Of a stretch of DNA of 64,000 bases, positions 1 through 64,000 are shown one piece after another. The notes under the pieces were generated by a model. That model did no database searches. It worked only from the letters and a program-made list of their open reading frames with translations, and was not told the DNA's origin. Source of the DNA: Sandaracinus sp. (GTDB taxonomy: Bacteria > Myxococcota_A > Polyangia > Polyangiales > Houyiibacteriaceae). Position numbers and translations under genes: made by a program. Positions within the stretch are counted from its first letter, which is position 1; the number at the start of each line of letters is the position of its first letter. The stretch lies in NCBI GenBank assembly GCA_020633125.1, contig JACKEH010000009.1, positions 27,680 to 91,679 of the forward strand. The letters run 5' to 3'.

Positions 1-1183
1 CGTCGCGCAGGTGACCGACTTCGGCATCGATCCGGTCGTCGGCACTTGGTACGTGATGGAGCTCGTCGCGGGCGAATCGCTCGAAGACCGGCTCGTACGC
101 GACGGCGCACTCCCGCCTGCCGAAGCGCTCCCGATCCTCGCGGAGGTCGCCGAGGCGATCGCGGACGTCCACGACGCCAGCCTGGTGCACCGCGATCTCA
201 AGCCCTCCAACATCGGGCTCCCGAGCCGCGGCCCACTCCGCGCGCAGCTGCTCGACTTCGGCCTCGCCGCCAGCATCGACGACGCGTTCCTCACGCGCAT
301 CACGCAGTCGCAGCAGGTGCTCGGCTCCTTGCCCTACATCGCGCCCGAGAGCTTCTCCGGCACCCGGCCGTCGGTGGCCGCCGACCTCTGGTCGCTCGGC
401 ATCGTGATCTACGAGACGCTCTCGGGGCGATTGCCCTTCGACGCGCCGAGCACCGCCGCGCTGATGCACGCAATCCTCACCGCGCCCGCGCCACGCTTGG
501 ACGGATTCCCCACCGAGCTCGGAGCGCTGCTGCGCGCGCTCTTGGACAAAGAGCCCACGAAACGCCCCGACTCCGCGCGTGTGGTCGCCGAACGGCTCCG
601 CGCCGCGACGCGCACGAGCCTGCCGCCGACGCTCGCGATCGAGCCGATGCCTCGGACGCGCGCGATGCCGAGCGCCGAGCACCTCACCCCACCGGGCGCA
701 CGCACGGAGCCGCTTCCCGCCGCGCCGAGCGCCGCACCCGTCGAGTCTTCGATTCGCCTGACGACCCGCGGCCCGCGTTGGGGCCTGTGGGCCGTGGTCG
801 GCGTCGCCATCGCCGTCGCGACCGGGATCGGTGTGGCGGTCGCGCTCGATGCGATGTCCGTCGACGAGCCCGTCCCAACGGCCGCGCCTCCGGCCGAGCC
901 CATCGCGGCCCCCGAAGCGTCCGACCTCCTCGTGGAGACCGAGACACAGCCCCCCGCAGTCGCCGCGCCGGTCGAGGCCACCGACTCCGTGCCCGCGCCC
1001 CAACCCACGACCGAGCCCACGGTCGAAGCGACGCCGAGCCCTCGCGCGACCGGCGGCCCCCGTCGACGTCCTCGAACCCCGGAGTCGCGCGAAGACACCG
1101 CGACGCCCTCCCCTGCGCCCGCACCGGCGCAAACGATGGCCCCCACGGGCTGGCGCGGTGGCATCATCGAGGACCTCGAATGA
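1..1183 (+). CDS. Hanks-type Ser/Thr protein kinase, membrane-anchored; 5' end lies upstream of the window
   Basis: Frame of ORF 11..1183 is open back to position 1. Kinase motifs HRDLKPSNI, DFGLA, PYIAPE and DLWSLG are present. They are followed by an Ala/Pro-rich linker, one TM helix (WGLWAVVGVAIAVATGIGVAVAL) and a Pro-rich tail. Confidence 0.85.
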   Translation, partial: VAQVTDFGIDPVVGTWYVMELVAGESLEDRLVRDGALPPAEALPILAEVAEAIADVHDASLVHRDLKPSNIGLPSRGPLRAQLLDFGLAASIDDAFLTRITQSQQVLGSLPYIAPESFSGTRPSVAADLWSLGIVIYETLSGRLPFDAPSTAALMHAILTAPAPRLDGFPTELGALLRALLDKEPTKRPDSARVVAERLRAATRTSLPPTLAIEPMPRTRAMPSAEHLTPPGARTEPLPAAPSAAPVESSIRLTTRGPRWGLWAVVGVAIAVATGIGVAVALDAMSVDEPVPTAAPPAEPIAAPEASDLLVETETQPPAVAAPVEATDSVPAPQPTTEPTVEATPSPRATGGPRRRPRTPESREDTATPSPAPAPAQTMAPTGWRGGIIEDLE

Positions 1184-2004
1184 CGCGCCTCGTCCTCGTC
1201 TTGGTCCTCGCCTCCGTCGTCACGCCACGCGCCCACGCGCAGGAGGATGCGCGCGCGATCTTCCGTCGAGGTGTCGCCGCCCTTCGCGACGGCCGCTACG
1301 AGGACGCCGAGCGCGCCTTCGTCGCGAGCTACCGCGCGGACCCGCGACCGGCGACGATGTGCAACCTCGCGCTGACCTACGACGAGCAGCACGAGACCCG
1401 CGAAGCCGCGGAGGCCTACGAACGCTGCGCCGCGACCGACGAAGAAGGCCGCTTTCGAGCGCACGCGCAAGAACGCGCGCTCGCGCTTCGCGAAGAGTTG
1501 GCCCGAGAGGCCGCCCTCCCCGTGCCGCCCGAGCCCGAGGTCGAACCGACGGAGCCCGAAGCGACGCCCAGCGCGAGCCCCTTCGTCGAAGCGCCGACCA
1601 CGACGAACGTGCCGATCGTGGAGCACGGCGCCCCCACCGAAGCACCCTCGCGATCGCACACGCTCGCCATCGTGGGAGGCTCGGTCGCCGCGCTCGGCGC
1701 GGGCGCGGCCGCCCTCGGTGCCGTCTTCGCCGGGCGCTCGCAGGACGGTCTCGACACCCTCGTTGCGCGCCACGGGAGCGAGGGCACCGTCGTTCTCGCC
1801 GAAGGCTCGGAAGACGCCGCGCTCCTGCAGGACGCCCGCCGCGACCGACGCATCGCCATCGGCGCCTATGCGTCCGGCGCCGTGCTCGGCGCGCTCGGCG
1901 TGACGTTGATCGTGCTCGATCTCTTGCAACCGAGCGGCACCGCGGTAGCCGCCGCGCCCCTGCCGGGCGGGGCGATGGTCACGGCGCGCGTCGCGCTGCG
2001 CTGA
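1180..2004 (+). CDS. secreted/membrane hypothetical protein with TPR-like N-terminal segment
   Basis: ATG 1180 overlaps the kinase stop (ATGA). Signal peptide MTRLVLVLVLASVVTPRAHA, a helical TPR-like stretch (RYEDAERAFVASYRADP..CNLALTYDEQHE), a Pro/Glu linker and two C-terminal hydrophobic helices. In frame with ORF 46..2004. No family recognised. Confidence 0.6.
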   Translation: MTRLVLVLVLASVVTPRAHAQEDARAIFRRGVAALRDGRYEDAERAFVASYRADPRPATMCNLALTYDEQHETREAAEAYERCAATDEEGRFRAHAQERALALREELAREAALPVPPEPEVEPTEPEATPSASPFVEAPTTTNVPIVEHGAPTEAPSRSHTLAIVGGSVAALGAGAAALGAVFAGRSQDGLDTLVARHGSEGTVVLAEGSEDAALLQDARRDRRIAIGAYASGAVLGALGVTLIVLDLLQPSGTAVAAAPLPGGAMVTARVALR

Positions 2005-2092
2005 GCACGCCGTCGTTGACACCCGAAAGCCCAGAGGCTACCTGACCGCGGCCGAGCGCTTCCCGTGGAAGCACCCGGAGAAAGAACGGATC

Positions 2093-3221
2093 ATGCCGGT
2101 TTTCGTTGGTGAGACGCGCGACGTGCTCGCGGACCTCGCCCAGCGCCTTGGTGCGCTGGGGAGGTATCTTTGACGTCGATGGCCTGAGACACGAGGTCGA
2201 TCGACTCACGAACCTTTCCCTCCGCGAAGGCTTCTGGGACCAGCGAGAGCAGGCCGAGAAGCTGATGCGAGAGCGTGCACGCGCCGAAGAGACGGTCCTG
2301 ACGTGGGACCGCTTGTCGAGCGACGTGCAGGGCCTTCTCGAGCTGCTCGAGATGGCCGGGGAAGACGAATCCGAGCTCGCCGAGCTCGTCGAACAAATCC
2401 CGGATCTGGAAAAGGGCGTCCGCCAGCTCGAGCTGCAGCGCATGCTCCTGCCGGACGACGACCAGGACGCGATCCTGTCCGTCAACGCCGGCGCGGGAGG
2501 CACCGACGCCCAGGATTGGGCGGAGATCCTCTTCCGCATGTACCAGCGCTGGGCCGAGAAACACGCGTACAAGGTCGAGGTTCAGGACCTGCAGAAGACC
2601 GAGGTCGGCATCGCCAGCGCCTCGATCCTCGTGAAGGGCCCCAACGCCTACGGCTTCTTGCGTGCGGAGAACGGCGTGCATCGCCTCATCCGCGTGTCGC
2701 GCTTCTCGGGTCGCCGTGAGACGAGCTTCGTCGCCGTGAGCGTCGTGCCGGATCTCGACGACACCGTGAAGGTCGACATGAAGGACTCGGACCTCGAGGT
2801 CAGCGTGATGCGATCCGGCGGCGCCGGTGGTCAGCACGTCAACCGAACGGAGTCCGCGGTGCGCATCGTCCACAAGCCCACCGGCTTCACGGTGCGCTCG
2901 GACAGCGAACGCTCGCAGCACCAGAACCGCGAGCTCGCGATGCAGCGCCTCCGCGGCCTCCTCTACGAGAAGGCCCGACGCGAGCAGGAGCAGGCCTTCG
3001 AAGAGGCCTTCATGAGCGACCAAGGCGAGATCGCCTTCGGGAGCCAGGCGCGCACGTACACCCTTCACCCCTACAAGATGGTGAAGGACGAGCGCACCGA
3101 GCTGAAGGTCGGCAACGCGGACGCGGTCCTCGACGGCGACCTCGACGAGCTCATGGAGAGCTACCTGCTGATGACCGCGGACAAGCGCCGCGAGAAGAAG
3201 CAGGCGGAGAAGAAAGGCTGA
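2093..3221 (+). CDS. prfB: peptide chain release factor 2, expressed through a programmed +1 frameshift (frame 0 is 2093..2170, +1 frame is 2172..3221)
   Basis: Frame 0 runs from ATG 2093 (MPVFVGETRDVLADLAQRLGALGRYL) into an in-frame TGA at 2171-2173. The +1 frame (ORF 2106..3221) continues DVDGLRHEVDRL... It carries SGGAGGQHVNRTESAVRIVHKPTG (GGQ) and ENGVHRLIR. The gene lies directly upstream of lysS, as in many bacteria. Confidence 0.95.
2159..2174 (+). promoter_or_regulatory. RF2 autoregulatory +1 frameshift site (SD-like GGGAGG, then TAT CTT TGA C)
   Basis: The sequence gggagg tat ctt tga c matches the canonical CUU UGA C slippery/stop context, with an internal Shine-Dalgarno-like element 3 nt upstream. 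Confidence 0.9.
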
Positions 3222-3350
3222 GATACGCGGGGGCCCCACGGCCCTCGCGTCTCGTCGTTTCCGGTCGCCGACGCGACCCAACCTCGCCGCGCCGTTCGCG
3301 GTGATCTGGCCGGGAATCGATGCCCGGCTCGGCTGTTCGGAGAAGATTCG

Positions 3351-4972
<1,622 letters not shown>

Positions 4973-4976
<4 letters not shown>

Positions 4977-7291
4977 GCGGAAAGGCCCACGTCGCCGTCG
5001 GCGCGACGCTCGCGCTCGCCGGTCTCGCCGCGCTCGCGACGACGTTCCTGATCGGCACGCCCGAGTGGCTGCTCGCGGCGTGGGCTCCGATTCCGCTCGG
5101 CTTCCTCTTCCTCGCGTGGGGCGGCGCACGCCTCGGTGACGGCCGCGGCACGCTCACCCGCTACGGCTACGTGCCGGTGGTGTTCGGCCTGGTCGACCTC
5201 GTCTCGCTCGCGCTCTTCGTGTGGTCGCTGGTTTCATGGCCCGCGCTCGTCGGGGGCGCGCTCGGCGCGACCGAATCGGGCTTCGCCCTCGAAGCCGTGA
5301 TCGCGATCGGCGCGACGTTGGGCGTGCTCTGGCTCGCGCGGCCCGTGCTCGCGACGCTCGCGATTCGCCGTGGTGCACGCATGCAACCGGGCACCAAGGG
5401 CCGCGCGCGCCTTCAGCTCGCAGGCCTGACCTCGCTCCTCGAGCTCGCGACGGCGATGGTTCCGACCGTGCTCTTGCTCAAGGGCACTCAGCTCAGCCTC
5501 GCCGGCGGCTTCGGTTTCACCTACGGCATTCCCGAAGCGGAGCTCGCCCTCCCCGGCTCGCTGCAAACCTCGATGATCCTGGTCTACGGGATCGCGGGCA
5601 TCTTCGCGTTTCTCGCGTTCGTACTGCGCATGAGCTTGTGGTTCCTGGAACCGGAGCGTTTCCGCTTCTGGTTCTGGGTCGCCCTGGACGTCGTGCTCGT
5701 CGCCGCCTTCGCGTTCGTGACCCTGACCCTCCCCATTCAGCCTGCGAACGAAGGCCTCGAGGCCTTGGTCGAGCCCGTCATCCGGCTCGCGATCACCTCG
5801 TTCTTCGCGTTGCGGGTCTACGTTCGCATCCTGCCCTTCGCGATGCAGGGCTTCGAGGTGTTGCGCTTCGAGACGCTCGTCGCCGCGCGCCACCTTCGGG
5901 CGAAGAAGAGCGGCTTCCTCGCCGCCATCGGCGGGCTCTCGATCGCGGCCGTCGCCGTCTCGACCGCGATGCTCGTCGGCGTGCTCAGCGTCATGGGCGG
6001 CTTCCGCGACGACCTGAAGCAGAAGATCCTCGGCAACCAAGCCCACGTCGTCGTCGACCGCGAGAACGCCACCTTCGAGGGCTGGAGCGCGGTGCTCGAC
6101 GAGGTCACCGGATCGACCGACGAGATCGCCGGCGCGAGCCCCTACGTGAGCGGCGAGGTCATGGTCACCTCGGCGACGAACATGGCCGGCGCGGTGCTTC
6201 GCGGCATCGACCCCGACACCGTGGGCTCGGTCACCGACCTCGAGCGCAACCTCACCCGCGGCCGCCTCGACTACCTTCGCCACCCCGAGCAGCTCTTGAA
6301 TCTGCCGGCCGAAGAACGCCGCACGATCCTGCCGCTCGAGATCGAGATCGGCCGCGAGTCCGAAGGGCTCGTGCGCGAGATCGAAGACGAGATTCGCCGC
6401 CGCGACGATCCCACGGAGCCGTCGGGTCGCGCCGCGATTCGCGACGACCTCGACGAGCTGCTCGGCGAGCCTCCCCCGCCGCCCGCCGCGAACGTCCTGC
6501 CGGGCATCGTCCTCGGCAAAGAGCTCGCGCGAAGCCTTCGCGTCTACGTCGGCGACGAGATCGACGTGGTCAGCCCGAACGGCGAGCTCGGTCCCGCGGG
6601 TCCGATGCCGAAGAGCCGCCGCTTCCGCGTGGCCGGCGTGTTCTACAGCGGCATGTACGAGTTCGACATGAAGCACGTCTACGTGCTGCTCGAGCAGGGC
6701 CAGCGTTTCCTCGGCACCGGCGACGCGATCACCGGCATCGAGGTGAAGGTCCGCGACGTCGACCGCGCGCCCCAGACCGCCGACGCGATTCGGCGCGCGC
6801 TGCACGCCCAGAGCGACCTGCGCGTGCGCGATTGGCAAGAGCTCAACAGCGGCCTCTTCGGCGCGCTCGAGCTCGAGAAGCTCGCGATGTTCATCACGCT
6901 CGGCATCGCGGTGCTGATCGCCGGCTTCTGCGTCTTCGGCACCCTGACCCTGATGGTCCAAGAGAAGCAGCGCGAGGTCGGCATCCTCTTCGCGATGGGC
7001 TCGACCCGCCGGAGCATCGTCTCCGTGTTCGTGATCGAGGGCTTCTTGATCGGCCTCAACGGGGCGATCTTCGGGCTCGGCCTCGGCTACCTCGTCACCT
7101 TCGTCTTCGAGCACTTCGGCTTCCGGCTCAACCCGGAGGTCTATTACATCGACCGACTGCCCGTGAGCATCGACCCGATGGAGTTCGTCGTGGTCGGGCT
7201 CATCGCGCTCGCGGTCTGCGTCGTCTCCACCATCTTCCCCGCCGTCCTGGCCAGCCGCTTGCGCCCGGTCGACGCGCTTCGCCTCGAGTGA
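4973..7291 (+). CDS. LolC/LolE-family lipoprotein-release ABC permease with ~300-aa N-terminal polytopic membrane extension
   Basis: ATG overlaps the lysS stop (ATGA). From about residue 305 the sequence is LolC/E-like ([53 protein letters not shown]), with a periplasmic domain and a C-terminal FtsX-type 3-TM bundle ending PVDALRLE. The first ~300 aa are hydrophobic helices. Confidence 0.85.
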
Positions 7292-7301
7292 AGGAGAACG
7301 C

Positions 7302-8183
7302 ATGAGCGAGCCCCTCGTCGTCGCCCGTGACGTCAAGAAGGTCTTCGTCCACGAAGGCAAAGACGTCGACGTCCTCAAGGGCGTGGACCTCTCCGTCAAC
7401 CGGGGCGAGATGCTCTGCGTCGTCGGTCCGAGCGGCACCGGCAAGAGCACCTTGCTGCACATTCTCGGCACGCTCGATCTGCCGACCAGCGGCTCGATCA
7501 CCTACGAAGGGCGCGACGTCACGCGCCTGACGAGCAGCGAGCTCGCGCGTTTCCGCAACCGCACGCTCGGCTTCGTCTTCCAGTTCCACCACCTGATGCC
7601 CGAGTTCGACGCCCTCGAGAACGTCATGATGCCGGGCCTGGTGCAGGGGCTCGCGCGGACGCCGCTCAAGAAGCGCGCGCGGGAGCTGCTCGAAGAGGTC
7701 GGCCTCGCGCACCGCCTCGCCCACCGTCCGGGTGAGCTCTCCGGCGGCGAGCAGCAGCGTGTCGCCCTCGCCCGTGCGCTCGTGCTCGATCCGGCGCTCA
7801 TCCTCGCCGACGAGCCCACCGGCAACCTCGACAGCCGGACCAGCGAGCAGGTGCACCAGCTCTTCTTCGAGCTCAACGCCCGCCGCGGAACGACCTTCTT
7901 GATCGTTACCCACAGCCGCGACATGGCCGCGCGCATGCCTCGTGTGGTCACGATGCGCGACGGGGTGGTCGAGCGCGACGAGCGCAAGAGCGAGACCTAC
8001 CGCGACCGCGACGGACGAAAAGAGGCGGCGCTCGACGTGCTGCCCCGCGGCGCCGACGCGATCGCCTCCGAGGAGCCCTCCGAGGACGCCGAGAAGGCCC
8101 CGAGCGAGGCAGAATCCCCGTCCCCGGCCGCGAACGAGCCCTCCGAGCCGAACGCCCCGGACGAGGCGGGCAACCGAGCTTGA
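7302..8183 (+). CDS. lolD: lipoprotein-releasing ABC transporter ATP-binding protein LolD, with acidic/Pro-rich C-terminal tail
   Basis: AAGGAG lies 6 nt upstream of the start. Walker [10 protein letters not shown], LolD-type [42 protein letters not shown] and VTHS are all present. About 65 aa of low-complexity tail follow. Confidence 0.9.
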
Positions 8184-8233
8184 CCCCGAAAACCCCCGCG
8201 GCTATGACGCCGCGTCCCTCGGGACCCCACGAA

Positions 8234-10882
8234 ATGCGTCCTCTTTTTCGAGTCTTATCCTTCGCCGCGATGCTCGCGTTCGGCCTTCAGGCCGGCGCGC
8301 AGGCCCCCGTGGGCGACGAAGAAGAGGCCCCCGAGGAGAGCGGTGCCGCCTCCGAGGAGGCCAGCGACGAAGAGGCCGGCGACGAAGAAGCCAGCGACGA
8401 AGAAGCCAGCGACGAAGAGGGCGCCGAAGCCGAAGAAGGCTTCTACGGCGACCCCTACGACGACGACCAGGACCAAGGTCCGGAGGAGCCGCGCACCGTC
8501 TGCCACGGCCGCATGATCCGCAACGTGCGGGTCGAAGGCGCGCGCCGCGTGGAAGCCGACGACGTACGCGCGAGCATGCGCCTGCGCCGTGGCCTGCCCT
8601 GCACCGACGAGGAGCTGGCCCGCGACGCGCGCGCTCTGTGGGATCTCGGCTTCTTCGAGAACCTCGTCTTCGAAGCGAACGTGGTCGGCAACGAGGTCGA
8701 GCTGGTCGTCACCGTCACCGAGCGCCCCGCCATCGCGCGCGTCCGTTTCGAGGGCAACGACGAGGTCGACGACGACGACATCGAAGAGAAGCTCACCCTC
8801 CGCGAAGGGACGATCCTCTCGATCCCCGCGGTGCGTGAGCAGGTCACGAAGATTCGCGACCTCTACGCCGAAGAAGGCTTCTTCCTCGCGCGCGTGACCT
8901 ACGAGATTCAGCGCCTCGCGAACCGCCCCGAGGTCGAGGTTCGCTTCGTCATCGACGAGGGCCCCGAGGTCACGGTCCGCCGCATCCGCTTCGTGGGCAA
9001 CCGGAACGTCCCCTCCGACGAGCTGCAAGACATCATGCAGACCTCCGAGGCGGGCTTCTTCTCGTTCATCACGGACAACCACCACTACAACGACGACGTC
9101 TTCGACGAGGACGTCACGCGCCTGCAGGCCTGGTACTACGACAAGGGGTACCTCGCGGTCTCCGTCGGTACGCCTCGCATCGAGCTGACCGCCGATCGCC
9201 AGCACGTCGACATCACGGTGCCGATCGAAGAAGGCCCGCGTTTCCGCGTCGGCCGCATGACGGTCCGCGAGGTCGACGAGAACGGCCAAGAGGTCGACGC
9301 GCTCCAGTCGAACCTGCGCGACGAGATCGATCTCGAGAGCGGCGACTGGTTCAACCGCACCAAGATCGCGATGGGCATCCAGTCCATCACGCGCATCTAC
9401 CGCGACGAGGGCTACGCGTACGTCGAGCTGGTTCCCGAGACCGACCTCGACCAAGAGCGCCGCATCGTCGACATCAACGTCAACATCGTGCGCGGCCCGC
9501 CGGTGCGCATCGAGCGCATCAACATCAGCGGCAACTCCAAGACGCGCGACAGCGTCATCCGCCGCGAGCTGCGCATCCTCGAAGGCGCCCTCTACGATCA
9601 ATCCGACGTCGAGCTCTCGAAGCGCGCCATCGAGGCCCTCGGCTACTTCGAGCGTGTCGACTTCGCCGAAGAACGAGGCTCCGCGCCGGATCGCATGATC
9701 CTGAGCATCAGCGTCGTCGAGCGCGCGACCGGCACCTTCCAGGTCGGCGCCGGCTTCTCGTCGATCGAGCAGTTCATCCTCACCGCGCAGGTGCAGCAGG
9801 AGAACCTCTTCGGCAACGGCCAGAGCCTGCAGCTTCAGCTTCAGCTCTCGGGCATTCGCCAGCTCGTCCAGGTTCGTTTCTTCGAGCCGTGGTTCCTCGG
9901 CTCGCGTTGGGGCGCCGGCGTCGACGTCTACAAGACCGTCCGCCAGTTCGCGTCGTTCAACCAAGACACCACCGGCGGCGGCCTCACCCTCGGCCACCCG
10001 GTCGTCGATCCGCGTTTGCGTTTCTCGCTGAACTACCGCGCCGAATACGTGCGCATCAGCGCGCGCACCGGTGGCTTCTTCCAATCGGGCGGAGGCGGCG
10101 CGGGCTTCACGCAGTTCCAGAACACGCCCCTCTTCGGCCTCTTCCGCGACGGCATCACCAGCTCGATTCGCGCGAGCCTCACCTGGGACAACCGCAACAA
10201 CCGCCTCTTCCCGAGCGACGGCTGGTACGCGAACTACTCGTTCGAGGTCGCGGACCGCTTCCTCGGCTCCGACCAGGTCTTCACCCGCCACACCGCGTTC
10301 ACCCGCTTCTACCGCCAGCTCTTCACCCTCGGCGAAGGACGGCCCGTCGTCTTCAAGGTGAACCTCGAGGGCGGCTTCATCTCGAGTCGCTCCGACAACG
10401 GCGTGCCGATCTACGAGCGCTTCTACCTCGGCGGCATCTTCAACGTCCGCGGCTTCCCGCTCTACAGCCTCGGTCCGCGCCTCGCGATCCCGCGCAGCTA
10501 CGATCCGAGCGGCACCCCGCCTCGGTCCGGCGGTGGCAACCCGGCCGGCGTCTCCATCGGCGGCAACCTCCAGCTCTTCTACCAAGCCGAGCTCGAGGTC
10601 CCGATCCTTCCGGAGGTCGGCATCCGTGCGGTGCTCTTCACCGATGGCGGCAACGTGTGGAACACGCAGCGCACGCTCTGCGGTGGCCCGCCGACCACGG
10701 ACGTCGACGCGTCGACCGAGACCTGCAACTTCGACATTCGCGGCATCCGTCAGTCCTGGGGCTTCGGCTTCCGCTGGTTCTCGCCGCTCGGTCCGCTGCG
10801 CTTCGAGTGGGGTTTCCCGATCGACCGGCGCAGCTGGGAGAAGACGGTCCGATTCGAGTTCACCATCGGCAACTCGTTCTGA
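8234..10882 (+). CDS. bamA: outer membrane protein assembly factor BamA
   Basis: Signal peptide MRPLFRVLSFAAMLAFGLQAGAQA starts at ATG 8234 (the ORF is open from 8180). Repeated POTRA-like modules are followed by an Omp85 barrel (GGNLQLFYQAELEVP.., RFEFTIGNSF terminus). Confidence 0.9.
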   Translation: MRPLFRVLSFAAMLAFGLQAGAQAPVGDEEEAPEESGAASEEASDEEAGDEEASDEEASDEEGAEAEEGFYGDPYDDDQDQGPEEPRTVCHGRMIRNVRVEGARRVEADDVRASMRLRRGLPCTDEELARDARALWDLGFFENLVFEANVVGNEVELVVTVTERPAIARVRFEGNDEVDDDDIEEKLTLREGTILSIPAVREQVTKIRDLYAEEGFFLARVTYEIQRLANRPEVEVRFVIDEGPEVTVRRIRFVGNRNVPSDELQDIMQTSEAGFFSFITDNHHYNDDVFDEDVTRLQAWYYDKGYLAVSVGTPRIELTADRQHVDITVPIEEGPRFRVGRMTVREVDENGQEVDALQSNLRDEIDLESGDWFNRTKIAMGIQSITRIYRDEGYAYVELVPETDLDQERRIVDINVNIVRGPPVRIERINISGNSKTRDSVIRRELRILEGALYDQSDVELSKRAIEALGYFERVDFAEERGSAPDRMILSISVVERATGTFQVGAGFSSIEQFILTAQVQQENLFGNGQSLQLQLQLSGIRQLVQVRFFEPWFLGSRWGAGVDVYKTVRQFASFNQDTTGGGLTLGHPVVDPRLRFSLNYRAEYVRISARTGGFFQSGGGGAGFTQFQNTPLFGLFRDGITSSIRASLTWDNRNNRLFPSDGWYANYSFEVADRFLGSDQVFTRHTAFTRFYRQLFTLGEGRPVVFKVNLEGGFISSRSDNGVPIYERFYLGGIFNVRGFPLYSLGPRLAIPRSYDPSGTPPRSGGGNPAGVSIGGNLQLFYQAELEVPILPEVGIRAVLFTDGGNVWNTQRTLCGGPPTTDVDASTETCNFDIRGIRQSWGFGFRWFSPLGPLRFEWGFPIDRRSWEKTVRFEFTIGNSF
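8360..8419 (+). repeat. 15-bp tandem repeat x4 inside bamA (gccagcgacgaagag), encoding EASDE/EAGDE
   Basis: Four near-identical units at 8360-8374, 8375-8389, 8390-8404 and 8405-8419. Confidence 0.85.
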
Positions 10883-11033
10883 CCCCTACCCCCGACCTCC
10901 GAAGGGAATCCTTCGGGAAATGAATCCTCGGACGCGGGAATGCGTCCACCCGGCTCGGTGTCGGGTTCCCCGTCACCACTCGCTTGATTTCGTTCGCCTC
11001 GGGGGCTACAGCGCCCGGCCTAAAGGAAGCTCC

Positions 11034-11627
11034 ATGAGCCTGAAGCGTCACGCCATCACCCTCCTCTTCGCGCTCTTCGTGTCCAGCATCGCGCCCGATC
11101 TGTACGCGCAGACGAAGATCGCGGTGGTCGACCTGCAGCGCGCGCTGAACGAGACCAACGAAGGCCGCGCCGCGAAGAACCGTCTCAAGCGTCTCTTCGA
11201 GCGTCGTCAGCGTTCGCTCGACGAAGCGCAAGAGAAGCTCAAGAAGATGAAGGAAGACATCGAGAAGCAGCAGAAGGTGCTCTCGCGCGAGGCTCTCGAG
11301 CAGCGCATGGAGGAGTACCAGAAGGCCTTCATCGAGCTTCAGTCGGTCTACGTGGAGTACCAGCGCGAGCTCGCCGAGAAGGAAGCGCAGCTCACGAAGG
11401 TCATCCTCGAGCGCATGACCGAGATCCTTCGCCGCATGGGCCAGTCCGAGGGCTACACGATGATCGTGGAGCGCAACGAGGGCGGCGTCGTGTGGGTGCC
11501 TTCGAACCTCGACCTCACCGACGCGGTCATTCAGACGTACAACTCGGAGAACCGCGGCGGCGGAGACGGCGAGTCGATGCGCAGCACGATGTCGTCGTCG
11601 ATGTCCTCGATGTCCTCGATGCGCTGA
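11034..11627 (+). CDS. skp: OmpH/Skp-family periplasmic chaperone
   Basis: AAGGAAG lies upstream of ATG 11034. Signal peptide MSLKRHAITLLFALFVSSIAPDLYAQ, then KIAVVDLQRALNETNEGRAAK and a long coiled-coil typical of OmpH. The gene is immediately downstream of bamA. Confidence 0.85.
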   Translation: MSLKRHAITLLFALFVSSIAPDLYAQTKIAVVDLQRALNETNEGRAAKNRLKRLFERRQRSLDEAQEKLKKMKEDIEKQQKVLSREALEQRMEEYQKAFIELQSVYVEYQRELAEKEAQLTKVILERMTEILRRMGQSEGYTMIVERNEGGVVWVPSNLDLTDAVIQTYNSENRGGGDGESMRSTMSSSMSSMSSMR

Positions 11628-11646
11628 GCGAGCGCTCCGCAGAGAG

Positions 11647-11676
11647 ACGCCGCGCCTTCGGGTGCGGCGTTTTTCG
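11647..11676 (+). terminator. intrinsic terminator after skp
   Basis: ACGCCGC-gccttcgggt-GCGGCGT hairpin followed by TTTTCGTTCC. Confidence 0.7.
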
Positions 11677-11740
11677 TTCCGTCGATCGCGCCACGGTTCG
11701 CGCGCTTGCGCCCGACGGGAATCCCCGTAGACCACTCTCC

Positions 11741-13111
11741 GTGAAGGCCGCCGGGCTCGCGACTCTCCTCTGTCTCGTGGCGCTCGTGCCCGCGCGCGCG
11801 CAGGACGGCGTGGGCAACGAAGACGTTCCGCCCACCGACCTCGCCACGCTCCTCGAACGCGCCGAAGCGCGTTATCCGGCCCTGAGGGCCAACGAAGCCG
11901 CGGTTCGCGCGGCGCGGGCCCGCCTCGACGAAGCGCGCTTCTCGCCCTTCTTCCAGATCGACGCCCAAGGCGGGCTCACCATCGCGCCCCGCGCCGAAGG
12001 CACGCCGATCTTCTCGAACCAAGATCAGCTGCCGCTCGACAACGGTTGGGCGCCGGTGGCGGAGATCGGGGTTCGTGGCGCCATCCCCCTCTACACCTTC
12101 GGAAAGCTCCGTAACGCGTGGCGTGCGGGTCGCGCGGGCGTACGCGCCGCCGAGCTCGACGCCGAGCGTTCGCGCGCGCGGCTTCGCTACGACGTGCGTC
12201 GCGCGTACTTCGCGTTGCAGCTCGCGCTCGACATTCGGCAGATGATTCGCGAGGGCCGCGGCCAGCTCGATCGCGCGGTGCGAAAGCTCGACGAGCTGAT
12301 CGCCGAGGGCGACCCGGACGTGAACCCGATGGATCGTTTCCGCCTTCGCGCCGCGCTCGCGGAGGTCGACGCGCGGTCTTCACAGGCAGAGCGCCTCGAA
12401 GCCAGCTCGCGGGCAGCGCTCGAGACGCTCACGGGTGAGACGAGCGTGCGTATCCCGGACTGCCCCATTGCCCCCGTGGTGCTCGACGACGCAGCGCTCT
12501 CCGACGCGGATCCGAGCTCACGTCCAGAGCTCGGCATGCTGGATGCGTTGCTCGAAGCGCGCCGCGCCGCGGTCGAGATTCAACGCGGCAGCTACGGCCC
12601 CGACGTCGGCCTCGGATTCACCGCCGGCATCTCGTGGGGCCCCGGCATCACCGACCAAGAGAACCCCTTCGTCTCCGACGCGGCCAACCGCCCTTCCCTC
12701 GGCGCCGGCCTCGTCATGCGATGGAGCCTCGACTTCGTCGGCCAGACCTACCGCGTGCGCCGAGCGCGCGCGCAGCTCGAAGAGACGCAGGCCCGCGGCG
12801 ACGAAGCGCGCCTCGGCTTGCAGCTCGAGGTCGACCTCTCCCGTGAGGCGCTTCGGGACGCGATGCGCCGCGAAGAGGCCTGGGGCCGCGGAGAGCGCGA
12901 CACGCGCGCGTGGCTCGTCTCGGCGGCCCAGGCCTACGACATCGGCGCCGCGGAGCCCAAGGACCTCGTGGACGCCCTGAAGGCCTATTTCGAGGCCCGA
13001 TTCTCCCATCTGCAGGCGGTGCACGACCTCAACGTCGCCGCCGCGGAGCTTTCCCGTGTCACGGGTGGGGGGGTCAGCCCGACCGAGGGTTGGGAAGCCC
13101 CCTGCGACTGA
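11741..13111 (+). CDS. TolC-family outer membrane efflux protein
   Basis: GTG 11741 gives the signal peptide VKAAGLATLLCLVALVPARAQ. The mature part is two repeated helical halves with TolC/OEP-like wording (LATLLERAEARYPALRA..., AQAYDIGAAEPKDLVDALKAYFEARFSHLQAVHDLNVAAAELSRVTG). Confidence 0.8.
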   Translation: MKAAGLATLLCLVALVPARAQDGVGNEDVPPTDLATLLERAEARYPALRANEAAVRAARARLDEARFSPFFQIDAQGGLTIAPRAEGTPIFSNQDQLPLDNGWAPVAEIGVRGAIPLYTFGKLRNAWRAGRAGVRAAELDAERSRARLRYDVRRAYFALQLALDIRQMIREGRGQLDRAVRKLDELIAEGDPDVNPMDRFRLRAALAEVDARSSQAERLEASSRAALETLTGETSVRIPDCPIAPVVLDDAALSDADPSSRPELGMLDALLEARRAAVEIQRGSYGPDVGLGFTAGISWGPGITDQENPFVSDAANRPSLGAGLVMRWSLDFVGQTYRVRRARAQLEETQARGDEARLGLQLEVDLSREALRDAMRREEAWGRGERDTRAWLVSAAQAYDIGAAEPKDLVDALKAYFEARFSHLQAVHDLNVAAAELSRVTGGGVSPTEGWEAPCD

Positions 13112-13198
13112 CGCGGTCGGGCCGATTCGAGCGCCAGTCGAATAGAGCGTGAGGCTGGGGCGTCCATGCCCCCGCACCGCGCACCTTCCGGAGCCACG

Positions 13199-13798
13199 AT
13201 GCGACGCACGATCCTCCTCTCCTTCGCCTTCGTCCTCTCGTTCACTGCCTTCGCCGCGGCCCAACCCGCCGACGCGCAGCGTTTCCTTCAAGAGCGCAAC
13301 ACCACGGTGATGCGGGTCATGGAGCGCCCCGCGAGCGAGGCGCGTGACGCCGAGCTCACCCGCATGCTCGGCGAGCTGCTCGATTACGAGGAGCTCTCGC
13401 GTCGCGCGCTCGCGCGTCATTGGGGCGAGCACTCCGAAGCCGAGCGCGCCGAGTTCGTCGGCATCCTCAAGCAGCTCGTCGAGCGCAGCTACCGCTCGAA
13501 CCTGCAGCGCACCCTTCGCTACGAGATTCGCTACGAGTCCTCCGAGGTGCAGGGCGAGGACGTGCTCGTGAAGACCGAGGCACGCAACCGCAGCAACCGC
13601 CGCGCTCCGGCGGTCTCGATCGACTACGTCGTCGCGCGTCGTGGTTCGGCGTGGCGCATCGTGGACATCACGGTCGACGACGGCATGTCCATGGTCGACA
13701 ACTACCGCAACCAGTTCGAGCGCATCTTGCGCCGCGAGGGTTGGGAAGGGTTGATGACGCGGATGCGCGGTCGCCTGACCGAAGAGTCGGCCACCTGA
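13199..13798 (+). CDS. MlaC/Ttg2D-family phospholipid-binding periplasmic protein
   Basis: Signal peptide MRRTILLSFAFVLSFTAFAAAQ. Family-typical LLDYEELSRRALARHWGEHSEAERAEFVGILKQLVERSYRSNL and WRIVDITVDDGMSMVDNYRNQFERIL. Confidence 0.8.
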   Translation: MRRTILLSFAFVLSFTAFAAAQPADAQRFLQERNTTVMRVMERPASEARDAELTRMLGELLDYEELSRRALARHWGEHSEAERAEFVGILKQLVERSYRSNLQRTLRYEIRYESSEVQGEDVLVKTEARNRSNRRAPAVSIDYVVARRGSAWRIVDITVDDGMSMVDNYRNQFERILRREGWEGLMTRMRGRLTEESAT

Positions 13799-13825
13799 GC
13801 CACCCGAGCCACCCGAGCCACCTGG
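13790..13825 (+). repeat. 9-bp tandem repeat x4 (GCCACCYGR) spanning the stop codon of the mlaC-like gene
   Basis: gccacctga gccacccga gccacccga gccacctgg. The first unit contains the TGA stop (13796-13798). Confidence 0.85.
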
Positions 13826-13831
13826 GCTTCG

Positions 13832-13866
13832 ACGCCGCCGACTCGTTCGGCGGCGTTTCTCGTTCC
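13832..13866 (+). terminator. intrinsic terminator after the mlaC-like gene
   Basis: ACGCCGCCG-actcgtt-CGGCGGCGT hairpin followed by TTCTCGTTCCGTCC. Confidence 0.65.
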
Positions 13867-13940
13867 GTCCTTCGCAAAGGGGGCGGCGGGCATGACGGGC
13901 TCTCGCCCTCCGCGATTCTTTTCACGAGTCGGGCGCTGGC

Positions 13941-14020
13941 GCGGGCACGAGCACAGGCGCGGGCACGGGTGCGAGCAGAGGCACGCGGGCACACAGGCGC
14001 GGGCACGGGTGCGAGCAGAG
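13941..14020 (+). repeat. direct duplication (29-bp core cacaggcgcgggcacgggtgcgagcagag, 40-bp period)
   Basis: Identical 29-mers at 13952-13980 and 13992-14020. Confidence 0.85.
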
Positions 14021-14068
14021 GGGCACGGGCACGGGCACGGGCACGGGCACGGGCACGGGCACGGGCAC
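14021..14068 (+). repeat. hexanucleotide microsatellite (GGGCAC)x8
   Basis: Eight perfect GGGCAC units, intergenic, 66 nt upstream of the ATG at 14135. Confidence 0.95.
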
Positions 14069-14134
14069 GCGCGCTGTGTGAGCGCAGGTCGCACCCTTGC
14101 GTGGCTGGGCGATCCGGTTTAAAGCCGCCCCCGC

Positions 14135-14647
14135 ATGCGCCTCTACAGCGGAAAAGTCCCCGTCATCGCGGAAGATCTCCTTCGCGTCCTCACGGCCGAC
14201 GGCGACATCGAGGTCGAGAGCGCCGACGAGGTCCGCATGGACTTCGAGTCGGTCCTGAAGGAGTTCGTTCGTCGCGAGCGCCAGGTCACCGACGAAGCGA
14301 AGAACCAGATGGAGCGCGCGGGTCTGAGCTACTCGATGCTCGGCAAGATCAAGTCCCAGGTCGCCAAGGACATGGGCTTCCCCGAGCCGGACGAGCAGCT
14401 TCCCTACCTCGTCTCGCAGCTCCTCACGATGCTCTTCCACAGCAACAACGTCGCCGAGGTCTTCTCGGAGGACATGGACCTTCGCAAGAAGATCACGACC
14501 GTCCTTCGCAACCACACCTCGTCGGGCAACGAGCTCGACCGCGAGGTCCGTTCGAAGATCAAGAACCTGCAGGAAGGCACCGCGGCGTTCGAGATCGAGT
14601 ACGAGCGCGTCATGTCGCAGCTGAAGGCGCGCAAGGGCCTCACCTGA
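14135..14647 (+). CDS. DUF507-like conserved hypothetical protein
   Basis: 170-aa ORF starting MRLYSGKVPVIAEDLLRVLTADGDIEV..., charged and helical. It resembles the DUF507 family as I recall it from delta-proteobacteria. Normal, non-shadow amino-acid composition. Confidence 0.65.
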   Translation: MRLYSGKVPVIAEDLLRVLTADGDIEVESADEVRMDFESVLKEFVRRERQVTDEAKNQMERAGLSYSMLGKIKSQVAKDMGFPEPDEQLPYLVSQLLTMLFHSNNVAEVFSEDMDLRKKITTVLRNHTSSGNELDREVRSKIKNLQEGTAAFEIEYERVMSQLKARKGLT

Positions 14648-14670
14648 GCGCCTCGCGACACCCGAATGCG

Positions 14671-14700
14671 AAGAGCCCCGACCGTCTGGCCGGGGCTCTT
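14671..14700. terminator. hairpin between convergent genes (possible bidirectional terminator)
   Basis: AAGAGCCCCG-accgtctggc-CGGGGCTCTT, a perfect 10-bp stem with weak T-tracts on both strands. It is followed by a 15-bp direct repeat gctctttcgatcc(gt) x2. Confidence 0.5.
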
Positions 14701-14752
14701 TCGATCCGTGCTCTTTCGATCCCTGCTCTCTCGAGCTCGTCTTCGTTCGAGC

Positions 14753-15463
14753 TCAGGACTCGAGGCGAATCGGCCGGAACCAGCGGAGCAGCAAGAAGAG
14801 GTCGAGCGCGACCGCGAGCGCGCAGAGCACCGCCAGCACCAGCGCCCAGACGTACGTGCCTGGCGCCTCGTCGGCGAGCAGCACGAAGGTCTCCGAGCTC
14901 ACGGGCACGTCCATGCGGTCGAAGGTCCGCTGCACGGCCGAGAAACGGGAGCCGAGGTCCCCGACCGTGACGAGGCGGCCCGAGAACTCCCGGCGCGCGG
15001 AGGCGCGGTTCTCGAACCCGTCGTCCGCCGGCACCTGCACCAGGATTCGGCGCTGTCCCGCCAGCGGGAAGACCGCGTAGCGATCGCCGAAGACCCGCTC
15101 GTAGGTCACCCGGGTGCTGGCCATCGGGGTGCCCTCGAGGGTCACGAAGCTGTTCGAAGCCAGCGAGGCCGGGTCCACGGTGATCGCTTCGCCCACGGGC
15201 TCCGGTCGGTCGGCCGCGAAGAAATACGAGACGTCCGCACGCAGGGTCAGCAGCATCCCGATGGCCAAGGCGGCGCAGGCGGCCATGAGCGTCAGAGTGG
15301 CGAGCCGAGGACCGCGTGCCGGCGCGGGCAGCGCCAAAAGCTCGGGATCGACGCCCGCGGCGGGGCCGGAAAGCAGGATCTCGTCGCGTTCCACGGTGGT
15401 CACGAGGGGCTTGGACAACGGGTCGCCCGCTTTGTTCGCGGGGTCGTGGGCGACATGGTGCAC
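14753..15463 (-). CDS. hypothetical membrane protein (N- and C-terminal TM helices)
   Basis: This is the C-terminal ~236 aa of ORF 14753..16150. TM helix LATLTLMAACAALAIGMLLTL, a soluble beta-rich middle and the TM helix YVWALVLAVLCALAVALDLFLLL. Start guessed at GTG 15463 (alternative GTG 15481). The upstream part of the ORF collides with the plus-strand gene 15668..16030. Confidence 0.5.
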   Translation of the reverse strand: MHHVAHDPANKAGDPLSKPLVTTVERDEILLSGPAAGVDPELLALPAPARGPRLATLTLMAACAALAIGMLLTLRADVSYFFAADRPEPVGEAITVDPASLASNSFVTLEGTPMASTRVTYERVFGDRYAVFPLAGQRRILVQVPADDGFENRASARREFSGRLVTVGDLGSRFSAVQRTFDRMDVPVSSETFVLLADEAPGTYVWALVLAVLCALAVALDLFLLLRWFRPIRLES

Positions 15464-15582
15464 CGAGGTGGTTTCGCCCACAATCCCGGCGTCCACCGGG
15501 GCTTCGTTGCATCCCCGGCGGGCCCCTGCTAGACCGCGCGCCCCGCGAGACGACGCCGAAGGGCGCCTCGCACACGGATCAC

Positions 15583-15650
15583 GGTGGGAGATTCCCACCC
15601 GAAGACGGTGGGAATCACCCCACCCGGAAGACGTGGTGGGTATTCCCACC
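15583..15650 (+). promoter_or_regulatory. three tandem inverted repeats GGTGGGA-N-TCCCACC in a divergent intergenic region (candidate operator or 5'-UTR hairpins)
   Basis: GGTGGGAGATTCCCACC (15583-15599), GGTGGGAATCACCCCACC (15607-15624) and GGTGGGTATTCCCACC (15635-15650). The last two are preceded by GAAGACG. The array ends 18 nt before ATG 15668. Confidence 0.45.
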
Positions 15651-15667
15651 GATTGGAGCCAAGAACC

Positions 15668-16030
15668 ATGAAGCTCTCGCCCCTCCAGGCCGCCAAGAAG
15701 CGTTTCGGCATCGAAGAGTCCAACCCCACCCTCGCCCGCAAGGCGGTCAAGGAGAAGCTGGTCGACGCCGTCCAGAAGCTCACCGACGACGGCCTCTGGA
15801 TCGACCGCGTCAACGGGGACAAGGGCCTCTCGAGCGTCTCGAACCGCAAGCTCCTCCACCTCCTCGAGGTGCTCGAGGCGGTTCAGAAGCACGGCGGCCG
15901 CGCCAAGGTGATCGCGGACGTGGTCAGCCTCGAGGGCCGCAAGGACGAGACCTACGCGTCGCGCTTCGAGAAGTTCTCGACGCCGCGCCTCTGGGACGCG
16001 TACCGCACCGCGAAGAAGCGCGCGAACTGA
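15668..16030 (+). CDS. small basic hypothetical protein (120 aa)
   Basis: GGAG lies about 10 nt upstream of ATG 15668. MKLSPLQAAKKRFGIEESNPTLARKAVKEKLVDAVQKL... is Lys-rich with normal composition, unlike the overlapping shadow ORFs. No family recognised. Confidence 0.6.
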   Translation: MKLSPLQAAKKRFGIEESNPTLARKAVKEKLVDAVQKLTDDGLWIDRVNGDKGLSSVSNRKLLHLLEVLEAVQKHGGRAKVIADVVSLEGRKDETYASRFEKFSTPRLWDAYRTAKKRAN

Positions 16031-16185
16031 TCGCGTTCGCGCGAACGGATCACGCGTTCGCACGACCCGAGCGGGCCCTCCTCTGGAGCGGCCCGCTTTA
16101 TCGTGGGTGCCAGCGAGACGCCCCCACGAGCCGCCTGGCCCCCGCATCACGGTCCCCTTTCGCGACAGCCTGCTAGAACGTCCGC

Positions 16186-16857
16186 ATGCCGGGCGCGCCG
16201 CTCCTCGAGCTGCATCGCGTGGGGTTTCGGGCCGACGGGCGCGACATCCTCGCCGACGTCTCGCTCACGGTGCACGAAGGCGAGCTGCTCGGCGTGGTGC
16301 TGCAGCACGGCGCTGGCAAGTCGCTGCTCCTGTCGATCGCCGGCGGGCTCGTTCGGCCCACGCACGGCGAGGTCGTGTACCGTGGTCGTCGCATCACCGA
16401 GCTCGCGAGCAGCCCGCCGAAGCTCGGCTTCGTGTTCGAAGACGACGGTGGCCTGCTCGCCAACCTCTCGGTGTACGAGAACGTCGCGCTGCCGCTTCGC
16501 TACCACTTCGGTCTCGAAGGCGACGCGCTCGACGCGAAGGTCCGTGAAGCGCTCGGCCTCGTCGGGCTGGAGGACGCCGCGACCCACATGCCGTGGCAGC
16601 TCACCGGGGACCGACAGCGCCTCGCCGCGCTCGCCCGCGCCATCGCCTACGAGCCGGAGCTGATCTTCGTCGACGACTTCTACGTGAACGCCGACCAGGA
16701 CGCGTTTCGACGGATGCAGGAGTCCGTCGCGATCATGCGCGAAGCCCACGGCACGGCGTTCCTCCTGGCGGTCGACGGCAGCGGTGAATTCGGCATCACG
16801 GATCGGCTCTGCTTGGTCGATCACGGCACGGTGCTGGAGCTCGAACGGCCGGCGTGA
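16186..16857 (+). CDS. ABC-ATPase-like protein with degenerate catalytic motifs (MlaF-like fold)
   Basis: Overall ABC NBD layout, but Walker A is LQHGAGKS and the Q-loop is VFE. The signature is LTGDRQ instead of LSGGQ, and Walker B/D-loop is IFVDDFYVNAD instead of hhhhDEPxxGLD. There is no H-switch His (LLAVDG). Confidence 0.75.
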   Translation: MPGAPLLELHRVGFRADGRDILADVSLTVHEGELLGVVLQHGAGKSLLLSIAGGLVRPTHGEVVYRGRRITELASSPPKLGFVFEDDGGLLANLSVYENVALPLRYHFGLEGDALDAKVREALGLVGLEDAATHMPWQLTGDRQRLAALARAIAYEPELIFVDDFYVNADQDAFRRMQESVAIMREAHGTAFLLAVDGSGEFGITDRLCLVDHGTVLELERPA

Positions 16858-16917
16858 GCTCGCCGTGGGCGGCGCCATCCACCGGGCCGAAGTCGTCCGG
16901 AGGAGGCGAAGGAAGAC

Positions 16918-19900
16918 GTGCGTCTTTCGCCCGAGGGACTGCTACCCTCGCGCGCCGTGACGCTCGCGATCGACACCCTCGCGGTCCTCGACGAGCTGCC
17001 CGACGGGACCTGCGTCGCCTATCCGGTAGTCGAGCCGCAGCACGTCGCGGTCGGCAGCGAAGGGGACGTCTTGGCCGAGCTTCGGCTCTTCCTGGCGGAC
17101 GAGCTCGCCAGCGCGCCGCCGCACCGCATCGCGCGCTATGCGCTCCCCGAGTCGGCGGCCGCCCAGACGATGGAGATTCGGCTGCCGGAGCTCGAGCTGC
17201 CGGAGCGAATGCGCGCCGACGCCAGCGTGCCGATGACCGCCATCGTCATCCCACACGAGGGCGCGTCTTGGGTGCTGGTGCCGGCGCTCCGTCACGTCGT
17301 CTACGTGTCGAAGGGCGAAGCGCTCGAGTCGACCGCGATTCACGAGATCGAGCGGCACCTCCGCGCGCACGCCCCCAACGCCGCCGAGCGACTCGCGTTG
17401 CTTCCCCCGGCGGACACGCGCGTCGTCCCGCTGCGTCTGCTCGTCGACCGCGAAGGCGAAGCCGCACGGGGGGTCGCGCGTCAGAAGGAGCTCCTCGAAG
17501 CGCGGCGCCGCAAGGAAGCGCTCGCGGTGCTCGAGAGCGTGGGCACGCCGCTTCATGCGCTCCCGGACGGTCCGCCCGTCGTCGGACGCGAGGACGTCGT
17601 GCAGACCATGCACGGCCTGCTCGGCGGACGGGAACGACGCAGCGTCTTGCTCGTCGGCCCCGAACGCGTCGGCAAATCCGACGTGCTTCGCGCGTGGCTG
17701 CGCGGCCCGGGGCGCGGTCGCCGCGCGTTCGCGACGAGCGGCGCGCAGCTGATGGCGGGCATGAGCGGGCTCGGCCAATGGCAGGAGCGCCTGCGGCGCG
17801 TCGTGGCCGCGGCCGAAGAGCTCGACGCGCTCTTGGTCTTCTCGGATCTCACCGACCTCTTCGACCAGACCGGCAAAGGCAACGTCGACCTCCCGGCAGC
17901 GCTCAAGCCGGCGCTCGAAGAGGGCCGCGTGCGGGTGGTCGGCGAGCTCACGGAGGCCGCGGCCGATCGATTGCTCGGGCGGCACGAAGGCTTCTTTCAG
18001 AGCTTCCAGACCGTGCTCGTGCCCACGACCGATCGCAAACATGGACGTCGGCTGCTCGAAGCACGCGCGGCCCATGCGGTCGAGCAAGGGCGCCCCACGG
18101 TCGACGAGGGCGCGCTCGACGCGATGCTCGCGCTCGCCGAGCGCTACCTCGCGTACCGCGTGTTCCCAGGAAAAGCCGCGGAGCTCTTCGACGACGTGGT
18201 CGCCGCGTTCGAGCGGCCGGGCGTCGCGGCCGTCGATCTCGACGTCGTGCGTGCGTCCGACGTCTTTCGGCACTTCGCGACGACCAGCGGCATCCCCGAG
18301 GCGCTCTTGCGCGACGACCGCGCGCTCGAGCCCGATCGGCTTCGTGCGCGCTTCGAAGCGCGCATGGTCGGCCAACACGCCGCGGTCAGTGCCGTCGTCG
18401 ACACGCTCTGCGTGGTGAAGGCCGCGCTCGCGCCCGGCGACAAACCGCTCGCGACGTTCCTCTTCGCAGGGCCGACCGGCGTCGGAAAGACGGAGCTCGC
18501 GCGCGCGTTGGCGGAGATTCTCTACGGCGCCGACGACCGCCTCGTGCGCTTCGACATGAGCGAGTACGCGGACGCGTGGTCGGCGCGACGTCTGGTCGAC
18601 GGTGACGACGGCGGCGACGGCCTGCTCACGCGAAAGGTTCGCGAGCAGCCCTTCTCCGTGATCTTGCTCGACGAGATCGAGAAGGCGCATCCCTCCGTCT
18701 TCGACTTGCTGCTGCAGGTGACCGGCGAGGGACGACTGACCGACGGTCGAGGCCGCACCGCGCACTTCCACAACGCGATCCTGATCCTCACGAGCAACCT
18801 CGGCGCTTCGCACGGCGCACGCACGCTGGGCATCGACGCGCGCGCTTCCGCGGACGATCCGATGGACGCGATTCGAAAGCATTTTCGACCCGAGCTCGTC
18901 GGTCGCCTCGACCGCGTGATTCCTTTCCTCGCGCTCGGGCCCGAAGAGATCGCGCACGTCACGCGGCTCACCGTCGAGCGCGTCGTGCAACGTCGTGGGC
19001 TTCGCGATCGCGGCGTGGCGCTCGAAGTGAGCGAAGACGCGCTTCGGGTGCTGGCGACGGGCGGCTACGACGCCGTGTACGGCGCACGCGCGCTGCGACG
19101 CCACGTCGAGAGCGCGCTCGTCTCGCCGCTGGGCGACCTGCTCTCGTCGGTCGGTCGAGTCGCCGCGGGTAGCACCGTCTTCGTGCGCAGCGAAGACGCA
19201 TCACCGGCCGAGGGCGCACGTTTTCAGCGTGCGTCGCACGGACTGGTGCTCGAGCTCGTCGTGGGCGAGACCAAGGTCGCGCGTGCCGACCTTCGGGGCC
19301 TGGGCGACGCGACCACGTTGCGACGGGACCTCGCGAAGTGGATGGCGACGCCTGCGGTCGAACAGGTCGCCGAGGAAGTTCGCTCGACGCTGGTGCAACT
19401 CGCGATGCCGCGCTCGAAGGCGGAGCTCGCACGGGCCGGCGCCGAGCTCGCGCACCTTCAACGCGAGCTGCACCGCATGGGCAAACCCTGGGAGGAGCTG
19501 CAGCGACGCCAGAACGAGGTGCTCGAGCTCGAAGAGCTCTGCTTCGCGGCGTGGCTCGAAGGGGACACGGACGGAACGCTCGCCTCGTGGGCGGAGGAGC
19601 TTCCGGAGCTCCGTCACCGCGTGCGCATGGCGCTGCTCGCGACCTTGGTCGAGCGCACGCCGCGGCACGCGATCACGGTGCTCTGCGAAGAGCTCGACGA
19701 AGGCCGCTCGCTCGACGGATGGCTCGGGCCGCTGCTCGGCGATCTCGGGCGCCGCGGTTGGAGCGCGACCTTTCATCTTCACAAAGACTCGACCCCTTCG
19801 GGCGAGCCTTGGCCGACCGACCGTTCCTTCGGCCCGCCGCGTGACGCCGACTGGATGAAGGCGTGGCTCGCGCGGCCGGTGCGAGACCGCGCCATCGTGC

Positions 19901-20304
19901 TCGCGCGCATTCGCGGGCCCCACGCGGGGACGCTCGTGACGCTCGAGACCGGGTTGCACCGCTACCTCGGCGTGGCGCCGCGCACGAGCGGTTCGCATCA
20001 CCGCATCACGCTCCTCGCGCTGCGCGACACGATTCGCGAGGGCGAGTGGAAACATGCCGCGCTCCAACCCGGCGCACCTCCCGCACCCGACAAGGCGTTG
20101 AAGCAGCAATGCCGACGTTGGACGGATGAGCGTCCTGGCCAGAAGCTGCCGCCCGACTACATCCCGGTGCCGCTGACGGACTATTGGCTGCCGCACAGCT
20201 ACGACGAGCTTGCGCTTCGCGAGCTGCTCGCCTCGGAAGACCCGGACGTGTTGTTCACGGGCGCCGCGTTCGGCGACGAGGAGGATGAGGAGGACGAGCG
20301 ATGA
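16918..20304 (+). CDS. ClpA/ClpC-like double-AAA+ ATPase, paralogue 1 (novel N-terminal module, decayed D1, intact D2, release-factor-like C-terminal domain)
   Basis: GTG start preceded by AGGAGG. D1: LLVGPERVGKSDV with FSDL at the Walker B position. D2: FLFAGPTGVGKTELARAL, SVILLDEIEKAHPSVFDLLLQV, ILTSNLGA and YGARALRR. About 350 aa lie C-terminal of D2. Confidence 0.85.
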   Translation: MRLSPEGLLPSRAVTLAIDTLAVLDELPDGTCVAYPVVEPQHVAVGSEGDVLAELRLFLADELASAPPHRIARYALPESAAAQTMEIRLPELELPERMRADASVPMTAIVIPHEGASWVLVPALRHVVYVSKGEALESTAIHEIERHLRAHAPNAAERLALLPPADTRVVPLRLLVDREGEAARGVARQKELLEARRRKEALAVLESVGTPLHALPDGPPVVGREDVVQTMHGLLGGRERRSVLLVGPERVGKSDVLRAWLRGPGRGRRAFATSGAQLMAGMSGLGQWQERLRRVVAAAEELDALLVFSDLTDLFDQTGKGNVDLPAALKPALEEGRVRVVGELTEAAADRLLGRHEGFFQSFQTVLVPTTDRKHGRRLLEARAAHAVEQGRPTVDEGALDAMLALAERYLAYRVFPGKAAELFDDVVAAFERPGVAAVDLDVVRASDVFRHFATTSGIPEALLRDDRALEPDRLRARFEARMVGQHAAVSAVVDTLCVVKAALAPGDKPLATFLFAGPTGVGKTELARALAEILYGADDRLVRFDMSEYADAWSARRLVDGDDGGDGLLTRKVREQPFSVILLDEIEKAHPSVFDLLLQVTGEGRLTDGRGRTAHFHNAILILTSNLGASHGARTLGIDARASADDPMDAIRKHFRPELVGRLDRVIPFLALGPEEIAHVTRLTVERVVQRRGLRDRGVALEVSEDALRVLATGGYDAVYGARALRRHVESALVSPLGDLLSSVGRVAAGSTVFVRSEDASPAEGARFQRASHGLVLELVVGETKVARADLRGLGDATTLRRDLAKWMATPAVEQVAEEVRSTLVQLAMPRSKAELARAGAELAHLQRELHRMGKPWEELQRRQNEVLELEELCFAAWLEGDTDGTLASWAEELPELRHRVRMALLATLVERTPRHAITVLCEELDEGRSLDGWLGPLLGDLGRRGWSATFHLHKDSTPSGEPWPTDRSFGPPRDADWMKAWLARPVRDRAIVLARIRGPHAGTLVTLETGLHRYLGVAPRTSGSHHRITLLALRDTIREGEWKHAALQPGAPPAPDKALKQQCRRWTDERPGQKLPPDYIPVPLTDYWLPHSYDELALRELLASEDPDVLFTGAAFGDEEDEEDER

Positions 20305-23300
20305 ACCTGCTCGTGCCGATCTTTCAACGCAAAGCCGCCGGCTACCTGCATTGGACGCCGCTCGCGGTCGGTCTGACGCTCGAGCCCAAACGTTTCGTGA
20401 GCGAGACGAAGCTTCGCGAGCACCTCGGCCGCGACCTCGAGTCCGCGCTCGTGAAGGCGCCCCCGAACGCGGTGACCACGCTCGGTTCCCCACGCAGCGT
20501 CTCTCTCGAACGGGTTCGTCTCGAGCTGAAGCTCGAAGGCTCCCACGGGCGCCGAAAGAAGACGGGCGTGTTCCCCGTGGTGCTCGACGCACGCCGACTC
20601 CCCGACCGACGCCGCCGCGTGCTCGCGTACCACCCGTTGCGGCAGAACGAGGTGATCGTCGTCGACGAAGAGAAGCCGCTCGCCGCACAGATCGGCGCGC
20701 TCTTCGGCCACACCTGGGGCGAGCTCGACGACGAGGCCCTGACCGCGCTCGAGCTGCAGGCGCGCGACGCGCTTCGCACGATCCCGGTGTCGGTTCGCCC
20801 GACCTCGGTGCTCGACCGTGCGGGCAAGAAGGAGAACCTCTTCGACGACCTCCGCACGGAGTCGGAGAAGGCGCGCCGCAAAGGCCGCGGCTCGCTCGCG
20901 GTCTTGCACGAGATCGGCATCGACCTCGGCGCACGTGCGGGTGGGATCGTCGGGGGCAACGAAGGCGCGGCGGCGGGCTTCGACGTCGGCCGTCCTCGCG
21001 AACCGCTTCGCACGCAGCTCCAACAGATGCTGGTGACGCCGAAGAAACGTTCGTTCGTGCTCCTCGGCGCGCCGGGCGCGGGCAAACGCACCGCGTTGCG
21101 ACGAGGGGTGCTCGATCTCGTCGAAGCCGAAGGCTACGCGACGCACCGCGACCTCGAGCGCACCACGCGCGTCTTCTCGATGGCGGGCAGCCGGCTCATC
21201 GCCGGCATGTCGCGGGTCGGCGAGTGGGAGGAGCGCGCGCTCGAGGTGGTGGCGGCGGGTCGCGGTCGTGGGCTCGTGCTCGTGGTCGAGGACCTTCACA
21301 CCTTCGGACGCGTCGGCCGCAGCCGCGACAGCGAGCGCTGCTTGGCGGACGTGTTGCGAGGTCCGGTCGAGCGCGGCGAGCTCGTGCTGACGGGCTCGTG
21401 CACGGCCGCGCAATGGACCCGGCTCGAAGAAGACGCGCCGGGCTTCGCGGCCCTCTTCGCCCGTATCCCGGTGCAAGCGGCCAGCGCGGACGAGACGCTG
21501 CGCATGTTGCTGCACGAGGGCCGCAAGCTCGAAGCCGAGCACACGGTGCATTTCGCGCCGACGGCCTACCGAACGATCCTCGAACAGTCGCAGGCGCTCT
21601 TTCCCGAGCGCGCCCTCCCCGGCAAGGCGCTCGACCTGCTTCGCGCCTTCGACGCGGGGAACGTGAGCAGCCAAGAGGTGCTCGAGCGACTGGTCACCAC
21701 CACGGGTCTGCCGGAAGAGCTCCTCGATCCGAGCGGGACGCTCTCGCTCGACGAGGTCGTCTCGGAGCTCGCGGACGAGGTCGTCGGCCAAGGCGACGCG
21801 GTGCGCAGCGTGGCGGAGCTCGCGCTTCGCATTCGCACCGGCCTCGTCGATCCGCGGCGCCCCTACGGCACGTTCCTCTTCACCGGACCGACGGGCACCG
21901 GCAAGACGCAGCTCGCCAAGACGCTCGCGCGTTACCTCTACGGCGACGACGACCGACTCGTTCGTTTCGACATGGGCGAGCTCTCGGGCCCCGACGCCGT
22001 GCCGCGACTCATCGGCCACCGCGGTCGGCCCCGCGGCATGCTCACCGAAGCGGTCCGTCAGCGGCCCTTCGCCGTGTTGCTCCTCGACGAGATCGAGAAG
22101 GCCCACCCCTCCGTCCTCTACCTGCTCCTGCAGCTCCTCGACGACGGGCGGCTCACCGACGCGGCCGGCGACCGCGTGAGCTTCTCGCATTGCGTCGTCA
22201 TCATGACCTCGAACCTCGGCGCGCGAACGCGTCCCGCGGTGGGCTTCGGCGCGCCGAGCGAGCAGAGCCGCATGGCCGAGGTCACACGCGCGGTGAAGGA
22301 CTTCTTTCCGCCCGAGCTCTTCAACCGCATCGACCGCGTGGTGCCCTTCTCGCCGCTGGACGCCGAGAGCGCACGTTCGATCGCGGTGCGTGAGCTCGAG
22401 GCGTTGCTCGGTCGTCGAGGGCTCACCGACCGCAACGTCTTCGTGCGCCCCCACGCCAGCGCCGTCGACCGTCTGGTCGCCGAAGCCTTCGACGAACGCG
22501 CCGGCGCGCGCAGCGTGCGCCGCTACCTCGAGACGCACGTCGCCTCGTTGCTCGCGGAGCACCTCGCCTCGACGGTGCGTCCGGAGCTCGAGGTGATTCA
22601 GCTCTTCGACCGCGCGGGTCGGTTCACGCTTTCGTCCGATGCGTTGCGCGAAGCCCCGCCGCTCGCGGGTGACTCCGCGCTGCGCCCGCTGCTCGACGTG
22701 TCGATGCAAGCGCTCGTCGAACGGATCCCGGACGCGCTCGCGGCCCTCGACGACGCGGTCGCGTCCGGAGCGCTCGACTCGCTCGGCACGCGGATTCGGG
22801 ACCACCTCGCGCGTGCGTCGGGATCGGTGGCGGACGCCGACGCGCTCTTCGATCTCGAGCGGCTTCGCGGGGAGGTCGAGCGCGCACGCGAGGCGCTCGA
22901 GGCCCTCGCGCATCGTGATCAACTCAGCGCGGAGGCCGAGCTCGAGCTCGCGACCGGTGCCTGGGGAACGCTCGCAGACCGCGACCGCGACGGCGCCAAA
23001 CGGCGCGTGCGCTTGCTCGACCGCCGCATGCTTCGTTCGGCCGCGATTCCCGTCGGAAAACGCGCGCTGCTGCAGTGGCACGCGACGGCGATGCACCTCG
23101 CGCGCGAGCTTCGCTCGGCCGAGCACGACCCGGCGCGTCATCGCGTGCAGGTCGAGCTCTTGCGTGTGGGCGTCGGGCGCGGCGCGAAGGCGCTCGGGCT
23201 CTTCGGCGCGTTGACGCGGCACTACGTCGAGCTCGGCCGCGAGCTCGTGGGACACGCGGCGTTGGTTCGTGGGGAGGTGCGTGAAGGCGACCTCGCCGGC

Positions 23301-23744
23301 CTGCTCGATCTGGGCCCCGAGATGGTGGTGCTCGAGCTCCACGGCATCGGCGTGCGTGGGCTCTTCGAGCGCGACGAGGGGTGCCACGTCTTCTCGCACG
23401 CGGATGGCAGCTCGGAGATCGTGCGCGTGCGTGTGCTCGACGCAGACCTGCCGCCCGACCGTCGCATCGCCACACACCTCGAAGCGCGTCTCGCGCTCGA
23501 AGCCGCGGTGGCCGGAACGGGCGCGCTTCCCGAGGACGCGCGAGGCGACGCACGCGGCCCCGACGCGCTCGCTCCCGTCGTGCGGCGCTACTACGGCGAC
23601 CTCGTCCGAGGTCACGGCGCGAGCACGGCCTTCACGGTCGAGGACCACCGCATGACGCACGTCGAAGCCGCCGAGGTGCGCGCGCTCGAAGAGCTGCTGG
23701 CGCCCTTCACTTGGCTGGCCATGGGCTGGCAGGAGGAGGCGTGA
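20301..23744 (+). CDS. ClpA/ClpC-like double-AAA+ ATPase, paralogue 2 (same architecture as paralogue 1)
   Basis: ATGA overlap with the upstream gene. D1: LLGAPGAGKRTAL with VVEDLH. D2: FLFTGPTGTGKTQLAKTL, AVLLLDEIEKAHPSVLYLLLQL, IMTSNLGA, a VGF loop and AGARSVRR. About 400 aa lie C-terminal of D2. Confidence 0.85.
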   Translation: MNLLVPIFQRKAAGYLHWTPLAVGLTLEPKRFVSETKLREHLGRDLESALVKAPPNAVTTLGSPRSVSLERVRLELKLEGSHGRRKKTGVFPVVLDARRLPDRRRRVLAYHPLRQNEVIVVDEEKPLAAQIGALFGHTWGELDDEALTALELQARDALRTIPVSVRPTSVLDRAGKKENLFDDLRTESEKARRKGRGSLAVLHEIGIDLGARAGGIVGGNEGAAAGFDVGRPREPLRTQLQQMLVTPKKRSFVLLGAPGAGKRTALRRGVLDLVEAEGYATHRDLERTTRVFSMAGSRLIAGMSRVGEWEERALEVVAAGRGRGLVLVVEDLHTFGRVGRSRDSERCLADVLRGPVERGELVLTGSCTAAQWTRLEEDAPGFAALFARIPVQAASADETLRMLLHEGRKLEAEHTVHFAPTAYRTILEQSQALFPERALPGKALDLLRAFDAGNVSSQEVLERLVTTTGLPEELLDPSGTLSLDEVVSELADEVVGQGDAVRSVAELALRIRTGLVDPRRPYGTFLFTGPTGTGKTQLAKTLARYLYGDDDRLVRFDMGELSGPDAVPRLIGHRGRPRGMLTEAVRQRPFAVLLLDEIEKAHPSVLYLLLQLLDDGRLTDAAGDRVSFSHCVVIMTSNLGARTRPAVGFGAPSEQSRMAEVTRAVKDFFPPELFNRIDRVVPFSPLDAESARSIAVRELEALLGRRGLTDRNVFVRPHASAVDRLVAEAFDERAGARSVRRYLETHVASLLAEHLASTVRPELEVIQLFDRAGRFTLSSDALREAPPLAGDSALRPLLDVSMQALVERIPDALAALDDAVASGALDSLGTRIRDHLARASGSVADADALFDLERLRGEVERAREALEALAHRDQLSAEAELELATGAWGTLADRDRDGAKRRVRLLDRRMLRSAAIPVGKRALLQWHATAMHLARELRSAEHDPARHRVQVELLRVGVGRGAKALGLFGALTRHYVELGRELVGHAALVRGEVREGDLAGLLDLGPEMVVLELHGIGVRGLFERDEGCHVFSHADGSSEIVRVRVLDADLPPDRRIATHLEARLALEAAVAGTGALPEDARGDARGPDALAPVVRRYYGDLVRGHGASTAFTVEDHRMTHVEAAEVRALEELLAPFTWLAMGWQEEA

Positions 23745-26014
23745 TGGCGCAGGCCGCACGAAGCTTCCGTGTCTATTTCGTCGCGCACGCCGACGGGAAA
23801 CACACCGGTCTGTTGGTTCGTCGCTATTCGAGCCTCTTCGATGGACCACCCCCGAGCGCCTACGGATCCGACGAAGCGTCGGTGCTGCGGCAGCTCGAGC
23901 TCGACCTGCGCCTCCGCCTCTCGCGAAACCCGGGAGAGCTCGACCGCTACCTGTGGTCGGAGGCGTTCGAGACGCGGACCGTCTCGCTCACCGTCAGCCC
24001 CGCGAGCGTGGTCGACAAGCAGCCCGTCATCGCCAAGCGCGAGATGCCGCTGCGACTCACGTACGCGTGGTGCAAGGCGCAAGATGGCTCGTACCGGGTG
24101 ATGCTGCCGCGCTTCGATTGGTGGCTGATCCTCGAAGACCTGCAGACCGCGAAGGGCGCGCTCGAGCACGCGATCTCCGGCGCGCTCCTCGGCGCCGAGC
24201 CGGCATGGCTCTACGATTTTCGACGGGAAGGCGAGGAGCACGTCGTGGCGTGGGAGCCCGCGCTCTTGCGTGAGGTGAAGGTCAGCGCCGACGCGCCGAA
24301 GGAGACCGACGAGCGGAAGGTGCTCGCGCAGGTCGCCGACGATTGGGTCGGGCGCGCGAGCAAAGGAAAGCTGCCGCGCCCGGTGGGGGAGCCGCGCGTG
24401 AAGTCGTCGTGGCTGCCGGCGATCTCGCAGGACCCGAGCCGTCCGCTTCGTTCCTTGCTCTTCGTCGGTGACTCGGGTGTCGGCAAGACGACCGAGGTGC
24501 GGCACGTCGCGCATGCGCTGCTCGCGCTCGGGCGCGAACGAAAGAACACCCGTTCCCCCGGCCTCTTCGCGACGAGCGCCGAGCGCCTGCTGGCCGGCAT
24601 GATCTACCTCGGCATGTGGCAAGAGCGGGTGCTCGCGCTCGTCGACGAGCTCTCGGGCGACCGCGACTTCCTCTACGTCGACCGGCTGCTGCCCCTGCTC
24701 GCGCCCCAAGCCGACGGCGCGTCGATCGCGAGCTTGCTCGGTGGCCCGATGGCCGAAGGCGAGATCACGCTCGTGGCCGAATGCACGCGCCAAGAGCTCG
24801 CCGAAGCGCGACGCCGCGACGCCGCCTTCGTCGATCATTTCGTGACGATTCCGATGCGCGAGCCGAGCCTCGCGGCGCTCCTGCCCAACCTTCGCGCCTT
24901 CGCCGACCGCGGAAAGAAGTCGCTGCATCCGCGCGCGATTCGGCGCGCGGCCGAGCTGCTCGCGACCTACCGACGAGACCGCAGCTTTCCCGGAAAGGCG
25001 TACCGATTCCTGGAAGCGCTCGAGGCCGACGACGCGACGCCCTCGACCGTGTACGCGCCCGATGTCGAAGCCGCGTTCGCGCGCACGACCGGGTTGCCGC
25101 TGGAGCTCGTGAGCGACGCGACGCCCGCGGGCGTGCAGACCGTGGCGGGCCGTCTTCGCGAAGGCGTGATCGGCCAAGACTCCGCATGCGAAGCGGCCGC
25201 GCGCGCCATCGCGCCCTTCAAGGCGGGTCTCGGCCCACCGGACCGGCCGCTGGCGGTCTTGCTCTTCGCGGGCCCCACCGGAGTCGGCAAGACGGAGCTC
25301 GCGAAGCGCATCGCGGGTTACCTCTTCGGCGACGACAAACGCATGGTCCGCGTCGACATGAGCGAGCTGTCGACGCCCGGCAGCGCGTCGCGCTTGGTGG
25401 CGACGGGGCGCGGCGTGCGAAGCCTCGCCGAGAGCGTTCGACGCGAGCCGCTCGCGGTCGTGCTCTTCGACGAGGTGGAGAAGGCACACCCGGAGGTCTT
25501 CGACCTCTTGCTCGGTGTGCTCGGCGAAGGTCGCATGACCGACGACTCCGGACGTTTCGTCGACTTCCGGATGACCTTCGTGATCATGACGTCGAACCTC
25601 GGCGCGCGAGACCGCGACCCCGTCGGCTTCGACGGCCGCACGAGCGACGCGGACTACCTGCGCGCGGTGCGCGAGGCGTTTCGACCCGAGCTCCTCGGGC
25701 GCATCGACCAGGTCGTTCCCTTTGCCTCCCTTCGACCGGATGCGGTCAGGCGCATCGTCGACTTGCAGCTCGCGGGCATCGCGAAGCGCGAAGGCTTCAC
25801 GCGACGCGGCATCGCGCTTCGGGTCAGCGAAGCGGCGCGTGATCGCCTGGCGGAGCTCGGCTACGAGCCGCGCTACGGCGCGCGTCCGCTCAAGCGCGTG
25901 CTCGAAGGTCGCGTGGTGACGCCGCTCGCGGCGAAGCTGGCGGCCGACCCCGCGCTCCGGCATCGCACGTTGCGGGTCGGCGCCGAGGGCGAGGACGCCG
26001 ACGTTCACGTCTGA
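23744..26014 (+). CDS. ClpA/ClpC-like double-AAA+ ATPase, paralogue 3 (no C-terminal extension)
   Basis: ATG 23744 overlaps the upstream TGA (gTGATG). D1: LLFVGDSGVGKTTEV with YVDRL. D2: LLFAGPTGVGKTELAKRI, AVVLFDEVEKAHPEVFDLLLGV, IMTSNLGA, a VGF loop and YGARPLKR. Confidence 0.85.
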   Translation: MAQAARSFRVYFVAHADGKHTGLLVRRYSSLFDGPPPSAYGSDEASVLRQLELDLRLRLSRNPGELDRYLWSEAFETRTVSLTVSPASVVDKQPVIAKREMPLRLTYAWCKAQDGSYRVMLPRFDWWLILEDLQTAKGALEHAISGALLGAEPAWLYDFRREGEEHVVAWEPALLREVKVSADAPKETDERKVLAQVADDWVGRASKGKLPRPVGEPRVKSSWLPAISQDPSRPLRSLLFVGDSGVGKTTEVRHVAHALLALGRERKNTRSPGLFATSAERLLAGMIYLGMWQERVLALVDELSGDRDFLYVDRLLPLLAPQADGASIASLLGGPMAEGEITLVAECTRQELAEARRRDAAFVDHFVTIPMREPSLAALLPNLRAFADRGKKSLHPRAIRRAAELLATYRRDRSFPGKAYRFLEALEADDATPSTVYAPDVEAAFARTTGLPLELVSDATPAGVQTVAGRLREGVIGQDSACEAAARAIAPFKAGLGPPDRPLAVLLFAGPTGVGKTELAKRIAGYLFGDDKRMVRVDMSELSTPGSASRLVATGRGVRSLAESVRREPLAVVLFDEVEKAHPEVFDLLLGVLGEGRMTDDSGRFVDFRMTFVIMTSNLGARDRDPVGFDGRTSDADYLRAVREAFRPELLGRIDQVVPFASLRPDAVRRIVDLQLAGIAKREGFTRRGIALRVSEAARDRLAELGYEPRYGARPLKRVLEGRVVTPLAAKLAADPALRHRTLRVGAEGEDADVHV

Positions 26015-26107
26015 GAGCGGCCCCCTTGCACGGATTCGATCCGTGCGAGTGCAGGGCTGCTCTGTGGGAGCGGGCCCCCATCCGGCTTTGTCGGGGCTGC
26101 CCGCACC
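26012..26107 (+). repeat. copy A of a ~100-nt intergenic element containing the perfect palindrome GCACGGATTCGATCCGTGC
   Basis: Starts at the stop codon of the upstream gene (cTGAGAGCGgccc..). The palindrome is at 26028-26046, followed by GTGGGAGcGGGCCCCcATCCGGCTTtGtCGG. An inverted second copy lies at 62041-62157. Confidence 0.6.
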
Positions 26108-26200
26108 ACTCTGCCTCGGAGCAACGGATTCTCCGAGCACGCGAATCGCACGACGCGCGTGCTCCGCCACGCACGCTGCGAGTCCGCGCGAGCGCGCAGC

Positions 26201-29200
26201 TCACTGCACGCGAAGCGTCTGCTCCGGCGTGCGCGCCACGACCGATCCGCCCGCGTCTTCGAGCTCGGCGGGTGGCAAACGCACCGTGCCCGCCAGACGC
26301 GCCACGAGCGCCAACGTCAGGTCCGCTGCGCCGTCGCCGAGCGCCACGACGAGCTCGTCGTCTTCCATCCAGGCGGCCTCGACGCGTGGATGCGCGCGCA
26401 GGGGCTCCAGCAGCACGTCGATCCCGCTCGGAAGGACTTGGCGCAAGGTGCGCGGCCCTTCGCCGGGTAGCCGCAAGACCGCGTTCGTCGGCGCGCCCAC
26501 GGCGAGCTCGTCGGGCAGACGTCGCGTCATCGCGGCGTTCTCGTCTCGCGTCGCGCGCTCGTCCCACACGAGGTGCGAGAGCTCGACACGGGCCTCCTGC
26601 GGCCCCGACCAACGCACCTTCACGCGATGCGTACCGGGCGCGAGCGCGAGCTCCCGAGCGCGAAGCGCGAGCGCCGCGGCCCACAGGTCCTCGCTCGACA
26701 CTTCGATGCGCTCGACGACCTCGCCGTCCACCTCGACTTCGAGCGTTCCGTCGCCTTCCGGCACCGGCCGAAGGCGCGCGAGTGCCCGCAACGCGTGAGC
26801 CGTTCCGCGTCCGCCGTGCGCGCTATCCCAGCTGTTGCGAGTCGAGAGGAGAAAGCGCGCCGCCGACGGCGCGACACGCTCGAAGCGACGCGGCGCGACG
26901 TCCTCGAGGACCTCCAGCGCGACGTCCACCGCCGCGACGTGCCCGGCCCACGCGTCGAGCCATTGCGGCTCGAAGTGCGTGAGGTTTCGAAGGTCGACCA
27001 GCCGCTCCGCCGCGCGAGCGACGAGGTTTCGGTAGCTCGAGGCATCGAGCGCGTGAAGAAACGCCGTGCAGTGACCGAGCACGCGCGGGTCGGTTCCGGG
27101 TTGCTCGAGCTCGGCGGTGCAGAGCACCCGCCACGCGAGCATCGCCTCGTGCTGATCGCGGCGCGGGCGAACCTTCACGACCGCGTGCGCGGCTTGGGCG
27201 GCCAGCGCGCGACGCTCGAGCTCGCTCTGACCGCGCCACGCCGCCATCGACCGCACGTCGAGGAATCCGTGGTCGTCCGCGGCGGCGAGCACGTAGTCGC
27301 GCGCGGAGAGCACCGCGCTCTCGGGCACCATCGCGCCGATCGCGTTCAAGGCCGAGAGCGCCTCGAGCGCCATCACCGAGACGTAGGGATCGCTGCGCCG
27401 CCCCGCGTCACGGGCAAAGCGGTTTCCGACGCCACCGTCGGCGTTCTGCGCGCTCACGAGCGCGAGCGCGAGCCGATCGAGACGCACGCGCAACGCCGCG
27501 CGCGCACGCTCGTTCAGCTGCCCCGTTTGTTCCAGGTAGCGCCACACCGCCGCGGCGCCGAGCGCGCGATGGGCCGCGCTGGCCGGGCCATCCGTCTCAC
27601 CTTCGAACGCGTCCAAGCCTTGAAGCAAGGGCACGCCGTTCGGCAGCGTCACCTCGAGGCGCACCACCTCGTAGCGCTCGGACGACACCGTGACCTCCGT
27701 CTGCACGTCGCGACCTTCGCGCGAGGTGCCGAAGGCACGACGCACGCTCGGCTCGCCGCGCGGCCGAACACGCACCGCGCGGCGCTCGACGTCGACGAAG
27801 TCGTCGGCCCGCGCGCTCGCCTCGAACGACGCCTCGCCTGCACGACGTGCATGCACCGTGAAGGTCGTCGCGACGGCGCCGTTTGCCGGCAGGTCGAGCG
27901 TCGCGGCCTCGCCTTCGACCGCGAGCGCTTCGCTGCGAAGGTCCAGCCGCGCCCGCACCGGCGTGTCCCCGAGGTTGCGCGCGACGACCGGCACCTCGAC
28001 CACGTCGCCGACGCCGAGCGTGGCGGGCACCTCGGCGCGCACCTGCAGGCGCTGCCGCACTGGGATGGTGGCGCGGGCGGTCGCGATGCCGCCTTCGCGA
28101 TCGGAGGCCACCACGGTGAGCGTCTGTTCGGTCAGCGTGTCGGGCAGCTCGGCATGCAGCCGCAACGTGCCGTTCTCGGCCACGAGCGTCGGCTCCCAGA
28201 GGCTCGTCTCCGCGAAATCCGTTCGAAGGACGATCGTCGTCGGCGCCGCGCGCGGGGTGCTCGGGCGACGTCCTCGAAAGCCTCCTGCACCACGTCCGTA
28301 GCCCGAGCCGGTTCCGCCCCCCGCGCCGTGTCCGATGGTGCCGAGGTTGCCGAGGCCGATGGTCCCTTCGCCCGTGCCTCCACCGCCCATGCCCGTGCCC
28401 GTCAGGCCCAACCCACCGAAGCCGAAGTTTTCGCCGATCGAATCGCCCATGAGCGCACCGAGCGCTCCCATCGGGTCGTTGCCGAGCGCGGTGCCGCTTC
28501 CGTAGCCACCGCCTCGACGCCGCGGCGGCGGCGGTCGACGGCCGTCGTGGTAGCCGAAGTTCGGCGGCCATCCGATGTCGTAGCGCTCGACGCCCCACGT
28601 GCGCGCGACCACCGGCCACGTGAGGGTCTGCGCACCGGTGCTCGCCAGCACCTTTCGCTCCGCGTTGTAGAAACGATCCCGCGGCGCGCGCTCGAGCGGA
28701 TCGAGCAACGCGAGCACCGCGGAGTCGACCACGCTGGCACCGACGAGCGCTTCGCGTGCTTGCCCGTCGCGGACGACACGAACCTCCGCGTCGATTCGCT
28801 CGCCCGGCGCAGCGGATTCGGGCAACCCGCCGAGCGTCACTTCGAGGCGCTGGCCCGGTTGCACCACGAGGTTCTGTCCGTCCGTGAGCAATCCGACGTC
28901 GGCCCCGCGCCGCCCCACCGTGAAGAGCGTGAGCAACATCGAGCCCCAGCTCGTCGCGTTCACGGTCGCACGCGCCAGAGGTTCGTCCCCGCCGCGTTCG
29001 ACCGGCACGAGGAACGAGTCGACGATCGCGCCCGAGCTGTCGACCACGTCTGCGTGCACGACCTCTTCGTTCGGCACGACGTCGCGGGGGAAACGCACCA
29101 ACACTTCGAAGGGTTCGCCCTCCGCGATCACGGTGTGCTCGACGGACGAGCGCATCGGAAGCACGGCTCCTCGCGGCAGGTTCGCGCGCGCGACGTCCTC

Positions 29201-30667
29201 CGCGTCGTCGGTGCTGGCCGAGAGCTCGCCCTCGGCGTCCGGCATGGGAAAACGAAAGAGCGCGACCCCTCCGTCGTCGGTGCGCAGACGCATCGCGCGT
29301 CGTCCGGGAATGTCGAGCCGCACCTGCGCGGCACGCACCGGAACGTCGTCGAGGTCGACGAGGCGCACCATCGCCGCCACCGGCTCGCCCGGCGCGTAGC
29401 GGGTCTTGTCGAGCTCGATGCTCGCCTTGTAAGGCACCGTCTCGTAGCGGAGGTCGCGTAGCAATCGCTCGACTCGCCCGAGCGCGTCGCGCACCTCGAG
29501 CTCCACGGTGACAGAGCTCCCGCGGCGACGTCGCATCACCGAACGCACGCGCTCGAGCGTCGCGGCGTCCAACACGAACGCGTGCGGTCCTGCGCCCTCG
29601 ACGCTTCGCGACGCGGTGTGTACCTCTTGGCCCTCGGCACGGACTTTCAGCGCCACCTCGCCACGCTCGAAACGACCGCCGTCGACGTAGGCGAGCGTCA
29701 CCTCGAAGGGCAGCGTCTCGACACGCGGGGTGAGAAAGCGCGGGAGGTCGTGCTCGATGCGAATCACGGGCGCGACGAAGCGACGGATCTGCACCGGCGA
29801 ACGCGCGCTCTCCGAGCCCGCCGACACGGTGATTTGGTAGGTGCCTTCTTCGGCGTGGGCGGGGATCGGGAGGTCGAGGTTCGCGACGCCCCACTCGTCG
29901 GTGCGCACGCTGCCCCCGCCGACCAGCTTGCCGCTCGGATCCGCGAGCTCGACGCTCAAGACGTGATGGGGCAACGCGCGGTATTCGCCACGCAAACGCC
30001 ACGCGAGCGCGCGAAGGTGCAACGTGCGTCCCGGCTGAACGACGCCGCGATCGGTGTACGCGTAGATCGTGGTCGCTTCGAAGGTCGGCGTGCGCGAGAA
30101 CGACGAAAAGCGGGTCGAGCGTACGTGCTCGCCGTGGCGCACCGTGAGCACGCCCGCGGTTCCCGAGTCTTCGTCACGTGGGCGCCGCCGGAACACGAAG
30201 GTGCCGTGTGCCTCCGTCCGGCCCACGAGGGCTCCGTCGAGGAAGACCTCGGCGCTCGGGACCGGCGCGTGCTCCGCGTCGAGCACGACGAGGTGCACCC
30301 ACGAGCCCTCGCCCGCCCACGCTTGGTAGGGGAAATCCATCACGAGATGGAGCGGAGGCGCGACGTAGCTTCCCGACGCGTACTCGGGCGCGGTGCTTCC
30401 GAGCGGGAAGACGGGTCCGGCTTGCTCGGGCGTGAGCGTCTCGCCGGACGCGGCTTCGCCGATCTTCACGTCGATCTCGCCCGGCCGTTCGATCGAAGGA
30501 AGCGCTGCGTCCTCGCCTTCGAAGACCCCACCGTCGTGAACCTCGCGCGTGAGCCGCAGATCGGACCACTCGTCCGTCGGCGCCGCTTCCTGCCACTCGA
30601 GCTTCTCCCCGCCGCACGCCGCGAGCGCGCACGACGCCGCGACGAGCACCCGCGCGCTCCACGTCAT
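26201..30667 (-). CDS. alpha-2-macroglobulin-family lipoprotein (no thioester motif visible)
   Basis: GGAGG lies about 7 nt upstream of ATG 30667. Lipoprotein signal MTWSARVLVAASCALAAC. The protein is about 1488 aa of repeated MG-type beta-sandwich segments. A TED-like region (AAVWRYLEQTGQLNERARAAL...NADGGVGNRF) resembles the A2M thioester domain. No C-x-E-Q anywhere in the ORF. Confidence 0.8.
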   Translation of the reverse strand: MTWSARVLVAASCALAACGGEKLEWQEAAPTDEWSDLRLTREVHDGGVFEGEDAALPSIERPGEIDVKIGEAASGETLTPEQAGPVFPLGSTAPEYASGSYVAPPLHLVMDFPYQAWAGEGSWVHLVVLDAEHAPVPSAEVFLDGALVGRTEAHGTFVFRRRPRDEDSGTAGVLTVRHGEHVRSTRFSSFSRTPTFEATTIYAYTDRGVVQPGRTLHLRALAWRLRGEYRALPHHVLSVELADPSGKLVGGGSVRTDEWGVANLDLPIPAHAEEGTYQITVSAGSESARSPVQIRRFVAPVIRIEHDLPRFLTPRVETLPFEVTLAYVDGGRFERGEVALKVRAEGQEVHTASRSVEGAGPHAFVLDAATLERVRSVMRRRRGSSVTVELEVRDALGRVERLLRDLRYETVPYKASIELDKTRYAPGEPVAAMVRLVDLDDVPVRAAQVRLDIPGRRAMRLRTDDGGVALFRFPMPDAEGELSASTDDAEDVARANLPRGAVLPMRSSVEHTVIAEGEPFEVLVRFPRDVVPNEEVVHADVVDSSGAIVDSFLVPVERGGDEPLARATVNATSWGSMLLTLFTVGRRGADVGLLTDGQNLVVQPGQRLEVTLGGLPESAAPGERIDAEVRVVRDGQAREALVGASVVDSAVLALLDPLERAPRDRFYNAERKVLASTGAQTLTWPVVARTWGVERYDIGWPPNFGYHDGRRPPPPRRRGGGYGSGTALGNDPMGALGALMGDSIGENFGFGGLGLTGTGMGGGGTGEGTIGLGNLGTIGHGAGGGTGSGYGRGAGGFRGRRPSTPRAAPTTIVLRTDFAETSLWEPTLVAENGTLRLHAELPDTLTEQTLTVVASDREGGIATARATIPVRQRLQVRAEVPATLGVGDVVEVPVVARNLGDTPVRARLDLRSEALAVEGEAATLDLPANGAVATTFTVHARRAGEASFEASARADDFVDVERRAVRVRPRGEPSVRRAFGTSREGRDVQTEVTVSSERYEVVRLEVTLPNGVPLLQGLDAFEGETDGPASAAHRALGAAAVWRYLEQTGQLNERARAALRVRLDRLALALVSAQNADGGVGNRFARDAGRRSDPYVSVMALEALSALNAIGAMVPESAVLSARDYVLAAADDHGFLDVRSMAAWRGQSELERRALAAQAAHAVVKVRPRRDQHEAMLAWRVLCTAELEQPGTDPRVLGHCTAFLHALDASSYRNLVARAAERLVDLRNLTHFEPQWLDAWAGHVAAVDVALEVLEDVAPRRFERVAPSAARFLLSTRNSWDSAHGGRGTAHALRALARLRPVPEGDGTLEVEVDGEVVERIEVSSEDLWAAALALRARELALAPGTHRVKVRWSGPQEARVELSHLVWDERATRDENAAMTRRLPDELAVGAPTNAVLRLPGEGPRTLRQVLPSGIDVLLEPLRAHPRVEAAWMEDDELVVALGDGAADLTLALVARLAGTVRLPPAELEDAGGSVVARTPEQTLRVQ

Positions 30668-30739
30668 CCCGAACCTCCGTGGCTTCCCCCGACCTCGGCC
30701 GGAGCTCGAGGTTCCCACGAAAGCGGTCGGACCTGCAGC

Positions 30740-31843
30740 TCAGCCGACGACGAGGTCGTCGCGGTGCACGATCACGCCGGACCCCGGTCGACCGAGGCGC
30801 GCGTCGATTTGATCGCTCTTGGCCCCGGCGAGACGGGCGACGTCGACCGTGCCGTAGCGCGCGAGCCCGCGGCCGATCTCGAGACCTTCGTTCGAGACGA
30901 GACGCACCGCGTCGCCCGGCTCGAAGTCTCCGCGCACGCCGAGCACGCCCGCCGGAAGCAGGCTCGCCTTGCCCCCTCGCAGCGCGTCGGCCGCGCCGGC
31001 GTCGACGATGACGTCGCCCTTCGGGCGCAGCGTGTAGGCGATCCAATGTTTGCGGCTCGCGAGCTTCGCGCCCTTCGGAAGGAAGAGCGTGCCCACGTCG
31101 TCGCCCGCGAGCAGCTTGCCGAGCAGCTCGGGATCACGGGCATCTGCGATGGCGACCGGCACCCCACGCAGGGTCGCGCGACGGGCCGCTTCGACCTTGG
31201 AGGCCATGCCGCCGAGACCGACGTCGTCGGTCGGCGCGCGAAGGAACGCGAGCACCTCGTCCACCTCGCTCACGAGCGGAAGGCGCTTGCCTTGGTGGTC
31301 GAGCACGCCTTCGACGTCGGTGAGCAACACGAGCAAGTCCGCGCCGACCAAGGTCGCCACCATCGCCGCGAGCTGATCGTTGTCGCCGAACTTGATCTCC
31401 TCGACCGCGACGGTGTCGTTCTCGTTGATGATCGGGATCGCGCCGAGCTCGACCAACGCTTCGAGCGCGCGACGGGCGTTGAGGTAACGATCGCGGTCCC
31501 CGAGGTCGGCGTGGGTGAGCAGCACCTGCGCCGCGGGCACGCCGTGAGGCTCGAAGGCGTCTTCCCACGCGCGAACGAGCCGCGACTGACCCGCCGCCGC
31601 CACGGCCTGAAGCCGCGCCATGTCCTTGGGGCGGCGATCGAGGCCGAGGCGCTCACGGCCGAGCGCGATGGCCCCCGACGAGACGAGGACGACGCTGCGC
31701 CCGTCGGTGCGAAGCGCCGCGACCTGCGCCGCGAGTCGCGCGAACCGATCGGGCTCGGCCAAGAGCGAGCGCGAACCGATCTTCACCACCACCCGACGCG
31801 CCTCGCGAAGGGCTCGTCGTGCTTGCTCGTCGTCGCTCGCCAT
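30740..31843 (-). CDS. proB: glutamate 5-kinase with C-terminal PUA domain
   Basis: RRVVVKIGSRSLL, INENDTVAVEEIKFGDNDQLAAMVA, LLTDVEGV and a PUA-like tail (GDVIVDAGAADALRGGKASLLPAGV). Confidence 0.93.
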   Translation of the reverse strand: MASDDEQARRALREARRVVVKIGSRSLLAEPDRFARLAAQVAALRTDGRSVVLVSSGAIALGRERLGLDRRPKDMARLQAVAAAGQSRLVRAWEDAFEPHGVPAAQVLLTHADLGDRDRYLNARRALEALVELGAIPIINENDTVAVEEIKFGDNDQLAAMVATLVGADLLVLLTDVEGVLDHQGKRLPLVSEVDEVLAFLRAPTDDVGLGGMASKVEAARRATLRGVPVAIADARDPELLGKLLAGDDVGTLFLPKGAKLASRKHWIAYTLRPKGDVIVDAGAADALRGGKASLLPAGVLGVRGDFEPGDAVRLVSNEGLEIGRGLARYGTVDVARLAGAKSDQIDARLGRPGSGVIVHRDDLVVG

Positions 31844-31951
31844 GTTCGCGCGTTCTAGCAGGCTGCTGAAAAAGTCCCACGCCGTCCTTCGGCGATCAGG
31901 CCGCGCTGGGCGCGCCGTTCGACCTTCGCGTGGCGGGAATCGAGCCTGCCC

Positions 31952-33082
31952 TCAGGGGGGCGTGCACGGGTCCGGCAGATCGCGGCTCGGTCCGAGGCCG
32001 GCCCACTGGGCGCGCACCGCGCGAAAGGTTACGCCGAGACTGATCGCGTCGCAGGTCACGGTTGGCCCACCCGTGCCCGGCGTGCTGCGCACGTCGGCGA
32101 TCGTGTCGAGCTGGGCCTCCACGATGTTGCGCTGGGGGGTGCCGACGCAGATGCCGATGTTGTTGCCGGTGTCGAGCAGATCGAGGATCGCCCAACGCCC
32201 CGCCACGGTGGCGATCTCGATGCCGGAGAAGTCTTCGTTGAACGTACCGAACGCGTAGGCGTCGGTGAGCCGCACGCGGACTCCGGCCTCGGTGCCCGCG
32301 AAGAAGAGAATGTCGATGCGATCGGGGAGGCGCATCACCACGGTGCCGTCGCTGACGTAGGCGTTGTCGTCCAGCACGCGAGGCCGCGCCTCGTTGGCCA
32401 TGAAGAACGTGTCGTCGCGCGCGAACCAGTGGTCGTTGCCGTCCCATGCGGGCAGCGGCGCCGGCATCGCGTCGGACGTGTTCACCAGATCCATGCCCTC
32501 GAAACGCACGCTCGAAGGATCGGCGGTCGTGCCACCCGCGGATTGGCTCAAGAGAATCGACACCCGAGGATCGTTTCGCGTGCCGTTCCAGCCGGTCATG
32601 CGCAGCAAGATCGCGCCGATGCCGGCGGCTTGGTTCGTTCGCGAGTCGGTCTCGAGGTCTTCGAGCGCCAAGCGGACGATCGGAAAGAGCCGGCTGCCGA
32701 ACGCGTTGTCGATTCCGTCGGTGCCGTCGACCTCCGGCTCGGCCGTCTCGTTCGGCGGCAGACACTCCACCTCGGGCACCGGCGGGCGACTGTCGAGATC
32801 GTCGAGGTCGAGACCGATGTCCTTCCAACGATCGGCGTCTTGGTTGAGCGTCACGTCACGAAGGGCGAGCAACATCGAGTCGACGTCGGGACCTTCGCTC
32901 TCGAGCGAGGGACGCGACGGCACCTTTCGCAGCCCCGAGGGTCTCGGCACGTCCGGCACCGGCGCGTCGGCGACGGGTGCGTCGACGGAAGGTGTCGCAT
33001 CGGCCGGCTCGATGAGCCCAGCGTCGAAGACCTTGCACCCGCTCGACGCGAGCACGACCGCAATCCACAGCGCCCCTCGCAT
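31952..33082 (-). CDS. hypothetical lipoprotein
   Basis: Lipobox MRGALWIAVVLASSGC, a Pro/Asp-rich linker and then a ~300-aa globular part. No family recognised. Confidence 0.6.
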   Translation of the reverse strand: MRGALWIAVVLASSGCKVFDAGLIEPADATPSVDAPVADAPVPDVPRPSGLRKVPSRPSLESEGPDVDSMLLALRDVTLNQDADRWKDIGLDLDDLDSRPPVPEVECLPPNETAEPEVDGTDGIDNAFGSRLFPIVRLALEDLETDSRTNQAAGIGAILLRMTGWNGTRNDPRVSILLSQSAGGTTADPSSVRFEGMDLVNTSDAMPAPLPAWDGNDHWFARDDTFFMANEARPRVLDDNAYVSDGTVVMRLPDRIDILFFAGTEAGVRVRLTDAYAFGTFNEDFSGIEIATVAGRWAILDLLDTGNNIGICVGTPQRNIVEAQLDTIADVRSTPGTGGPTVTCDAISLGVTFRAVRAQWAGLGPSRDLPDPCTPP

Positions 33083-33212
33083 TGCCCCGCGCGCAACGTA
33101 ACAGAAACGATCGCGAGACGGTCAGGGCTCCTCGAAAACGAGCCCACGAAAAAGGCCACCCCGAAGGGTGGCCTCTCTCATGTTCCTCGAGCCGACGCCC
33201 GAGGTCGGTCGC

Positions 33213-33719
33213 TCAGGGGCGAACCGAGTTGCTGCGGAGCTCCGTCACGTGGAGCGTGCCGCGGATGTTCTCACCGGCGCGGTAGCTGGTGACCCACACG
33301 TCGTACTGACCGGCCGCCGGGTTCGCGATGTCGACCTGCGGGTTGAGGCCCGCGGTGTCGTCGTTGCAAAGCCACTGACCGTTCGCGGTGTTGATCGCGA
33401 GCGCGGTGTCGCCCTGGCCCTGGAAGTAGAAGCGCAGGAAGCCCGCCGGGTTGCTGTAGTTGACGATGACGTCGGGCTGCGCCGTGGCGAAGCCCGTGCA
33501 GCCGGCGCCGAGGCCCATGCCCGCAACGTTGAGGCTGCCGCCCGAGACGACGTTGGCGATGTTCTTCGGGTCCGGCACGAAGCCGCCGCGAAGGGCGTGC
33601 GTGCCGAAGTTCGCGCTGCTGCCGCCGATGCGGAGCGAGCCCTGGGCGACCGAGTCCCCGTGGAAACCGAGCACGACGAGCGCTCCAAGCAGCCCGAGCG
33701 CCAGCGTAATCTTGCTCAT
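33213..33719 (-). CDS. small secreted protein, possibly a PPC-like beta-sandwich
   Basis: GGAGGG lies upstream. Signal peptide MSKITLALGLLGALVVLGFHG. The mature part (FLRFYFQGQGDTALAINTANGQWLCNDD...GQYDVWVTSY) is reminiscent of pre-peptidase C-terminal domains. A GTG three codons upstream is an alternative start. Confidence 0.5.
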   Translation of the reverse strand: MSKITLALGLLGALVVLGFHGDSVAQGSLRIGGSSANFGTHALRGGFVPDPKNIANVVSGGSLNVAGMGLGAGCTGFATAQPDVIVNYSNPAGFLRFYFQGQGDTALAINTANGQWLCNDDTAGLNPQVDIANPAAGQYDVWVTSYRAGENIRGTLHVTELRSNSVRP

Positions 33720-33907
33720 CTTCTTCACAAAGCCCTCCAATCCTCTCCGTGCGTTGCCGACCGTGAGGGACGCACGGGACCCTCGGTGGTCGGCATCGAC
33801 GGGGATGCTAGCGAGATATTCAGGAACCAGTGGGAGAAATTTTTCAGTCAGAGGGAAAGGTGGGATGCAGTTGGGATCGTCCTGCCAGCCCACGCGTCCG
33901 AGCGCAG

Positions 33908-34921
33908 ATGTACGACGTTTCCCGCCGCCTCTTCCCCGTCTTGGTGATGCTCGTCGGGGTTTTCCCGAGCGCCGGCGACGCGGCACGAGGCCCTAGCCTG
34001 CACTCCTCGTCCGGGGATGGGGCCGTCGACCTTCGGGTCGGCGAAGCCATCGACGTCGAGGTGCGCTGGAACGGACGCCCCCTGCCGGCGGGTGCACGCG
34101 TGCGGTGGCTCGAGCTCGCGCCGCGACCGGAGCACGTGGAGCTCACACCTCCGAGCCCGCCCTATCGAACGTATTCGAACGCACAGCTCGGGGGCCCCCG
34201 CCATGGGCGATGGATCGGCCAAGACGTGCTCGAAGGCGACGTCTTGCCGCTGGCTTTCGGGGAGGCCGCCGGGTCGCGCTGGCGTTGGACCCCCGAACGT
34301 CCGGGCACGCGTTGGCTCGCGGCCGAGGTCACGCTCGCGGACGGCACCGTCGCACGTACGCCGGCTTCGTTCGGGCGTGGAGGCGTCGATCCGCGGGCGA
34401 TGCGCGTGAGCGTGCGTGAGGACGACAGCTTCGTCGGTTGGCTCGCGGCGTACTTCGGCGTCCCCTACGTCTTCGGGAGCACCCCCGCGCAATCCGAGAG
34501 CTTTCGCGGCATCGACTGCGCCGACGTGATGGTGGCTGCACAGCGGCGCGCGAGTGGACGGGCGCTCGGCTACGTCAGCGTGCAGGGTCTGGAGCGGCAT
34601 GCGGAGCCCGTCGGCGACGCGTTCGAGGTGGACGCCGAAGGGGCCGTCACGCGTGGGGGCGAGCCCGCGCTCGTTCGGTTCGGCCAGGACGTCGCGCGCG
34701 GTGACCTCTTGGCCATCGACTACGCCGACGATCCCGACGGGCAGCTTCCGCGACCCTGGGATCACGTCGGCGCCGTGCTCGAGGACCGAGGTCCGAGCGG
34801 CGCGGCGGACGGCCTGCTCGGTCCGGACGACTTGATCCGACACATGGGCCTTCGTGGGCTGATGGACGAGCCGCTGCGCCGTCACGGCCACGTGCGCCTT
34901 CGCGTGTGGCGCTGGCGCTGA
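33908..34921 (+). CDS. secreted NlpC/P60-superfamily-like (papain-fold) protein
   Basis: Signal-like MYDVSRRLFPVLVMLVGVFPSAG. The C-terminal half has YVFGSTPAQSESFRGIDCADVMV (candidate nucleophile Cys) and GDLLAIDY...WDHVGAVL (candidate His). That spacing is typical of NlpC/P60-like enzymes. Confidence 0.5.
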   Translation: MYDVSRRLFPVLVMLVGVFPSAGDAARGPSLHSSSGDGAVDLRVGEAIDVEVRWNGRPLPAGARVRWLELAPRPEHVELTPPSPPYRTYSNAQLGGPRHGRWIGQDVLEGDVLPLAFGEAAGSRWRWTPERPGTRWLAAEVTLADGTVARTPASFGRGGVDPRAMRVSVREDDSFVGWLAAYFGVPYVFGSTPAQSESFRGIDCADVMVAAQRRASGRALGYVSVQGLERHAEPVGDAFEVDAEGAVTRGGEPALVRFGQDVARGDLLAIDYADDPDGQLPRPWDHVGAVLEDRGPSGAADGLLGPDDLIRHMGLRGLMDEPLRRHGHVRLRVWRWR

Positions 34922-34964
34922 TCGAAAGCGGTTCATGCCGAGCCACGCGTGGTAAAGAGCCGCC

Positions 34965-35756
34965 GTGCTCGTCGCCGCTCACGTCGTGGAGGTGCTCCTC
35001 CTCGGGCTCGGACCGTTCCTCTTCGCGCGGGCGTTCGCGCGGCGTTGGGAGCGTCCGCTCGGCATCTTCGGCGTCGGTCTCCTCTGCTTCGTCTTCGCCG
35101 AGGTGGCACGCATCGGAATCGCGCGTGGCCTCGGCGCGCTCTTCGAGAGCGGCGCACTGCCGCTTCCGAGCGACGAGACGACGCTCGTCTGGGTGAGCGC
35201 GTCGCTCGCCGGCGTGATTGCGGCGGTGACCGATCAGGCCTTTCGTGTGGTCGCGTTGCGGCGTTGGGTCGAGCCTTGCGACGGGCGCACGGGCGCCTTG
35301 CTGGGGCTCGGCCACGGGGGCGCCGAAGCGATGCTCTCCGCGGTGCTCGTGCTCGTCATGGCGGGCATCGCGCTGGTCGGCGAGAACAGCACCTTCGAGG
35401 ACCTCGAAGCGATGGGTTTCGAGGGCCGCGCCGCGGTGCGCGTGGGCATGAAGGTGCTCGCTTGGTGGGAGGCCTCCCCGACCGATGCGTTGCTCGCGGC
35501 CGGACAACAGCTCTGCCTCGTGGTCCTGCACCTCGGCCTCTCGGTCGCGGTGGCGACGGGGTTGGCGCGACGCGCGTGGGGCTGGGTCGCGTCGGCGGTC
35601 CTTCTTCACGCCGTGCTCGCGACCTTGCTCTCGTGGATTGCGTCGAAGACCCCAGGCTTGGGCATCGAGCTCGCGGTGCATGGCGCGGCCGCGCTCGTGG
35701 GCGTCGGGCTGGTGGCCGCCGCGAACCGCGGGACGAACGACCACAAAGCCTCGTGA
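34965..35756 (+). CDS. YhfC-family intramembrane protease-like protein
   Basis: GTG start. Polytopic membrane protein with LGLGHGGAEAM and LLHAVLATL motifs and about 7 TM helices, matching my recollection of the YhfC family. Confidence 0.6.
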   Translation: MLVAAHVVEVLLLGLGPFLFARAFARRWERPLGIFGVGLLCFVFAEVARIGIARGLGALFESGALPLPSDETTLVWVSASLAGVIAAVTDQAFRVVALRRWVEPCDGRTGALLGLGHGGAEAMLSAVLVLVMAGIALVGENSTFEDLEAMGFEGRAAVRVGMKVLAWWEASPTDALLAAGQQLCLVVLHLGLSVAVATGLARRAWGWVASAVLLHAVLATLLSWIASKTPGLGIELAVHGAAALVGVGLVAAANRGTNDHKAS

Positions 35757-36112
35757 TCACGAGACATTCCGCCACCTCGCCGCCTCGCGCGTCGAACGCG
35801 GTGGCGGCGGCGTTCGCTGCGCTTCGTCTCTCGGCGAAGTGAGCGCGGCTCGCCCGAGCGCGGCCCGTCCCCGTGCGGCGAGGAGCCCGCCTCGTGCCGT
35901 TGAAAAGTCGCCGTAAAGTCGTCGAAGCAACCCCGAAACCAAGTGTCCGTGCCTTGCACCCCGGGGCCCCTTGCGCGAGGTTACGCGCGCCTTCGGGCTC
36001 CGGCCGACCTTAGCGGCCCGGGTCCAGGCGGTGCGGAGCGCGTGAACCTCAGGGGTGTGAGGACACGACGCGACGGGCCGACATCAGCAGCCATCACGAG
36101 GAGCCCTCTCGC

Positions 36113-38479
36113 ATGACCGAACCCATTCGCAGGGTCGGCGTCATCGGTGCAGGCGTCATGGGCAGCGGCATCGCCGCCCACTTCGCCAACGCCGGCGTCG
36201 AAGTCGTCCTTCTCGACATCGTCCCGCCCAAGCTGAGCGACGAAGAGCGCAAGGACCCGAAGAAGCGCAGTGCGTTCGCCGAAGGCGCGCTCGAGAAGAC
36301 GAAGAAGGCGCGCCCGGCGCTCTTCTTCCACCCGAGCAACGCGACCCTCGTCCGCACCGGCAACCTGGAAGACCACCTTCAGGAGCTCGCGAACGTCGAC
36401 CTCGTCGTCGAGGCGATCATCGAGAACCTGAAGATCAAGCAGGACCTCTTCACGAAGCTCGAGGCGACCTGCAAGCCGGGCACGATCGTGGCCTCGAACA
36501 CGTCGGGCCTGCGCATCGTGGACATGGTCGAAGGCCGCTCCGAGGCGTTCAAGAAGAACTTCCTCGTGATGCACTTCTTCAACCCCGTCCGTTACATGAA
36601 GCTCCTCGAGCTCGTGGTCGGACCGGACACGGATCCGGCGGCGCTCGAGCGCATCGTCGCGTGCAGCAAGGAGCAGCTCGGCAAGGGCGTCGTGATCGGC
36701 AAGGACACGCCGAACTTCGTCGGCAACCGCATCGGCTGCCACTCGATGCTGCTGACGATGCACACGATGATCGACATGGGCATGCAGCCCGAAGAGGTCG
36801 ACGCGATCACCGGCCCCCCGATGGGTCACCCGAAGTCGGCGAGCTTCCGCACCGCGGACATGGTCGGTCTCGACACCTTCCTGCACGTCACCGACAACTG
36901 CTACGCGGCGCTCGAGAACGACGAAGAGCGCGACGTCTTCAAGGCGCCGGACTTCTTCCGCAAGATGGTCGAGGACAAGAAGCTCCTCGGCAACAAGAGC
37001 GGCGGCGGCTTCTACAAGAAGGACAAGTCGGGCGTCGCGACGCTCGATCCGACCACGCTCGAGTACCGCCCGAAGGGTGGCGACGAAGCCCTCATCAAGG
37101 CGATGAAGGGCATCAAGGGCTCGCCCGCGGATCGCGTGAAGAAGCTCGTCGCGACCGAAGGCAAGGCCGGCGAGTTCGCGTGGAAGGTGCTCTCGCGCGC
37201 CCTCGCCTACTCGGCGCGTCGCATCCCGGAGATCGCCGACTCGGTCGTCGCGATCGATGACGCGATGAAGTGGGGCTACAACTGGGAGCTCGGCCCCTTC
37301 GAGACGTGGGACGCGCTCGGCTTCGTCGAGACGACCAAGCGCATGATGGCCGAGGGCGTCGACGTCCCCGCGCACGTCGTGAAGATGCTCGAGAGCGGCG
37401 CGACCAGCTTCTACAAGGGCCGCGACGAGGTCTTCGACCTCAACGCCAACGCCTACGTGAAGCGTGACCTCGACGCGCGCGAGGCCCCGCTGGTGATCGT
37501 CCGCAAGGGCGCGCCGGTCCTCGAGAACGCGGGCGCGGTCGCCTACGATCTCGGCGACGGCGTCCTCGGGCTGACCTTCAAGACGAAGATGAACAGCATC
37601 GACGACAAGGTCATCGAGCTGCTCGGACAGTCCGTCGCGAAGGCGGAGAGCGACTTCCGCGGTCTGCTCCTGACGAACGAAGGCGACGCCTTCTGCGTGG
37701 GCGCCGACCTCATGGCCGTCGTTCTTGCTGCAAACAACGAGCAATGGGATGCGCTGCGCACGATGGTGCGTGGGCTTCACACGGCCGTGCAGCAGATGAA
37801 GTACTCGAAGGTGCCCGTCGTGGCGGCGCCCTACGGGTTCACCTTCGGCGGCGGCCTCGAGCTCTGCCTCGCGTGCGACGCGGTTCAGGCGGCGGCCGAG
37901 ACGTACACCGGCCTCGTCGAGGTCGGCGTGGGCCTCGTTCCGGGCGGCGGCGGCCACGTGAACATGCTCTGGCGCGCGCTCGAGAACATCCCCGACGGCA
38001 CGGTCTACGACCCCACGCCCTTCATCGCGCGCGTGTTCCAGAACATCGCGCTCGCCCGCGTGGCGGAGAGCGGCGTCGAGGCGCAGCACTTCGGTTACTT
38101 CCGCCACACCGACGGCATCTCCTTCGACCGTGCGCGTCAGCTGCACGAGGCGAAGGCACGCGTCATCGGCATGGCCGAGGCGGGCTACAAGCCGAAGGCG
38201 CGGCGCGCGCACAAGCTGCTCGGCGCGAGCGGCATCGCGACGCTCGGCTCGATGGTCGACGACATGGTCATCAACGGCCACGCGTCCGAGCACGACGCGC
38301 TGATCTCGAAGAAGGTCGCGACCATCCTCTGCGGAGGCAACGCGGGCCACACGCACGCGGTGACCGAGCAGGAGATCCTCGACATCGAGCTCGAGGCGTT
38401 CCTCTCGCTCTGCGGCGAGCCGAAGAGCATCGAGCGCATGCAGTACATGCTCATGAACAACAAGCCTCTGCGAAACTGA
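36113..38479 (+). CDS. 3-hydroxyacyl-CoA dehydrogenase / enoyl-CoA hydratase fusion protein (FadN-type domain order)
   Basis: GAGGAG lies upstream. N-terminal Rossmann VGVIGAGVMGSGIAAHFANAGVEVVLLD, 3HCDH C-domains and a C-terminal crotonase fold (FCVGADL...GGGLELCLACD). Confidence 0.92.
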   Translation: MTEPIRRVGVIGAGVMGSGIAAHFANAGVEVVLLDIVPPKLSDEERKDPKKRSAFAEGALEKTKKARPALFFHPSNATLVRTGNLEDHLQELANVDLVVEAIIENLKIKQDLFTKLEATCKPGTIVASNTSGLRIVDMVEGRSEAFKKNFLVMHFFNPVRYMKLLELVVGPDTDPAALERIVACSKEQLGKGVVIGKDTPNFVGNRIGCHSMLLTMHTMIDMGMQPEEVDAITGPPMGHPKSASFRTADMVGLDTFLHVTDNCYAALENDEERDVFKAPDFFRKMVEDKKLLGNKSGGGFYKKDKSGVATLDPTTLEYRPKGGDEALIKAMKGIKGSPADRVKKLVATEGKAGEFAWKVLSRALAYSARRIPEIADSVVAIDDAMKWGYNWELGPFETWDALGFVETTKRMMAEGVDVPAHVVKMLESGATSFYKGRDEVFDLNANAYVKRDLDAREAPLVIVRKGAPVLENAGAVAYDLGDGVLGLTFKTKMNSIDDKVIELLGQSVAKAESDFRGLLLTNEGDAFCVGADLMAVVLAANNEQWDALRTMVRGLHTAVQQMKYSKVPVVAAPYGFTFGGGLELCLACDAVQAAAETYTGLVEVGVGLVPGGGGHVNMLWRALENIPDGTVYDPTPFIARVFQNIALARVAESGVEAQHFGYFRHTDGISFDRARQLHEAKARVIGMAEAGYKPKARRAHKLLGASGIATLGSMVDDMVINGHASEHDALISKKVATILCGGNAGHTHAVTEQEILDIELEAFLSLCGEPKSIERMQYMLMNNKPLRN

Positions 38480-38525
38480 TCGCGGACCGCTCAACCATCA
38501 CTTTCACAGAGATTGGAGAACACTC

Positions 38526-39692
<1,167 letters not shown>

Positions 39693-39711
39693 GCTTTCCC
39701 CTTCGTCGGAG

Positions 39712-39745
39712 ACGGCCGGCCTTTCGGGGTCGGCCGTTTTCGTTT
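39712..39745 (+). terminator. intrinsic terminator after the thiolase gene
   Basis: ACGGCCGgcctttcggggtCGGCCGT hairpin followed by TTTTCGTTTCCGTC. Confidence 0.7.
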
Positions 39746-39978
39746 CCGTCTGCTTCGGGCACACGAGCCGCGATCACGCGTCTCGGGGAGAGCGTCTGAG
39801 GGACCGCGCTCTGGAGGCGGGGGCGGGTGTGGGCGGAGCTGGAGCCGAGAGGTCCAGCACACCTCCGCCGTCCGAGCGGCTGAACGGAGCGAAGTCCGTG
39901 GAAGGGTCGCCCCGCTCGACCAACGGAGCGCGCCCGCACACGCCGCCTCGACCGAGCTTCAGCTCGACGCCGCGGCGT

Positions 39979-41127
39979 TCACTCCGCGGCCGACGTGTCC
40001 GCCGGCCCCTGCGGGAGCTGCAAGGTGCCGTCACTCGTGCTCGCGGCCGCGGAGCCTTCGGGCGCCGGCCCGAGCATCACCGCGACCCACGCGAGGTCTT
40101 CGGTGTGGGCCAACCAGTTCTTGAGGAACATCGTGAGCGGGCCGGAGAGCAGCGCGCCGACCGGGCCGAGCAGGTAGCCCCAGAAGAGCATCGAGAGGAA
40201 GACGACCAGCGGCGAGAGGCCGAGCGCTTCGCCCATCAGACGAGGCTCGACGAGGCTGCCGATGATCGCGTTGATCACCGTGTACCCGCCCGCGACCGCC
40301 AGCGCGGTGCCCGGCCCGCTGATCACGAGCGCCAGAATCACCGGCGGGATCGACGCGATGATGCTCCCGACGGTCGGGATGAAGTTCAGCAAGAACGCGA
40401 GCACGCCCCAGAGGAGCGCGAGGTCGACGCCGAGGTAGTGACACCACACGCCCACGAGCACGCCCGTCGCGGCGCTGGTGCCGAGCTTCACGACCAAGAA
40501 GGCTTTGACCTCCTGCATCGTCACGCGAATCGCCGCGAGCTCTTCGCGGTCGTGCAGCACCCGGCGAATCTTGCTTCGCAGCGTGGTCGCCTCGACCAGC
40601 ATGAAGCCGGTCACGAAGAGCACGAGCACCAGCCGCGACACGACGGAGGCCAGGCTCTTGAGCGTGGCGCCGAGCGCCTCGACCAACGCGCCCGGGCTGG
40701 TGAGGCCGGGGATGATCTCGTCCGAGGTCTCGACGCCGTGCACGTCGAGCCACGCCGACGCCGAGAGGATCAGCTCCTCGATGCGCATCCGGTAGAGCTC
40801 TTGGCGCGCCCCCAGCTCGGCGATGGCGCCACCGAGCACCAACCCGACCGCGGTGACCGCGGCGGCGTCGAGCAAGAGGCCCGCGAGCACCGCGACGACC
40901 GTCGGGACCCTCCGTCGCTTGAGCCAGAGGACGAGCGGCGCGGTCGTGACCGCGAGAAAGCCCGCCAACAAGACGACCGACAGCACCGGCCGCGCCTCGG
41001 CCAGGCCGTAGGCGACGACGACGGCGGCGGCTCCGACGATGAACGCGTTCCTTCCGCGGCGATGGACCACGGCGACACGGTAGCAGGACGCCGCAACGCC
41101 GGCAGGAATCGCGCTCGCGGCCCCCAC
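39979..41127 (-). CDS. AI-2E family transporter (UPF0118/PerM-like)
   Basis: About 8 TM helices with a family-like C-terminal half (FLLNFIPTVGSIIASIPPVILAL...LVEPRLMGEALGLSPLVVFLSMLFWGYLLGPVGALLSGPL). The GTG start abuts the stop of the upstream kinase gene. Confidence 0.85.
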   Translation of the reverse strand: MGAASAIPAGVAASCYRVAVVHRRGRNAFIVGAAAVVVAYGLAEARPVLSVVLLAGFLAVTTAPLVLWLKRRRVPTVVAVLAGLLLDAAAVTAVGLVLGGAIAELGARQELYRMRIEELILSASAWLDVHGVETSDEIIPGLTSPGALVEALGATLKSLASVVSRLVLVLFVTGFMLVEATTLRSKIRRVLHDREELAAIRVTMQEVKAFLVVKLGTSAATGVLVGVWCHYLGVDLALLWGVLAFLLNFIPTVGSIIASIPPVILALVISGPGTALAVAGGYTVINAIIGSLVEPRLMGEALGLSPLVVFLSMLFWGYLLGPVGALLSGPLTMFLKNWLAHTEDLAWVAVMLGPAPEGSAAASTSDGTLQLPQGPADTSAAE

Positions 41128-42654
41128 TCAGCGGCGGGGCGCGGGAAGCTCGAAGGTGAAGCGTGCGCCCCCCTGGGGCCCTTGGCTCGTGTACGAAAGG
41201 TGACCGCCGTGGGCCTCCACGAGCTGGCGCGCGAGGCTCAGCCCGATGCCCAGGCCCGCGCGACCGCCGCTCGGCTTCTTCAGGTCGCGAAACGCGAGGA
41301 AGATGCGCTGGGTGTCTTCGGGAGGCAGCCCGATCGCGTCGAGCGTGACCACGCAGAACGCCCCGTCGCGCTCGCCCCGGAGCTCGAGCATGCCGTTCGG
41401 CGTCATGCGGACGACGTGCGCCAACACGCCCACGAAGGCCTGCACCATGCGCTCCCGATCGACGTCCATCGGAGGCCAGTCGGGCAGCTCGACCGAGATC
41501 TCGAGGTCGTGGATGGGCGCCGAGCGACGCGCGCGCTCGACCGCTTCTTCGATCACCTCGGTGAGCGAGGTCGGCTGCCGATGAATCGCGAGCCGTCCGG
41601 CTTCGAGGCGGGCCGTGTCGACGATCTCCGTGACCAGCTGCGAGAGCACCTCGCCGCTCTCGAGGATCGCGCGAACGCTCGTGAGCTGCTCGGCGTTGAG
41701 CGGACCGTCGACCTCCTCCGCCAGCAGATCCGCAAAGCCGGTGATCGAATGAAGCGGCGCGCGAAGGTCGTGGCTCATGTGCGCGAGGAAACGCGTCTTG
41801 ATGCGCTGGGTCTCCTCGACGCTGCGCCGCGCCTTCAACTGCGCTTGGGCGCGCTGCACGTGGCGTCGCGCGAGCGCCTGCACGCGATTGCCCGCGTCGC
41901 GCGCGAGCGAGGAGCGCAGCCGTGAGCTCGGAAGCTCGACGTCACCCTCCGGCGCGGCGGCGAGCGCGCGCACGTACGTCGTCAGCACCCGAACGTCGCG
42001 CGCGATGCGGCGCCCGATCGCCGAACCGACCACGGCCCCGATCCCGCCGAAGCCCAAGACCGCGACGACCGGGAGGATCGACTCCGAGGCGTCGTAGGCG
42101 ATGGGCACGGCGAGGACCGAGCCTGCGAGCAAGACGACCGCGGAGGCCACGCGCAGCGCGTAGCGCAACGCGAGCTGAGGGCGCTCGGGCACGGGAATGC
42201 GCTCGATGGGCAGCCGACGGAGACGACGGCGCCAGGACATCGCGCGCCACGCCAACGCGAGGTGGAGCGACGCGTTCTGCTGGAACGCGAAAGCGAGCGA
42301 GGCCGCCGCCAGCCGCTCGCCCCGCGTCAGACCGGAGACCACCCCGTCGCCGAGGCCGTCGACGAGCGCCACGACGAAGAGGCCGAGCACCGACACGAGC
42401 GCGGTCTCGAGGGGCAGCGCGTAGAGACCGGCGATTTGCGCTTCGGTGGGCCGACGCGCCTTCAGCGCTGCGCGACGCCGCCACGCCGATGCGGTCGCCC
42501 ACACTACGAAGACGAGGTTCATCGCGCCGAGCAAACGCAAGAACCCGAGCGCCTCCTCGCCTCCCCACGGAAGGGCGAGCCAAGCCACGGCAGCGGCCGC
42601 GGCGCTCGCCGCCAGGGTCAACGCGGCCGCGACCACCACGAGGCGCGCGATCAC
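41128..42654 (-). CDS. polytopic sensor histidine kinase with degenerate N and G1 boxes
   Basis: About 6 N-terminal TM helices. H-box FLAHMSHDLRAPLHSITGFADLL and G2 GRAGLGIGLSLARQLVEAHGG are present. The N-box position reads GVLAHVVRM (no Asn) and G1 reads LDAIGLP. The start overlaps the upstream stop (GTGA). Confidence 0.85.
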   Translation of the reverse strand: MIARLVVVAAALTLAASAAAAAVAWLALPWGGEEALGFLRLLGAMNLVFVVWATASAWRRRAALKARRPTEAQIAGLYALPLETALVSVLGLFVVALVDGLGDGVVSGLTRGERLAAASLAFAFQQNASLHLALAWRAMSWRRRLRRLPIERIPVPERPQLALRYALRVASAVVLLAGSVLAVPIAYDASESILPVVAVLGFGGIGAVVGSAIGRRIARDVRVLTTYVRALAAAPEGDVELPSSRLRSSLARDAGNRVQALARRHVQRAQAQLKARRSVEETQRIKTRFLAHMSHDLRAPLHSITGFADLLAEEVDGPLNAEQLTSVRAILESGEVLSQLVTEIVDTARLEAGRLAIHRQPTSLTEVIEEAVERARRSAPIHDLEISVELPDWPPMDVDRERMVQAFVGVLAHVVRMTPNGMLELRGERDGAFCVVTLDAIGLPPEDTQRIFLAFRDLKKPSGGRAGLGIGLSLARQLVEAHGGHLSYTSQGPQGGARFTFELPAPRR

Positions 42655-43748
42655 TGCGCCTCCGTGGGAAGAATCACGGTGAAGGTGGAGCCCTTTCCGA
42701 CCCGACTCTCGGCGGTGAGGCGTCCGCCGTGAAGCTCGACGAGGCTCTTGGCGATCGCCAAGCCGAGCCCCGCGCCCCCGCGACGGCGACGCTCCGGCGT
42801 GCTCTCCACGAAGCGGTCGAACTCCTCGAAGATGCGATCGAGCGCGTCCTCCGGGATGCCGATGCCCGTGTCCACGATGCGAATCGCGACGCCACCCGCG
42901 ACGCGCCCCACCTGAAGTCGGACCTCGCCCTCGTCGGTGAACTTGATCGCGTTGCTTCCGAGGTTGGTCACGATCTGGCGAAGGCGCTTCGGGTCGGCCT
43001 CGACCTCGGGCACGTCGCCGTCGATCTCGACCACGAGGTCGACGCTCTTGCCGCCACGAAGCCCACGAAGCTCGGCCGCGACCTGGCTGACGATGGCACC
43101 CGGGGAGACCCTCACGCGCTCGAGTCGCAGCTGATCCGTCGCCGCGGCGCTGAGATCCAAGACGTCGTTGAAGAGCGCGACGAGGTGCTCGCCGGCACCT
43201 CGGATGATCCGGAGGTCTTGGATTTGATCCGCGTTCAACGGCCCGTCGATCTCGCCGAGCAAGACGTCGGCGAATCCCAGGATCGCGTTGAGCGGCGTGC
43301 GCAGCTCATGGCTGACCGCTTGGAGGAACTCGCCCTTGACGGCTTCGGCGGCCTCGGCCTCGCGAAGAAGGCGCGCCTCACGCGAGAGCGAGTCTTCGAA
43401 GGCGCGACGAAGCGCGTCGAACGCACGCACCAGCTGCCCGAGCTCGTCGAGGGTGCGAAGCGAGTGGTCCGCGCTCGGGGCTTCGTCGTCGATCATCGCG
43501 CGAAGACCTTCGTCCACGCGCACGAGGTCGTCGGAGAAGTCGCGCCCCGCCAGCCACGCGGTGAACGACGCGAGCGCCAACGAGGCCGCGCCGGCGAGCC
43601 CGAGCGCGACGACGAACTCCGCCTGGCGGGCCCCGGCGGCGCCCACGCCGAAGAGCGCCGCCAGCCCGAAGACGCCGAGCCCGAGGCTGACGACGAGCCC
43701 CACGGTCGCGAGGACCAGGCCGGTGCGTCGCGGGGCCATCCGGCTCAC
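42651..43748 (-). CDS. sensor histidine kinase (canonical HisKA + HATPase_c)
   Basis: Two TM helices. H-box FLQAVSHELRTPLNAILGFADVL, N-box VTNLGSNAIKFT, G1 VDTGIGIP and G2 GGAGLGLAIAKSLVELHGG. Confidence 0.9.
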   Translation of the reverse strand: MSRMAPRRTGLVLATVGLVVSLGLGVFGLAALFGVGAAGARQAEFVVALGLAGAASLALASFTAWLAGRDFSDDLVRVDEGLRAMIDDEAPSADHSLRTLDELGQLVRAFDALRRAFEDSLSREARLLREAEAAEAVKGEFLQAVSHELRTPLNAILGFADVLLGEIDGPLNADQIQDLRIIRGAGEHLVALFNDVLDLSAAATDQLRLERVRVSPGAIVSQVAAELRGLRGGKSVDLVVEIDGDVPEVEADPKRLRQIVTNLGSNAIKFTDEGEVRLQVGRVAGGVAIRIVDTGIGIPEDALDRIFEEFDRFVESTPERRRRGGAGLGLAIAKSLVELHGGRLTAESRVGKGSTFTVILPTEAQ

Positions 43749-45409
43749 GCGTGAAGGCGCGATTCGCGCGGGGGCCGAGGGCGAGCGGGAACGGGCGAGG
43801 TGCGCTTTTCACGCGGCGCTTCGACGTCGACGACCCGCGCGACCCGAACGAGCGTCGGAAGGTCCACGAGGCGCGCGAGCCTTCCGGCGGGCCCTCGAAC
43901 GACCGCGAGGTCGGCGAACGCGGCGGAGACGAGGCGCTCGGCCGGGGTGGACTCGCGCGTGACGACGAGACCGACGAAGCTGGGCGCGAGGCCGGTGGGC
44001 CCCGAGCGTTCGGTGGCGAGCACGTCGAGGCGAAGCAATCCCGGCGCGCGAGAGGCGGTCACCAGCCGGAGCCGCGCGTCTTGAAGCGCGCCGTGGGTGT
44101 CTCGGTGCACCGCGAGCTGGAGCGCGAGCCCCGAGAGCTCGGTGGCGGAGAGGCGTTCGGCGAGGCGCACCAAGCGGAGGAGGCGCTCGTGGTGCGTGCG
44201 TGGCAGCCGGTGGCGTGTGACCAAGACGGCGGGAACCGCGGCGAGGAGCACGTCGGACGGCGTCAGCCCACCGAGCCTCGAGGCCGCGAAGAAGAGCGCG
44301 GCGAAGGTCGCCAGGCCCGCGGCGCCGGTCGCGTCGATCCACGCGAGCCCCGTGAAACGAGCGACGACCGTTCGGCGTCGGGCCTCGCGCAGCTCGTCGG
44401 CGCCGGCGCGTGACCAAGAACCCAAGCGCGCCGCGTGCACGTCCGCGTTGCGGACCAACACCGAGAGCACCACGGCCGCGAGGACGGCGAGGCGTTCGAG
44501 CTCGGCGTCGACGACGTGGGCCGCGAGGACACCTGCGACGAGGAGCGCTCCACGAAGCCACCACGGCATCGGGACGACGAATTTCGCGACCGCGCCGCGA
44601 CGCTTCGCTTCGCGCGAGAAGAGGGCGAACGCGAGCAACGCGACGAAGCCGACGAGCAAGGGGCCGCCTCGAGGCCGGAGCGGAGCGCGCCGCGCCGCCG
44701 CGGTGCTGCGCAGCGGGGCGGGCGTGGCCTCGACTTCGCTCGTGGTCGGCAGCGTCGCTTCGCCGAGACCGGCGGTCAGCGCGTCGCGTGGCAGCTCGAA
44801 GCCGAGCTCCCAGCTCAAGGTTCGCGGCAGGTGAGCGCGCCGCCAACGCAGGAGCGTGCGGTCGCCCTGCTCTTCGCGGGCGCGGGTCAGCGTGACCAGC
44901 GCGTCTTCTTCGCCGAGGAAGCGCGCGCCACGCGGCGCGTCCAGCGTGACCTCGACTCCGTCCAGCCCCGACTGCCACCCCGGGAACGTCCAGCTGGCGC
45001 GGGCGCGCTCGCCTTCGTTCACGAAGCGTGAGGCCAGGCTCGCGCGGTATCGAAGTCGAATCGTGTGATGGCCTCGCCTCGGCCCCGCGCGGCGCGGAAA
45101 GGTCAGCGTGACGCGGCCGTCTTCCGACGCGCTCGCCCGCGCGACGAGGCGCTCGCCTTCGTCCGAGACGGAGACCGGCGAGGTCTCGGTCAGCTCGAGG
45201 TTTGGGTCGAGACCCGCGATTTCCAGCGATTCGAGCCAACCGCCGCGCACGTTGACGCGAACCACGAGCTCGACGTCGAGGGTTCCATCGCCCTCGAGTC
45301 GCAACGCCGCAGAGGCGGTTTGAACGTGGGCGTCCGTCCACGCATGCGCCGAGGTCGCGCTCGCGAGGACGAGCGCGACCGATGCGAACAGGACGAGGCC
45401 GCGAGCCAC
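43745..45409 (-). CDS. hypothetical membrane protein (secreted beta-rich N-domain + TM helices; DUF2207-like layout)
   Basis: Signal peptide MARGLVLFASVALVLASATSAHA, an N-domain of about 230 aa, at least 3 TM helices and a cytoplasmic Arg/Leu-rich tail. The stop overlaps the downstream kinase start. Confidence 0.5.
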   Translation of the reverse strand: MARGLVLFASVALVLASATSAHAWTDAHVQTASAALRLEGDGTLDVELVVRVNVRGGWLESLEIAGLDPNLELTETSPVSVSDEGERLVARASASEDGRVTLTFPRRAGPRRGHHTIRLRYRASLASRFVNEGERARASWTFPGWQSGLDGVEVTLDAPRGARFLGEEDALVTLTRAREEQGDRTLLRWRRAHLPRTLSWELGFELPRDALTAGLGEATLPTTSEVEATPAPLRSTAAARRAPLRPRGGPLLVGFVALLAFALFSREAKRRGAVAKFVVPMPWWLRGALLVAGVLAAHVVDAELERLAVLAAVVLSVLVRNADVHAARLGSWSRAGADELREARRRTVVARFTGLAWIDATGAAGLATFAALFFAASRLGGLTPSDVLLAAVPAVLVTRHRLPRTHHERLLRLVRLAERLSATELSGLALQLAVHRDTHGALQDARLRLVTASRAPGLLRLDVLATERSGPTGLAPSFVGLVVTRESTPAERLVSAAFADLAVVRGPAGRLARLVDLPTLVRVARVVDVEAPREKRTSPVPARPRPPRESRLHA

Positions 45410-45459
45410 CCACCGACGCTATGCGGCGGCCGGGATCGACGCGAGTTTTCGGCGATCGT

Positions 45460-46428
45460 TCAGTAGGTTCGCATCCAGCTCGGCATGAAGAGCAGCCCGA
45501 AGAGCACGAGGCAGAGCCACGCGACTGCGCGGCGCTTCGGCGAGAGCTCGCCCTCGTCGGTCGGTGGATGATCGATGCCGCCCACGCGAGAGAGCGCGGC
45601 CAACACCAGCGCCCACAGGATCCAGCTCGCCCCCGCGCTCAGGTCCCGGAACACGAAGCTCCACGGAGCCTTTGCGAGCAGCGTGGGCACACCGTGCACG
45701 AGGCCCATCGCGATTCCGACCACCGGAAGCGCGCCGAGCACCCATCGCGAACGACGGTTCTGCGATTCGCCGAAGAGCCCGAACGCGACGTGCCCCCCGT
45801 CGAGCTGTCCGAAAGGGACGAGGTTGATCATCGTGACCAACAACCCGGCCCACCCCGCGAGCGCTACCGAGTTGAGGTAGATGTCGTGACCGTCGGGAAT
45901 CTCGCCGTGGGTGAGACGGAGCAAGAGCGCATAGAGGATCGAATGCCCCTCCAGCATGACGGGCTCTTCGAGGGATCGCGCTTCGATCGCACGCACCTCC
46001 GAGGTGGCGAGGCCGTACGCGAGGATCGGCAGCGCAACGATCAAACCCGCGAGCGGTCCAGCCGCGCCGATGTCGACCAAGGCGTCGCGGCGTGCGATGC
46101 GCTGACGAATCTCGATGACGGCGCCCAGGTTTCCGAAGCCGAACGGGATCGGGATGAAATGGGGCGGCGAGAGGTCGACGCCGTGGAGCCGACCGACGAC
46201 GTAGTGGCCGAGCTCGTGGGTCAAGAGGATCGCCAGGAGCGGAAGCGCGAAGACCCAACCGGCGAGCGCGTCGCGCGGCGTCTGGACGTCCACGCCTTCG
46301 AGCAAGGCGCCGCCGTAGAGGGTCGTGCCCATCGTGGCGACGAAGAGCGCCAACGGCACGCGCCACTCTTGCCACACGCTGCGGCGCGCCGGGCTCGGGT
46401 CCTGCCCCGCGGCTTCCACGTCGCTCAT
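45460..46428 (-). CDS. M50-family site-2 (intramembrane zinc) metalloprotease
   Basis: HELGHYVVGRLHG (HExxH) within a TM helix. The second motif is NLVPFGQLDGGHV (NxxPxxxLDG). Polytopic. ATG 46428 overlaps the stop of the upstream gene (ATGA). Confidence 0.85.
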   Translation of the reverse strand: MSDVEAAGQDPSPARRSVWQEWRVPLALFVATMGTTLYGGALLEGVDVQTPRDALAGWVFALPLLAILLTHELGHYVVGRLHGVDLSPPHFIPIPFGFGNLGAVIEIRQRIARRDALVDIGAAGPLAGLIVALPILAYGLATSEVRAIEARSLEEPVMLEGHSILYALLLRLTHGEIPDGHDIYLNSVALAGWAGLLVTMINLVPFGQLDGGHVAFGLFGESQNRRSRWVLGALPVVGIAMGLVHGVPTLLAKAPWSFVFRDLSAGASWILWALVLAALSRVGGIDHPPTDEGELSPKRRAVAWLCLVLFGLLFMPSWMRTY

Positions 46429-46985
46429 GTTCCGAGCGCCCGCCGAAGGGCGTCGAGGCGCACGACCAGCCGTCCGTCGAGCGTTCCGAGATCGGTCCGC
46501 GCCACGCAATCGCCACGCTCGAGCGATTCGTCTTCTTCGAGCCGCGCGCCGACGAGCTCGGGCAAGTCCGCGATCGACGCGCGGTCCTCGGGATGCACGA
46601 CCAAGACGAGGCGGGTGGCGCGTTTCGCGCGCTCGAGCACGCCACGCACGACGTCCCGCACGCGCTCCGGGTGCAACGCCAGCTCTGCGTGCACGAGCCG
46701 TTCGGCGGCCGCGACGGCCAGACGCTTGAGGTCGGCCTCCGACTCCTCGCGCGCTCGATCGACGATCGCGTGGGCGCGCACCAACTGCCCGGCCGCTTCG
46801 GCGCGGCCTTCTTCGCGGGCTTCGCGGCGCGCCACCTCGCGCAGCTTCTCCGCCTCGGCGCGCGCGTCGGAGAGCAGCGCGTCGGCGCGTGCTTCGGCTT
46901 CTCGGAGGAGCTCCTCGGCGCGCGCTCGGGCGTCGAGCACCTCCGCAGGGAGCACCTTGCGCCCTGCTCGAACGATTCGCGTCAC
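46425..46985 (-). CDS. FliH/SctL-family protein (type III secretion / rotary-ATPase stator-like)
   Basis: N-terminal charged coiled coil (ARAEELLREAEARADALLSDARAEAEKLREVARREA). The C-terminal part is LVLVVHPEDRASIADL...EDESLERGDCVARTDLGTLDGRLVVRLDAL, which matches the FliH/YscL/HrpE family pattern. Confidence 0.7.
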   Translation of the reverse strand: MTRIVRAGRKVLPAEVLDARARAEELLREAEARADALLSDARAEAEKLREVARREAREEGRAEAAGQLVRAHAIVDRAREESEADLKRLAVAAAERLVHAELALHPERVRDVVRGVLERAKRATRLVLVVHPEDRASIADLPELVGARLEEDESLERGDCVARTDLGTLDGRLVVRLDALRRALGT

Positions 46986-47665
46986 GCCTCGTCCTCCTCG
47001 AATTTCTCGAGACCGCCCGAGGTCCCCTCGAGCACGGTCCCCTCGAGCTCTGGCACGTCGAGGGCACGCAGCTCGCGCCCCGCACGCGCCGGTCCGTCAC
47101 CGGCCGCACCTTCGAAGCCCGCCACCATCGCGCCCCAAGCCTCGAGCGAAATCCCACCGAGCACGAAGGCCTTCACGAGGACGTCGCCGCGTGTGTCGCG
47201 TCCCGCCTCGAGATCGCGCAGCGTCTGCACCGCGCCGGCTTCTTCCGCGCCCAACCGCTCCAACGCGCGAGCGTAGAGCGCCTCGTCCCGGGTCGCTGCG
47301 AGACGGCGCCGCGCGCGACCGAGCTCGGTTCCGTCCGCGCGCCGCGGCGAGACCCGCAGCAAACGCCGCAGGGTGTCGGCCAACCCCGGCGGGGGCGCGT
47401 AGCGACGACGCGGGGCCGCCCCCGGAGCGCCGAGCAGCGCACGTACGCGGGCCGGCGCGGACACGAGACGCTCCGGCGTCGGCGCGGGTCGAACCCGCGC
47501 GGCCACACGTTTGGCGAGGGTTCGCGGGTCCGAACCACGCGCATCCAACGCCGTACGTAGCTCCGGGGAGACACCGTCCACCGCGCCGAAGAGGCACTCG
47601 GCCATCCGAAAGGCGTCGAGCATTCCCTCGCTCCAGCCGCCTCGGGCCATGTCGGGTTCACCCAT
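46982..47665 (-). CDS. hypothetical protein (227 aa)
   Basis: Its stop overlaps the FliH-like start (GTGA). The composition is Arg/Ala-rich but less extreme than the competing frames. No family recognised. Confidence 0.45.
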   Translation of the reverse strand: MGEPDMARGGWSEGMLDAFRMAECLFGAVDGVSPELRTALDARGSDPRTLAKRVAARVRPAPTPERLVSAPARVRALLGAPGAAPRRRYAPPPGLADTLRRLLRVSPRRADGTELGRARRRLAATRDEALYARALERLGAEEAGAVQTLRDLEAGRDTRGDVLVKAFVLGGISLEAWGAMVAGFEGAAGDGPARAGRELRALDVPELEGTVLEGTSGGLEKFEEDEA

Positions 47666-47689
47666 CGCGTCGCCTCGAGGTCGGGCTCG

Positions 47690-48610
47690 TCATCGCCGCG
47701 TGCGTCGACGCCACGTCGTCCAGGCCGCCAAGCCGACGACCAGGGCGAACGACGTCGAGCCGCCGGTACCCGCTGCCGAGACCGAGCAGGACTCGAAATA
47801 GGTGCCCTGCACCGGCTCGAAACACACGGGCTCCATGTCGGTGTCGGCGTTGCCCAGCCCGTCGACGGCGTGCACGACGATGCAAACCGGCGCGACCGCT
47901 TCGTCGTCCGACAACACGAACGCCATGGTGGTCTCGGCGGTCGCGAGGTTGCGCACGCGCGCACGAAGCTCGGGCGCACGCACGTTCGCACCACGCGTCA
48001 GGTAGAGCAGGTACTCGACGCTCCCCGGAGGACCGTCGTCCACGGCGGGATCGAAGCGCACGTCCACGCGAAAGCCGCGGCCGCCTTCGCACGGGCGGTC
48101 GACACGTTGGGTCGTCGGGGTGTCGATGGGACCGAGCGAAGGACTCTCGGTGTCACGACGCATCCCGGTGCGAAAGTTGAAGTCGAGGTCGGCCTCGGCA
48201 CCACGCGCGATGCCGGCAAAGGCGGAGCTCGCCGGCAGGTCGCCGTCGGGGACGAAGAAGAGCCATCGGTCGCCCACGATCTCGGCGCGGCCCGGCACCA
48301 GCTCTCCGGTGCGGTCGCAGTCGAGGATGTCCCCCGGGTCGCAGAGTCGAAGCTCGATGAGACCACTCGGATCGATCTCCGGCCCGAGCGCGCCCTCGCC
48401 GTAGAGGACCTTCACGTACGCATCGATGGTCACGTTCGAGGCGCCGCTCGCCGGCGTCACCTCCACCGGCCCTCGAAAGGGCGGCTCGTCGCAACCGACG
48501 CCCGCATCCTGAGCGACGGCCGAGCGGCCCAGCACCATCGACGCGAGCGCGAAGAGAAGAACGTATCGACGCACGGGCGCACTATACCCATGCCCGCCAC
48601 ACCGAAGCAC
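47690..48610 (-). CDS. secreted protein with MYXO-CTERM-like C-terminal sorting tail
   Basis: The likely start is GTG 48574, giving the signal peptide VRRYVLLFALASMVLGRSAVAQ. The C-terminus is SCSVSAAGTGGSTSFALVVGLAAWTTWRRRTRR (Cys, Gly-rich stretch, TM helix, Arg cluster). Confidence 0.65.
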   Translation of the reverse strand: MLRCGGHGYSAPVRRYVLLFALASMVLGRSAVAQDAGVGCDEPPFRGPVEVTPASGASNVTIDAYVKVLYGEGALGPEIDPSGLIELRLCDPGDILDCDRTGELVPGRAEIVGDRWLFFVPDGDLPASSAFAGIARGAEADLDFNFRTGMRRDTESPSLGPIDTPTTQRVDRPCEGGRGFRVDVRFDPAVDDGPPGSVEYLLYLTRGANVRAPELRARVRNLATAETTMAFVLSDDEAVAPVCIVVHAVDGLGNADTDMEPVCFEPVQGTYFESCSVSAAGTGGSTSFALVVGLAAWTTWRRRTRR

Positions 48611-48644
48611 GCGAGTACCCGGCTGGGTCTGCTACGTTGCTCCG

Positions 48645-49415
48645 GTGGAGCTGCGCCCCCGCAAATCCTACGACGGCGTGACCTCGACCCCGACCGCCAC
48701 CGCCGCTTCGCCCGAGCACCCGCCCGCCGATCGCGGCGCTTCCGAAAAAATCGGTCCGCTTCGTGCCATCGGTTGGCTCTTCGCCTTCGGGCTGCTCGCC
48801 GCCGGTCTGCTGGTCGGCGCCTTGCTCTATCGGCTGCTCGCGCCTCCCCCCGAGGCCCCCGCGACGGTCGAGACGGTCCGTTCGGGCGCCGCGACCGTGA
48901 CCGCGATTCGCGACCTCGCGCGGCTCCAAACCGCGACCTTCCACATGGAGCGGGTGATCGACCTGCAGCAGCGGCAGCAGGCGCTCTTCGGTTTGGTCGA
49001 GGTGCAGGACGCGATCTTGCTCGTGGCCGCGGCCGAGGTGTCGGCGGGCGTCGACCTCACGCAGATGCGCGACGGCGACGTGACGATCGATCCGGACGCG
49101 CACCGCGCGACGATCGTGCTGCCGGCCCCCGAGATCTTCGACGCACGCCTCGACAACGAGCGCACCTACGTGCACACGCGGCAGACCGACACGCTCGCCC
49201 GGCGCAGCGACACGCTCGAGACGCGTGCGCGACGCGCCGCGGAGGACGACCTCGAGCGTGCCGCCGTCGATGCGGGCATCCTCGAGCGTGCCCGAGAAAA
49301 CGCTCGCGCGGCGATCACGACGCTGGTCCGTGCGCTCGGCTACGACGAGGTCGAGGTGCGCTTCGCCGACCAACCGGCGACGAACGACACCATCGCGCCC
49401 GCCGCGCGCGACTGA
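48645..49415 (+). CDS. DUF4230-like membrane-anchored protein
   Basis: One TM helix (IGWLFAFGLLAAGLLVGALLY). Then VTAIRDLARLQTATFHMERVIDL...VSAGVDLTQM...IVLPAPEIFDARLD, typical of DUF4230 as I recall it. The start is uncertain. Confidence 0.65.
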   Translation: MELRPRKSYDGVTSTPTATAASPEHPPADRGASEKIGPLRAIGWLFAFGLLAAGLLVGALLYRLLAPPPEAPATVETVRSGAATVTAIRDLARLQTATFHMERVIDLQQRQQALFGLVEVQDAILLVAAAEVSAGVDLTQMRDGDVTIDPDAHRATIVLPAPEIFDARLDNERTYVHTRQTDTLARRSDTLETRARRAAEDDLERAAVDAGILERARENARAAITTLVRALGYDEVEVRFADQPATNDTIAPAARD

Positions 49416-49462
49416 CGCGCCTTTCCGCTCGACGACGATGTCGACGACGATGCGGCCCGCGT

Positions 49463-50290
49463 TCAGCGGCCGCGCGCGTGCTCCGCGATGAACTCTCGGC
49501 TCACGCCGCTCGCGTCGATGAAGTCACGCAGCGAGTCGTCGAGTTGGTCGATCACTTCCGCCGGCGGACCGCTCACGATCACTTCTCCGAAGTGCATGAA
49601 CGTGAGCTGGTCGGCGATCCGAAAGACCGACGCCATGTCGTGGCTGATCACGATCGAGGTCACGCCGAACTTCGATTCCGTCTCCGCGATCAGCTCGTCG
49701 ACGGTGCGCACCGTGAGCGGATCGAGCCCCGTGGTGGGCTCGTCGTAGATCAACACGTCCGTCTCGAGCACGACGGCGCGCGCCACCGCCACGCGACGCT
49801 GCATGCCGCCGGAGAGCTCGGCCGGCCATTTGTTCGCCGCGCGCGCGATGCCGAGCCCGTCGAGCCGCTCCATCACGCGATCGCGAATCTCTTTGCGGGA
49901 GAGCTTCGTGTGCTCGCGCAGCGGGAACGCGACGTTGTCGAAGACGGTCATCGAGTCGAAGAGCGCCGACATCTGAAAGACCATGCCCATGCCGCGCCGA
50001 CGTCGCTCGAGCGCCATGCCTTCGAGGCCGGCGTAGTCGACGCCGTCGACGAGGACCTGGCCGGAGTCGGGCCTCTCGAGGCGAATGATCTGTCGCATCA
50101 ACACCGACTTGCCGGAGCCCGAAGGCCCGATGACGACGTTCGTGCGTTTGCGGAGGATGTCGAACGAGATGCCCTTGAGGACGTGGTGGTCCCCGTAGGT
50201 CTTGTGCAGGTCGCGCACCCGAATGTGAATCGGGTCGTCCTTGGCCCCTTCGGGCGACCCTGCGTCCGCCTTCGCCGCGAAGACCCGCAT
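49463..50290 (-). CDS. mlaF: MlaF-like ABC transporter ATP-binding protein
   Basis: GPSGSGKSVLMRQI, MVFQMSALFDSMTVFDNVAFPL, LSGGMQRRVAVARAV, LIYDEPTTGLDP and VISHD. ATG 50290 shares one nt with the mlaE stop. Confidence 0.9.
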   Translation of the reverse strand: MRVFAAKADAGSPEGAKDDPIHIRVRDLHKTYGDHHVLKGISFDILRKRTNVVIGPSGSGKSVLMRQIIRLERPDSGQVLVDGVDYAGLEGMALERRRRGMGMVFQMSALFDSMTVFDNVAFPLREHTKLSRKEIRDRVMERLDGLGIARAANKWPAELSGGMQRRVAVARAVVLETDVLIYDEPTTGLDPLTVRTVDELIAETESKFGVTSIVISHDMASVFRIADQLTFMHFGEVIVSGPPAEVIDQLDDSLRDFIDASGVSREFIAEHARGR

Positions 50291-51141
50291 CAGAAGAGGC
50301 CCTGCCCGAGGATGATCGCGGTCACGAGGTAATCGAGCGCGAGAATCGCGATGGCGTTGTGCACGACGCTGCGGTTGGTCGCGCGGCCCACGCCCGCCGC
50401 GCCGCCCGTGGCGTAGAAGCCTTGGCGACACGCGATGAGCGAGATGGTTCCGCCGAAGATGCCGGCCTTGATGAGGCCCTGAAGCACGTCGGGCCAATCC
50501 ACCAGCCACTGCATCCGACCGAGGAAGATGCCCGGATCGATGCTGAGCATGTGCACGCAGACGAGGTACGCGCCGGTCATGCCCACGACGTTGAAGAGCA
50601 ACGTGAGGATCGGCGCCGCGATCACCCCCGCCAGGATGCGTGGCACCACCAGGTACTGGACCGGGTTCACCGCGAGCACGACGAGCGCGTTGATCTGATC
50701 GCTCACCCGCATCGAGCCGAGCTCGGTGGTCATCGCGCTGCCGGCGCGCGACGAGATCATCAACGCGGTGAACACGGGGCCCATCTCGCGCGCCATCGCG
50801 ATGCCCACGACCGCACCGGTTTGGTTCTCGGCCCCGAACTGGCGGAAGCCGTCGACCAGCTGAAGCCCGAGCACGGCGCCGATGAAGAAGCCCGTGAGGC
50901 TGACGAGGAAGACCGAGCCGACGCCGATGAACTCCAGCTGCTCGACGAGAAGGCGCACGCGGTAGGGCGGGCGCACCATCCAGAAGAACGCCTCGAAGAG
51001 CATTCGCGCGAGCATTCCGATCTCGGCGACGGGCGCGAGGACGAAGTTGCCGACCTTCTCTCCGAGCTCCTTCCAGCTCGTCTCCGGCTCGGCCACGGCA
51101 GGCGCGGGCGCGGGATCGGTCGGCGCGGCGTTGGAGCTCAC
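50290..51141 (-). CDS. mlaE: MlaE-like ABC transporter permease
   Basis: LEFIGVGSVFLVSLTGFFIGAVLGLQ, AMAREMGPVFTALMISSRAGSAMTTELGSMRVSDQINAL and ACRQGFYATGGAAGVG. Start set at GTG 51141, with ATG 51300 as an alternative. The rest of ORF 50290..52977 is a shadow ORF. Confidence 0.85.
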   Translation of the reverse strand: MSSNAAPTDPAPAPAVAEPETSWKELGEKVGNFVLAPVAEIGMLARMLFEAFFWMVRPPYRVRLLVEQLEFIGVGSVFLVSLTGFFIGAVLGLQLVDGFRQFGAENQTGAVVGIAMAREMGPVFTALMISSRAGSAMTTELGSMRVSDQINALVVLAVNPVQYLVVPRILAGVIAAPILTLLFNVVGMTGAYLVCVHMLSIDPGIFLGRMQWLVDWPDVLQGLIKAGIFGGTISLIACRQGFYATGGAAGVGRATNRSVVHNAIAILALDYLVTAIILGQGLF

Positions 51142-51312
51142 GCCCGTCGGTATAGCGGTTTTCCGCGCCACTGCGCCGACTTCTCGGTGCCCCGCCCCGT
51201 GTCCGCCACCTCCCGCGAGCCGGCTTCGCCCGAAGCCCACGCGCGTGGTGCGTTCCGGAGCCCGGCTCCCCGCCTTGCGTGAGGCCGTGGGAGGTTCCAT
51301 GACCCCGCCCCC

Positions 51313-52938
51313 ATGGACCCCGTCGCCCTCGCCGACGCCCGCGAGCCGCTCTGGTATTACGGTGTGACCCCGCTGGTCGCGCTCGCGGCACTCGTGCTCA
51401 CCGCCCGGCTCCGGGCCCCGCAATGGCGCCGCCTCCCCGACGCAGTTCGCGCGTTGCGCGGCTCGGGCGAGGGACTGACGCCCCTGCCTTCGCTCGGTTT
51501 GTCCGCCGTCGGCACCTTCGGCGCCGCGAGCGCCGTCGGCGCGTTCACCGCGGTCAGCCTCGGCGGCGCGGGCACGCTCCCGTGGCTCTGGCTCTTCGGC
51601 ATTCTGCTCGCGCCCCTCCCCTACGCGGAGATCTGGCTCGCGCGCACCGACGCCCCGGGCAAGGCCGGCGACGAAGGTCAGACCGGCTCCCTCGCGCGAC
51701 GTCTCTACCGCATGGGCGAGCGTTGGCGCCCGGTGGGCGCGTTGCTCGCGCTGCTCGTGATCGTCGCCGCGTTCGCGTTCGGCGGAGGCGCGAACGCCGA
51801 CGCCCTGGCCCGCGCGACCGGCACCATTCTTCCCGGCAGCACGTTGGCCCTCGTGGCGGGCGCGGCGGTCCTCGGCGGCCTGCTCGCGGTCGGTGGCACG
51901 CGCACCCTTCCCCTCGCGGGATGGTTGGGCTTGGTCGGCCTCGGGACGTTGCTGGTGGCGGCCCTCTGGGCGCTCGCCTCGAACCCCGGCGGTTGCTTCG
52001 GCACCCTCGGCGCCGCGTTCACCGACGCGTTCGAAGGCGCGGCCCAACGCGACCATTGGACGGGCGCGCTCGCCGGCGAGATCGCCCGCAGCACGACGAC
52101 GGCGCTCTTTCTTCCCCTCGCCGCCCCGACCGGCGCGACCGGCGCGGTGCACGCCATGGGCTCGCACAAGACCCGCGACCAAGCCGCGCTCTCCATCTTC
52201 GGCAGCTTCGCGACCGTGATCGTCGCCACGCTCCTCGTCATGGTCGGAGTCGGCACGGGCGCGCTCGGCGACCGCACCGCGTCGCGCCGCGCGCTCCTCG
52301 ACGACGTCCGCATTCACCGCATGCCCGCCGAATCGGCGAGCCAACGCGCGGAAGAAGAGCGTCTCTACAGCGGCATGGAGCGCATCCTCGACGGCGCCTC
52401 CCGCAACCCGACGCTCTCGGTCGCGACCGCGCGTGGCATGGTCCACGAGCCCCGCTTCCTTCGGGTGCAGGGCGGCGAAGAAGGCCCGGCGGACGTCGCG
52501 ATTCGCGTGGTCTCGGGTCGCCCCGATCGCGTGATGATCCCGGGCCGTTTCGGCGCGCTCCACGAAGCGGATCCGGGCATCCTGCGCGAAATCTACCTCG
52601 AGGGTGAGATGGTCCCCGACGGTCCCACGCTCGTCGCGGCCTCGCTGGAAAAGGCCCACGACTTCGTGCCGCGCCTCGCGCTCGCGGCCCTGCTCGCGCT
52701 CGCCGCCGCCGGTTTCGCGGCGTGGGGCGCCAGTGCGGCGCGCGCGCTCTCGCCTCGGGTCCCGCCGGCCGGCGCCGCCGCCGTGGCCGCGCTCCCGGCG
52801 CTCGGTGCGCTCTTGGTGGCCCTGGACGTCGCCCCGTGGATCTCGCCGCTCGGGGGGTTGGCGGCGGGCGCTTCGGTCTTGGTGACGACGTTGGTGCTGC
52901 TCGCGCGCAGCGGCGAGGTCGCCAAGCTCGACAGCTGA
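51313..52938 (+). CDS. polytopic membrane protein, distantly alanine/sodium symporter (AGCS)-like
   Basis: At least 10 hydrophobic helices. SAVGTFGAASAVGAFTAVSLGGAGTLPWLWLFGILLAPLPYAEIWLA parallels the AGCS N-terminal signature, and AAPTGATGAVHAMGSHKTRDQAALSIFGSFATVIVATLL parallels the AGCS central region. The match is weak and by eye only. Confidence 0.5.
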   Translation: MDPVALADAREPLWYYGVTPLVALAALVLTARLRAPQWRRLPDAVRALRGSGEGLTPLPSLGLSAVGTFGAASAVGAFTAVSLGGAGTLPWLWLFGILLAPLPYAEIWLARTDAPGKAGDEGQTGSLARRLYRMGERWRPVGALLALLVIVAAFAFGGGANADALARATGTILPGSTLALVAGAAVLGGLLAVGGTRTLPLAGWLGLVGLGTLLVAALWALASNPGGCFGTLGAAFTDAFEGAAQRDHWTGALAGEIARSTTTALFLPLAAPTGATGAVHAMGSHKTRDQAALSIFGSFATVIVATLLVMVGVGTGALGDRTASRRALLDDVRIHRMPAESASQRAEEERLYSGMERILDGASRNPTLSVATARGMVHEPRFLRVQGGEEGPADVAIRVVSGRPDRVMIPGRFGALHEADPGILREIYLEGEMVPDGPTLVAASLEKAHDFVPRLALAALLALAAAGFAAWGASAARALSPRVPPAGAAAVAALPALGALLVALDVAPWISPLGGLAAGASVLVTTLVLLARSGEVAKLDS

Positions 52939-53054
52939 GCCTCGCCGAGCGACGCGTCGACGTCGCGGGCCACGCATGTTAGAAGCCGCCGCCGTGTGCG
53001 CCGGGGAGGCGCCAAGGCGACAGCTCGCGCGCTCGCGCGCCTCGAGGAAGAGCG

Positions 53055-53918
53055 ATGACGCAACGGACCGTCGGAGTGATCGGAGGCAGCGGCCTCTACG
53101 AGATGGAAGGCCTCGAGCGGGTGGAAGAGCACCGCGTCGAGACGACCTTCGGCACCCCGAGCGACGCCGTGATCTCCGGCTTTCTCGGCGAGACGCGTTT
53201 CCTCTTCCTCCCGCGCCACGGCCGGGGCCACCGCGTGCCCCCGCACCAGATCAACTACCGAGCGAACCTCCTCGCCCTCAAGCAGCTCGGGGCCGAGCAG
53301 GTCATCAGCGTCTCGGCGGTCGGCTCGATGAAGGAGTCGATCGCACCGGGCGACATGGTGATCGTCGACCAGTTCATCGACCGCACACGCAACCGCCCGA
53401 GCACCTTCTTCGAGGACGTCGGCGTGGTCGCGCACGTCGAGTTCGCCGACCCCGTCGACTCCGGGCTCGCCGAGGCCTTGTACCGCGCGACCGTCGAGGT
53501 CGGCGCGCGAGTGCACAAGGGCGGCACCTACGTGTGCATCGAGGGCCCGCAGTTCTCGACGCGTGCCGAGTCCCGCCTCTACCGGAGCTGGGGTGTCGAC
53601 GTCATCGGCATGACGAACCTGCCCGAAGCGCGCCTCGCGCGTGAAGCCGAGCTTCCCTACGCGACGGTGGCCCTCGCGACCGACTACGACTGCTGGCATC
53701 AGACCGAGGAGTCGGTGACCGTCGAAGCGGTGATGCAGGTAATGCGCAAGAACATCGCCACCGCGAAGGCCATCCTCCGCGCCGTCGCATCGAAGTTGCC
53801 CGATCCCACGACGAGCCCGGCGAGCAGCGCGCTCGCCCACGCCCTCATGACCTCGCGCGACCGCATCACGCCCGAAGCGCGCGCCAAGCTCGCGCCGCTG
53901 GCCGGCAAGTACCTGTAG
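53055..53918 (+). CDS. mtnP: S-methyl-5'-thioadenosine phosphorylase
   Basis: VGVIGGSGLY, FLPRHGRGHRVPPHQINYRANLLALKQLG, CIEGPQFSTRAES and GMTNLPEARLAREAELPYA. Confidence 0.92.
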   Translation: MTQRTVGVIGGSGLYEMEGLERVEEHRVETTFGTPSDAVISGFLGETRFLFLPRHGRGHRVPPHQINYRANLLALKQLGAEQVISVSAVGSMKESIAPGDMVIVDQFIDRTRNRPSTFFEDVGVVAHVEFADPVDSGLAEALYRATVEVGARVHKGGTYVCIEGPQFSTRAESRLYRSWGVDVIGMTNLPEARLAREAELPYATVALATDYDCWHQTEESVTVEAVMQVMRKNIATAKAILRAVASKLPDPTTSPASSALAHALMTSRDRITPEARAKLAPLAGKYL

Positions 53919-54090
53919 TTTCGGAGGGCGCTTCGGCGCCTCTCCATCGGGCGATGCCCGAGACCGTCCCCGGCTCGCCGCGGACGCTTCCCTTCTCGGG
54001 GTCGTTCCGACGCCCCCAACGACCTCTCTGGCGGCGTTCCTCGCGTCGCCTCCTCCGCCCCGCCCTCGCTTCGCACCAAGGAGCTTCCTG

Positions 54091-55002
54091 ATGTCCTCGA
54101 TGCTCGTCGTCGGATCCGTCGCCTTCGACACGCTCCACAACGCCCGCGGCAGCTTTCCGCGCGTGATCGGTGGCAGCGCCACCTACGCCTCGCTCGCAGG
54201 CTCCTTCTTCACCGAGGTCCAGCTGGTGGGCGTGGTCGGCAAAGACTTCCCCGACGATCTCGTGCAGACGATGCGCGGCCGAGGAATCGACTGCGACGGC
54301 CTCGAGGTCGCGGATGGCCCGACCTTCCACTGGGAAGGCCGCTACACGGACGATCTGACGTCGCGCACCTCGCTCAAGACCGAGCTCGGCGTCTTCGCGG
54401 ACTTCGATCCGAAGATCCCCGAGAAGTTCCGCAGCACGCCCTTCGTGATGCTCGGCAACATCGCGCCCGAGCTGCAGATCGCGGTGCTCGACCAGGTGAA
54501 GAGCCCGAAGCTCGTCGTGGCCGACACGATGAACTTCTGGATCGACGGCGCCCGCCCGGCCCTCGAGAAGCTCCTGAAGCGCGTCGACGTGCTCGTGATC
54601 AACGAGGAAGAGGCGCGCCAGCTCACCGGCAAGCACCACATGATCCAGGTCGCGGCGAAGCTGCTCGAGATGGGTCCCAAGACCGCCGTCATCAAGCAGG
54701 GCGAGTACGGCGCGTGGCTCTTCGCCGGTCAGCACGTCTTCAACGCCCCGGCGTTCCTCCTCGAGGCCGTCGATCCGACCGGCGCCGGCGACTCGTTCGC
54801 GGGCGGCTTCCTCGGCTACGTCGCCCGTGCGGGCAACCTCGAGCCCGAAACGCTCAAGCAAGCCGTCATCTACGGCTCGGCCGTCGCGTCCTTCTGCGTG
54901 GAGGGCATCGCGGTCGACCGCCTCCTCACGCTCACGCGCGAGGAAATCGTCAATCGCGTCCACGACTTCCGCAAGCTCGTGGACTTCCAGATCGGCCACT
55001 GA
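54091..55002 (+). CDS. PfkB-family carbohydrate/nucleoside kinase
   Basis: AAGGAG lies upstream. Ribokinase-like fold with DPTGAGDSFAGGFLGY (ATP/anion-hole motif) and VLVINEEEA. Confidence 0.88.
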   Translation: MSSMLVVGSVAFDTLHNARGSFPRVIGGSATYASLAGSFFTEVQLVGVVGKDFPDDLVQTMRGRGIDCDGLEVADGPTFHWEGRYTDDLTSRTSLKTELGVFADFDPKIPEKFRSTPFVMLGNIAPELQIAVLDQVKSPKLVVADTMNFWIDGARPALEKLLKRVDVLVINEEEARQLTGKHHMIQVAAKLLEMGPKTAVIKQGEYGAWLFAGQHVFNAPAFLLEAVDPTGAGDSFAGGFLGYVARAGNLEPETLKQAVIYGSAVASFCVEGIAVDRLLTLTREEIVNRVHDFRKLVDFQIGH

Positions 55003-55182
55003 GGCCTCCCTCGGCGTTGGTGCCGAGGCCGGAAACTGGCATAGTTCGGCGTCCTCGCCGCAGGTGGGGACCCTCCGACGTTCTCGGGTTGTGCCGTCGG
55101 AGCGGGCTTTCGAGCCCGAAAACAGGGTTGGAATGGTCGACGCTGTCGACGGGGAGCGGCCTTCGTGCCGCGAGGAGCGAAA

Positions 55183-56115
55183 ATGAAGCGAACTCAATGG
55201 CTTTGGTTGACGTTGTCCGTGGCGGGCGTCGCCTTCGCGGGGTGCGGAGACGACGACGGTACTCCGGTGGACTCCGGCACGGCGGACACCTCGATGGGCG
55301 GCGACGCCGGCGGGGATCCGGAGTGTGCGCTCGAGGGTCAGATGGGCGCGTGCTGCTACCGGCAGTCGAACGCGAGCCAGCTCTCGGCCCCCGAGCTCCG
55401 CATCGCGTACCTCCAGCTCACCGAGCCCGCGGTCCTCGCGTCGCCGATCATCGCGAACATCCTCAACGAAGCCCTGCGTGAAGAGCGCTTCAACTGGCTC
55501 ATCCGCCTCGAAGGCGCGGACGCCGACGGCGACGTGACGATCACGACCGGCTACGGCCGCCGCTCGGAGACCGCGACCTTCGCGTTCGCCATGGGCGACG
55601 CGGATCCCCCCGGCGCTGGCGACCGCTGGGACCCGCAGTCGATCGCCGGCACCCTCACGGGTGAGTCGGTCACGACCTCGTCGCTCACCGACGTCTTCAC
55701 CGTGCCGGTCCAGGACGACGACGGCTCGGTCATCCTCGAGCTCCCGCTCCGTGGCTTCCGCGTCGTCAACGCGACGATGAGCGAGGACCGCAGCTGCATC
55801 GGCCGCGGCATCACCGCCGTGCGCTTCGACGCGACCTCGGGCAGCGTCGAGACCTACATCACGGTCGAAGACGCCAAGATGGGCGAGGTCAACGCGGGCG
55901 GCATCACGGCGTCGCTCTGCAACATCCTCCGCGGCTCGCTCGCCGCCGGTCTCGACGACTGCGACAACGACCCGCGCTCCGAGTGGGCGACCCCGCCGAA
56001 CGCGACTTGCGACGACGCGGGCACCTGCACCCTCGGTGGCTGCACGGCCGAGACCTGCAACGCGTGGCAGGTGGTCGGCAACTTCGCCGCCCAGGGCGTC
56101 GACATCACGAACTGA
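55183..56115 (+). CDS. hypothetical lipoprotein
   Basis: GAGGAG lies upstream. Lipobox MKRTQWLWLTLSVAGVAFAGC. The C-terminal part is Cys-rich. No family recognised. Confidence 0.6.
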   Translation: MKRTQWLWLTLSVAGVAFAGCGDDDGTPVDSGTADTSMGGDAGGDPECALEGQMGACCYRQSNASQLSAPELRIAYLQLTEPAVLASPIIANILNEALREERFNWLIRLEGADADGDVTITTGYGRRSETATFAFAMGDADPPGAGDRWDPQSIAGTLTGESVTTSSLTDVFTVPVQDDDGSVILELPLRGFRVVNATMSEDRSCIGRGITAVRFDATSGSVETYITVEDAKMGEVNAGGITASLCNILRGSLAAGLDDCDNDPRSEWATPPNATCDDAGTCTLGGCTAETCNAWQVVGNFAAQGVDITN

Positions 56116-56146
56116 GTCGTCGAGCACGTCCGTGCTCCATGCTTCG

Positions 56147-56176
56147 AAAGAGCCCCGCCCCGGCGGGGCTTTTTCG
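56147..56176 (+). terminator. intrinsic terminator
   Basis: AAAGAGCCCCGCC-cc-GGCGGGGCTTTTT hairpin followed by CGTTCCGTCC. Confidence 0.7.
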
Positions 56177-56256
56177 TTCCGTCCGCCGTTGCACGGGCCG
56201 TTGCGGCCCATCGTCCGTCGTTGCGAACCGGAAAGGCGCCGAGTATCGATCTGCGA

Positions 56257-57747
56257 ATGCGTCACACGGCTCTCCTTTGCGCCCTCGCCCTGGCCTTCGG
56301 GTGCAAGTCGGCCCCCGTCGATTGCCGCGATCTCGGACTCGTCGAGGGCGAGCGCGACAACTGCGTCTGCCCCGAACCTCTGGTTCCCACGGACGATCGA
56401 ACGTCATGCGAGTGTCCTGCAGGGACGCTTCCCAGCGGCGAGACGTGCATCGTCGGCGACGGCGGCCCCTTCGACGCAGGCGCGGACGCGACGCCGCCCG
56501 CCGACGGGTGTGCGCCGGTGACGCTCTACGAAGACCGCGACGGCGACGGTCGCGGCAACCCCAGCTCGACGCGTACCGGCTGCCCCGGCCTCGCGGGATT
56601 CGTGGAGAACGCGAACGACTGCGACGACGCTTGTGAAGCGTGTGGGTCGGGGGTCGACGAGACCTGCGACAGCTTCGACAACGACTGCGACGGCTACGTC
56701 GACGAGGGAGTTCGCGACCTGGTTGCGGAGCCGGTCAACCTCACGCGATCGACCGACGGCGGCTTCGGCACCCTGGCGACGCATCGCATCGCCCTCCACG
56801 CCCTCACTGGCGGGGGCTGGCTCGCTCTCTACGTCGACGACTCGATTCCGGACGTGCTCTCGAGTGGCGTCGCGGTCGCTCAACGTCTCGACGTCGAGGG
56901 TCGCCCCGTCGGTTCGCCCACGCCGGTGATGGACACCCCGTCCGTAGAAGACACCTTCTTGACGACGACGACGACCGAGGACCGGATCCTCGTGGCATTC
57001 ACCTCTGGAGGAGCCGTGGCTGGTCGCGTGTACTCACGCGTCGACGGCTCGCCACTGACTCCCCCTCGAACGCTCGCCGAAGGCCCTGCGCAAAACCTTC
57101 GCGCGACCGCCTTGGGGGTGAGCTTCCTGCTCGTCTGGGAGCGTGACGACACCCTCGTCTACCAATGGCGACCATCGTTCTTGGGGGACGCCGTGGACGT
57201 AGCCACCGAGTTCCACCCGATGGCCACGAACCCGTACCTGCTGGCGTCCACCTGGACACACGACGAACGGGGCCGCACCACGTTGGTCTTCGTGGATGGA
57301 GGCCTTCGTGCTGCATCGTTCGCGAGTACGGTGGAGGCACCCGAGGTTCGGGAGATCACCCCACCGTGGGATCTGGGCGACCCAGACTTCGTAGATCTCG
57401 GGCCAGGAACCGAGAATCATTTTGCGATCGCCTCTGCGGGGACGATCGGATTCGCTCGGTTCGAATCCACGGGTCTCGCCAGCTCGACCGTCGAGACCGC
57501 CACGGCACTCTTCGGCAATCCACTGATGGTCGACACGGCGACGTTCTTCGCACGACGCGTCGGGGGAGACGGAGAGATCGGAGTGTTCTCGTACCAACGA
57601 ATGCCGGGAGGGTCGTGGCGACGAAGCCCGCTGGACCTCTCCGGAGGAACCCTCGGACCCGCCTACGCGGGCGGGTTGGTGCTGATGGGTCAGTTGCAGC
57701 CCGACGACTCCGAGGATGCCGTAGTCCGCGTTCTCGGATGCCCCTGA
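56257..57747 (+). CDS. lipoprotein with myxobacterial 'putative metal-binding motif' (DxDxDG / DNDCDG Cys-rich repeat)
   Basis: Lipobox MRHTALLCALALAFGC. YEDRDGDGRGNP..CPG...NDCDDACEACGSGVDETCDSFDNDCDGYVDEG is followed by a repetitive beta-rich C-terminal region. Confidence 0.65.
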   Translation: MRHTALLCALALAFGCKSAPVDCRDLGLVEGERDNCVCPEPLVPTDDRTSCECPAGTLPSGETCIVGDGGPFDAGADATPPADGCAPVTLYEDRDGDGRGNPSSTRTGCPGLAGFVENANDCDDACEACGSGVDETCDSFDNDCDGYVDEGVRDLVAEPVNLTRSTDGGFGTLATHRIALHALTGGGWLALYVDDSIPDVLSSGVAVAQRLDVEGRPVGSPTPVMDTPSVEDTFLTTTTTEDRILVAFTSGGAVAGRVYSRVDGSPLTPPRTLAEGPAQNLRATALGVSFLLVWERDDTLVYQWRPSFLGDAVDVATEFHPMATNPYLLASTWTHDERGRTTLVFVDGGLRAASFASTVEAPEVREITPPWDLGDPDFVDLGPGTENHFAIASAGTIGFARFESTGLASSTVETATALFGNPLMVDTATFFARRVGGDGEIGVFSYQRMPGGSWRRSPLDLSGGTLGPAYAGGLVLMGQLQPDDSEDAVVRVLGCP

Positions 57748-57872
57748 CATCCGCTTCGCGCGACCTCTTGCTGCCCGACTGACGCTGTTCGCAAGCAGGT
57801 AATACCTGTAGGCTGTGCAACGTTGCGGCACCCGTGCGGGGTGCTGGGGTGTGCTTGCCTGGGAGCGGGATC

Positions 57873-60800
57873 ATGACGGGTTGGCGTCCGCGAGAGCGGG
57901 CGTCGTGGAGTTTTCTCTACGGCGTCCTGTCGTTTGGCTTGTTCGCGTGCGGTGGCGGTGGCTGCGGAGGATGTGGAGACGGTTGCGGCGTCTCTCCGAT
58001 CCCCGGCGGCTTTCCGATCGAGCAACGCGTACCGAACTCGGCGCAGGTGCGCCTGACCGACGAGGGCATCGCGTTCCTCGAGGACAACGCCGACGCGTTG
58101 GTCGGTCTCGCGCTGCCAGACGGGCTCAGCTTCGCCATTCCGCGAACGTCCCAGAGCATCGGAATCGGCGACGTGGTCATCTGTCCGTCGAGCAACTGCT
58201 TCGCGCAGGCGGAGATCGACAGCCTGCAAATCGACCCGACCGCACCGAACGCGATCGTGGCGCGTATCCGAGTCATTCTCGACAGCCGAAACGCGTCCGG
58301 TGACCGCGCGCCAATCCGCGTCGAGGTCCCCAGCCGAGACTGCGATCTCGACATCGACACGCGTGGCGGAAGTCGCGACTACGTGGGGCTCGCAGCGACG
58401 ATTGCCCTCGTCGAAGAAACAGAGGCGGCCCGACGCGGCTACACCAAGGTGGTCGTCCAGTCGGTCGGACTCGCCCCCGGTGAGAGCATCGAGAACGATG
58501 ACCTCGAAATCGATCCCGCGCCGTGTAGCGGAATCGGTTGCTTGGACCCGGCCCTTTTCTGTCGGGCGGCGGACCTCGGCTTCGTGAAAGACCAGGTCAT
58601 CGGTCTCCTCGAGGACCAGGTCGGCGGCATCCTGCAGGACACGATCGACGAGCAACTCTGCACCCGCCAAGGTGAGTACGGCTGCCCCACCGGAACCTTC
58701 GCGGTGCCAGCGGGCGCGGACCCGGAGGCCGTTTGCCGCTATGCGGCGAGCGACAGTGCTGCTTGTGTTCCGACGCTGCTCGGCACCGACGGTCAGGGAG
58801 ATCTGGGCGCGGCGTTTCTTGGCAGTGTCTCGCCCGGCACCCACGCGCCCGGCCAGTTCCTGCTCGCCGCCGGAGGCGATGCCGAGGCGGTGAATGACGG
58901 CCTGAGCGTGTTCATGTACGGCGGCTTCCTGGGCACCAGCCGGGACTTCCGAACGGTCTATCCGCACAACCCGTGCGTGCCGATGATCGAGCCGCCGGAG
59001 ATTCCGACGATTCCCCGCGCCGCCGTCTTCCGAGGCAACTCGGTGGAGGGCCTCGCGACCGATCCGCACGTCGGCATCGGCCTCTCGGAGGACTTCCTCA
59101 ACCATGCGGGCTACGGCGCGTTCGACGCCGGTCTGCTCTGCATCGGCGCGGGCACGAACCTCTCGCAGCAGCTGAGCTCGGGTCTCTTCTCGCTGCTCGT
59201 GCCCTCGCTCAACCGCCTCACCTTCCCGGACGAGTCGGTGCCCCTCGCGGTGATGCTGCGCCCGCAGCGTCCGCCGACCTTCGAAATCGGCACCGGGACG
59301 TCGGACGAGGATCCGCTCCTCACCGTCTTGCTCGACGACCTGCAGGTCGACTTCTACGTCTGGAGCAACGATCGCTACATCCGCTTCATGACGTACCAGG
59401 CGGATCTCTCGCTCGGCATCAACCTCTCGGTGGCCGACGGTGAGATCGTGCCCGAGGTCGTGGGCCTCACGGCGAGCGAGTCGACGGTGACGAACTTCGA
59501 GGACGTCATGGCGGAAGACCCGGAGCGTCTCGCGGGCGTCATTCAGTCGGTCCTCGAGACCTTCGCGGGCATGGCCTTCGGCGACCTCGGCGGCTTCGCG
59601 CTGCCGGACCTGATGGGCATCCAGCTCGACGTCCAGGAGGGCGGCATTCGTCCCGTCGAAGAGGCGGGCTCCGAGTTCCTCGGCATCTTCGCGAACCTCT
59701 CGGTGGCTCCGGCCTCGGCGCTCAGCGCGCCGGTGGACACGCGCATCGCGGTCGGCGCCCTCGAGCTCGACCGGCGGGGCATGACGCTCGAGCATTGGGG
59801 CGAAGGTGCCTTGCCGCGCCTGCACCTCGATCTCTCGGCCGAGGGCCCGGCGGACGCCGAGCTCGAGTACAGCGTGCGCCTCGACGGCATGGCGTGGAGC
59901 GCGTGGACGCGCGATCCGCACGTGGTGATCGAGAACGCCGCGCTTCGCTTCCAGGCGCGTCACGTGGTCGAGGCTCGCGCGCGGGTCGTGGGCGAGCGCG
60001 ACAGCGCGGATCTGACGCCCGACGTCGCGCAGGTGCTCGTCGACATCGTCGCGCCCGAGCTGGAGCTCGTCGCGGAGTCGGAGGGCACGCGCATCGCGGC
60101 GTGGGATCTGCTCGCGGAGCACATGGACTACCGCTGGCGCCTCGTGGGCGACTCGGAGTGGAGCGCGTGGGAGCGCCTGGAGGAGCAGACGATCCTTCCG
60201 GTGCTCGGCGACGTGGAGGTCGAGGTTCGCGACGAGGCGGAGAACGTCGCGTCGGCATCCACCGCGCTCATCCGCGGCGTCGGCAACCCGAACAGCGAAG
60301 GTGGCTGTGGCTCGTGCGCCGTCGACTCGCCGACGGGTGGCGCCAAGGGCACGTTCGTGGCGTTCCTCGCTGCGCTCGGTCTGATGGTGTCGCGTCGGCG
60401 AAAGGCACCGCGTCGCGGGCGCTCCTTTCGCGCGCGCAGCTTCCTCCTCTTCGCGCTCCCGATGATCCTCGCGGTCGCGGGTTGCGACTGCGGTGGCAAG
60501 CCGGATCCGATGCCCATCGACGGCGAGGTGCCGATGATGGACGGCGGTATGGAGGATGCGGGCCCGCTTCGTATGCTCGAGCCCGGCCTGCTCGCGACGC
60601 ACCTCGACATGACGGCGCTGACCGATGGGACCCTGGTCCTCAGCGGCTACAGCCCCGGCGCCCTTCCCTCCACGAAGTATGGCGACCTCGTCGTCGGTTC
60701 GTGGAACGGCAGCGAGGTGAGCTGGGAGATCGTCGACGGCGTGCCGGACGTGGCGCCCACGCGTGACCCCGCGGGTTGGCGCGGCGGCGTGGCCGACCCC

Positions 60801-61829
60801 GGAGACGACGTCGGCCTCTACACCTCGATCGTGAACGACGGCGGCACCCTCGTCGTCGCCTACCACGACCGCACGAACGGCGCGCTCAAGGTCGCGAGCG
60901 GCACGCTCGGTGGCACCTGGACCGTGACCGAGGTCGACGACTCCGGCTACGCCGGCGCCTACGCCTCGCTCGCGCGCACCAGCAGCGGCTGGGCGGTCAG
61001 CTACCTCGCGATCGAAGAGCCCGCGACCCTTCCGGGCCGCCCGGTCTCGCACGTGCGGGTCGCCACGGCGTCCGCGCCGGGTGGGCCGTGGACGGTGGCC
61101 GAGGTGACGAGCGGTGAGATGGCGTGTCGCCCGCAGTTCTGCGGTGGCGCCGATTGCCTCGAGACCGGCGAGTGCACGTCGGACGCCGGCGAAGCCGCCA
61201 CCCTCGCCGACCCGTACGTCGAGGACATGCCGCCCGCGATCGGTCTGCACACCTCGCTCGCGGCGACGTCGGGCGGCATGGCGCTCGTCTACTACTCGCG
61301 CGCGGAGGGCAACCTCTACGGCGTCGCCTTCGAAGGTGGCGCGTGGGGCACGCCCTTCTTGATCGACGGCTACGGCGTGGGCGATCCGGACACGGGGGAC
61401 TGCGGGCTGCACGCGAGCCTCGCGGTCGACTCGGCGGGCGTCTGGCACGTCGCGTACGTCGACGGCGCGGAAGAAGCGCTGAAGTACGCGCGCATCGAGG
61501 GCACCACGATCACCCGCGAGCTCGTCGACGACGGCACGACCGAAGGAAGCACCGACGGTCGTCACGTGGTGGGCGACGACGCGGACATCGCGGTCACGGC
61601 GAGCGGCGAGGTGCGCATCGCGTACCAAGACGCGACGCTGCAGGACGCGCGTTTCGCGCGAAAGGCCGCGGGCGGTGCGTGGGCGGTGACCGTCCTCGAC
61701 GACGCAGACAGCACCGGCTACTTCACGACCCAATACCTCGCCGGAAGCGCCAGCTCCGTCGCGTTCTGGTGGCGCCAGGAAGCGATGGGCGCGCGCGCCA
61801 ACGGGATTCGCGTCGAAACCGTCGAGTGA
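57873..61829 (+). CDS. 1319-aa secreted protein that looks like an in-frame fusion of two genes (a MYXO-CTERM protein and a beta-propeller-like lipoprotein)
   Basis: Lipobox-like MTGWRPRERASWSFLYGVLSFGLFAC at ATG 57873. An internal GGCGSCAVDSPTGGAKGTFVAFLAALGLMVSRRRK (60300-60404) is directly followed by RSFRARSFLLFALPMILAVAGC. The C-terminal ~480 aa have repeated 'G.Y.SLA.....VAY.D' blades. Confidence 0.6.
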   Translation: MTGWRPRERASWSFLYGVLSFGLFACGGGGCGGCGDGCGVSPIPGGFPIEQRVPNSAQVRLTDEGIAFLEDNADALVGLALPDGLSFAIPRTSQSIGIGDVVICPSSNCFAQAEIDSLQIDPTAPNAIVARIRVILDSRNASGDRAPIRVEVPSRDCDLDIDTRGGSRDYVGLAATIALVEETEAARRGYTKVVVQSVGLAPGESIENDDLEIDPAPCSGIGCLDPALFCRAADLGFVKDQVIGLLEDQVGGILQDTIDEQLCTRQGEYGCPTGTFAVPAGADPEAVCRYAASDSAACVPTLLGTDGQGDLGAAFLGSVSPGTHAPGQFLLAAGGDAEAVNDGLSVFMYGGFLGTSRDFRTVYPHNPCVPMIEPPEIPTIPRAAVFRGNSVEGLATDPHVGIGLSEDFLNHAGYGAFDAGLLCIGAGTNLSQQLSSGLFSLLVPSLNRLTFPDESVPLAVMLRPQRPPTFEIGTGTSDEDPLLTVLLDDLQVDFYVWSNDRYIRFMTYQADLSLGINLSVADGEIVPEVVGLTASESTVTNFEDVMAEDPERLAGVIQSVLETFAGMAFGDLGGFALPDLMGIQLDVQEGGIRPVEEAGSEFLGIFANLSVAPASALSAPVDTRIAVGALELDRRGMTLEHWGEGALPRLHLDLSAEGPADAELEYSVRLDGMAWSAWTRDPHVVIENAALRFQARHVVEARARVVGERDSADLTPDVAQVLVDIVAPELELVAESEGTRIAAWDLLAEHMDYRWRLVGDSEWSAWERLEEQTILPVLGDVEVEVRDEAENVASASTALIRGVGNPNSEGGCGSCAVDSPTGGAKGTFVAFLAALGLMVSRRRKAPRRGRSFRARSFLLFALPMILAVAGCDCGGKPDPMPIDGEVPMMDGGMEDAGPLRMLEPGLLATHLDMTALTDGTLVLSGYSPGALPSTKYGDLVVGSWNGSEVSWEIVDGVPDVAPTRDPAGWRGGVADPGDDVGLYTSIVNDGGTLVVAYHDRTNGALKVASGTLGGTWTVTEVDDSGYAGAYASLARTSSGWAVSYLAIEEPATLPGRPVSHVRVATASAPGGPWTVAEVTSGEMACRPQFCGGADCLETGECTSDAGEAATLADPYVEDMPPAIGLHTSLAATSGGMALVYYSRAEGNLYGVAFEGGAWGTPFLIDGYGVGDPDTGDCGLHASLAVDSAGVWHVAYVDGAEEALKYARIEGTTITRELVDDGTTEGSTDGRHVVGDDADIAVTASGEVRIAYQDATLQDARFARKAAGGAWAVTVLDDADSTGYFTTQYLAGSASSVAFWWRQEAMGARANGIRVETVE

Positions 61830-61853
61830 CGTTTCGACCGTGAGACACGGAAG

Positions 61854-61882
61854 AAGCCGCACCTTCGGGTGCGGCTTTTTTC
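61854..61882 (+). terminator. intrinsic terminator
   Basis: AAGCCGCACC-ttcg-GGTGCGGCTT hairpin followed by TTTTCG. Confidence 0.75.
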
Positions 61883-61920
61883 GTCGGCGGATCGGCTTCG
61901 AAGGGCCGCTTCGAACGGCG

Positions 61921-61955
61921 AAGAGCCGCCCCCGTGGAGGTGCGGCTCTTTCGTT
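61921..61955 (+). terminator. second hairpin/terminator in tandem
   Basis: AAGAGCCGC-ccccgtggaggt-GCGGCTCTT hairpin followed by TCGTT. The T-tract is weak. Confidence 0.5.
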
Positions 61956-62040
61956 GGGGGCGTGCTTCCCGCCGAGCGGGTGCCGTCTCTCAGAGCACGA
62001 ATCAGTTGCACTGACTCATGCTCTTCTCTTTTCTCGAGGG

Positions 62041-62157
62041 AGCGGCGCGCTCCCGCTCCCTCCCCCAACCGGCCAAGCCGGATAGGGGCCCCCTCCCACC
62101 ACCGAGCGCCACAACCACTCGCACGGATTCGATCCGTGCAAGTGGTGGGCGCTCTCA
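62041..62157 (-). repeat. copy B (inverted) of the palindrome-bearing ~100-nt element
   Basis: On the minus strand it starts at the stop codon of ORF 62155..62385 (cTGAGAGCGccc..). The palindrome GCACGGATTCGATCCGTGC is at 62121-62139, followed by GTGGGAGgGGGCCCCtATCCGGCTTgGcCGG. It aligns with 26012-26107. Confidence 0.6.
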
Positions 62158-62385
62158 GGCAGCCTTGATGGCGGGGACCTCGTCGACGAACTTCTGACGT
62201 TCGTTGCCGACGAGCGAGAGCAGCTGCTGGCGATCGACGAGACCAGCGTCCAGGAGAGCGCGCATGTAGCCGTCGGCGTAGCCGTGGGCCCGCGCGAGCT
62301 TCGCGTACGCGGCGCCGTCGAAGCGCGCCTTGAGAACGTCACGCAGCAGATCACGGAGCGTATCGAGAAGCTGATCCTGGTTCAT
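62155..62385 (-). CDS. small hypothetical protein (76 aa)
   Basis: GGGAGG lies 8 nt upstream of ATG 62385. MNQDQLLDTLRDLLRDVLKARFDGAAYAKLARAHGYADGYMRALLDAGLV... is helical with normal composition. The rest of ORF 62155..62676 runs into the tRNA. Confidence 0.5.
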   Translation of the reverse strand: MNQDQLLDTLRDLLRDVLKARFDGAAYAKLARAHGYADGYMRALLDAGLVDRQQLLSLVGNERQKFVDEVPAIKAA

Positions 62386-62466
62386 CGCCCTGTCCTCCCG
62401 TGCATCGCGACCGTTCGCCCTGGTCGGCGGCACCACTCCAATTCGCTTGGAGCGGCCTCGGGGGTC

Positions 62467-62512
62467 AAAAAAGCGACGCGGTGCCGGGAGCCTCCCCGCG
62501 GGGTCGCGGCAC
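62467..62512 (-). terminator. possible terminator downstream of tRNA-Leu
   Basis: On the minus strand a GC-rich hairpin (GTGCCGCGACCCCGCGGGG...CCGGCACCGCGTCGC) is followed by TTTTTTG. Confidence 0.4.
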
Positions 62513-62649
62513 TCGGGGCGGATTCGAGCGACGTCCCGCCGCTCCCGACGTGCGCGCAACCGAACGACTCGATGAGCGTGACGTCGCAGACGCGGCGGCT
62601 TCGCTCGAGCTCGGCGAGCGCTTCGTGCGTGGCCCAGTGTCGAACCAGG

Positions 62650-62731
62650 TGCCGAGGGCGGGGCTCGAACCCGCACGTGTCACCACGAGCGATTTTAAGT
62701 CGCCTGCGTCTGCCTATTCCGCCACCCCGGC
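62650..62731 (-). tRNA. tRNA-Leu (anticodon UAA), type II with long variable arm; CCA not encoded
   Basis: Reverse complement: GCCGGGG TG GCG GAATAGGCAGA CGC A GGCGA CTTAAAA TCGCT CGTGGTGACACGTG CGGG.. TTCGAGC ..CCCGC CCTCGGC A. The 7-bp acceptor, D arm with GG, anticodon loop CT-TAA-AA, variable stem CGTG/CACG and T-loop TTCGAGC all fold. Length 82 nt. Confidence 0.93.
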
Positions 62732-62848
62732 GAGGGTCGCCGAAATCTACACGGGGCCCGCGCCGGCGGCCACGCGAGCGTGTGCTTCAGCGCGCTTTCG
62801 AGCCTCGAGAGCAGCGGGCGACAGAGGCCTGCTAAGCTCGCCGCGAAC

Positions 62849-63751
62849 ATGAACCGAGATTCTGCGCCCAACGTGGCGGTCTTTTGTGATTTCGAGAACG
62901 TCGCCCTCGGAGTGCGCGACGCACGCTACGACGAGTTCGACATCTCGCTCGTGCTCGAGCGCATCCTCGACAAAGGCAAGGTCGTGGTGAAGCGCGCCTA
63001 CGCGGATTGGGAGCGCTACAAGAGCGCGAAGCGCCCGATGCACGAGGCGTCGTTCGAGCTGATCGAGATTCCGCACGTCAGCTACAGCGGAAAGAACAGC
63101 GCCGACATTCGCCTCGTCGTCGACGCGCTCGACCTCTGCCACACGAAGGAGCACGTCGACGTCTTCGTGATCGTCAGCGGCGACAGCGACTTCTCGCCTC
63201 TGGTCTCGAAGCTTCGCGAGAACGACAAGACCGTGATCGGTCTGGGCGTGAAGAACTCGTCGAGTGATCTCCTGATCGAGAACTGCGACGAGTTCATCTT
63301 CTACGACGACCTGGTCCGCAACCGTCGAAAGGCGGCCCGAAAGCCGCGCCCGCCGCGACGCAAGCCGGAGGAGCCGAAGAAGCCGGACGCGGAGGCCAAG
63401 AAGCCCGCCGCGCCAGAGAAGAGTGAGAAGCTCGAGCGAGCCCCCGAGAAGACTGCCGAGAAGGCCGACAAGCCGACGGCCCCCGCCGAGTCGAACGGGG
63501 ACCCCGCCGAGGCCCACGCGATCGTCCTCGACGTCGTCGAATCCCTCTTCGAGGATCGCGACGGAAACCTCTGGGGGTCGATGGTGAAACAAGTGCTCAA
63601 GCGGAAGCGCCCGCAGTTCTCCGAGAGCTATTACGGCTACCGCACCTTCAACCAGCTCCTCGAAGAGATGGCGAAGGCGGAGCTTCTCGAGGTCGAGAAG
63701 GAAGACAAGTCGGGCAACTACGTGATCCTCGGGTTCGGCTCGAAGGCGTGA
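62849..63751 (+). CDS. NYN-domain (LabA/DUF88) protein with C-terminal OST-HTH/LOTUS domain
   Basis: VAVFCDFENV, KRAYADW, GKNSADIRLVVDALDL and FVIVSGDSDFSPLVSKLRE mark the NYN nuclease fold. A Lys/Pro-rich linker follows. The C-terminal part is LWGSMVKQVLKRKRPQFSESYYGYRTFNQLLEEM (OST-HTH). Confidence 0.88.
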   Translation: MNRDSAPNVAVFCDFENVALGVRDARYDEFDISLVLERILDKGKVVVKRAYADWERYKSAKRPMHEASFELIEIPHVSYSGKNSADIRLVVDALDLCHTKEHVDVFVIVSGDSDFSPLVSKLRENDKTVIGLGVKNSSSDLLIENCDEFIFYDDLVRNRRKAARKPRPPRRKPEEPKKPDAEAKKPAAPEKSEKLERAPEKTAEKADKPTAPAESNGDPAEAHAIVLDVVESLFEDRDGNLWGSMVKQVLKRKRPQFSESYYGYRTFNQLLEEMAKAELLEVEKEDKSGNYVILGFGSKA

Positions 63752-63758
63752 GGTGACG

Positions 63759-64000
63759 ATGCGAAATCGGTGGAGGCACGCGGCGGTCGCGTGTGTGTTG
63801 TTCGGTGGCTGCGGCGGGGACTCGGAGGCCGAAGACGTCGCGATCACCGTGCTGGTGACCGAGGTGACGAGTGACGAGCCCGACCCGGACACGGAGGTCT
63901 GCGTCGTCGCCCCAACGGGCTACGGCTGCGGGACGACGGGAGCCGACGGCCGCGTCACGCTGAACGTCCCTGCGTCGTCGGACGTGGTCTTTCGCTCCAC
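63759..64000 (+). CDS. hypothetical lipoprotein, 3' end beyond the window
   Basis: ATG 63759 gives MRNRWRHAAVACVLFGGCGGDSEAEDV... (lipobox FGGC). The frame is open to the window end. Confidence 0.45.
   Translation, partial: MRNRWRHAAVACVLFGGCGGDSEAEDVAITVLVTEVTSDEPDPDTEVCVVAPTGYGCGTTGADGRVTLNVPASSDVVFRS

Follow-up and report, generated by a model that had tools for sequence, protein, structure and literature searches.

A conserved trio of overlapping Hsp100-like AAA+ genes from Sandaracinus, with predicted C-terminal modules resembling release factor 2

The class-I Clp unfoldases ClpA and ClpC dock on ClpP, and ClpB requires both of its rings and its pore tyrosine. Pex1/Pex6, NSF and the p97-type proteins are double-ring AAA+ machines in which one tier binds nucleotide without hydrolysing it while the other serves as the motor, and in Pex1/Pex6 paralogues together form a hetero-hexamer. 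Dom34/Pelota is a release-factor mimic that lacks the GGQ motif; it and Vms1 belong to the ribosome rescue and RQC pathways of eukaryotes and archaea. The release-factor-like protein Vms1 works with Cdc48, a double-ring AAA+ unfoldase, on stalled ribosomes (PMC6514570), while the plant protein PrfB3, which is derived from a release factor and lacks both GGQ and SPF, binds an mRNA 3′ end (PMC5897788).

The window analysed here is a 64,000-nucleotide stretch of a Sandaracinus sp. genome. Its forward strand carries three consecutive genes, A (16918–20304, 1128 aa), B (20301–23744, 1147 aa) and C (23744–26014, 756 aa), which overlap start to stop as ATGA at 20301–20304 and as TGATG at 23742–23746, just as the original prediction described. 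Gene A is read here from GTG 16918; the annotation of this metagenome-assembled genome (MAG) starts it at 16957, giving a product of 1115 aa. A GGAGG-like Shine-Dalgarno sequence lies 5′ of each of the three starts, including GTG 16918, where it is GGAGGAGG, 10 nt upstream. The start/stop overlaps and the internal Shine-Dalgarno sequences indicate that translation of A, B and C is coupled. The product of A is predicted to consist of an N module, a degenerate D1, an active D2 and an RF2-like extension, and C has no C-terminal extension.

Only AAA_2 and ClpB_D2-small pass in a Pfam analysis of the three proteins, and Clp_N is absent from all of them, even at E ≤ 10. ClpA aligns over D1–D2 in one uninterrupted stretch, and the trio therefore has no M-domain. 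This agrees with the original prediction that there is neither a Clp_N repeat nor a long ClpB-type M-domain, and that the window has no clpP, adaptor or T6SS gene: tblastn gave no ClpP or ClpS match in the window, nor in any of 12 related loci, and no T6SS gene occurs among some 30 neighbouring ORFs annotated with Pfam. The neighbours, among them prfB, lysS, bamA, skp, mla and proB, have housekeeping functions. The flanks vary between genomes and the trio has no conserved neighbour, which together with the housekeeping context suggests that the unit is self-contained.

The same gene order with 4-nt overlaps recurs in Chondromyces, Archangium, Enhygromyxa, and MAGs of Kofleriaceae and Sandaracinaceae, and diverged three-gene versions are found in one 'Deltaproteobacteria' MAG and one Planctomycetota MAG. 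Order and overlaps are thus the same from Polyangiales through to Archangium, and in the Planctomycetota MAG as well. Many Myxococcota, and genomes outside the phylum, keep the trio together as a unit. C is the best conserved of the three families. In Sorangium So ce1389, as in a MAG of Myxococcaceae, the C-type gene has no A or B partner within 10 kb, and a further MAG has a B–C pair without A. The AAA core is 52–54% identical within each orthologue group, against approximately 35% between groups, which implies that the triplication is old. The mutual paralogy originally proposed is borne out, and A, B and C are anciently diverged paralogues that form a single branch, so far undescribed, of the Hsp100/Clp double-ring AAA+ class.

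They are not ordinary ClpA or ClpC orthologues. NCBIfam scores of the three proteins are 225–337 bits against cut-offs of 885–1232, which rules out orthology to ClpA, ClpB, ClpC and ClpV. For ClpA, TIGR02639 gives 290–310 bits (cut-off 993) and PRK11034 195–239 bits (cut-off 1350). For ClpV/TssH, TIGR03345 gives 225–241 bits (cut-off 885), and no T6SS family is present in the annotated neighbours. For ClpB/Hsp104, TIGR03346 gives 308–337 bits (cut-off 1232), the M-domain insertion is missing, and the D2 loop is short and lacks GYVG. A literature search found no description of such a three-gene layout. The PADLOC models DolB and PDC-M37B match with E values of 1e-19 to 1e-24, as might be expected of an anti-phage defence module. 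However, these matches are confined to the generic D2 AAA region, no partner genes or effector domain were found, the surroundings are those of housekeeping genes, and the three orthologue groups persist in Myxococcota lineages that are distant from one another. A role in defence is most improbable.

In A, the four D1 sites (17656–18009) are Walker A GPERVGKS (17656–17679), a pore loop GMSGLGQW in which Gly takes the place of the Tyr (17758–17781), Walker B LLVFSDL without the catalytic Glu (17830–17850), and FFQSFQ at the Arg-finger position (17992–18009). The corresponding motifs in B (21066–21461) are GAPGAGKR, GMSRVGEW, VLVVEDL and FAALFA. The Walker A Thr of B is replaced by Arg in this genome and is intact in most orthologues, and Walker B reads [DE]D across the B family. 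In C (24467–24844, aligned to ClpC1) they are GDSGVGKT, GMIYLGMW, FLYVDRL and FVDHFV, with the pore-loop Tyr retained, and the D1 fold of C matches that of ClpA/ClpC1 D1 (Foldseek E 1e-15). The original prediction held that D1 had decayed differently, in a complementary manner, in each copy. This does not stand: all three families keep Walker A and have lost the Walker B Glu and the Arg fingers, in the same pattern in all orthologues (DE to SD, ED or DR; RR to QS, AL or DH), so that the loss is family-wide and ancient, and it is in the pore loops that the paralogues differ. Given that the P-loop is kept and the catalytic Glu and Arg fingers are lost, D1 could bind nucleotide in all subunits and very probably does not hydrolyse it.

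The D2 motor of A (18469–19101) has Walker A, pore loop, Walker B, sensor-1, an LGI loop (18826–18834), Arg finger and GAR sensor-2, and its pore loop DGDDGGDG (18586–18630) is acidic and truncated. That of B (21885–22523) has a pore loop HRGRPRG (22002–22046) and a VGF loop (22239–22247), and that of C (25271–25897) a truncated pore loop ATGRGVRS (25388–25432) and a VGF loop (25622–25630). The D1 and D2 motifs originally read match the window, except that C has VLFDEVEKAHP in place of LLDE as its D2 Walker B. As judged by its motifs, D2 is catalytically complete in all three subunits. The substrate-gripping GYVG pore loop of D2 is about 5 residues shorter in all three. Neither these truncated loops nor the C-terminal extensions of A and B, which tell the most about the trio, were mentioned in the original prediction. 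An aromatic residue in the D2 pore loop is usual in B only, where 10 of 11 sequences read D[RA][WYF].P.G; the HRGRPRG of the window is atypical. The D1 pore-loop Tyr is always kept in C only, with a D1 aromatic also in most B, and A has an aromatic in neither ring. The [VL]G[FI] tripeptide noted after sensor-1 is conserved: as hG[FILV], with an invariant Gly followed by F, I, L or V, it is present in 33 of 33 sequences, and it aligns with the AGF docking loop of S. aureus ClpC, which contacts ClpP.

Each protein has a complete D2 motor, solitary C-type genes and a B–C pair without A exist, and C is the best conserved family, all of which would be compatible with three independent homo-hexameric Clp-like ATPases that differ in the specificity of their N modules and are merely co-expressed from one operon. 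This is improbable: order and 4-nt overlaps are constant over the range given above, the aromatics are spread among the paralogues, and A alone looks unable to grip a substrate. A stand-alone disaggregase or remodeller similar to ClpB or ClpG, which would not use ClpP, is even less probable. The highest overall NCBIfam and PDB scores are indeed to ClpB, through D2, but there is neither M-domain nor Clp_N, the hG[FILV] loop is conserved, and the trio, with its inactive D1 and no Tyr loop in D2, lacks the two working rings and the pore Tyr that ClpB needs.

The N module of A (aa 1–215, 16918–17562) is family-specific, a remote homologue of those of B and C, and has no Pfam match at E ≤ 10. For that of C (aa 1–205, 23744–24358), AlphaFold2 confidently predicts an alpha/beta fold unlike that of Clp_N (pLDDT 89, pTM 0.83), for which Foldseek finds no structural relative (best E 0.075 in PDB and 0.025 in BFVD). 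A profile of the same module retrieved 105 proteins among 1.84e9 representatives, every one of them C-type or a fragment. Comparison by hhalign gave 95% for A–B (E 5e-8), 96% for A–C (E 3e-9) and 33% for B–C. The shared N-terminal module originally claimed is thus homologous by profile–profile comparison, and is detectable only in this way, with B–C at just 33%. Pfam, profile and Foldseek searches matched it to no adaptor or N-domain family. Each subunit has a family-specific N module whose fold has no detected relative.

The C-terminal extension of A (aa 753–1128, 376 aa, 19174–20301) follows D2-small. Its residues 62–299 (about nt 19357–20070) form a module resembling domains 1 and 2 of RF2, with signature stretches WLGPLLGDLGRRGW at 19720–19761 and IRGPHAGTLVTLETGLHRY at 19909–19965. 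When its profile was searched against the PDB, the top 12 matches were all RF2 (E 0.004), Pfam PCRF matches 2 of 10 members, and hhalign against a release factor alignment, run with controls, gave 94% (E 1e-7). The homologue in a distant trio, L011, matches prfB with E 6.6e-9. The alignment covers RF2 residues ~26–235, that is domain 1 and the PCRF/domain 2 body, at 15–23% identity. All release-factor scores (prfB TIGR00020; Pfam PCRF and RF-1) are far below the curated cut-offs, and the extension of the window itself has no match in Pfam and NCBIfam scans, the match being made via the family profile only. On this evidence it is highly likely that the A extension is derived from RF2 domains 1–2.

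The extension of B (aa 765–1147, 383 aa, 22593–23741; signature stretch LHGIGVRGLFERDEGCHVF at 23337–23393) has no direct match in PDB, Pfam or NCBIfam. It aligns collinearly with that of A (hhalign E 2.6e-4; cores 58%, E 1e-4), and with release factors in the same register as A (11%, E 0.003), and a merged A and B profile scores 94.7% against release factors. It is therefore probably homologous to the A extension, and hence also derived from RF2. In the L011 trio the module is apparently present in all three genes, which implies that it predates the triplication.

Several features of RF2 are missing. The conserved GGQ is absent from 21 extensions, and the only GGQ, that of L011B, falls outside the part that aligns with release factors. 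Domain 3 is absent and domain 4 undetectable, with no alignment beyond RF2 residue ~235. The SPF/PxT codon-reading tripeptide is not conserved, being VAP, VPP, YPP, PSP and others among A orthologues. The A module thus differs from RF2 (prfB) in lacking domain 3 and in being attached C-terminally to a double AAA+ motor, and resembles PrfB3 in lacking GGQ and a conserved SPF motif.

Taken as a whole, the trio resembles ClpA and ClpC in having two AAA+ tiers without a ClpB-type M-domain, a D1 fold nearest to ClpA/ClpC1, canonical D2 Walker A and B, sensor-1, Arg finger and GAR sensor-2, and an hG[FILV] loop at the site of the ClpC AGF/VGF and ClpA IGL loops. It differs in that a new N module replaces Clp_N, the catalytic Glu and Arg fingers are gone from D1, the GYVG loop of D2 is truncated, RF2-derived C-terminal modules appear to have been added, and three obligate-looking paralogues take the place of one gene. 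One could suppose from the likenesses, and from the coupled, co-conserved operon, that this is an obligate hetero-hexameric ClpA/C-like unfoldase feeding ClpP in regulated or general proteolysis, with no link to the ribosome, in which N modules choose substrates and extensions are merely structural or regulatory. We consider this the strongest alternative, though unlikely, since all three lack the canonical GYVG translocation loop, neither ring of A has a pore aromatic, no clpP or adaptor is near any of 12 loci, and the retention of a 370-aa release factor-derived module through deep divergence points to a specific role in targeting.

Our preferred reading, to which we assign a probability of roughly 0.4, is a hetero-oligomeric Hsp100-class motor that is possibly directed at ribosomes. 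That the trio is a conserved multi-subunit Hsp100-like machine is likely; that its function is directed at ribosomes is rather doubtful. Coupled translation, the co-conserved order and the complementary pore-loop aromatics suggest a mixed ring: A, B and C would be made in a fixed ratio and assemble into a single mixed hexamer, probably A2B2C2. The solitary C-type genes and the B–C pair count against a mixed ring. The D1 tier would be a nucleotide-glued scaffold and the D2 tier the motor, with aromatic pore residues contributed by some subunits only, in D1 by C and most B and in D2 by B. The B protein of the window, in which the D2 aromatic is missing and Walker A reads GKR, counts against this. 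A similar division between tiers is seen in Pex1/Pex6, NSF and the p97-type proteins, but those are classical AAA, eukaryotic, of two paralogues and without a release-factor module, whereas the trio is Hsp100/Clp, and the comparison is one of analogy only.

In the same preferred reading, the RF2-like arms would tether the complex to the A site and decoding centre of the ribosome, or to an RF2-binding surface, and detect ribosomes whose A site is vacant or aberrant, without peptide release. The motor would then pull out or remodel a ribosome-bound client (nascent chain or factor), which might be handed via the hG[FILV] loops to a ClpP encoded elsewhere. The arms are on the D2 side, which is also the ClpP docking side, and both roles at once may be sterically awkward. 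Two observations argue against the ribosome: no ribosome-rescue gene is a conserved neighbour, and the binding of PrfB3 to an mRNA 3′ end indicates that release factor-derived proteins can be co-opted off the ribosome. The likeness to Dom34/Pelota and to Vms1–Cdc48 would be in logic only, namely a dead or specialised release-factor mimic that targets stalled ribosomes; those factors have the archaeo-eukaryotic eRF1 fold, which is unrelated, and are not part of the same polypeptide as the ATPase. If the preferred reading is true, the three genes would encode a machine not described before, with a possible action on ribosomes.

The three Clp-like double-AAA+ genes, here called A, B and C, lie on the forward strand at 16918-20304 (1128 residues from a GTG start), 20301-23744 (1147 residues) and 23744-26014 (756 residues), in a window with a G+C content of 66-74%. 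A ends and B begins within the sequence ATGA (20301-20304), B ends and C begins within TGATG (23742-23746), and each of the three start codons has a GGAGG-like Shine-Dalgarno sequence 8-12 nt on its 5' side. These features bear out the original prediction of three coupled reading frames, and the motifs quoted in it were found in A, B and C. A promoter and terminator scan was uninformative in this DNA of 70% G+C. A protein identical to C is present in two Polyangiales MAGs, GCA_020633155.1 and GCA_020633175.1.

Each protein has two AAA+ tiers, D1 and D2. The only Pfam families above threshold in A, B and C are AAA_2 and ClpB_D2-small, which together make up the D2 tier. The D1 tiers give AAA and AAA_lid_9 matches below threshold, and the Pfam scan found no Clp_N in any of the three. 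The NCBIfam models for ClpA, ClpB, ClpK, ClpG and TssH score 195-337 bits, as against cut-offs of 885-1900. On these scores the three proteins are members of the Hsp100/Clp class that are orthologous to no named member, which rules out the alternative that they are ordinary ClpA or ClpC orthologues.

The N-terminal modules match no Pfam family at E≤10. An AlphaFold2 model of residues 1-200 of C, built from 38 sequences, is a confident one (pLDDT 89, pTM 0.83). Foldseek searches with this model gave best E values of 0.075 (PDB) and 0.025 (BFVD), and a 460-residue model of the N module plus D1 gave matches to Clp D1 domains and none to the N module. No known Clp adaptor or N-domain family was therefore found by Pfam or Foldseek. 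The order of secondary structure had suggested two HicB-like units, an idea that was dropped since Foldseek gave no match with E<0.02 in PDB or BFVD. Out of 1.84 billion representatives, a profile of the C module retrieves only 105 proteins, and every one is of the C type or a fragment. The modules of A, B and C are collinear in profile-profile comparisons (A-B, 95%, E 5e-8; A-C, 96%, E 3e-9; B-C, 33%, E 5e-4), and these links indicate that they are remote homologues. It is in this sense that the proposal of a shared N module holds. The module is a candidate new fold: of 1.8 billion representatives, no more than about a hundred sequence clusters have it.

Residues 1-460 of C, used as query, retrieved 168 proteins of about 750-800 residues. 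Those with a named source are all from Myxococcota, namely Sorangium, Chondromyces, Archangium, and Sandaracinaceae and Polyangiales MAGs. Scanning genomes with a generic P-loop pattern gave at least eight relevant loci. The A and B orthologues were gathered from the loci; word-indexed searches gave one match for the A extension and three for the N module plus D1 of B. The order A-B-C, with the 4-nt overlaps mostly kept in the loci compared across genera, recurs in Chondromyces crocatus, Archangium gephyra, Enhygromyxa salina, a Kofleriaceae MAG, an 11.5-Mb metagenomic genome, a 430-kb scaffold, a Sandaracinaceae MAG and a syntenic close relative. Three-gene versions that have diverged further are found in 'Deltaproteobacteria bacterium NP119' (locus L011, with a G+C content of 51%) and in a MAG of Planctomycetota (L012). 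The trio is thus conserved as a unit, with the exceptions of C genes with neither A nor B nearer than 10 kb, in Sorangium sp. So ce1389 (L085) and one Myxococcaceae MAG (L005), and of a B-C pair in another MAG (L007). Adjoining the solo Sorangium C, at 14481-22412 of its locus, is a giant gene (7981 residues as called) with Ntox11, PolyA_pol and UCH domains, which has the look of a polymorphic-toxin-like protein.

The flanks of the trio vary between genera. An ABC_tran gene (16186-16857, forward strand, 223 residues) stops 60 nt 5' of gene A, and a gene of the bacterial alpha-2-macroglobulin type with MG2 and A2M domains (26201-30718, reverse strand, 1488 residues) converges on gene C. Both adjoin the trio only in the close relative; in other genera the ABC-like gene forms no part of it. 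The setting in the window is otherwise a housekeeping one, and includes prfB, a class-II tRNA synthetase, an FtsX/MacB-type permease, bamA, skp, OEP and mlaC, together with a glutamate 5-kinase-type gene (AA_kinase and PUA), a 3-hydroxyacyl-CoA dehydrogenase and a thiolase. Two further reading frames, at 57783-61829 (forward strand, 1348 residues) and 43745-45418 (reverse strand, 557 residues), have a strong G+C bias at the third codon position and no Pfam match at E≤1e-4. A role of the trio in anti-phage defence was considered and set aside, the PADLOC matches being restricted to the generic AAA core.

The triplication is old. Among Myxococcota orthologues, identity over the AAA core is 52-54% when A, B or C proteins are compared with their own kind (lowest value 46%), as against 34.5-35.5% between the groups (highest value 40.5%), which indicates that the three were already separate before the sampled Myxococcota lineages diverged. 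Mean identity between orthologues is 57-60% for D2, 45-46% for D1, 43%, 31% and 29% for the N modules of C, B and A respectively, and 28-30% for the C-terminal extensions.

The D1 tier is predicted to adopt the Clp D1 fold, with Foldseek E values of about 1e-15 to ClpA and ClpC1. Its Walker A motif is GxxGxGK[ST] in nearly all of 32 sequences. The B protein of the window is among the few exceptions: its motif (21066-21089) ends in GKR, as against the GK[ST] typical of the B family. The 'DE' position of Walker B reads D[QND], EN, SD or GN in the A family, [DE]D in the B family, and DR, GN, GQ, DS, ES or GA in the C family, and the pair of arginine fingers (ERRFQ in the ClpC1 alignment) is substituted in all three. 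D1 is an ancient nucleotide-binding tier in which ATP hydrolysis is very probably absent. The original prediction had described a 'complementary decay' of D1. The families do not show this, because the loss of the Walker B Glu and of the arginine fingers is alike in all three.

In D2, the Walker A, Walker B, sensor-1, arginine finger and GAR sensor-2 are canonical in every sequence. The pore loop of D2 in ClpA, ClpB and ClpC is GAPPGYVG. Alignment to S. aureus ClpC, and comparison of the orthologues of A, B and C, show that the loop of the trio is about five residues shorter and has no GYVG. It is rich in glycine and acidic residues in the A family (for example DGDDGGDG) and is G-x-G in the C family; the B family retains an aromatic, 10 of its 11 sequences reading D[RA][WYF]xP[EDRQ]G. 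The loop of the window's own B (22002-22046) reads HRGRPRG and is the lone one of the 11 B sequences without an aromatic. In the D1 pore, every C sequence keeps the tyrosine of the ClpA/C 'KYR', 8 of 11 B sequences have Tyr or Phe at this position, and every A sequence has Gly. As read from these alignments, the true complementarity of the trio is that the pore aromatics are divided among the paralogues, and this is the strongest case that the sequences make for a mixed ring.

Eight to ten residues past TSNLGA, an x-G-[FILV] tripeptide is present in all 33 sequences (LGI, VGF and VGF in A, B and C of the window), aligned with the 'AGF' loop of S. aureus ClpC. The loop segment is about equally long in ClpA and in ClpB, as known from the BAP construct, and therefore the tripeptide alone is diagnostic. 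Its retention in an otherwise variable loop fits docking on ClpP or a similar partner. No tblastn match to E. coli ClpP or ClpS was found in the window or in 12 loci.

Past D2-small, A has a further 376 residues and B a further 383, which the original prediction had overlooked. A Pfam scan of these two extensions is empty. The likeness of the A extension to the body of a class-I release factor was first spotted by eye. A profile of ten A extensions run against all PDB sequences has release factor 2 (RF2) as its top 12 matches (E 0.004-0.015), positions 67-203 and 245-268 aligning collinearly with RF2 29-167 and 181-204. PCRF, the family of RF2 domains 1-2, is the sole Pfam family found in more than one A extension (2 of 10, best E 0.003). 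In hhalign, with E. coli RF2, the RF2 of the window and E. coli RF1 aligned as the target, residues 62-299 of the extension match RF2 26-235 at 94% probability (E 1e-7). As controls, the non-coiled core of the extension against RF domain 2 gave 84% (E 8e-6), and the reversed RF alignment gave E 0.2. No extension has a conserved GGQ hydrolysis motif, the SPF/PxT position shows no conservation, and the last 80-100 or so residues have no convincing match to RF domain 4 (E 0.3). These profile matches make it highly likely that the A extension derives from domains 1-2 of RF2, without the GGQ. The B extension alone gives no release-factor match (profile against PDB, Pfam or NCBIfam). It is collinear with the A extension (E 2.6e-4; cores 58%) and aligns to RF in the same register, and a merged A and B profile matches RF at 94.7%; it too is probably derived from RF2.

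In the diverged L011 locus, the extension of the first gene matches NCBIfam prfB directly (E 6.6e-9). The third, C-like gene (9797-12844, 1015 residues) has an RF-like tail, LTFNGTHASLLLKQELGNHRL, which matches in register at E 9e-4. All three L011 subunits appear to carry the module, which therefore probably predates the triplication and was later lost from the C proteins of Myxococcota.

The window's own RF2 gene, prfB (2094-3221, forward strand), is the 5' neighbour of the class-II tRNA synthetase gene, which stands in the place that lysS has downstream of prfB in E. coli. It has a canonical programmed +1 frameshift site, GGGAGG TAT CTT TGA C (2160-2174). The SPF stop-codon motif of the protein reads SRF, and the His of RRHTSF is Glu (RRETSF).

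We hypothesise, with a probability of about one in four, that the trio forms a mixed A2B2C2 ring of the Hsp100 type, the GGQ-less RF2-like arms of which dock in the A site when a ribosome is stalled or damaged, so that D2 could extract either the nascent chain or a factor that is trapped and deliver it to ClpP. What the sequences show is the domain layout, the catalytic state of both rings, the spread of pore-loop residues, the coupling and the co-conservation. Beyond this we infer that A, B and C co-assemble at fixed stoichiometry, with the D1 tier as scaffold and the D2 tier as motor. The arms would target the ribosomal A site or another surface that binds RF2, and the client would perhaps be handed to ClpP through the hG[FILV] loops.

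Two precedents shape this scheme. Release-factor mimics without the catalytic Gln, such as Dom34, act in ribosome rescue. The RF-like protein Vms1 works together with the double-ring AAA+ protein Cdc48 (PMC6514570). Those two are separate polypeptides, whereas in the trio the RF2-like body is fused to the motor. A different outcome is seen in plant PrfB3, a relative of RF2 without SPF or GGQ that became an mRNA-binding factor (PMC5897788), and the A extension likewise has neither GGQ nor a conserved SPF. By analogy with these cases, ribosome targeting by the trio is plausible yet not required.

The AAA+ core of the trio is of a known kind. The combination of three paralogues, a dead D1, a shortened pore loop in D2, an orphan N-terminal module and RF2-derived arms is, on sequence comparison, new and far from the named families. 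Full-text literature searches turned up no account of the trio or of any fusion of Clp and release factor, and the main survey of how release factors evolved is silent on Clp and on myxobacteria. The trio is real, conserved and, in the literature searched, undescribed, and its functional reading is hypothetical.

Bacterial Hsp100/Clp unfoldases are usually regarded as homo-hexamers. If our proposal is true, the trio would be the first obligate three-paralogue hetero-hexameric motor of the Clp class, and a bacterial equivalent, in fused form, of the rescue logic that eukaryotes follow with Vms1/Cdc48 or Dom34-type factors. With three paralogues, one dead ring and divided pore aromatics, it would offer a natural test case for the number of subunits per ring that need to grip. 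Eukaryotes couple A-site sensing and an AAA+ motor via separate proteins; the fusion of a release-factor body to an unfoldase makes it testable whether, in bacterial ribosome quality control, A-site sensing may be tied directly to the AAA+ motor.

Follow-up and report, generated by a model that had tools for sequence, protein, structure and literature searches.

A class-I release factor-like module at the C-terminus of Clp-type AAA+ proteins in Myxococcota

Release factors (RFs) are among the most constrained bacterial proteins. In a 64,000-nucleotide stretch of a Sandaracinus sp. contig (hereafter the window), two neighboring Clp-like AAA+ proteins, P1 and P2, each end in an extension of ~370 amino acids, part of which an earlier note had likened by eye to the decoding superdomain of the class-I release factors, with the RF2 encoded in the same window as comparator. 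We asked whether this likeness reflects common ancestry, which parts of a release factor are present, and what such a module might do at the end of an ATP-driven motor. The features concerned are collected in Table 1. The peptides quoted in the earlier note proved correctly placed: P1 residues 915-1040 correspond to positions 19660-20037, and P2 residues 946-1048 to ~23136-23444. The comparator RF2 was located at 2106-3221 on the + strand (2093-3221 in Table 1).

Table 1. Genes in the window and parts of their C-terminal extensions, with the basis of each assignment
Feature	Position	Strand	Description
prfB (RF2)	2093..3221	+	comparator of the earlier note; GGQ intact; +1 frameshift site CTT TGA C at 2168-2174
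P1	16918..20304	+	1128 aa Clp/Hsp100-type double-AAA+ protein (Pfam and NCBIfam scans); N-domain 1-215, D1, D2 (AAA_2, 509-666), ClpB_D2-small 673-755, RF-derived C-terminal extension 762-1128
P1 C-terminal extension	19201..20301	+	367 aa; unit used for the model and searches
Helical bundle of P1 extension	19294..19650	+	extension residues 32-150; predicted counterpart of RF domain 1 (GTPase-interacting domain)
Alpha/beta core of P1 extension	19654..20019	+	extension residues 152-273; predicted counterpart of RF domain 2 (PCRF core)
Insert WPxxRRWGPPR	19810..19842	+	WPTDRSFGPPR in P1 (residues 965-975); consensus; left unaligned to RF2 by hhalign
Signature GPHAGTLVTLETGLHR	19915..19962	+	P1 residues 1000-1015; BLASTP match to RF2 and conservation
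Linker and C-terminal part of P1 extension	20020..20301	+	model elements H280-284, H296-301, E304-309, H331-344
P2	20301..23744	+	1147 aa paralog, architecture as P1; start overlaps P1 stop (ATGA)
P2 extension, part homologous to P1 extension	22725..23444	+	hhalign, P2 family versus P1 family
P3	23741..26014	+	757 aa third paralog without C-terminal extension; start overlaps P2 stop (GTGATG)

The three genes and their AAA+ motor

The overlapping start and stop codons indicate that P1, P2 and P3 are a translationally coupled three-gene unit. All 13 loci compared, from Myxococcota and metagenomes, keep the gene order over the length that each contig covers, and in these relatives a P2 ortholog follows P1 whenever the contig extends that far. 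As far as sampled, the unit appears to be confined to the Myxococcota. Genes next to the triad vary and have no connection with translation (Mla ABC transporter, alpha-2-macroglobulin, MtnA-like IF-2B-family protein, peptidase M19), and no conserved translation or partner gene adjoins it in the loci compared. The GC3 of P1 is 0.85. Annotation pipelines name such proteins "ClpC" or "AAA family ATPase" and miss the RF-derived domain.

An AAA_2 domain (E ~1e-41 to 1e-43) and a ClpB_D2-small domain were found by Pfam in all three paralogs, and the closest PDB sequences to the motor are ClpB, ClpC and ClpA. Like ClpA, ClpB, ClpC and ClpV, the three proteins have two AAA+ modules, with an AAA_2-type D2 and a ClpB_D2-small lid; unlike them, they have unique N-domains and lack Clp_N, the M-domain, the glutamate of the D1 Walker B motif and the GYVG loop of D2, and P1 and P2 carry the RF-derived extensions. 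Scores were 290-340 bits to the ClpA and ClpB models of NCBIfam and 225-241 bits to ClpV, where equivalog cut-offs are 885-1417 bits, and there was no equivalog-level match to a named Clp/Hsp100 member. The N-terminal ~215 residues gave no match at all, Clp_N included, in Pfam or in a PDB profile search. The M-domain of ClpB and ClpC is judged absent because the ClpA model aligns to residues 219-756 as one stretch; the ClpB model aligns in two. PADLOC defense-system models gave no specific match, only a generic AAA+ D2 likeness to DolB and PDC-M37B (65-83 bits over ~150 residues).

The Walker B glutamate is missing from all D1 sites, which read xDL or xDR, and the D2 Walker B is intact (DEIEKAH). 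Judged by these motifs, D2 is the only predicted ATPase site with a full catalytic set. The GYVG pore loop of D2 is deleted or replaced (DGDDGGDG in P1, GHRGRPRG in P2, ATGRGVRS in P3), and the aromatic residue of the D1 pore loop (Tyr; Phe in one ortholog) is constant only in P3. The canonical tyrosine pore loops are thus largely lost from P1-P3.

Relationship of the extensions to release factors

The predicted structure of the P1 extension resembles class-I release factors. The AlphaFold2 model, made from an alignment of 43 homologs and no templates, had a pLDDT of 88.4 (84-98 in the core) and a pTM of 0.85. When it was compared with the PDB by Foldseek, ranks 1-39 were all RF2, RF1 or mtRF1, at probabilities of 0.84-1.0 (38 of the 39 at 0.89 or above) and a best E of 5.6e-6 at probability 1.0. 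RF1 and RF2 are the best and sole significant structural neighbors; non-RF matches in the ranks just below 39 had probabilities of 0.15 or less, and the negative control, a viral library, gave no match at E <= 1e-3. The alignments to release factors cover 256-272 columns, roughly what a release factor minus domain 3 would fill. The TM-scores are low, ~0.3, because domain packing differs and domain 3 is missing.

As in RF1 and RF2, an N-terminal helical domain (model helices at extension residues 32-48, 51-68, 73-78, 80-119 and 123-150) precedes an alpha/beta core that in the release factors recognizes codons. The topology of the core is strand-helix-strand followed by three more strands, and both segments that the earlier note had aligned with RF2 fall within it. 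The decoding superdomain that the note had in mind is therefore present in P1, but its limit was drawn too narrowly: the helical region 32-150 aligns with RF domain 1, hhalign pairing residues 36-150 with RF2 residues 3-98, an equivalence that by sequence alone is weak (P 0.03). Published nomenclature calls RF domain 1 GTPase-interacting and treats the RF-PH domain as inserted into the codon-recognition domain (PMC6514570). At the insertion point of domain 3 (GGQ) the P1 model has only ~30 residues. Beyond the core lie this short linker, one strand, C-terminal helices and an acidic tail; R1067 (R306 in extension numbering), in the strand, is 96% conserved. At the level of sequence, hhalign found nothing in the P1 family that matches RF domain 3 or 4. 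The two extensions probably keep a remnant of domain 4, and in P1 this stretch after the core is possibly that remnant, going by topology and the length of the Foldseek alignments only.

Sequence comparisons gave a signal that we take to be real at the level of the family. Between the P1 extension and the RF2 of the window, BLASTP returned a single 28-residue match, IRGPHAGTLVTLETGLHRYLGV (24 bits, pairwise E 0.004), which is suggestive only because many other comparisons are open to a reader. The extension of P2 had no BLASTP match to this RF2. A profile of 43 P1-type extensions, searched against 177,635 PDB sequences, reached RF2 at E 0.0045 and RF1 at E 0.012; 21 of the 30 matches listed were RF1 or RF2, and the match falls on RF2 residues 150-200. 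The Pfam PCRF domain (PF03462) was matched below threshold by 7 of 43 family members, at PCRF positions 135-190 (best E 2.3e-4, 21.4 bits against a 24-bit cut-off), with no match at E <= 10 in the P1 and P2 of the window. The RF2 of the window has 120 close homologs with PF03462 and PF00472. Aligned by hhalign with an RF2 profile (107 sequences), the P1 family (142 sequences) gave P 2.7e-5 and a probability of 74%; the runs overall ranged over P 2.7e-5 to 5.5e-5 and 66-74%, and the reversed control gave P 0.18-0.31. The family comprises at least 157 cluster representatives (50% identity) at E <= 1e-3, mostly of 1100-1200 aa and alike in architecture. For P1, the RF-fold probabilities from structure and from profiles both stand above 50%, and no other fold competes; the reading of the earlier note is supported.

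Could a short convergent motif have pulled the AlphaFold model to the RF fold, with no common ancestry? The direct sequence statistics are borderline (the PDB E of 0.0045, PCRF below its gathering cut-off, the hhalign probabilities) and the TM-scores are low, but we hold this to be highly improbable: independent methods agree on family and register, the top 39 structural matches in a row are release factors, the reversed-profile controls are flat, and the core model is confident though template-free.

The extension of P2 has a helical region (residues 809-942) and a core (943-1048) with HRVQVELLRVGVGRG...LGLF and HGIGVRGLFERDEGCHV...SEIVRVRV. Alignment by hhalign of the P2 family (12 sequences) with the P1 family (142) gave a probability of 93.3% (P 2.6e-7 over 210 columns; reversed controls P 0.4-0.5); the P2 extension is a divergent paralog of that of P1. 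The direct comparison of P2 with RF2 by hhalign is weak, P 0.0038 over 62 columns, and falls at equivalent positions; neither the PDB profile search nor Pfam gave an RF match. The resemblance claimed for P2 is thus carried by its homology to P1, the direct signal being weak. We conclude that the last ~370 residues of P1 and P2 descend from a bacterial class-I release factor, with domains 1 and 2 kept: for P1 this ancestry is very likely, and for P2, to which it passes by way of P1, it is probable.

Elements kept, inserted and lost

The signature G-x-x-A-x-x-L-x-x-E-x-G-x-H-R occurs in RF1, RF2 and the P1 extension in a common register. Across 142 cluster representatives (extension numbering) G239 is conserved in 99%, E249 in 89%, G251 in 99%, H253 in 75% and R254 in 76%, and the alanine in 88%, so that the E-x-G-x-H motif singled out in the earlier note is largely shared by orthologs. 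In P2 (the window sequence and 7 orthologs) G-x-H-V is invariant in 8 of 8, an acidic residue, D or E, stands two positions before that G in all eight, and the residues G, H, V, E, V, R and V are invariant across the alignment. The insert WPxxRRWGPPR has no counterpart in release factors when aligned with RF2 by hhalign; its column frequencies among the 142 representatives are P 81%, R 71%, W/F 89%, G 81%, P 81%, P 70% and R 67%, and it may be a newly acquired functional loop.

Release factors have domain 3 with GGQ, the SPF/PxT loop and the GGxE tip, whereas the P1 extension is without all of them. There is no GGQ tripeptide in P1, P2 or P3 (in relatives it is sporadic and non-aligned, 8/152), and Pfam found no RF-1 (PF00472) domain in P1, P2 or the relatives scanned, as the earlier note had read from the letters. 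The elements that read stop codons in release factors (the GGxE tip of a helix, the SPF/PxT loop and the His after it) are not kept in the P1 family, as judged from hhalign register and conservation, and non-conserved or family-specific sequence stands in their place: RF GGTD is aligned with EGRS/LDxGRAL, GGxE giving way to LDxGRAL, and the HR motif is followed by a loop of variable length that is rich in Gly, Asp and Glu. With GGQ, SPF/PxT and GGxE absent, the modules of P1 and P2 are therefore not release factors. On this motif content the module is unable to catalyze peptide release, and it is almost certain that it reads no stop codons; the term "stop-codon-reader-like" holds for its ancestry and not for its activity.

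The context differs as well, since a release factor is a free protein of ~360 aa whereas the P1 module, with its extra insert, is the C-terminus of an 1100-aa AAA+ protein. PrfH, an RF homolog that works with RtcB on damaged ribosomes (PDB 9mor; PMC9304027, PMC12829566), is likewise a specialized RF derivative in which the codon-recognition domain is re-purposed and stop codons are no longer read. Its structural match to the P1 extension model is weak (Foldseek E 0.41, probability 0.77), and the two are opposite in composition: PrfH is without domain 1 and keeps the catalytic GGQ domain (PMC6514570), whereas the P1 module keeps domain 1 and is without GGQ. ArfB/ICT1 and MRPS35, which have a GGQ-type domain without the codon-recognition domain, are the complementary half to the P1 module (PMC6514570) and show that RF domains are separable and reusable. 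A 2019 survey includes neither an AAA+ fusion nor a version in which domain 1 and the codon-recognition domain occur together while the hydrolase domain is missing (PMC6514570). We found no earlier report in the literature of an RF-derived module fused to an AAA+ motor. To our knowledge, the known RF derivatives (ArfB, PrfH, mitochondrial versions) all retain the hydrolase domain.

Possible roles of the module

In the explanation we propose, P1, P2 and P3 would assemble as one mixed hexamer, a suggestion drawn only from the gene coupling. The dead RF modules would be its targeting arms, anchoring the motor at the ribosomal factor-binding or A site, or alternatively at a partner that normally recognizes RF domain 1 or 2, and D2-driven ATP hydrolysis would then remodel or disassemble a ribosomal complex. 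Taken as a whole (RF-descended modules, mixed hexamer, ribosome-directed remodeling motor), this explanation falls a little short of an even chance. Ribosome-directed targeting by the RF modules is the reading we favor, tentatively and at clearly less than even, and the ribosome- or tRNA-mimicry role raised in the earlier note is speculative. The decoding-center residues of release factors are not conserved in the module, and the ancestral binding mode may therefore be lost; a hexamer with several ~40-kDa arms may also be sterically too big for the A site.

A C-terminal tail like the Ribosomal_L12 CTD was found in 7 of 43 P1-type sequences scanned and in the full-length P0096 and P0009 (best 31 bits against a 25.9-bit cut-off). 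It covers CTD positions 8-37, which we take to be the surface of L7/L12 that touches translational GTPases. We count this tail, like the description of RF domain 1 as GTPase-interacting, in favor of a link to translation. It also bears on an alternative that we regard as possible though not probable, namely that the RF-derived module has no link to the ribosome and was exapted as a substrate- or partner-binding, oligomerization or regulatory domain of a specialized myxobacterial Clp-like machine, in which the WPxxRRWGPPR loop would be a functional site. Such a scaffold would fit the loss of all codon-reading and decoding-center motifs, the place of the family-specific insert among the best conserved features and the lack of conserved translation genes beside the triad, and the conserved RF-like residues G239, G251, E249, W174 and W187 could be purely structural. 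It is harder to square with domains 1 and 2 being retained in an RF-like arrangement family-wide, and twice (P1 and P2), or with the recurrent tail, which gives the polypeptide another element that derives from translation.

The same tail, presumably a GTPase-contacting surface, would suit a motor that acts not on the ribosome but on RF partners such as RF3 or ArfA-like adaptors, proteins whose usual target is RF domain 1 or the domain 2/4 sheet and which the module would bind as an RF mimic. The top Foldseek matches, which are compact, pre-accommodated RF2 in ArfA complexes (5mdw, 5u9f, 6ost), point the same way, as does the role of RF domain 1 as the GTPase-interacting domain (PMC6514570). 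We consider this improbable, however; no conserved partner gene lies nearby, and compact RF states may rank high merely from the absence of domain 3.

Ribosome-directed targeting, our favored reading, has a more specific form that we think rather unlikely. By means of its dead RF mimics, aided in some lineages by the L7/L12-like tail, the mixed, D2-driven hexamer would gain access to stalled, damaged or hibernating ribosomes at the factor-binding or A site and would mechanically split or strip them; it would then be, in logic, a bacterial fused counterpart to Vms1-Cdc48 or Pelota-ABCE1. Pore loops of the non-aromatic, charged kind could mean that something other than an ordinary unfolded polypeptide is translocated, perhaps RNA. 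Vms1/ANKZF1 with Cdc48/p97 is a functional analogy only, in that an RF-family protein and a double-ring AAA+ motor work together at the ribosome (PMC6514570). Vms1 is a catalytically active protein of the archaeo-eukaryotic eRF1 fold whose binding to Cdc48 is non-covalent, whereas P1 and P2 have a bacterial-type, catalytically dead RF module fused to the motor, and there is no homology between the systems.

In this family, a non-catalytic half of a release factor, the ribosome-recognizing one, appears to have been split off and joined to an ATP-driven motor, in two genes of one operon and in at least 157 clusters. Should the module turn out not to find the ribosome, it would be a clear case of a translation-factor fold reused for another purpose. 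If it still does, P1-P3 would be the first Clp-type machine in bacteria to be directed to ribosomes by mimicking a factor, and would open a way to study the rescue, recycling or hibernation of ribosomes in Myxococcota.

Release-factor ancestry of the P1 extension

By "extension" we mean the ~370 residues with which the tandem AAA+ paralogues P1 and P2 run on past the D2-small lid, where the third paralogue, P3, ends. An earlier note had aligned parts of both extensions by eye with the class-I release factor (RF) RF2 encoded in the window; the two intervals lie inside the extensions and carry exactly the quoted peptides. Judged from single sequences alone, the likeness is barely more than chance. 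Compared with the window RF2 by BLASTP, the P1 extension gave a single 28-residue match (24 bits, pairwise E 0.004) spanning the GP.A...E.G.HR motif, and RFs were absent from the results when the P1 and P2 extensions were searched singly against Pfam and PDB sequences. Net charge did not separate the module from genuine RFs.

Word-indexed homology searches with the P1 extension or its alignment returned 1-2 matches, and an exhaustive HMMER search was needed; it brought up 157 cluster representatives (E <= 1e-3), which are mostly proteins of 1100-1200 aa matching at the same C-terminal position. The alignment A1 (43 P1-type extensions) was built from gene fragments covering the extension only. 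Its profile, searched against 177,635 PDB sequences, matched RF2 (E 0.0045) and RF1 (E 0.012), and RFs make up 21 of the 30 matches listed. Seven of the 43 members matched Pfam PCRF sub-threshold, over profile positions 135-190 (best 21.4 bits against a 24-bit cut-off). Compared by hhalign with a profile of 107 RF2 sequences, A1 gave P 5.5e-5 and the 142-sequence P1 family P 2.7e-5 (probability 74%), setting extension residues 84-260 against RF2 residues 31-179; control comparisons with a reversed RF profile gave P 0.18-0.31. The profile search proposed in the earlier note thus finds RFs for the P1 family, in the same register as the by-eye alignment.

AlphaFold2 reached a pLDDT of 40 from the single P1 extension sequence, and a mean pLDDT of 88.4 (pTM 0.85, core 84-98) from A1 with no templates. 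The latter model runs from a low-confidence N-terminal linker of ~30 residues through a helical bundle (extension residues 32-150), a beta-alpha-beta unit (157-194) followed by an insert, and three further strands (232-273) followed by a short connection of ~30 residues, to one strand (304-309) and helices at the C-terminal end. In a Foldseek search of the PDB, also proposed earlier, ranks 1-39 were exclusively class-I RFs (RF2, RF1 and mitochondrial mtRF1), led by 5mdw chain 7 (E 5.6e-6, probability 1.0); the non-RF matches ranked just below them all had probability <= 0.15, and PrfH appeared at E 0.41. As a negative control, a viral structure library was searched and gave no match at E <= 1e-3. 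The RF alignments span 256-272 columns, roughly the length of an RF lacking domain 3 (the GGQ hydrolase), and the extension, as modelled, is an RF architecture minus this inserted domain. TM-scores to RFs are only ~0.3, which we attribute, from the model, to differing inter-domain packing and to the ~95-residue domain 3 present in the targets only. On topology and alignment length only, the last strand and helices would be domain 4; at the sequence-profile level the last ~80 residues match neither RF domain 4 nor domain 3.

Together, the profile and structure comparisons show that the P1 module is of RF ancestry. Chance, or an artefact of modelling, is a very improbable source of the likeness.

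Divergence of the P1 and P2 modules from release factors

The RF signature is kept in the 142-sequence P1 family at G239 (99%), A242, G243, L246, E249 (89%), G251 (99%), H253 (75%) and R254 (76%), as are the core aromatics W174 and W187, H192 and R306 (96%). These figures include the E-x-G-x-H motif, whose conservation among orthologues had been singled out for checking. The GGQ tripeptide and the entire RF-1 domain are absent from the extensions, as had been claimed. The GGxE helix tip of RFs is LDxGRAL in the P1 family, and in place of the SPF/PxT loop with its following His there is a Gly-, Asp- and Glu-rich loop whose length varies. The P1 module has lost the motifs of catalysis and decoding; with these gone it would be unable to hydrolyse peptidyl-tRNA, and it is very unlikely to read stop codons. 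No stand-alone GGQ protein able to supply the missing activity was found in the window except prfB.

The window prfB carries TAT CTT TGA C (CTT at 2168), a +1 programmed frameshift site of the classical kind, with GGGGAGG ahead of it. Its "tripeptide anticodon" is SRF versus the canonical SPF, and RRHTSF has become RRETSF. SPF is present in 71 of 107 close Myxococcota RF2 homologues; 35 carry the variant as a coupled set of changes (S[KR]F, D to S, A to G, H to E).

The P1 module has also gained an insert, WPxxRRWGPPR, that may be a new functional loop. This new conserved insert, the disappearance of all decoding-centre motifs and the lack of translation-related neighbours speak for the main rival to ribosome targeting, namely that the RF fold now serves a partner other than the ribosome, a serious possibility if one short of probable.

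In some P1 orthologues the C-terminus is a ~30-aa tail such as KIEAIKLYRDRTGSGLKEAKEYVD. This L7/L12-like tail occurs in 7 of the 43 A1 sequences, plus the full-length proteins P0096 and P0009 (tail-bearing P1-type orthologues: P0007, P0023, P0143, P0010, P0017, P0096 and P0009). It matches positions 8-37 of 67 in the Pfam Ribosomal_L12 C-terminal domain (best 31 bits against a 25.9-bit cut-off), which we take to be the helices that translational GTPases contact; these residues match the end of DUF6793 as well. The window P1 ends in an acidic run, DEEDEEDER, without the L12-like tail. One P1-type metagenomic representative (P0040, 1741 aa) continues for ~600 aa beyond the RF-like module with a weak PPIase (Rotamase_2) match, and this long tail could be a real fusion or an artefact of gene calling or assembly.

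The P2 extension showed no similarity to the P1 extension by BLASTP or phmmer, and no match to the window RF2 by BLASTP. With orthologues gathered from related loci (a family of 12 sequences), hhalign aligned P2 with the P1 family at a probability of 93.3% (P 2.6e-7) over 210 columns of the helical part and core; reversed controls gave P 0.4-0.5. Against RF2, the best local alignment of the P2 family was weak and lay at equivalent positions (P 0.0038, 62 columns), and its profile found no RF in PDB or Pfam. In an alignment of the window P2 with seven orthologues (8 sequences), all members share G-x-H-V, the SE(I/V)VRV strand after it and an acidic residue two positions ahead of the Gly. The proposed RF likeness of P2 therefore holds by way of its homology with P1, whereas the direct RF signal is weak. 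By transitive homology, we conclude that P2 probably carries a more diverged copy of the RF-like module of P1.

Motors, gene order and neighbourhood of the triad

The sequences of P1, P2 and P3 place them among Clp/Hsp100-type double-AAA+ proteins (Pfam AAA_2, E ~1e-41 to 1e-43, plus ClpB_D2-small), yet they match none of the named families of this class; with the NCBIfam models for ClpA and ClpB they reach 290-340 bits, far under the equivalog cut-offs. In the second ring, D2, Walker A, Walker B (DEIEKAH), sensor 1 and the GAR sensor 2 are all intact in paralogues and orthologues. The first ring, D1, retains its P-loop (GKS/T in P1, GKR in P2, GKT in P3), and its Walker B glutamate is absent from all three paralogues. 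These motifs show D2 as the sole ring predicted to be catalytically complete. The ClpB-type GYVG pore loop of D2 is shortened and swapped for paralogue-specific sequence, acidic in P1 (DGDDGGDG) and basic in P2 (GHRGRPRG), with ATGRGVRS in P3; the D1 pore-loop aromatic is constant in P3 only (Tyr; Phe in one orthologue). The paralogue-specific pore-loop and Walker B patterns are kept in orthologues. The N-terminal ~215 aa of each protein had no match in Pfam or PDB sequences, and the three domains, compared mutually, had no detectable relatedness. Membership of a defence system was rejected, as PADLOC gives generic AAA+ similarity only.

Features of the window that bear on the triad and its RF-like modules
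Feature	Position	Strand	Remarks
prfB (RF2, comparator)	2106-3221 (with frameshift site 2093-3221)	+	
Mla-type lipid-transport genes	13166-16857	+	upstream of triad; MlaC, DUF507, 148-aa no-match protein, 223-aa ABC ATPase
P1	16918-20304	+	1128 aa; long ORF, strong third-position GC bias
P2	20301-23744	+	1147 aa; long ORF, strong third-position GC bias
P3	23741-26014	+	757 aa; long ORF, strong third-position GC bias
P1/P2 junction	20301-20304	+	P1 stop overlaps P2 start, ATGA
P2/P3 junction	23741-23746	+	P2 stop overlaps P3 start, GTGATG
N-terminal domains	P1 16918-17562; P2 20301-20975; P3 23741-24385		~215 aa each; conserved among orthologues
Motor motif sites (pore loops, Walker B)	17755-17790, 18550-18642, 21201-21236, 21966-22058, 24593-24628		motif columns
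WPxxRRWGPPR insert	19810-19842	+	in RF-like core; strongly conserved in P1 family; no counterpart in RFs
Alpha-2-macroglobulin-like gene	26201-30718	-	1505 aa; MG2 and A2M domains; convergent to triad

The three genes are arranged head to tail in a window of ~70% G+C. Their overlaps, together with AGGAGG-type Shine-Dalgarno sequences upstream of both the P2 and P3 starts, imply translational coupling. All 13 related loci show the order P1-P2-P3 within the reach of their contigs. The eight genome loci among them are all Myxococcota metagenome-assembled genomes, and named cluster members are Myxococcota or Polyangiaceae, labelled "AAA family ATPase" or "ClpC"; the search patterns were narrow and yielded close relatives, so that the Myxococcota-only distribution is a lower bound. 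The flanks vary by lineage (Mla ABC components, alpha-2-macroglobulin, an MtnA-like protein, peptidase M19 and others), and no conserved neighbours hinting at function were found besides the triad in the related loci compared; conservation is thus confined to the triad. These observations show P1-P2-P3 to be a coupled, conserved triad.

A distant locus, L005, has an MlaE and ABC ATPase pair (4896-6339), again upstream of the triad, and the Mla genes at both loci reflect either lineage synteny or a weak association. The alpha-2-macroglobulin-like gene is also present in the loci of the closest relatives, L002 and L010.

Possible role and comparison with known systems

We suggest that P1, P2 and P3 would co-assemble, with the dead RF modules as targeting arms of the motor. 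The reading that we favour, tentatively, is that the modules target the motor to the ribosomal factor-binding or A site, because domains 1 and 2 are kept together, RF-like, in two paralogues across the family, because domain 1 of RFs is the part that interacts with GTPases (PMC6514570), and because some P1 orthologues add the L7/L12-like tail, whose best score exceeds the Pfam cut-off. In a variant, the module would act as an RF mimic for the partners of RFs, RF3 among them.

The P1 module is homologous to RF1 and RF2, yet without a GGQ domain, without decoding motifs and below the PCRF threshold, it fails the defining tests of a release factor. Proteins made up of the hydrolase domain only (ArfB, ICT1 and MRPS35) are its mirror image, and PrfH, which lacks domain 1 but has GGQ, is its opposite. 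The nearest functional analogy to the triad is Vms1-Cdc48, which is unrelated in sequence. A 2019 survey of bacterial RF diversity lists neither such a form nor an AAA+ fusion (PMC6514570), and full-text searches of a literature library turned up no account of a fusion between an RF-like domain and an AAA+ protein. We class the fusion of RF-like module and AAA+ motor, as predicted from its sequence, as a new domain architecture and protein family.

Follow-up and report, generated by a model that had tools for sequence, protein, structure and literature searches.

Three co-encoded ClpA/ClpC-like AAA+ paralogues of Sandaracinus with shortened D2 pore-1 loops, degenerate D1 modules and, in two of them, a release-factor-like C-terminal domain

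The tyrosines of the pore-1 loops are regarded as working parts of Clp/Hsp100 motors. A 64,000-nucleotide stretch of the genome of Sandaracinus sp. (GCA_020633125.1, contig JACKEH010000009.1; hereafter the window) encodes three neighbouring AAA+ paralogues, P1, P2 and P3, from which the GYVG loop of the second ATPase module (D2) is missing. What can a Clp-type motor do when the loop that normally grips the substrate has been removed from its ring? In this study, we compared the trio with solved Clp/Hsp100 proteins and with 120 orthologues each of P1, P2 and P3 (360 in total). Most likely, the trio forms a hetero-oligomeric, low-grip derivative of ClpA/ClpC with a special client, which may be located at the ribosome.

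All features described here lie on the forward (+) strand. P1 (1128 aa; 16918-20304) comprises an N-terminal domain (residues ~1-215), a degenerate first ATPase module (D1), an active D2 and a release-factor-like C-terminal domain (~761-1128). P2 (1147 aa; 20301-23744) has the same architecture, and P3 (756 aa; 23744-26014) consists of the N-domain, degenerate D1 and active D2 without the C-terminal extension. The frames are intact (756-1147 aa), and the P1 frame has a high GC3. The stop codon of P1 and the start codon of P2 share ATGA at 20301-20304, the P2 stop and the P3 start overlap as TGATG and GGAGGAGG precedes the P3 ATG at 23744. The start/stop overlaps indicate that the three genes are translationally coupled. 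Each protein contains two tandem AAA+ modules, with D1 aligning with that of ClpB/ClpC, and the Pfam families AAA_2 (E values of 1e-40 to 8e-43) and ClpB_D2-small are matched above cut-off in all three. None passed the NCBIfam equivalog cut-offs for ClpA, ClpB, ClpK, ClpG or ClpV (best scores of 289-337 bits against cut-offs of 885-1900). The NCBIfam ClpA model yields a single alignment spanning D1 and D2 without a middle domain, and a MAFFT alignment shows nothing in the trio that corresponds to the coiled-coil middle domain (~120 columns in the genome's own ClpB-like protein). In the PDB, the trio is best matched by BAP, a chimera of ClpB with a ClpA loop, and by ClpC. A role in anti-phage defence was considered and rejected, as PADLOC returned only generic AAA_2-level matches (DolB, PDC-M37B and mad8) and no system-specific partner genes.

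The absence of the GYVG loop was first proposed in an initial annotation of the window, which quoted one D2 peptide for each protein. These strings are present exactly as quoted, at coordinates displaced by a few bases: 18553-18639 in P1 (given as 18553-18630), 21969-22055 in P2 (21966-22050) and 25355-25438 in P3 (25353-25440). They are indeed shorter than in ClpB, ClpC and ClpA, with 5-6 residues missing exactly at GYVG in all three proteins. Its position was determined by aligning the proteins with the solved ClpB/BAP and S. aureus ClpC using phmmer (GYVGYE and GYVGHD, respectively), and MAFFT alignment with the genome's own ClpB-like protein gives an identical gap. The shortened loop was found in 360 of 360 orthologues, which rules out an assembly error. 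In P1 the loop reads DGDDGGDG (residues 561-568; 18598-18621; a five-residue gap against ClpB GYVGYE) and is acidic, with no aromatic residue; none of the 120 P1 orthologues has an aromatic in it. The P3 loop, ATGRGVRS (residues 553-560; 25400-25423; a six-residue gap against ClpB), also lacks an aromatic, and only three of 120 P3 orthologues carry a Trp there. The claim that the quoted segments are devoid of aromatics is thus correct for the loops but not for the P1 segment, which contains Tyr550 and Trp554 (DMSEYADAW) in the helix preceding the loop, where ClpB has Phe.

P2 requires a separate description. Its loop in the window, GHRGRPRG (residues 572-579; 22014-22037; gapped against ClpC GYVGHD), corresponds to the motif GD[RA][WFY]xP[ER]G in the orthologues, 111 of 120 of which (93%) have Trp, Phe or Tyr at a fixed column. 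Gly575 occupies this column in the window; Gly is found there in four P2 proteins including that of the window, and it is common to the two nearest relatives of this P2, P0245 and P0246. That all three paralogues lack the D2 GYVG tyrosine therefore holds for the trio of the window but generalizes badly to its relatives. The W-x-P motif of the P2 orthologues differs from the aromatic-hydrophobic-Gly pattern.

In D1, the strings SGLGQW, SRVGEW and IYLGMW had been quoted correctly, and all three had been taken as alterations of KYRG. This is true of P1, in which SGLG (17764-17775, aligned to ClpB) places Gly at the Tyr position, and of P2, in which SRVG (21210-21221, aligned to ClpC) places Arg there. 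It is not true of P3, the IYLG loop of which (Tyr288; 24602-24613) aligns Tyr-to-Tyr with ClpB KYRG and keeps the aromatic-hydrophobic-Gly pattern. At the P3 position, 118 of 120 orthologues have Tyr and all 120 have an aromatic residue, while Gly is found at the P1 position in 110 of 120. The P2 position is Tyr in 65 orthologues, Phe in seven, His in 33 and Arg in 15, so that Tyr or Phe is present in 72 of 120 (60%). In the window, P2 lacks both the D1 Tyr and the D2 loop aromatic, and the D1 Tyr of P3 is the sole one left in this lineage. Judged from the sequences of its relatives, the trio is pore-poor, not pore-less.

The catalytic motifs divide clearly between the two modules. In D1, the Walker B catalytic Glu and both Arg fingers are missing from P1, P2 and P3, according to the ClpB/ClpC alignment and the orthologue consensus. 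The D1 Walker B motif reads LLVFSD in P1 (17830-17847; Ser-Asp for the Asp-Glu of ClpB), VLVVED in P2 (21276-21293; Glu and Asp swapped) and FLYVDR in P3 (24668-24685; Arg for the catalytic Glu). The Arg-finger pair is replaced by Gln-Ser in P1 (17998-18003), AL in P2 and DH in P3, and the D1 Walker A of P2, GAPGAGKR (21066-21089), has Arg in place of Ser/Thr. The intact ATPase site noted in the initial annotation is that of D2, which contains Walker A, Walker B DE, sensor-1, the Arg finger and sensor-2; these motifs are 90-100% conserved across the 360 orthologues. The D1 tier would bind nucleotide while being catalytically dead and would probably serve as a scaffold, leaving the D2 tier as the motor.

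A [VIA]-G-[FIL] tripeptide forms a conserved island within a variable loop of all three proteins. LGI of P1 (18826-18834) occupies the position of the ClpP-docking IGL of ClpA and aligns with the ClpA loop grafted in BAP, VGF of P2 (22239-22247) lies at the ClpC AGF/ClpA IGL position and aligns with AGFGG of S. aureus ClpC, and VGF of P3 (25622-25630) aligns with IGL of the ClpA loop in BAP. As a sequence motif only, [LIVMA]G[FLMIY] is present in 102 of 120 P1, 115 of 120 P2 and 102 of 120 P3 orthologues. Conservation of this ClpP-docking-type tripeptide in all three argues that something still passes the channel. The clpP-clpX genes of the genome are on a contig other than that of the trio, and no clpP adjoins the trio at any locus examined. 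The 370-aa C-domain on two of the three subunits might block the putative ClpP-docking face.

The C-terminal domain of P1 (19198-20301) was modelled with AF2 at a pLDDT of 92.5. A Foldseek search of the PDB with this model gave RF2, RF1 or mtRF1 as all of the top 39 matches, with E values down to 5.4e-6 and probabilities of 0.75-1.00, mostly at least 0.9; low TM-scores (0.2-0.3) are to be expected when a flexible protein of several domains is matched. Comparison with the window's own RF2 by hhalign (62.7%) aligned the GPxAxxLxxExGxHR signature, and the C-domains of P1 and P2 are homologous to each other (hhalign, 96.7%). As modelled, the P1/P2 C-domain has the release-factor fold. Neither GGQ nor SPF/PxT is present in the P1 C-domain, where the aligned positions read ...HRYLGVAPRTSG... 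and ...LQPGAPPAPDK..., and the trio has no Pfam match to PCRF or RF-1 at E<=0.01. The presence of these domains on P1 and P2 suggests that the client may be found at the ribosome. In a full-text literature search, no paper was found on the trio or on a Clp/release-factor fusion, and a survey of release-factor evolution mentions AAA+ proteins only for Vms1-Cdc48 (PMC6514570). Within the same family, the trio occurs in seven of nine genomes with an S[RK]F motif in RF2 and in one of four SPF genomes tested; as these genomes are closely related, no conclusion was drawn on an association of the variant RF2 motif with the trio. The N-terminal domain of P3 (215 aa; 23744-24388) was modelled as mixed alpha/beta (AF2 pLDDT 89.6, pTM 0.78) and has no fold match in the PDB or the viral BFVD at E<=0.001. 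It is weakly homologous to the N-domain of P1 according to hhalign, a direct hhalign comparison of the P2 and P3 N-domains was not significant and Clp_N has no Pfam match in the trio.

The trio is present in 13 of 301 Myxococcota genomes sampled. The P3 N-domain served to retrieve 12 further Myxococcota genomes, ten of which keep the order P1-P2-P3; in Sandaracinus and Archangium it persists amid unrelated flanks. Sorangium has another gene between P1 and P2, with P3 not adjacent, and one genome fragment (L025) carries P3 without its neighbours. A degenerate ABC ATPase gene immediately upstream (16177-16857) is absent beside the trio in Sandaracinus, Archangium and Sorangium, and was therefore rejected as part of the module. 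Each orthogroup is monophyletic (support of 1.0, 1.0 and 0.975), and the orthogroups have diverged to 40-50% identity with length and architecture kept. In the window's lineage, from which the P2 aromatic has been lost, the genes are intact across at least three clusters at ~76% identity. One record of 1927 aa (P0257) with four Walker A motifs is the only true P2-P3 fusion; it stems from a single metagenome bin and may reflect an error of assembly or gene calling. Two other apparent fusions, G275 (2081 aa) and G150 (1502 aa), have two Walker A motifs, are merely overlapping high-GC open frames and were rejected.

Several readings of these observations can be proposed. The one that we favour, at a little under an even chance, is that P1, P2 and P3 together build a single double-ring AAA+ machine derived from ClpA/ClpC. 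It would probably be a hetero-hexamer, the channel of which would be used with a weak grip. Counted in its favour are the gap at GYVG in the three proteins and all 360 orthologues, the subunit-specific aromatics, the release-factor fold of the C-domain, the dead D1 and live D2, the tripeptide, the translational coupling, the conserved gene order, the monophyly of the orthogroups and the P2-P3 fusion; counted against it are the lack of a D2 aromatic in the window, the W-x-P motif, the possible obstruction by the C-domain and the lack of an adjacent clpP. Shortening of the D2 loop would most simply be one event that predates the gene triplication. Pore aromatics would then have been retained subunit by subunit: P3 always kept the D1 Tyr and P1 kept none, whereas P2 usually kept one aromatic, which tips its shortened D2 loop, and in many cases the D1 Tyr as well, both having been lost in the window's lineage. 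Such a channel could hold or feed a client that is already extended, with no forcible unfolding of folded domains, and the client may be passed to ClpP. We infer that the proteins assemble into a hetero-oligomer, use the channel, dock on ClpP and are targeted to the ribosome. ClpA without any wild-type D2 GYVG loop still degrades unfolded substrate (PMC8666677); hence, threading is compatible with the loss of GYVG alone. In ClpA, however, the lost D2 loops are compensated for by a D1 ring that is an active ATPase, whereas here D1 is dead, and the D1 Tyr could grip but not pull. Since the active ring of the window's lineage has no pore-1 aromatic, a classical high-grip processive unfoldase is unlikely. 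To this extent, the case made in the initial annotation against a classical unfoldase stands, but translocation loops are not wholly absent, being retained in D1 of P3 and in D2 of the P2 orthologues.

That annotation implied a non-threading remodeller. In such a machine, D2 hydrolysis would drive rigid-body work on a partner, such as prying or displacing it on the ribosome by means of the release-factor-like arms, with the channel unused and the Tyr and VGF serving structural or docking roles. The deletion of GYVG from all three proteins, the dead D1 and an active ring without a pore-1 aromatic in the window would fit this proposal, as would the persistence of intact genes in the window's lineage after loss of the P2 aromatic, which was evidently dispensable there. 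A GGQ-less release-factor module also brings to mind Pelota, the partner ATPase of which does not thread, and Torsins provide a precedent for Clp-D2-like ATPases without pore loops (PMC4999309). We nevertheless consider an unused channel less likely, given the near-invariant Tyr-hydrophobic-Gly of P3 D1 (118 of 120), the P2 D2 aromatic in 93% of orthologues, the ClpP-type tripeptide conserved in all three orthogroups and a D2 Arg finger of the trio's own, which Torsins lack. A further, rather more doubtful proposal is that of a bacterial ribosome-directed machine in which a pore-poor hetero-hexamer of the Clp type bears, fused to it, a release-factor-derived A-site probe devoid of GGQ and decoding motifs. 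Its action on stalled ribosomes would be analogous to splitting by Pelota-ABCE1 or extraction by Vms1-Cdc48, and an already unfolded nascent chain might reach ClpP via the retained VGF loops. A client of this kind would explain how high-grip GYVG loops could be dispensed with.

Most Clp/Hsp100 proteins of bacteria assemble as homo-hexamers. The trio could accordingly represent separate homo-hexamers with different jobs that share only an operon, for example P3 as an engagement ring that bears the Tyr, with P1 and P2 forming release-factor-tethered rings. This usual state of the family, and the separated genes in Sorangium and the solitary P3 of L025, speak for it. They are outweighed by the start/stop overlaps, the same order in ten of 12 further genomes, the loss of pore-loop residues that is complementary between the subunits and the P2-P3 fusion protein, so that we regard separate rings as improbable. 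Least credible of all is decay, in which the trio would be what is left of a duplicated clpA/clpC gene and the loops would have been lost under relaxed selection. The patchy distribution (13 of 301 sampled genomes) and the further degeneration of P2 in the window (GKR in the D1 Walker A, both aromatics lost) might suggest decay, but it is largely refuted by conservation: the frames of 756-1147 aa are intact with high GC3, the D2 motifs are 90-100% conserved in 360 orthologues, length and architecture survive 40-50% identity between orthogroups, and the N- and C-domains are modelled with high confidence from their alignments.

Under the favoured reading of a weak-grip hetero-oligomer, the trio would show a natural confinement of pore aromatics to given subunits or tiers, otherwise seen only in engineered ClpX and ClpA, in a motor that has a live D2 above a catalytically dead D1 and keeps the docking motif of the ClpP type. 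Should the proteins co-assemble, they constitute a defined and evolutionarily tuned test of how many gripping loops are needed and in which ring. The release-factor-like arms may point to an undescribed link between a Clp-type motor and the bacterial ribosome. The cultured carriers Sandaracinus amylolyticus and Archangium gephyra make the system testable.

Among known systems, ClpA/ClpC share with the trio the two AAA+ modules, the AAA_2-type D2, the ClpB_D2-small lid and the hydrophobic-Gly-hydrophobic tripeptide. They differ in having Clp_N, where the trio has an N-domain of ~215 aa without a fold match; the trio, in turn, has a D2 GYVG loop that is 5-6 residues shorter and a D1 without the catalytic Glu and Arg fingers. 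ClpA/ClpC are each encoded by one gene, whereas the trio consists of three co-encoded paralogues, two with a release-factor-like C-domain. In this comparison, the NCBIfam scores of 289-337 bits stand against equivalog cut-offs of 993-1232. Class I RF1/RF2 share the fold and the GPxAxxLxxExGxHR signature with the P1 C-domain; unlike them, the P1/P2 domain has no GGQ or SPF/PxT and is fused behind an AAA+ motor. Pex1/Pex6 are co-assembling paralogues in which D2 is the active tier and D1 is catalytically inactive, and both subunits keep the D2 pore-loop aromatics. They belong to the classical AAA clade and the trio to the Clp/HCLR type, so that Pex1/Pex6 and other heteromeric double-ring AAA+ proteins resemble it by function only, and only insofar as the trio would assemble as a heteromer. 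Torsins resemble the trio in their kinship with Clp D2 modules and in having no pore-loop consensus, and on that account polypeptide threading is considered unlikely for them (PMC4999309). They have a single AAA+ module and borrow an Arg finger from LAP1/LULL1, whereas the trio has two modules, its own D2 Arg finger, all D2 catalytic motifs and the D1 Tyr loop of one subunit; its Pfam Torsin score (17.7 bits) is below the cut-off of 27. Engineered ClpA and ClpX resemble the trio in having the pore-1 Tyr in some subunits or one tier only, and a complement of three wild-type loops leaves ClpX strongly impaired (PMC8666677). These are laboratory point mutants in which both ATPase tiers are active, while the trio appears to be a natural, conserved partition that combines loop deletion with a dead D1.

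The three Clp-type AAA+ paralogues P1, P2 and P3 (the trio) are encoded consecutively on the plus strand of the window, at positions 16918–20304 (P1; 1128 amino acids), 20301–23744 (P2; 1147 amino acids) and 23744–26014 (P3; 756 amino acids). The genes are translationally coupled through overlapping start and stop codons: the ATG of P2 overlaps the stop of P1 (ATGA), and that of P3, which is preceded by GGAGGAGG, overlaps the stop of P2 (TGATG). The window is part of contig C114 of a genome bin that is 57% complete, has a G+C content of 66–74% and carries Gram-negative envelope genes (BamA, an MlaC-like gene and FtsX/MacB-type ABC transporter genes). The nearest named relatives found in protein searches with each paralogue are Myxococcota throughout. 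An ABC-type ATPase gene (16177–16857; Pfam ABC_tran) lies 60 nt upstream of P1; no counterpart adjoins the trio in the Sandaracinus, Archangium and Sorangium loci.

The GYVG pore-1 loop of the second AAA+ module (D2) is lost in all three paralogues, as the initial annotation had claimed. The peptides that it quoted are present letter for letter at 18553–18639 (P1), 21969–22055 (P2) and 25355–25438 (P3) on the plus strand, its ends being off by a few bases. When gaps were placed by phmmer alignment to solved structures, five to six residues were absent exactly at GYVG: P1 (RLVDGDDG.....GDGLLT) and P3 (RLVATGRGVRS......LAE) show five- and six-residue gaps, respectively, against ClpB, and the D2 loop of P2 (RLIG....HRGRP.RGMLT) is gapped against Staphylococcus aureus ClpC. 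As an internal control, GYVG is present in ClpX of the same genome, and the genome's ClpB-like protein reads GYKD. The further claim that the D2 segments contain no aromatic residue holds for the loops but not for the whole quoted P1 peptide, in which a Tyr and a Trp (DMSEYADAW) belong to the helix before the loop; ClpB has Phe there. The shortened loop of P1 (18598–18621) is strongly acidic (DGDDGGDG), a tendency also seen in its orthologues (R-G-T-[DE]-R-x-[ED]-G), and that of P2 in the window is basic (GHRGRPRG); this charge pattern would be unusual for a polypeptide pore if both loops face the channel. The ClpB-like protein (L001; G000:C48:102002-105487, ORF 4-2292) is encoded by the only such gene found in the bin and possesses a middle domain and an atypical D1, with the pore loop SLRG (no Tyr) and the Walker B sequence LFLPDL (Pro-Asp for Asp-Glu), together with GYKD in place of GYVG in D2. 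As the bin is incomplete, a canonical ClpB gene may just be missing from the assembly.

For each paralogue, 120 orthologues were collected and aligned with the window protein and the ClpB-like protein of the same genome. The D2 loop is shortened in 360 of 360 orthologues. It contains an aromatic residue in none of the 120 P1 sequences (16 Phe were counted, all at RL[IV] in the helix before the loop) and in three of the 120 P3 sequences. In P2 an aromatic occupies one fixed column in 111 of 120 (W 66, F 26, Y 19), within the motif GD[RA][WFY]xP[ER]G. At the position of the KYR Tyr in the first AAA+ module (D1), P3 has Tyr in 118 of 120 and an aromatic in all 120, as Y[LVI]G; P1 has Gly in 110 of 120, and P2 has Y, F, H and R in 65, 7, 33 and 15 of 120, respectively. 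The D1 KYRG loop had been described as altered in all three paralogues. This is correct for P1, with its Gly, and for the window's P2 (SRVG), but the IYLG of P3 aligns Tyr-to-Tyr with ClpB KYRG and keeps the aromatic-hydrophobic-Gly pattern. Both aromatic losses of the window's P2 (GHRGRPRG in D2 and SRVG in D1) are common to its two nearest relatives (~76% identity). This protein is therefore an atypical P2; a small clade has the loss as a fixed trait, and sequencing error does not explain it. Phylogenetic analysis of the D1–D2 cores resolves three monophyletic orthogroups (support 1.0, 1.0 and 0.975), with P2 and P3 as sisters; as all three have the short D2 loop, its shortening would most simply be a single event predating the triplication.

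D1 retains a P-loop, GxxxxGK[ST], which in the window's P2 ends in GKR. In place of the Walker B Asp-Glu pair, D1 has Ser-Asp in P1 (the consensus being Asp-Asp), Glu-Asp in P2 and Asp-Arg in P3, and in place of the Arg-finger pair (ERRF in ClpB/ClpC) it has QS, AL and DH, respectively. Because of these two alterations, and from the established roles of the residues, D1 probably binds nucleotide without hydrolysing it. In the window's P2 the Walker A motif of D1 (GAPGAGKR, 21066–21089) has Arg in place of the Ser/Thr that coordinates Mg; this form is common to the protein records P0245–P0248, and the wider orthologue consensus is GPPGCGKT. In D2, Walker A (GPTG[VT]GKT), Walker B (LLDE), sensor-1 (TSN), the Arg finger (in ...E[LF]xxR[IL]D) and sensor-2 (GAR) all show a consensus of about 90–100% across orthologues; gene decay is scarcely credible as an account of the trio.

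In Sandaracinus amylolyticus and Archangium gephyra the genes have the same order and again overlap, and their flanks are unrelated. Twelve further genomes were located by the N-terminal domain of P3, and the complete P1–P2–P3 order is found in ten; of the other two, one locus (L027) has P2–P3 followed by the contig end and one (L025) is a fragment with P3 alone. In Sorangium cellulosum (L015, 10001–18517) P1 is separated from P2 by a gene for 318 amino acids, and P3 does not adjoin them. A further locus (L034; G175:C119) has a D2 module directly after the P1 C-terminal domain, as if the N-terminal domain and D1 of P2 were missing. In an even sample of 301 Myxococcota genomes only 13 have the P3 N-terminal domain, so the module is accessory. 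One record from a Polyangiales metagenome bin (P0257; 1927 amino acids) joins P2 to P3. It has four Walker A motifs, GDRW of P2 type in a D2 loop and IYVG of P3 type in a D1 loop; it could be a real fusion or a missed stop.

A ClpP-type docking tripeptide is suggested by comparison with known structures. In the PDB, P1 and P3 match BAP (ClpB carrying the ClpP-binding loop of ClpA) best, and P2 matches S. aureus ClpC best; AVGFGA of P2 aligns with FAGFGG of ClpC, and PVGFDG of P3 and TLGIDA of P1 with SIGLIH of ClpA. A hydrophobic-Gly-hydrophobic tripeptide occupies this column in 102 (P1), 115 (P2) and 102 (P3) of 120 orthologues each, standing out by its conservation in a loop that otherwise varies, and at the sequence level resembles the ClpP-docking motif. 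No clpP gene adjoins the trio, and the clpP–clpX pair of the same genome lies on another contig.

The N-terminal domain of P3 (residues 1–215) was modelled confidently from 82 sequences (pLDDT 89.6, pTM 0.78) and gave no fold match at E ≤ 0.001 in the PDB or BFVD. When 1.84 billion representatives were searched exhaustively, it was found in just 94 proteins, always N-terminal, the full-length matches being of ~750–800 amino acids. In profile comparisons the P1 N-terminal domain is weakly linked to those of P2 (82%) and P3 (66%), and direct comparison of P2 with P3 was not significant (4.5%). The C-terminal domain of P1 (residues 761–1128; pLDDT 92.5) resembles a release factor: its 39 best Foldseek matches in the PDB are RF2, RF1 or mtRF1 (E down to 5.4e-6). 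With hhalign it scores 62.7% against the window's own RF2 (unrelated controls 0.5%), pairing GPHAGTLVTLETGLHR of P1 with GPNAYGFLRAENGVHR of RF2, and 96.7% against the homologous domain of P2. Neither SPF nor GGQ follows the aligned signature in the P1 domain. The RF2 itself (prfB, 2046–3221, followed by lysS, 3222–4976) is a variant: at the site of ...SPFD(A/S)NxRRHT(S/A)F in canonical RF2 it has GVHRLIRVSRFSGRRETSF, with SRF for the decoding tripeptide SPF, Glu for His and a deficit of two residues. Among 24 relatives, nine (the window included) have S[RK]FSGRRET and the other 15 are canonical, two with SPY and most with SPF. The trio occurs in seven of nine S[RK]F genomes versus one of four SPF genomes tested in the same family; as these genomes are close kin, this co-occurrence is no evidence of a link.

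The coupled genes, their fixed order, the fusion record and the complementary retention of pore-loop aromatics lead us to infer that P1, P2 and P3 form one hetero-oligomer; a separate homo-hexamer of each is improbable. In such an assembly the inactive D1 tier would serve as the scaffold of the ring and hold the polypeptide by the Tyr of P3 (and of P2 in most relatives), and the active D2 tier would do the work, with aromatics from P2 subunits at most and from none in the window. ClpA in which no D2 GYVG loop is wild-type can still degrade unfolded substrate, and ClpX with half of its loops is strongly impaired (PMC8666677). By analogy with these variants, a pore-poor ring can be expected to translocate extended chains and to be a weak unfoldase. 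The docking-like tripeptide would fit the hand-over of a client to a peptidase, and the arms that resemble release factors point to a client at the ribosome, which would already be unfolded. We tentatively read the trio as such a low-grip machine with a special client, a plausible rather than a firm assignment. The initial annotation had argued against classical unfolding. A strictly non-threading machine is a less likely alternative; it draws on the P2 aromatics having been dispensed with in the window's own lineage, on a D1 that could not pull and on the Torsins, existing Clp-D2-like ATPases without pore loops (PMC4999309).

By its AAA_2 and ClpB_D2-small modules, found in all three paralogues with Pfam, the trio is of Clp/Hsp100 type. 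No description of these proteins was found in the literature searched, and they reach no curated family in Pfam or the NCBIfam equivalog models; they score just 289–337 bits with the ClpB, ClpA, ClpK, ClpG and ClpV models versus cut-offs of 885–1900. Clp_N was not found in P1, P2 or P3. The ClpA model aligns unbroken over D1 and D2, and the middle domain is therefore absent, as is also seen in alignment with the ClpB-like protein. The trio thus departs from ClpA, ClpB and ClpC in several defining features, namely GYVG, an active D1, Clp_N, the middle domain and the equivalog scores. It resembles the Torsins solely in lacking the pore-loop consensus, and Pex1/Pex6 solely in the logic of a heteromer with a dead D1 and a live D2, which the trio would share if it assembles as proposed.

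Follow-up and report, generated by a model that had tools for sequence, protein, structure and literature searches.

SctL beside a site-2 protease in a Sandaracinus-like Myxococcota genome, and the scattered type III secretion core of its relatives

The genes of type III secretion systems (T3SS) are a textbook example of tight clustering. The closest described counterpart of the genes discussed here is the needle-less T3SS* of Myxococcus xanthus (MXAN_2434-2464), the "Myxo" NF-T3SS of Abby and Rocha 2012 (PMC3459982; review PMC10433427), which is without a secretin, needle or translocon (PMC10433427). A looser arrangement is found in Chlamydiales, where T3SS genes occupy at least four loci, three of them with core genes (PMC3459982).

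Here, we analyze a stretch of 64,000 nt (hereafter the window) that carries an SctL-like gene and belongs to a Sandaracinus-like Myxococcota MAG of 57% completeness. Like M. xanthus, relatives of this genome are non-flagellated Myxococcota that encode SctJ, Q, R, S, T, U, V, N, and L. Unlike the M. xanthus genes, which form a single cluster with SctL and SctN together, all core genes are solitary but for a SctS-SctT pair, and SctL is coupled with an M50 protease gene and an uncharacterized gene (g2). The division of core genes among chromosomal loci that are nevertheless conserved recalls the Chlamydiales, but nine genes are spread over eight loci here, up to megabases apart (genome G015). As in FliH-FliI and SctL-SctN pairs, the SctL product combines an N-terminal charged coiled coil with a C-terminal FliH domain; unlike in those pairs, the stator and ATPase genes are unlinked in this order, although orthologues from sister classes lie immediately 5' of SctN. 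We consider it probable that SctL is a genuine stator of a needle-less myxobacterial T3SS-type apparatus whose core genes are dispersed, and that its neighbors are probably co-expressed with it but are not obligate.

The eight-gene block and its products

Eight co-directional minus-strand genes span positions 39979-48610 of the window. Their order and junctions were recovered as originally predicted by an ORF check, and the same eight genes are present in the NCBI gene calls of the source record. The first, g1 (47690-48610), is followed after 24 nt by g2 (227 aa; 46982-47665), which overlaps the SctL-like gene (186 aa; 46425-46985) by 4 nt; SctL in turn shares 4 nt with the M50 protease gene (45460-46428). 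After a 50-nt gap come g5 (554 aa; 43745-45409) and two histidine kinase genes, HK1 (42651-43748) and HK2 (41128-42654), again joined by 4-nt overlaps at both junctions, and HK2 abuts the AI-2E permease gene (39979-41127; PF01594). NCBI places the starts of g1 (294 aa), HK1 (362 aa), and AI-2E (363 aa) downstream of those first called, and with these later starts two of the "coupled" junctions turn into 5- and 57-nt gaps. The largest intergenic space within the block is 50-57 nt. A promoter and terminator scan returned no promoters and one terminator-like site against 3.9 expected, a result that is uninformative in DNA of 70% GC.

The SctL-like protein passes the FliH family threshold (PF02108; 56.6 bits, cut-off 24.1), falls 0.7 bits under that of the narrower SctL equivalog TIGR02499 (78.0 vs. 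78.7), and has an injectisome-type profile as its best NCBIfam match. Most relatives have a single copy. Orthologues from other Myxococcota classes are 32-44% identical, and SctN comes immediately after them; an SctL orthologue search with a six-sequence alignment yielded five relevant loci. As predicted from the window, which was reported to contain neither SctN nor FliI, no SctN gene was found there. The accompanying description of SctL as an "orphan" did not survive comparison with relatives, whose genomes also hold SctN, V, U, R, S, T, Q, and J, at separate positions elsewhere.

The product of g2 is all-alpha, predicted to be cytoplasmic, and belongs to an uncharacterized family with 112 cluster representatives. 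Conserved motifs include W..LDGF.LA, P.RARALL, P.RRGY.PP.GL..L.R, and a C-terminal AGREL.E. Among the M50- or g5-linked relatives that were examined, nearly all have g2 directly 5' of SctL, with an overlap of g2 stop and SctL start; overlapping g2-SctL-M50 junctions occur in many relatives, and the 4-nt start/stop overlaps are kept across families. Profile searches returned neither a Pfam match nor a PDB sequence match for g2, and its AF2 model (13 helices), which reaches a pLDDT of only 68, had no Foldseek match in the PDB at E<4; the SctK-like fold raised earlier was not borne out by these searches. Codon statistics for g2 are weak, and a GC3-rich antisense ORF is located at 46889-47560 (+). 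The antisense ORF was rejected as a real gene (37% identity and 47 bits vs. 60% and 186-194 bits for g2), and the minus frame is preferred because it is better conserved. ORFs 5' of SctL in lineages with adjacent SctL and SctN went undetected by the g2 HMM and, judged by eye, form a different helical family. A short ORF 5' of SctL in the distant family f17 may resemble the g2 N-terminus.

The M50 protein is a site-2-type intramembrane metalloprotease by profile (Peptidase_M50 PF02163; 76 bits, cut-off 27.2), with approximately six TM helices. It shares the M50 signature, HExxH and NxxPxxxLDG motifs, and polytopic membrane topology with RseP, SpoIVFB, and MJ0392; its own HELGH and NLVPFGQLDGGH motifs are intact, and both are invariant across 17 orthologues. 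Unlike those proteases, it carries no PDZ or CBS domain and has no adjacent anti-sigma or pro-sigma substrate, and its similarity to solved site-2 proteases is marginal (archaeal 3B4R; E 0.56). The next protein, g5, was originally described as DUF2207-like, but it matches no Pfam family at E<=0.01 and has no PDB sequence match. It has a signal peptide and a beta-sandwich in the periplasm (residues 26-207), crosses the membrane with 4-5 TM helices, and carries an alpha/beta domain on the cytoplasmic side (429-527). Foldseek matches the N-terminal domain of its AF2 model (pLDDT 83.8) to the N-domain of M1 aminopeptidases and to OST1/ribophorin (E about 1e-7), a likeness at the level of fold only.

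At the 5' end of the block, g1 encodes a predicted secreted protein that carries a signal peptide, an Ig-like domain of the Big_5 (SbsA-type) family, and a conserved domain rich in Cys. Big_5 is matched in 7 of 14 orthologues (best E 7e-10), and the g1 profile gave nothing significant against PDB sequences. The C-terminal tail runs from a Cys through a Gly/Ser-rich stretch and a TM helix to an Arg cluster, i.e., a MYXO-CTERM-like order. This layout is kept in all 14 orthologues, but the MYXO-CTERM assignment of the original prediction remains below threshold (TIGR03901; 18.3 bits, cut-off 20), with weak matches in four of the 14. Its FliH/SctL, M50, histidine kinase, and AI-2E assignments, by comparison, are all upheld by profile.

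HK1 is a canonical kinase (HisKA 61 bits; HATPase_c 105 bits) with H, N, G1, and G2 boxes intact in 11 of 11 orthologues. TM prediction gives it two helices and a very short outer loop, i.e., an intramembrane-sensing type. HK2, with approximately six TM helices, matches HisKA and, at just 55.7 bits, HATPase_c. It retains the H-box His, but the N-box Asn and the DxGxG of G1 are missing in all nine aligned orthologues; it is therefore a conserved pseudokinase, in line with the degeneracy noted from the window alone. HK2 stands beside a complete HK1 in every genome, as in kinase/pseudokinase two-component pairs in which one member keeps the DHp His without ATP-binding boxes. Unlike such pairs, these kinases have no linked response regulator, and their partnership is putative. 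The predicted lack of a regulator extends beyond the window: a CheY tblastn detected no receiver domain there or in 20 related loci. Finally, the AI-2E permease scores 181 bits against PF01594 (cut-off 34.3) and 216 against NF008930, under that subfamily's cut-off of 318.

The scattered secretion core of related genomes

Searches for the T3SS core covered nine genes: SctJ, L, N, Q, R, S, T, U, and V. All nine are present in the near-complete relatives G015, G017, and G003, to which the SctV search extended, and the other eight are present in G016 and G036 as well. In these genomes the core genes occur almost one per locus, among housekeeping genes. In the complete genome of G015, for example, SctU is located at 0.44 Mb, SctS/T at 0.48, SctR at 0.92, SctN at 2.59, SctQ at 4.84, SctV at 5.65, SctJ at 8.33, and SctL at 8.75, so that nine genes in eight loci are spread across 8.3 Mb. 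G015 also holds a separate, clustered T3SS at 5.593-5.609 Mb. In G017, G003, G016, and G036, the scattered set is the sole T3SS set, and its sole SctL is the orthologue of the M50-linked gene. The 6-10 kb flanks of the scattered genes in these four genomes contain no other core gene; they carry PriA, TsaD, MreB, YqeY, CtaA, lycopene cyclase, and other housekeeping genes.

Of 41 relatives, 35 have an SctN that scores above its family cut-off, and all three same-genus genomes are among them. Every relative also gives lower-scoring matches, which are taken to be F1-ATPase subunits. SctL accompanies SctN in 30 of the 35 SctN-bearing relatives, and both are absent from four near-complete, T3SS-less genomes. 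In this order, SctN is solitary and M50 takes its place after SctL. The solitary SctNs form one clade (100/98) that is sister to the SctL-linked SctNs (joint support 100/100) and apart from SctNs of the second clusters. Across families, SctN, SctV, and SctR are 72-76% identical, which argues for purifying selection. Of the core genes, the MAG of the window yielded only SctL and, on other contigs, SctR and SctV with 74-75% identity to G017. SctN, SctU, and SctQ had no match in this assembly, which gave not even a lower-scoring match in the SctN search; we attribute this absence, tentatively, to its 57% completeness.

By homology, SctL dimers would link the SctQ platform below the SctRSTUV export gate with a hexamer of the SctN ATPase, whose gene lies elsewhere; g2, translationally coupled 5' of SctL, most likely encodes a partner of SctL that is specific to this lineage. 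The core genes of this apparatus are dispersed around the chromosome in the order of Sandaracinus-like Polyangia. The M50 protease, g5, HK1 with its pseudokinase, the surface Ig-like g1, and AI-2E are best regarded as membrane or envelope genes in a long-lived SctL neighborhood; in the window's genus they share a strand with SctL and are probably co-expressed with it, rather than being obligate parts of a secretion machine.

The scattered core is of more interest than the eight-gene block itself. Scattering of single T3SS genes was not described in the papers searched, where T3SS* refers to the M. xanthus cluster and to annotated Bradymonadia/Polyangia genes. A whole order that keeps all nine tested core genes, scattered among housekeeping operons, challenges the view that assembly or regulation depends on clustering. 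Similarly, tools that rely on clusters for detection could under-count dispersed systems, and annotators meeting an "orphan FliH/SctL" in Polyangia should read it as part of a dispersed T3SS*. A clean natural experiment is offered by SctL and SctN, which are neighbors in the sister classes but came apart a single time, at the base of this order. The g2 family is a candidate new cytosolic T3SS component.

Readings of the SctL neighborhood

The original prediction treated the eight genes as a single module that would fall if gene order were not conserved in relatives. The core of the neighborhood is conserved across the order. Among 20 related loci, g1 adjoins g2-SctL in all 20 (mostly in divergent orientation), M50 in 16, g5 in 15, and the kinase pair in 11; AI-2E adjoins the cluster in one (L023), from the window's own genus. 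The single-strand arrangement of all eight genes is likewise restricted to that genus, and most relatives have two divergent units. In addition, the neighbors vary independently of the T3SS. Among 41 relatives, g5 is present in 36, T3SS-less ones included, and g1 in 32. G005 and G021, T3SS-less genomes of a sister genus, retain g5, M50, and HK-HK2 and have a different large ORF, GH15-like by reading of its sequence, at the position expected for g1/g2/SctL. Conversely, no M50 orthologue was found in G036, G028, or G037, though all three keep SctL and SctN. Of the neighbors, g2 alone is a near-constant companion of SctL. Because M50, g5, and the kinases are kept where the T3SS is missing, the T3SS is kept where M50 was not found, and the AI-2E link is confined to a genus, we regard the eight genes as a composite, genus-specific putative operon and not as one new obligate module.

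Chance synteny in myxobacteria is usually less persistent than the recurring g2-SctL-M50 overlaps and the adjacency of SctL and M50, which appears again in the distant family f17, and some functional tie may nonetheless underlie them. One possible, though distinctly less probable, form of this tie is facultative: a unit for proteolysis and for sensing of the envelope or of contact (g1 at the surface, g5 and M50 in the inner membrane, and HK1 with pseudo-HK2) would regulate or service the dispersed T3SS, with SctL and g2 sited there to restrict stator production to times when the unit is expressed. The counts of adjoining genes across the 20 loci, the overlapping junctions, and the f17 recurrence are consistent with such a unit. 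So is the minimal-loop topology of HK1, a layout typical of kinases that sense via membrane partners. Against it, its components come and go independently of the T3SS and no response regulator is linked to them; moreover, we know of no connection between a site-2 protease and a T3SS, and the papers searched describe neither that nor an SctL-M50 link.

It is improbable that SctL and g2 have left the T3SS altogether to form a new module with M50, in which they would act in the cytoplasm as its coiled-coil adaptor or regulator. That M50 holds the position of SctN in other classes and appears translationally coupled to g2 and SctL would fit such exaptation, but this SctL is the only one available to the conserved scattered T3SS of G017, G003, G016, and G036, and its presence and absence follow SctN as set out above. 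Furthermore, M50 is retained without SctL in G005 and G021, and SctL is kept in the three genomes with no M50 match.

A bolder reading we consider quite unlikely. Here, SctL and g2 would physically dock the ATPase complex of the dispersed T3SS onto an inner-membrane M50/g5 complex and so couple intramembrane proteolysis to export, either mechanically or through regulation, with the HK pair reporting assembly state; M50 might, for example, cleave membrane-anchored g1 or a checkpoint protein upon engagement of the export gate. Equally doubtful is an absence of any shared biology, with separate promoters for sub-units and tight junctions as compact packing: alternative starts do abolish two overlaps and the genes lie in two divergent units or apart in most relatives, but the 4-nt g2-SctL-M50 overlaps persist across families, and intergenic spaces in the block never exceed 50-57 nt.

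Genes on the opposite strand bound the block on both sides. Upstream, a divergent DUF4230 gene (48822..49415, +; PF14014, 117 bits) stands beside g1, an arrangement conserved within the window's genus. At the other end lies a convergent thiolase gene (38538..39692, +; Thiolase_N/C domains), and a thiolase gene is also found near SctL-M50 in family f17 (loci L082-84, L089, and L090).

Composition of the eight-gene block

The block at 39979-48610 comprises eight ORFs, all on the minus strand, in the order g1 (secreted), g2 (227 aa), SctL, M50, g5 (554 aa), HK1, HK2 and AI-2E, and matches exactly the layout and junctions of the original prediction. The same eight genes are called by a GC3-based gene caller and by NCBI (GCA_020633155.1, contig JACKEF010000011.1); with the later starts that NCBI assigns to g1, HK1 and AI-2E, gaps of 5 and 57 nt replace two of the "coupled" junctions. 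On one side the block ends at a convergent thiolase/FadB pair; on the other lies a divergent DUF4230 gene with mlaEF beyond it. No further type III secretion system (T3SS) genes occur among the window genes scanned (23882-63751).

SctL matches FliH (PF02108, 56.6 bits) and falls just under the SctL model (TIGR02499, 78.0 bits; cut-off 78.7). M50 matches Peptidase_M50 (76 bits) and AI-2E matches AI-2E_transport (181 bits), while g2 and g5 received no match in family-profile assignment. The tail of g1 is MYXO-CTERM-like, with an invariant Cys, Gly-rich stretch, TM helix and Arg cluster, but scores below the cut-off (18.3 versus 20 bits); a Big_5 Ig-like domain occurs in 7 of 14 orthologues. The M50 motifs HExxH and NxxPxxQLDGGH are kept in 17/17 orthologues, and no PDZ domain was detected by family-profile scan. 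The g5 protein models confidently (AF2 pLDDT 83.8), with a signal peptide, a periplasmic beta-sandwich, 4-5 TM helices and an alpha/beta domain in the cytoplasm; by Foldseek (E about 1e-7) the sandwich resembles OST1 and the M1 aminopeptidase N-domain.

Both kinases carry HisKA and HATPase_c, and HK1 has the full set of catalytic boxes. HK2 (41128-42654) had been called degenerate, and the alignment bears this out: the N-box Asn and G1 motif are missing in 9/9 aligned orthologues, whereas the phospho-acceptor (H-box) His is kept. Always paired with an intact HK1 in the window and nine relatives, HK2 is, by its motifs, a conserved pseudokinase. Neither the window nor the 20 related loci contain a receiver domain by CheY tblastn, in agreement with the noted lack of a linked response regulator.

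The coding statistics of g2 are weak, and a GC3-rich antisense ORF (46889-47560, plus strand, 223 aa) equals its sense frame in GC3 height. This ORF shows 37% identity in relatives versus 60% for the minus frame, and is the kind of shadow ORF that 70% GC DNA typically produces. The g2 protein is predicted to be all-alpha, with conserved motifs at the N terminus and AGREL.E at the C terminus, and its family spans 112 clusters in a 1.8-billion-protein library. Searches of Pfam, PDB sequences and folds returned no match, leaving the suggested SctK-like identity unsupported, although the modest model confidence (AF2 pLDDT 68) makes this a provisional negative.

A dispersed T3SS core

SctL had been regarded as an orphan, a view that does not hold at the genome level: relatives (related to one another and mostly draft assemblies) encode SctN and scattered core genes elsewhere. 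Of 41 relatives, 35 have an SctN scoring above the family cut-off, the three of the same genus among them. The MAG containing the window is 57% complete and yielded zero SctN-family matches of any score. Every other genome yields at least lower-scoring matches, which we interpret as F1-ATPase subunits, so that failing to find SctN in the MAG carries no information. The same MAG does encode SctR (contig C88) and SctV (contig C45), 74-75% identical to those of the relative G017.

The complete 9.07-Mb genome G015 illustrates the arrangement, with SctU at 437,907, SctS and SctT at 477,850 and 478,165, SctR at 915,649, SctN at 2,586,453, SctQ at 4,841,308, SctV at 5,652,361, SctJ at 8,328,903 and the M50-linked SctL at 8,751,433. 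The dispersed core (SctJ, L, N, Q, R, S, T, U, V) is spread among housekeeping genes at eight or more loci, SctS-SctT being the only remaining pair. G017, G003, G016 and G036 harbor solely the scattered set, with a separate contig per gene, and across families SctN, SctV and SctR share 72-76% identity. In G017, Pfam places SctN beside an SNF2 helicase, lycopene cyclase and Rieske/DUF5914; SctU beside PriA and TsaD; SctR beside YqeY, an ECF sigma factor and MreB; SctQ beside CtaA and a Ser/Thr kinase; and SctV beside an Omp85-like protein, a Rieske oxygenase and a Ser/Thr kinase. By tblastn, no second core gene lies within 6-10 kb at 17 solitary loci; by contrast, the clustered G015 locus shows four core genes within 13 kb. 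That locus (C1:5,593,000-5,609,600; L052, L111) is a second, conventional T3SS encoding SctJ, L, N, Q, R, S, T, U and V.

At the solitary SctN loci of eight genomes (L042-L049), SctN adjoins lycopene-cyclase-family and Rieske/DUF5914 genes, as Pfam confirms in G017; similar neighbors, sometimes with an FAD-oxidoreductase-like gene and DnaJ, were seen by eye in several other genera. An extra SctL-SctN pair occurs in G015, where it is part of the clustered system, and in G006, G008, G011, G013, G026, G029 and G037; the SctNs from these pairs make up a clade of their own (100/100).

In Myxococcus xanthus the needle-less system (T3SS*) is encoded in one cluster, in which SctL and SctN lie together (PMC10433427), whereas core genes in the window's order, the Sandaracinus-like Polyangia, are scattered, all but the SctS-SctT pair singly. 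Abby & Rocha describe "Myxo" loci as clustered and Chlamydiales systems as multi-locus (PMC3459982); a Bradymonadia study notes T3SS* genes in Polyangia and does not discuss their arrangement (PMC11509652). The literature searched contains no earlier description of single-gene scattering of a conserved T3SS core or of an SctL-M50 operon, an absence that is not proof of novelty.

Separation of SctL from SctN

In a phylum-wide comparison, the nearest SctL homologues outside the order (32-44% identity, full length) have SctN directly downstream, and these SctNs are 55-66% identical to the solitary G017 SctN. Within the order, the family f17 features SctL then M50 with a thiolase gene close by, as in the window. 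A maximum-likelihood tree of 33 SctN sequences resolves the 17 solitary SctNs as one clade (support 100/98) grouped with eight SctL-linked SctNs of other classes (100/100), and sets the eight second-cluster SctNs apart from both (100/100). The simplest reading is that one T3SS*-type system was inherited vertically, that SctL and SctN split once near the base of the order, and that M50 now takes the position downstream of SctL.

Neighbors of SctL

Across 20 related loci of 10-20 kb, g1 is adjacent to SctL in all 20, M50 in 16, g5 in 15, the kinase pair in 11 and AI-2E in one. In most genomes the genes form two divergent units, with g2-SctL-M50-g5 on one side and g1, often joined by HK1-HK2, on the other; the full single-strand layout recurs only in G001, the sole other same-genus genome with a contig spanning the block. 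These neighbors are gained and lost independently of the T3SS. M50 has no match at E<=1e-10 in G036, G028 and G037, though SctL and SctN are kept, and lies 230 kb away in G029; g5 (36/41 relatives) and g1 (32/41) do not strictly track the T3SS. Conversely, SctL was found in 0 of 11 genomes of genus g3 (same family, 4-5 Mb), where G005 and G021, 99-100% complete, also lack detectable SctN and g1 and retain g5, M50 and HK-HK2 together, the site of g1/g2/SctL being filled by a different large ORF, GH15-like by our reading of its sequence. Genus g3 may represent a lineage that lost the T3SS naturally and could serve as a comparison.

The proposed new eight-gene module with an orphan stator at its core is unsupported as stated; the block is a probable composite operon embedding one piece of a dispersed, conserved T3SS*. 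Family assignments, orthology, the scattering and the independent gain and loss of neighbors are shown directly, whereas contacts between proteins, co-transcription and any cross-talk are inferred. We favor, with reasonable though far from full confidence, a model in which SctL, probably with g2, would anchor an SctN hexamer encoded at another locus onto the SctQ platform of the needle-less system, while the co-oriented membrane genes would be co-expressed neighbors forming a separate envelope signaling and proteolysis unit. Because SctL-M50 coupling is unusually persistent, two other readings keep some weight: a facultative regulatory link, with cross-talk between the membrane genes and the T3SS, is unlikely, and a complete exaptation of SctL to serve M50 is more doubtful still.

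The only neighbor tied to SctL is g2, likely a new partner of this T3SS* piece. Among the examined loci with a link to M50 or g5, nearly all have a g2 orthologue directly upstream of SctL, its stop codon overlapping or abutting the SctL start. In SctL-SctN lineages of other classes (L077, L085, L086, L088), a helical ORF of ~200-350 aa upstream of SctL does not match the g2 profile and may be the SctK-position protein there. Another Myxococcota MAG (L055; GCA_054018495.1, JBPLZA010000047.1, 764-12013) encodes an overlapping g2-SctL-M50 triad, followed by VWA, BatA/BatD-like, DUF58 and MoxR genes in place of g5 and the kinases.
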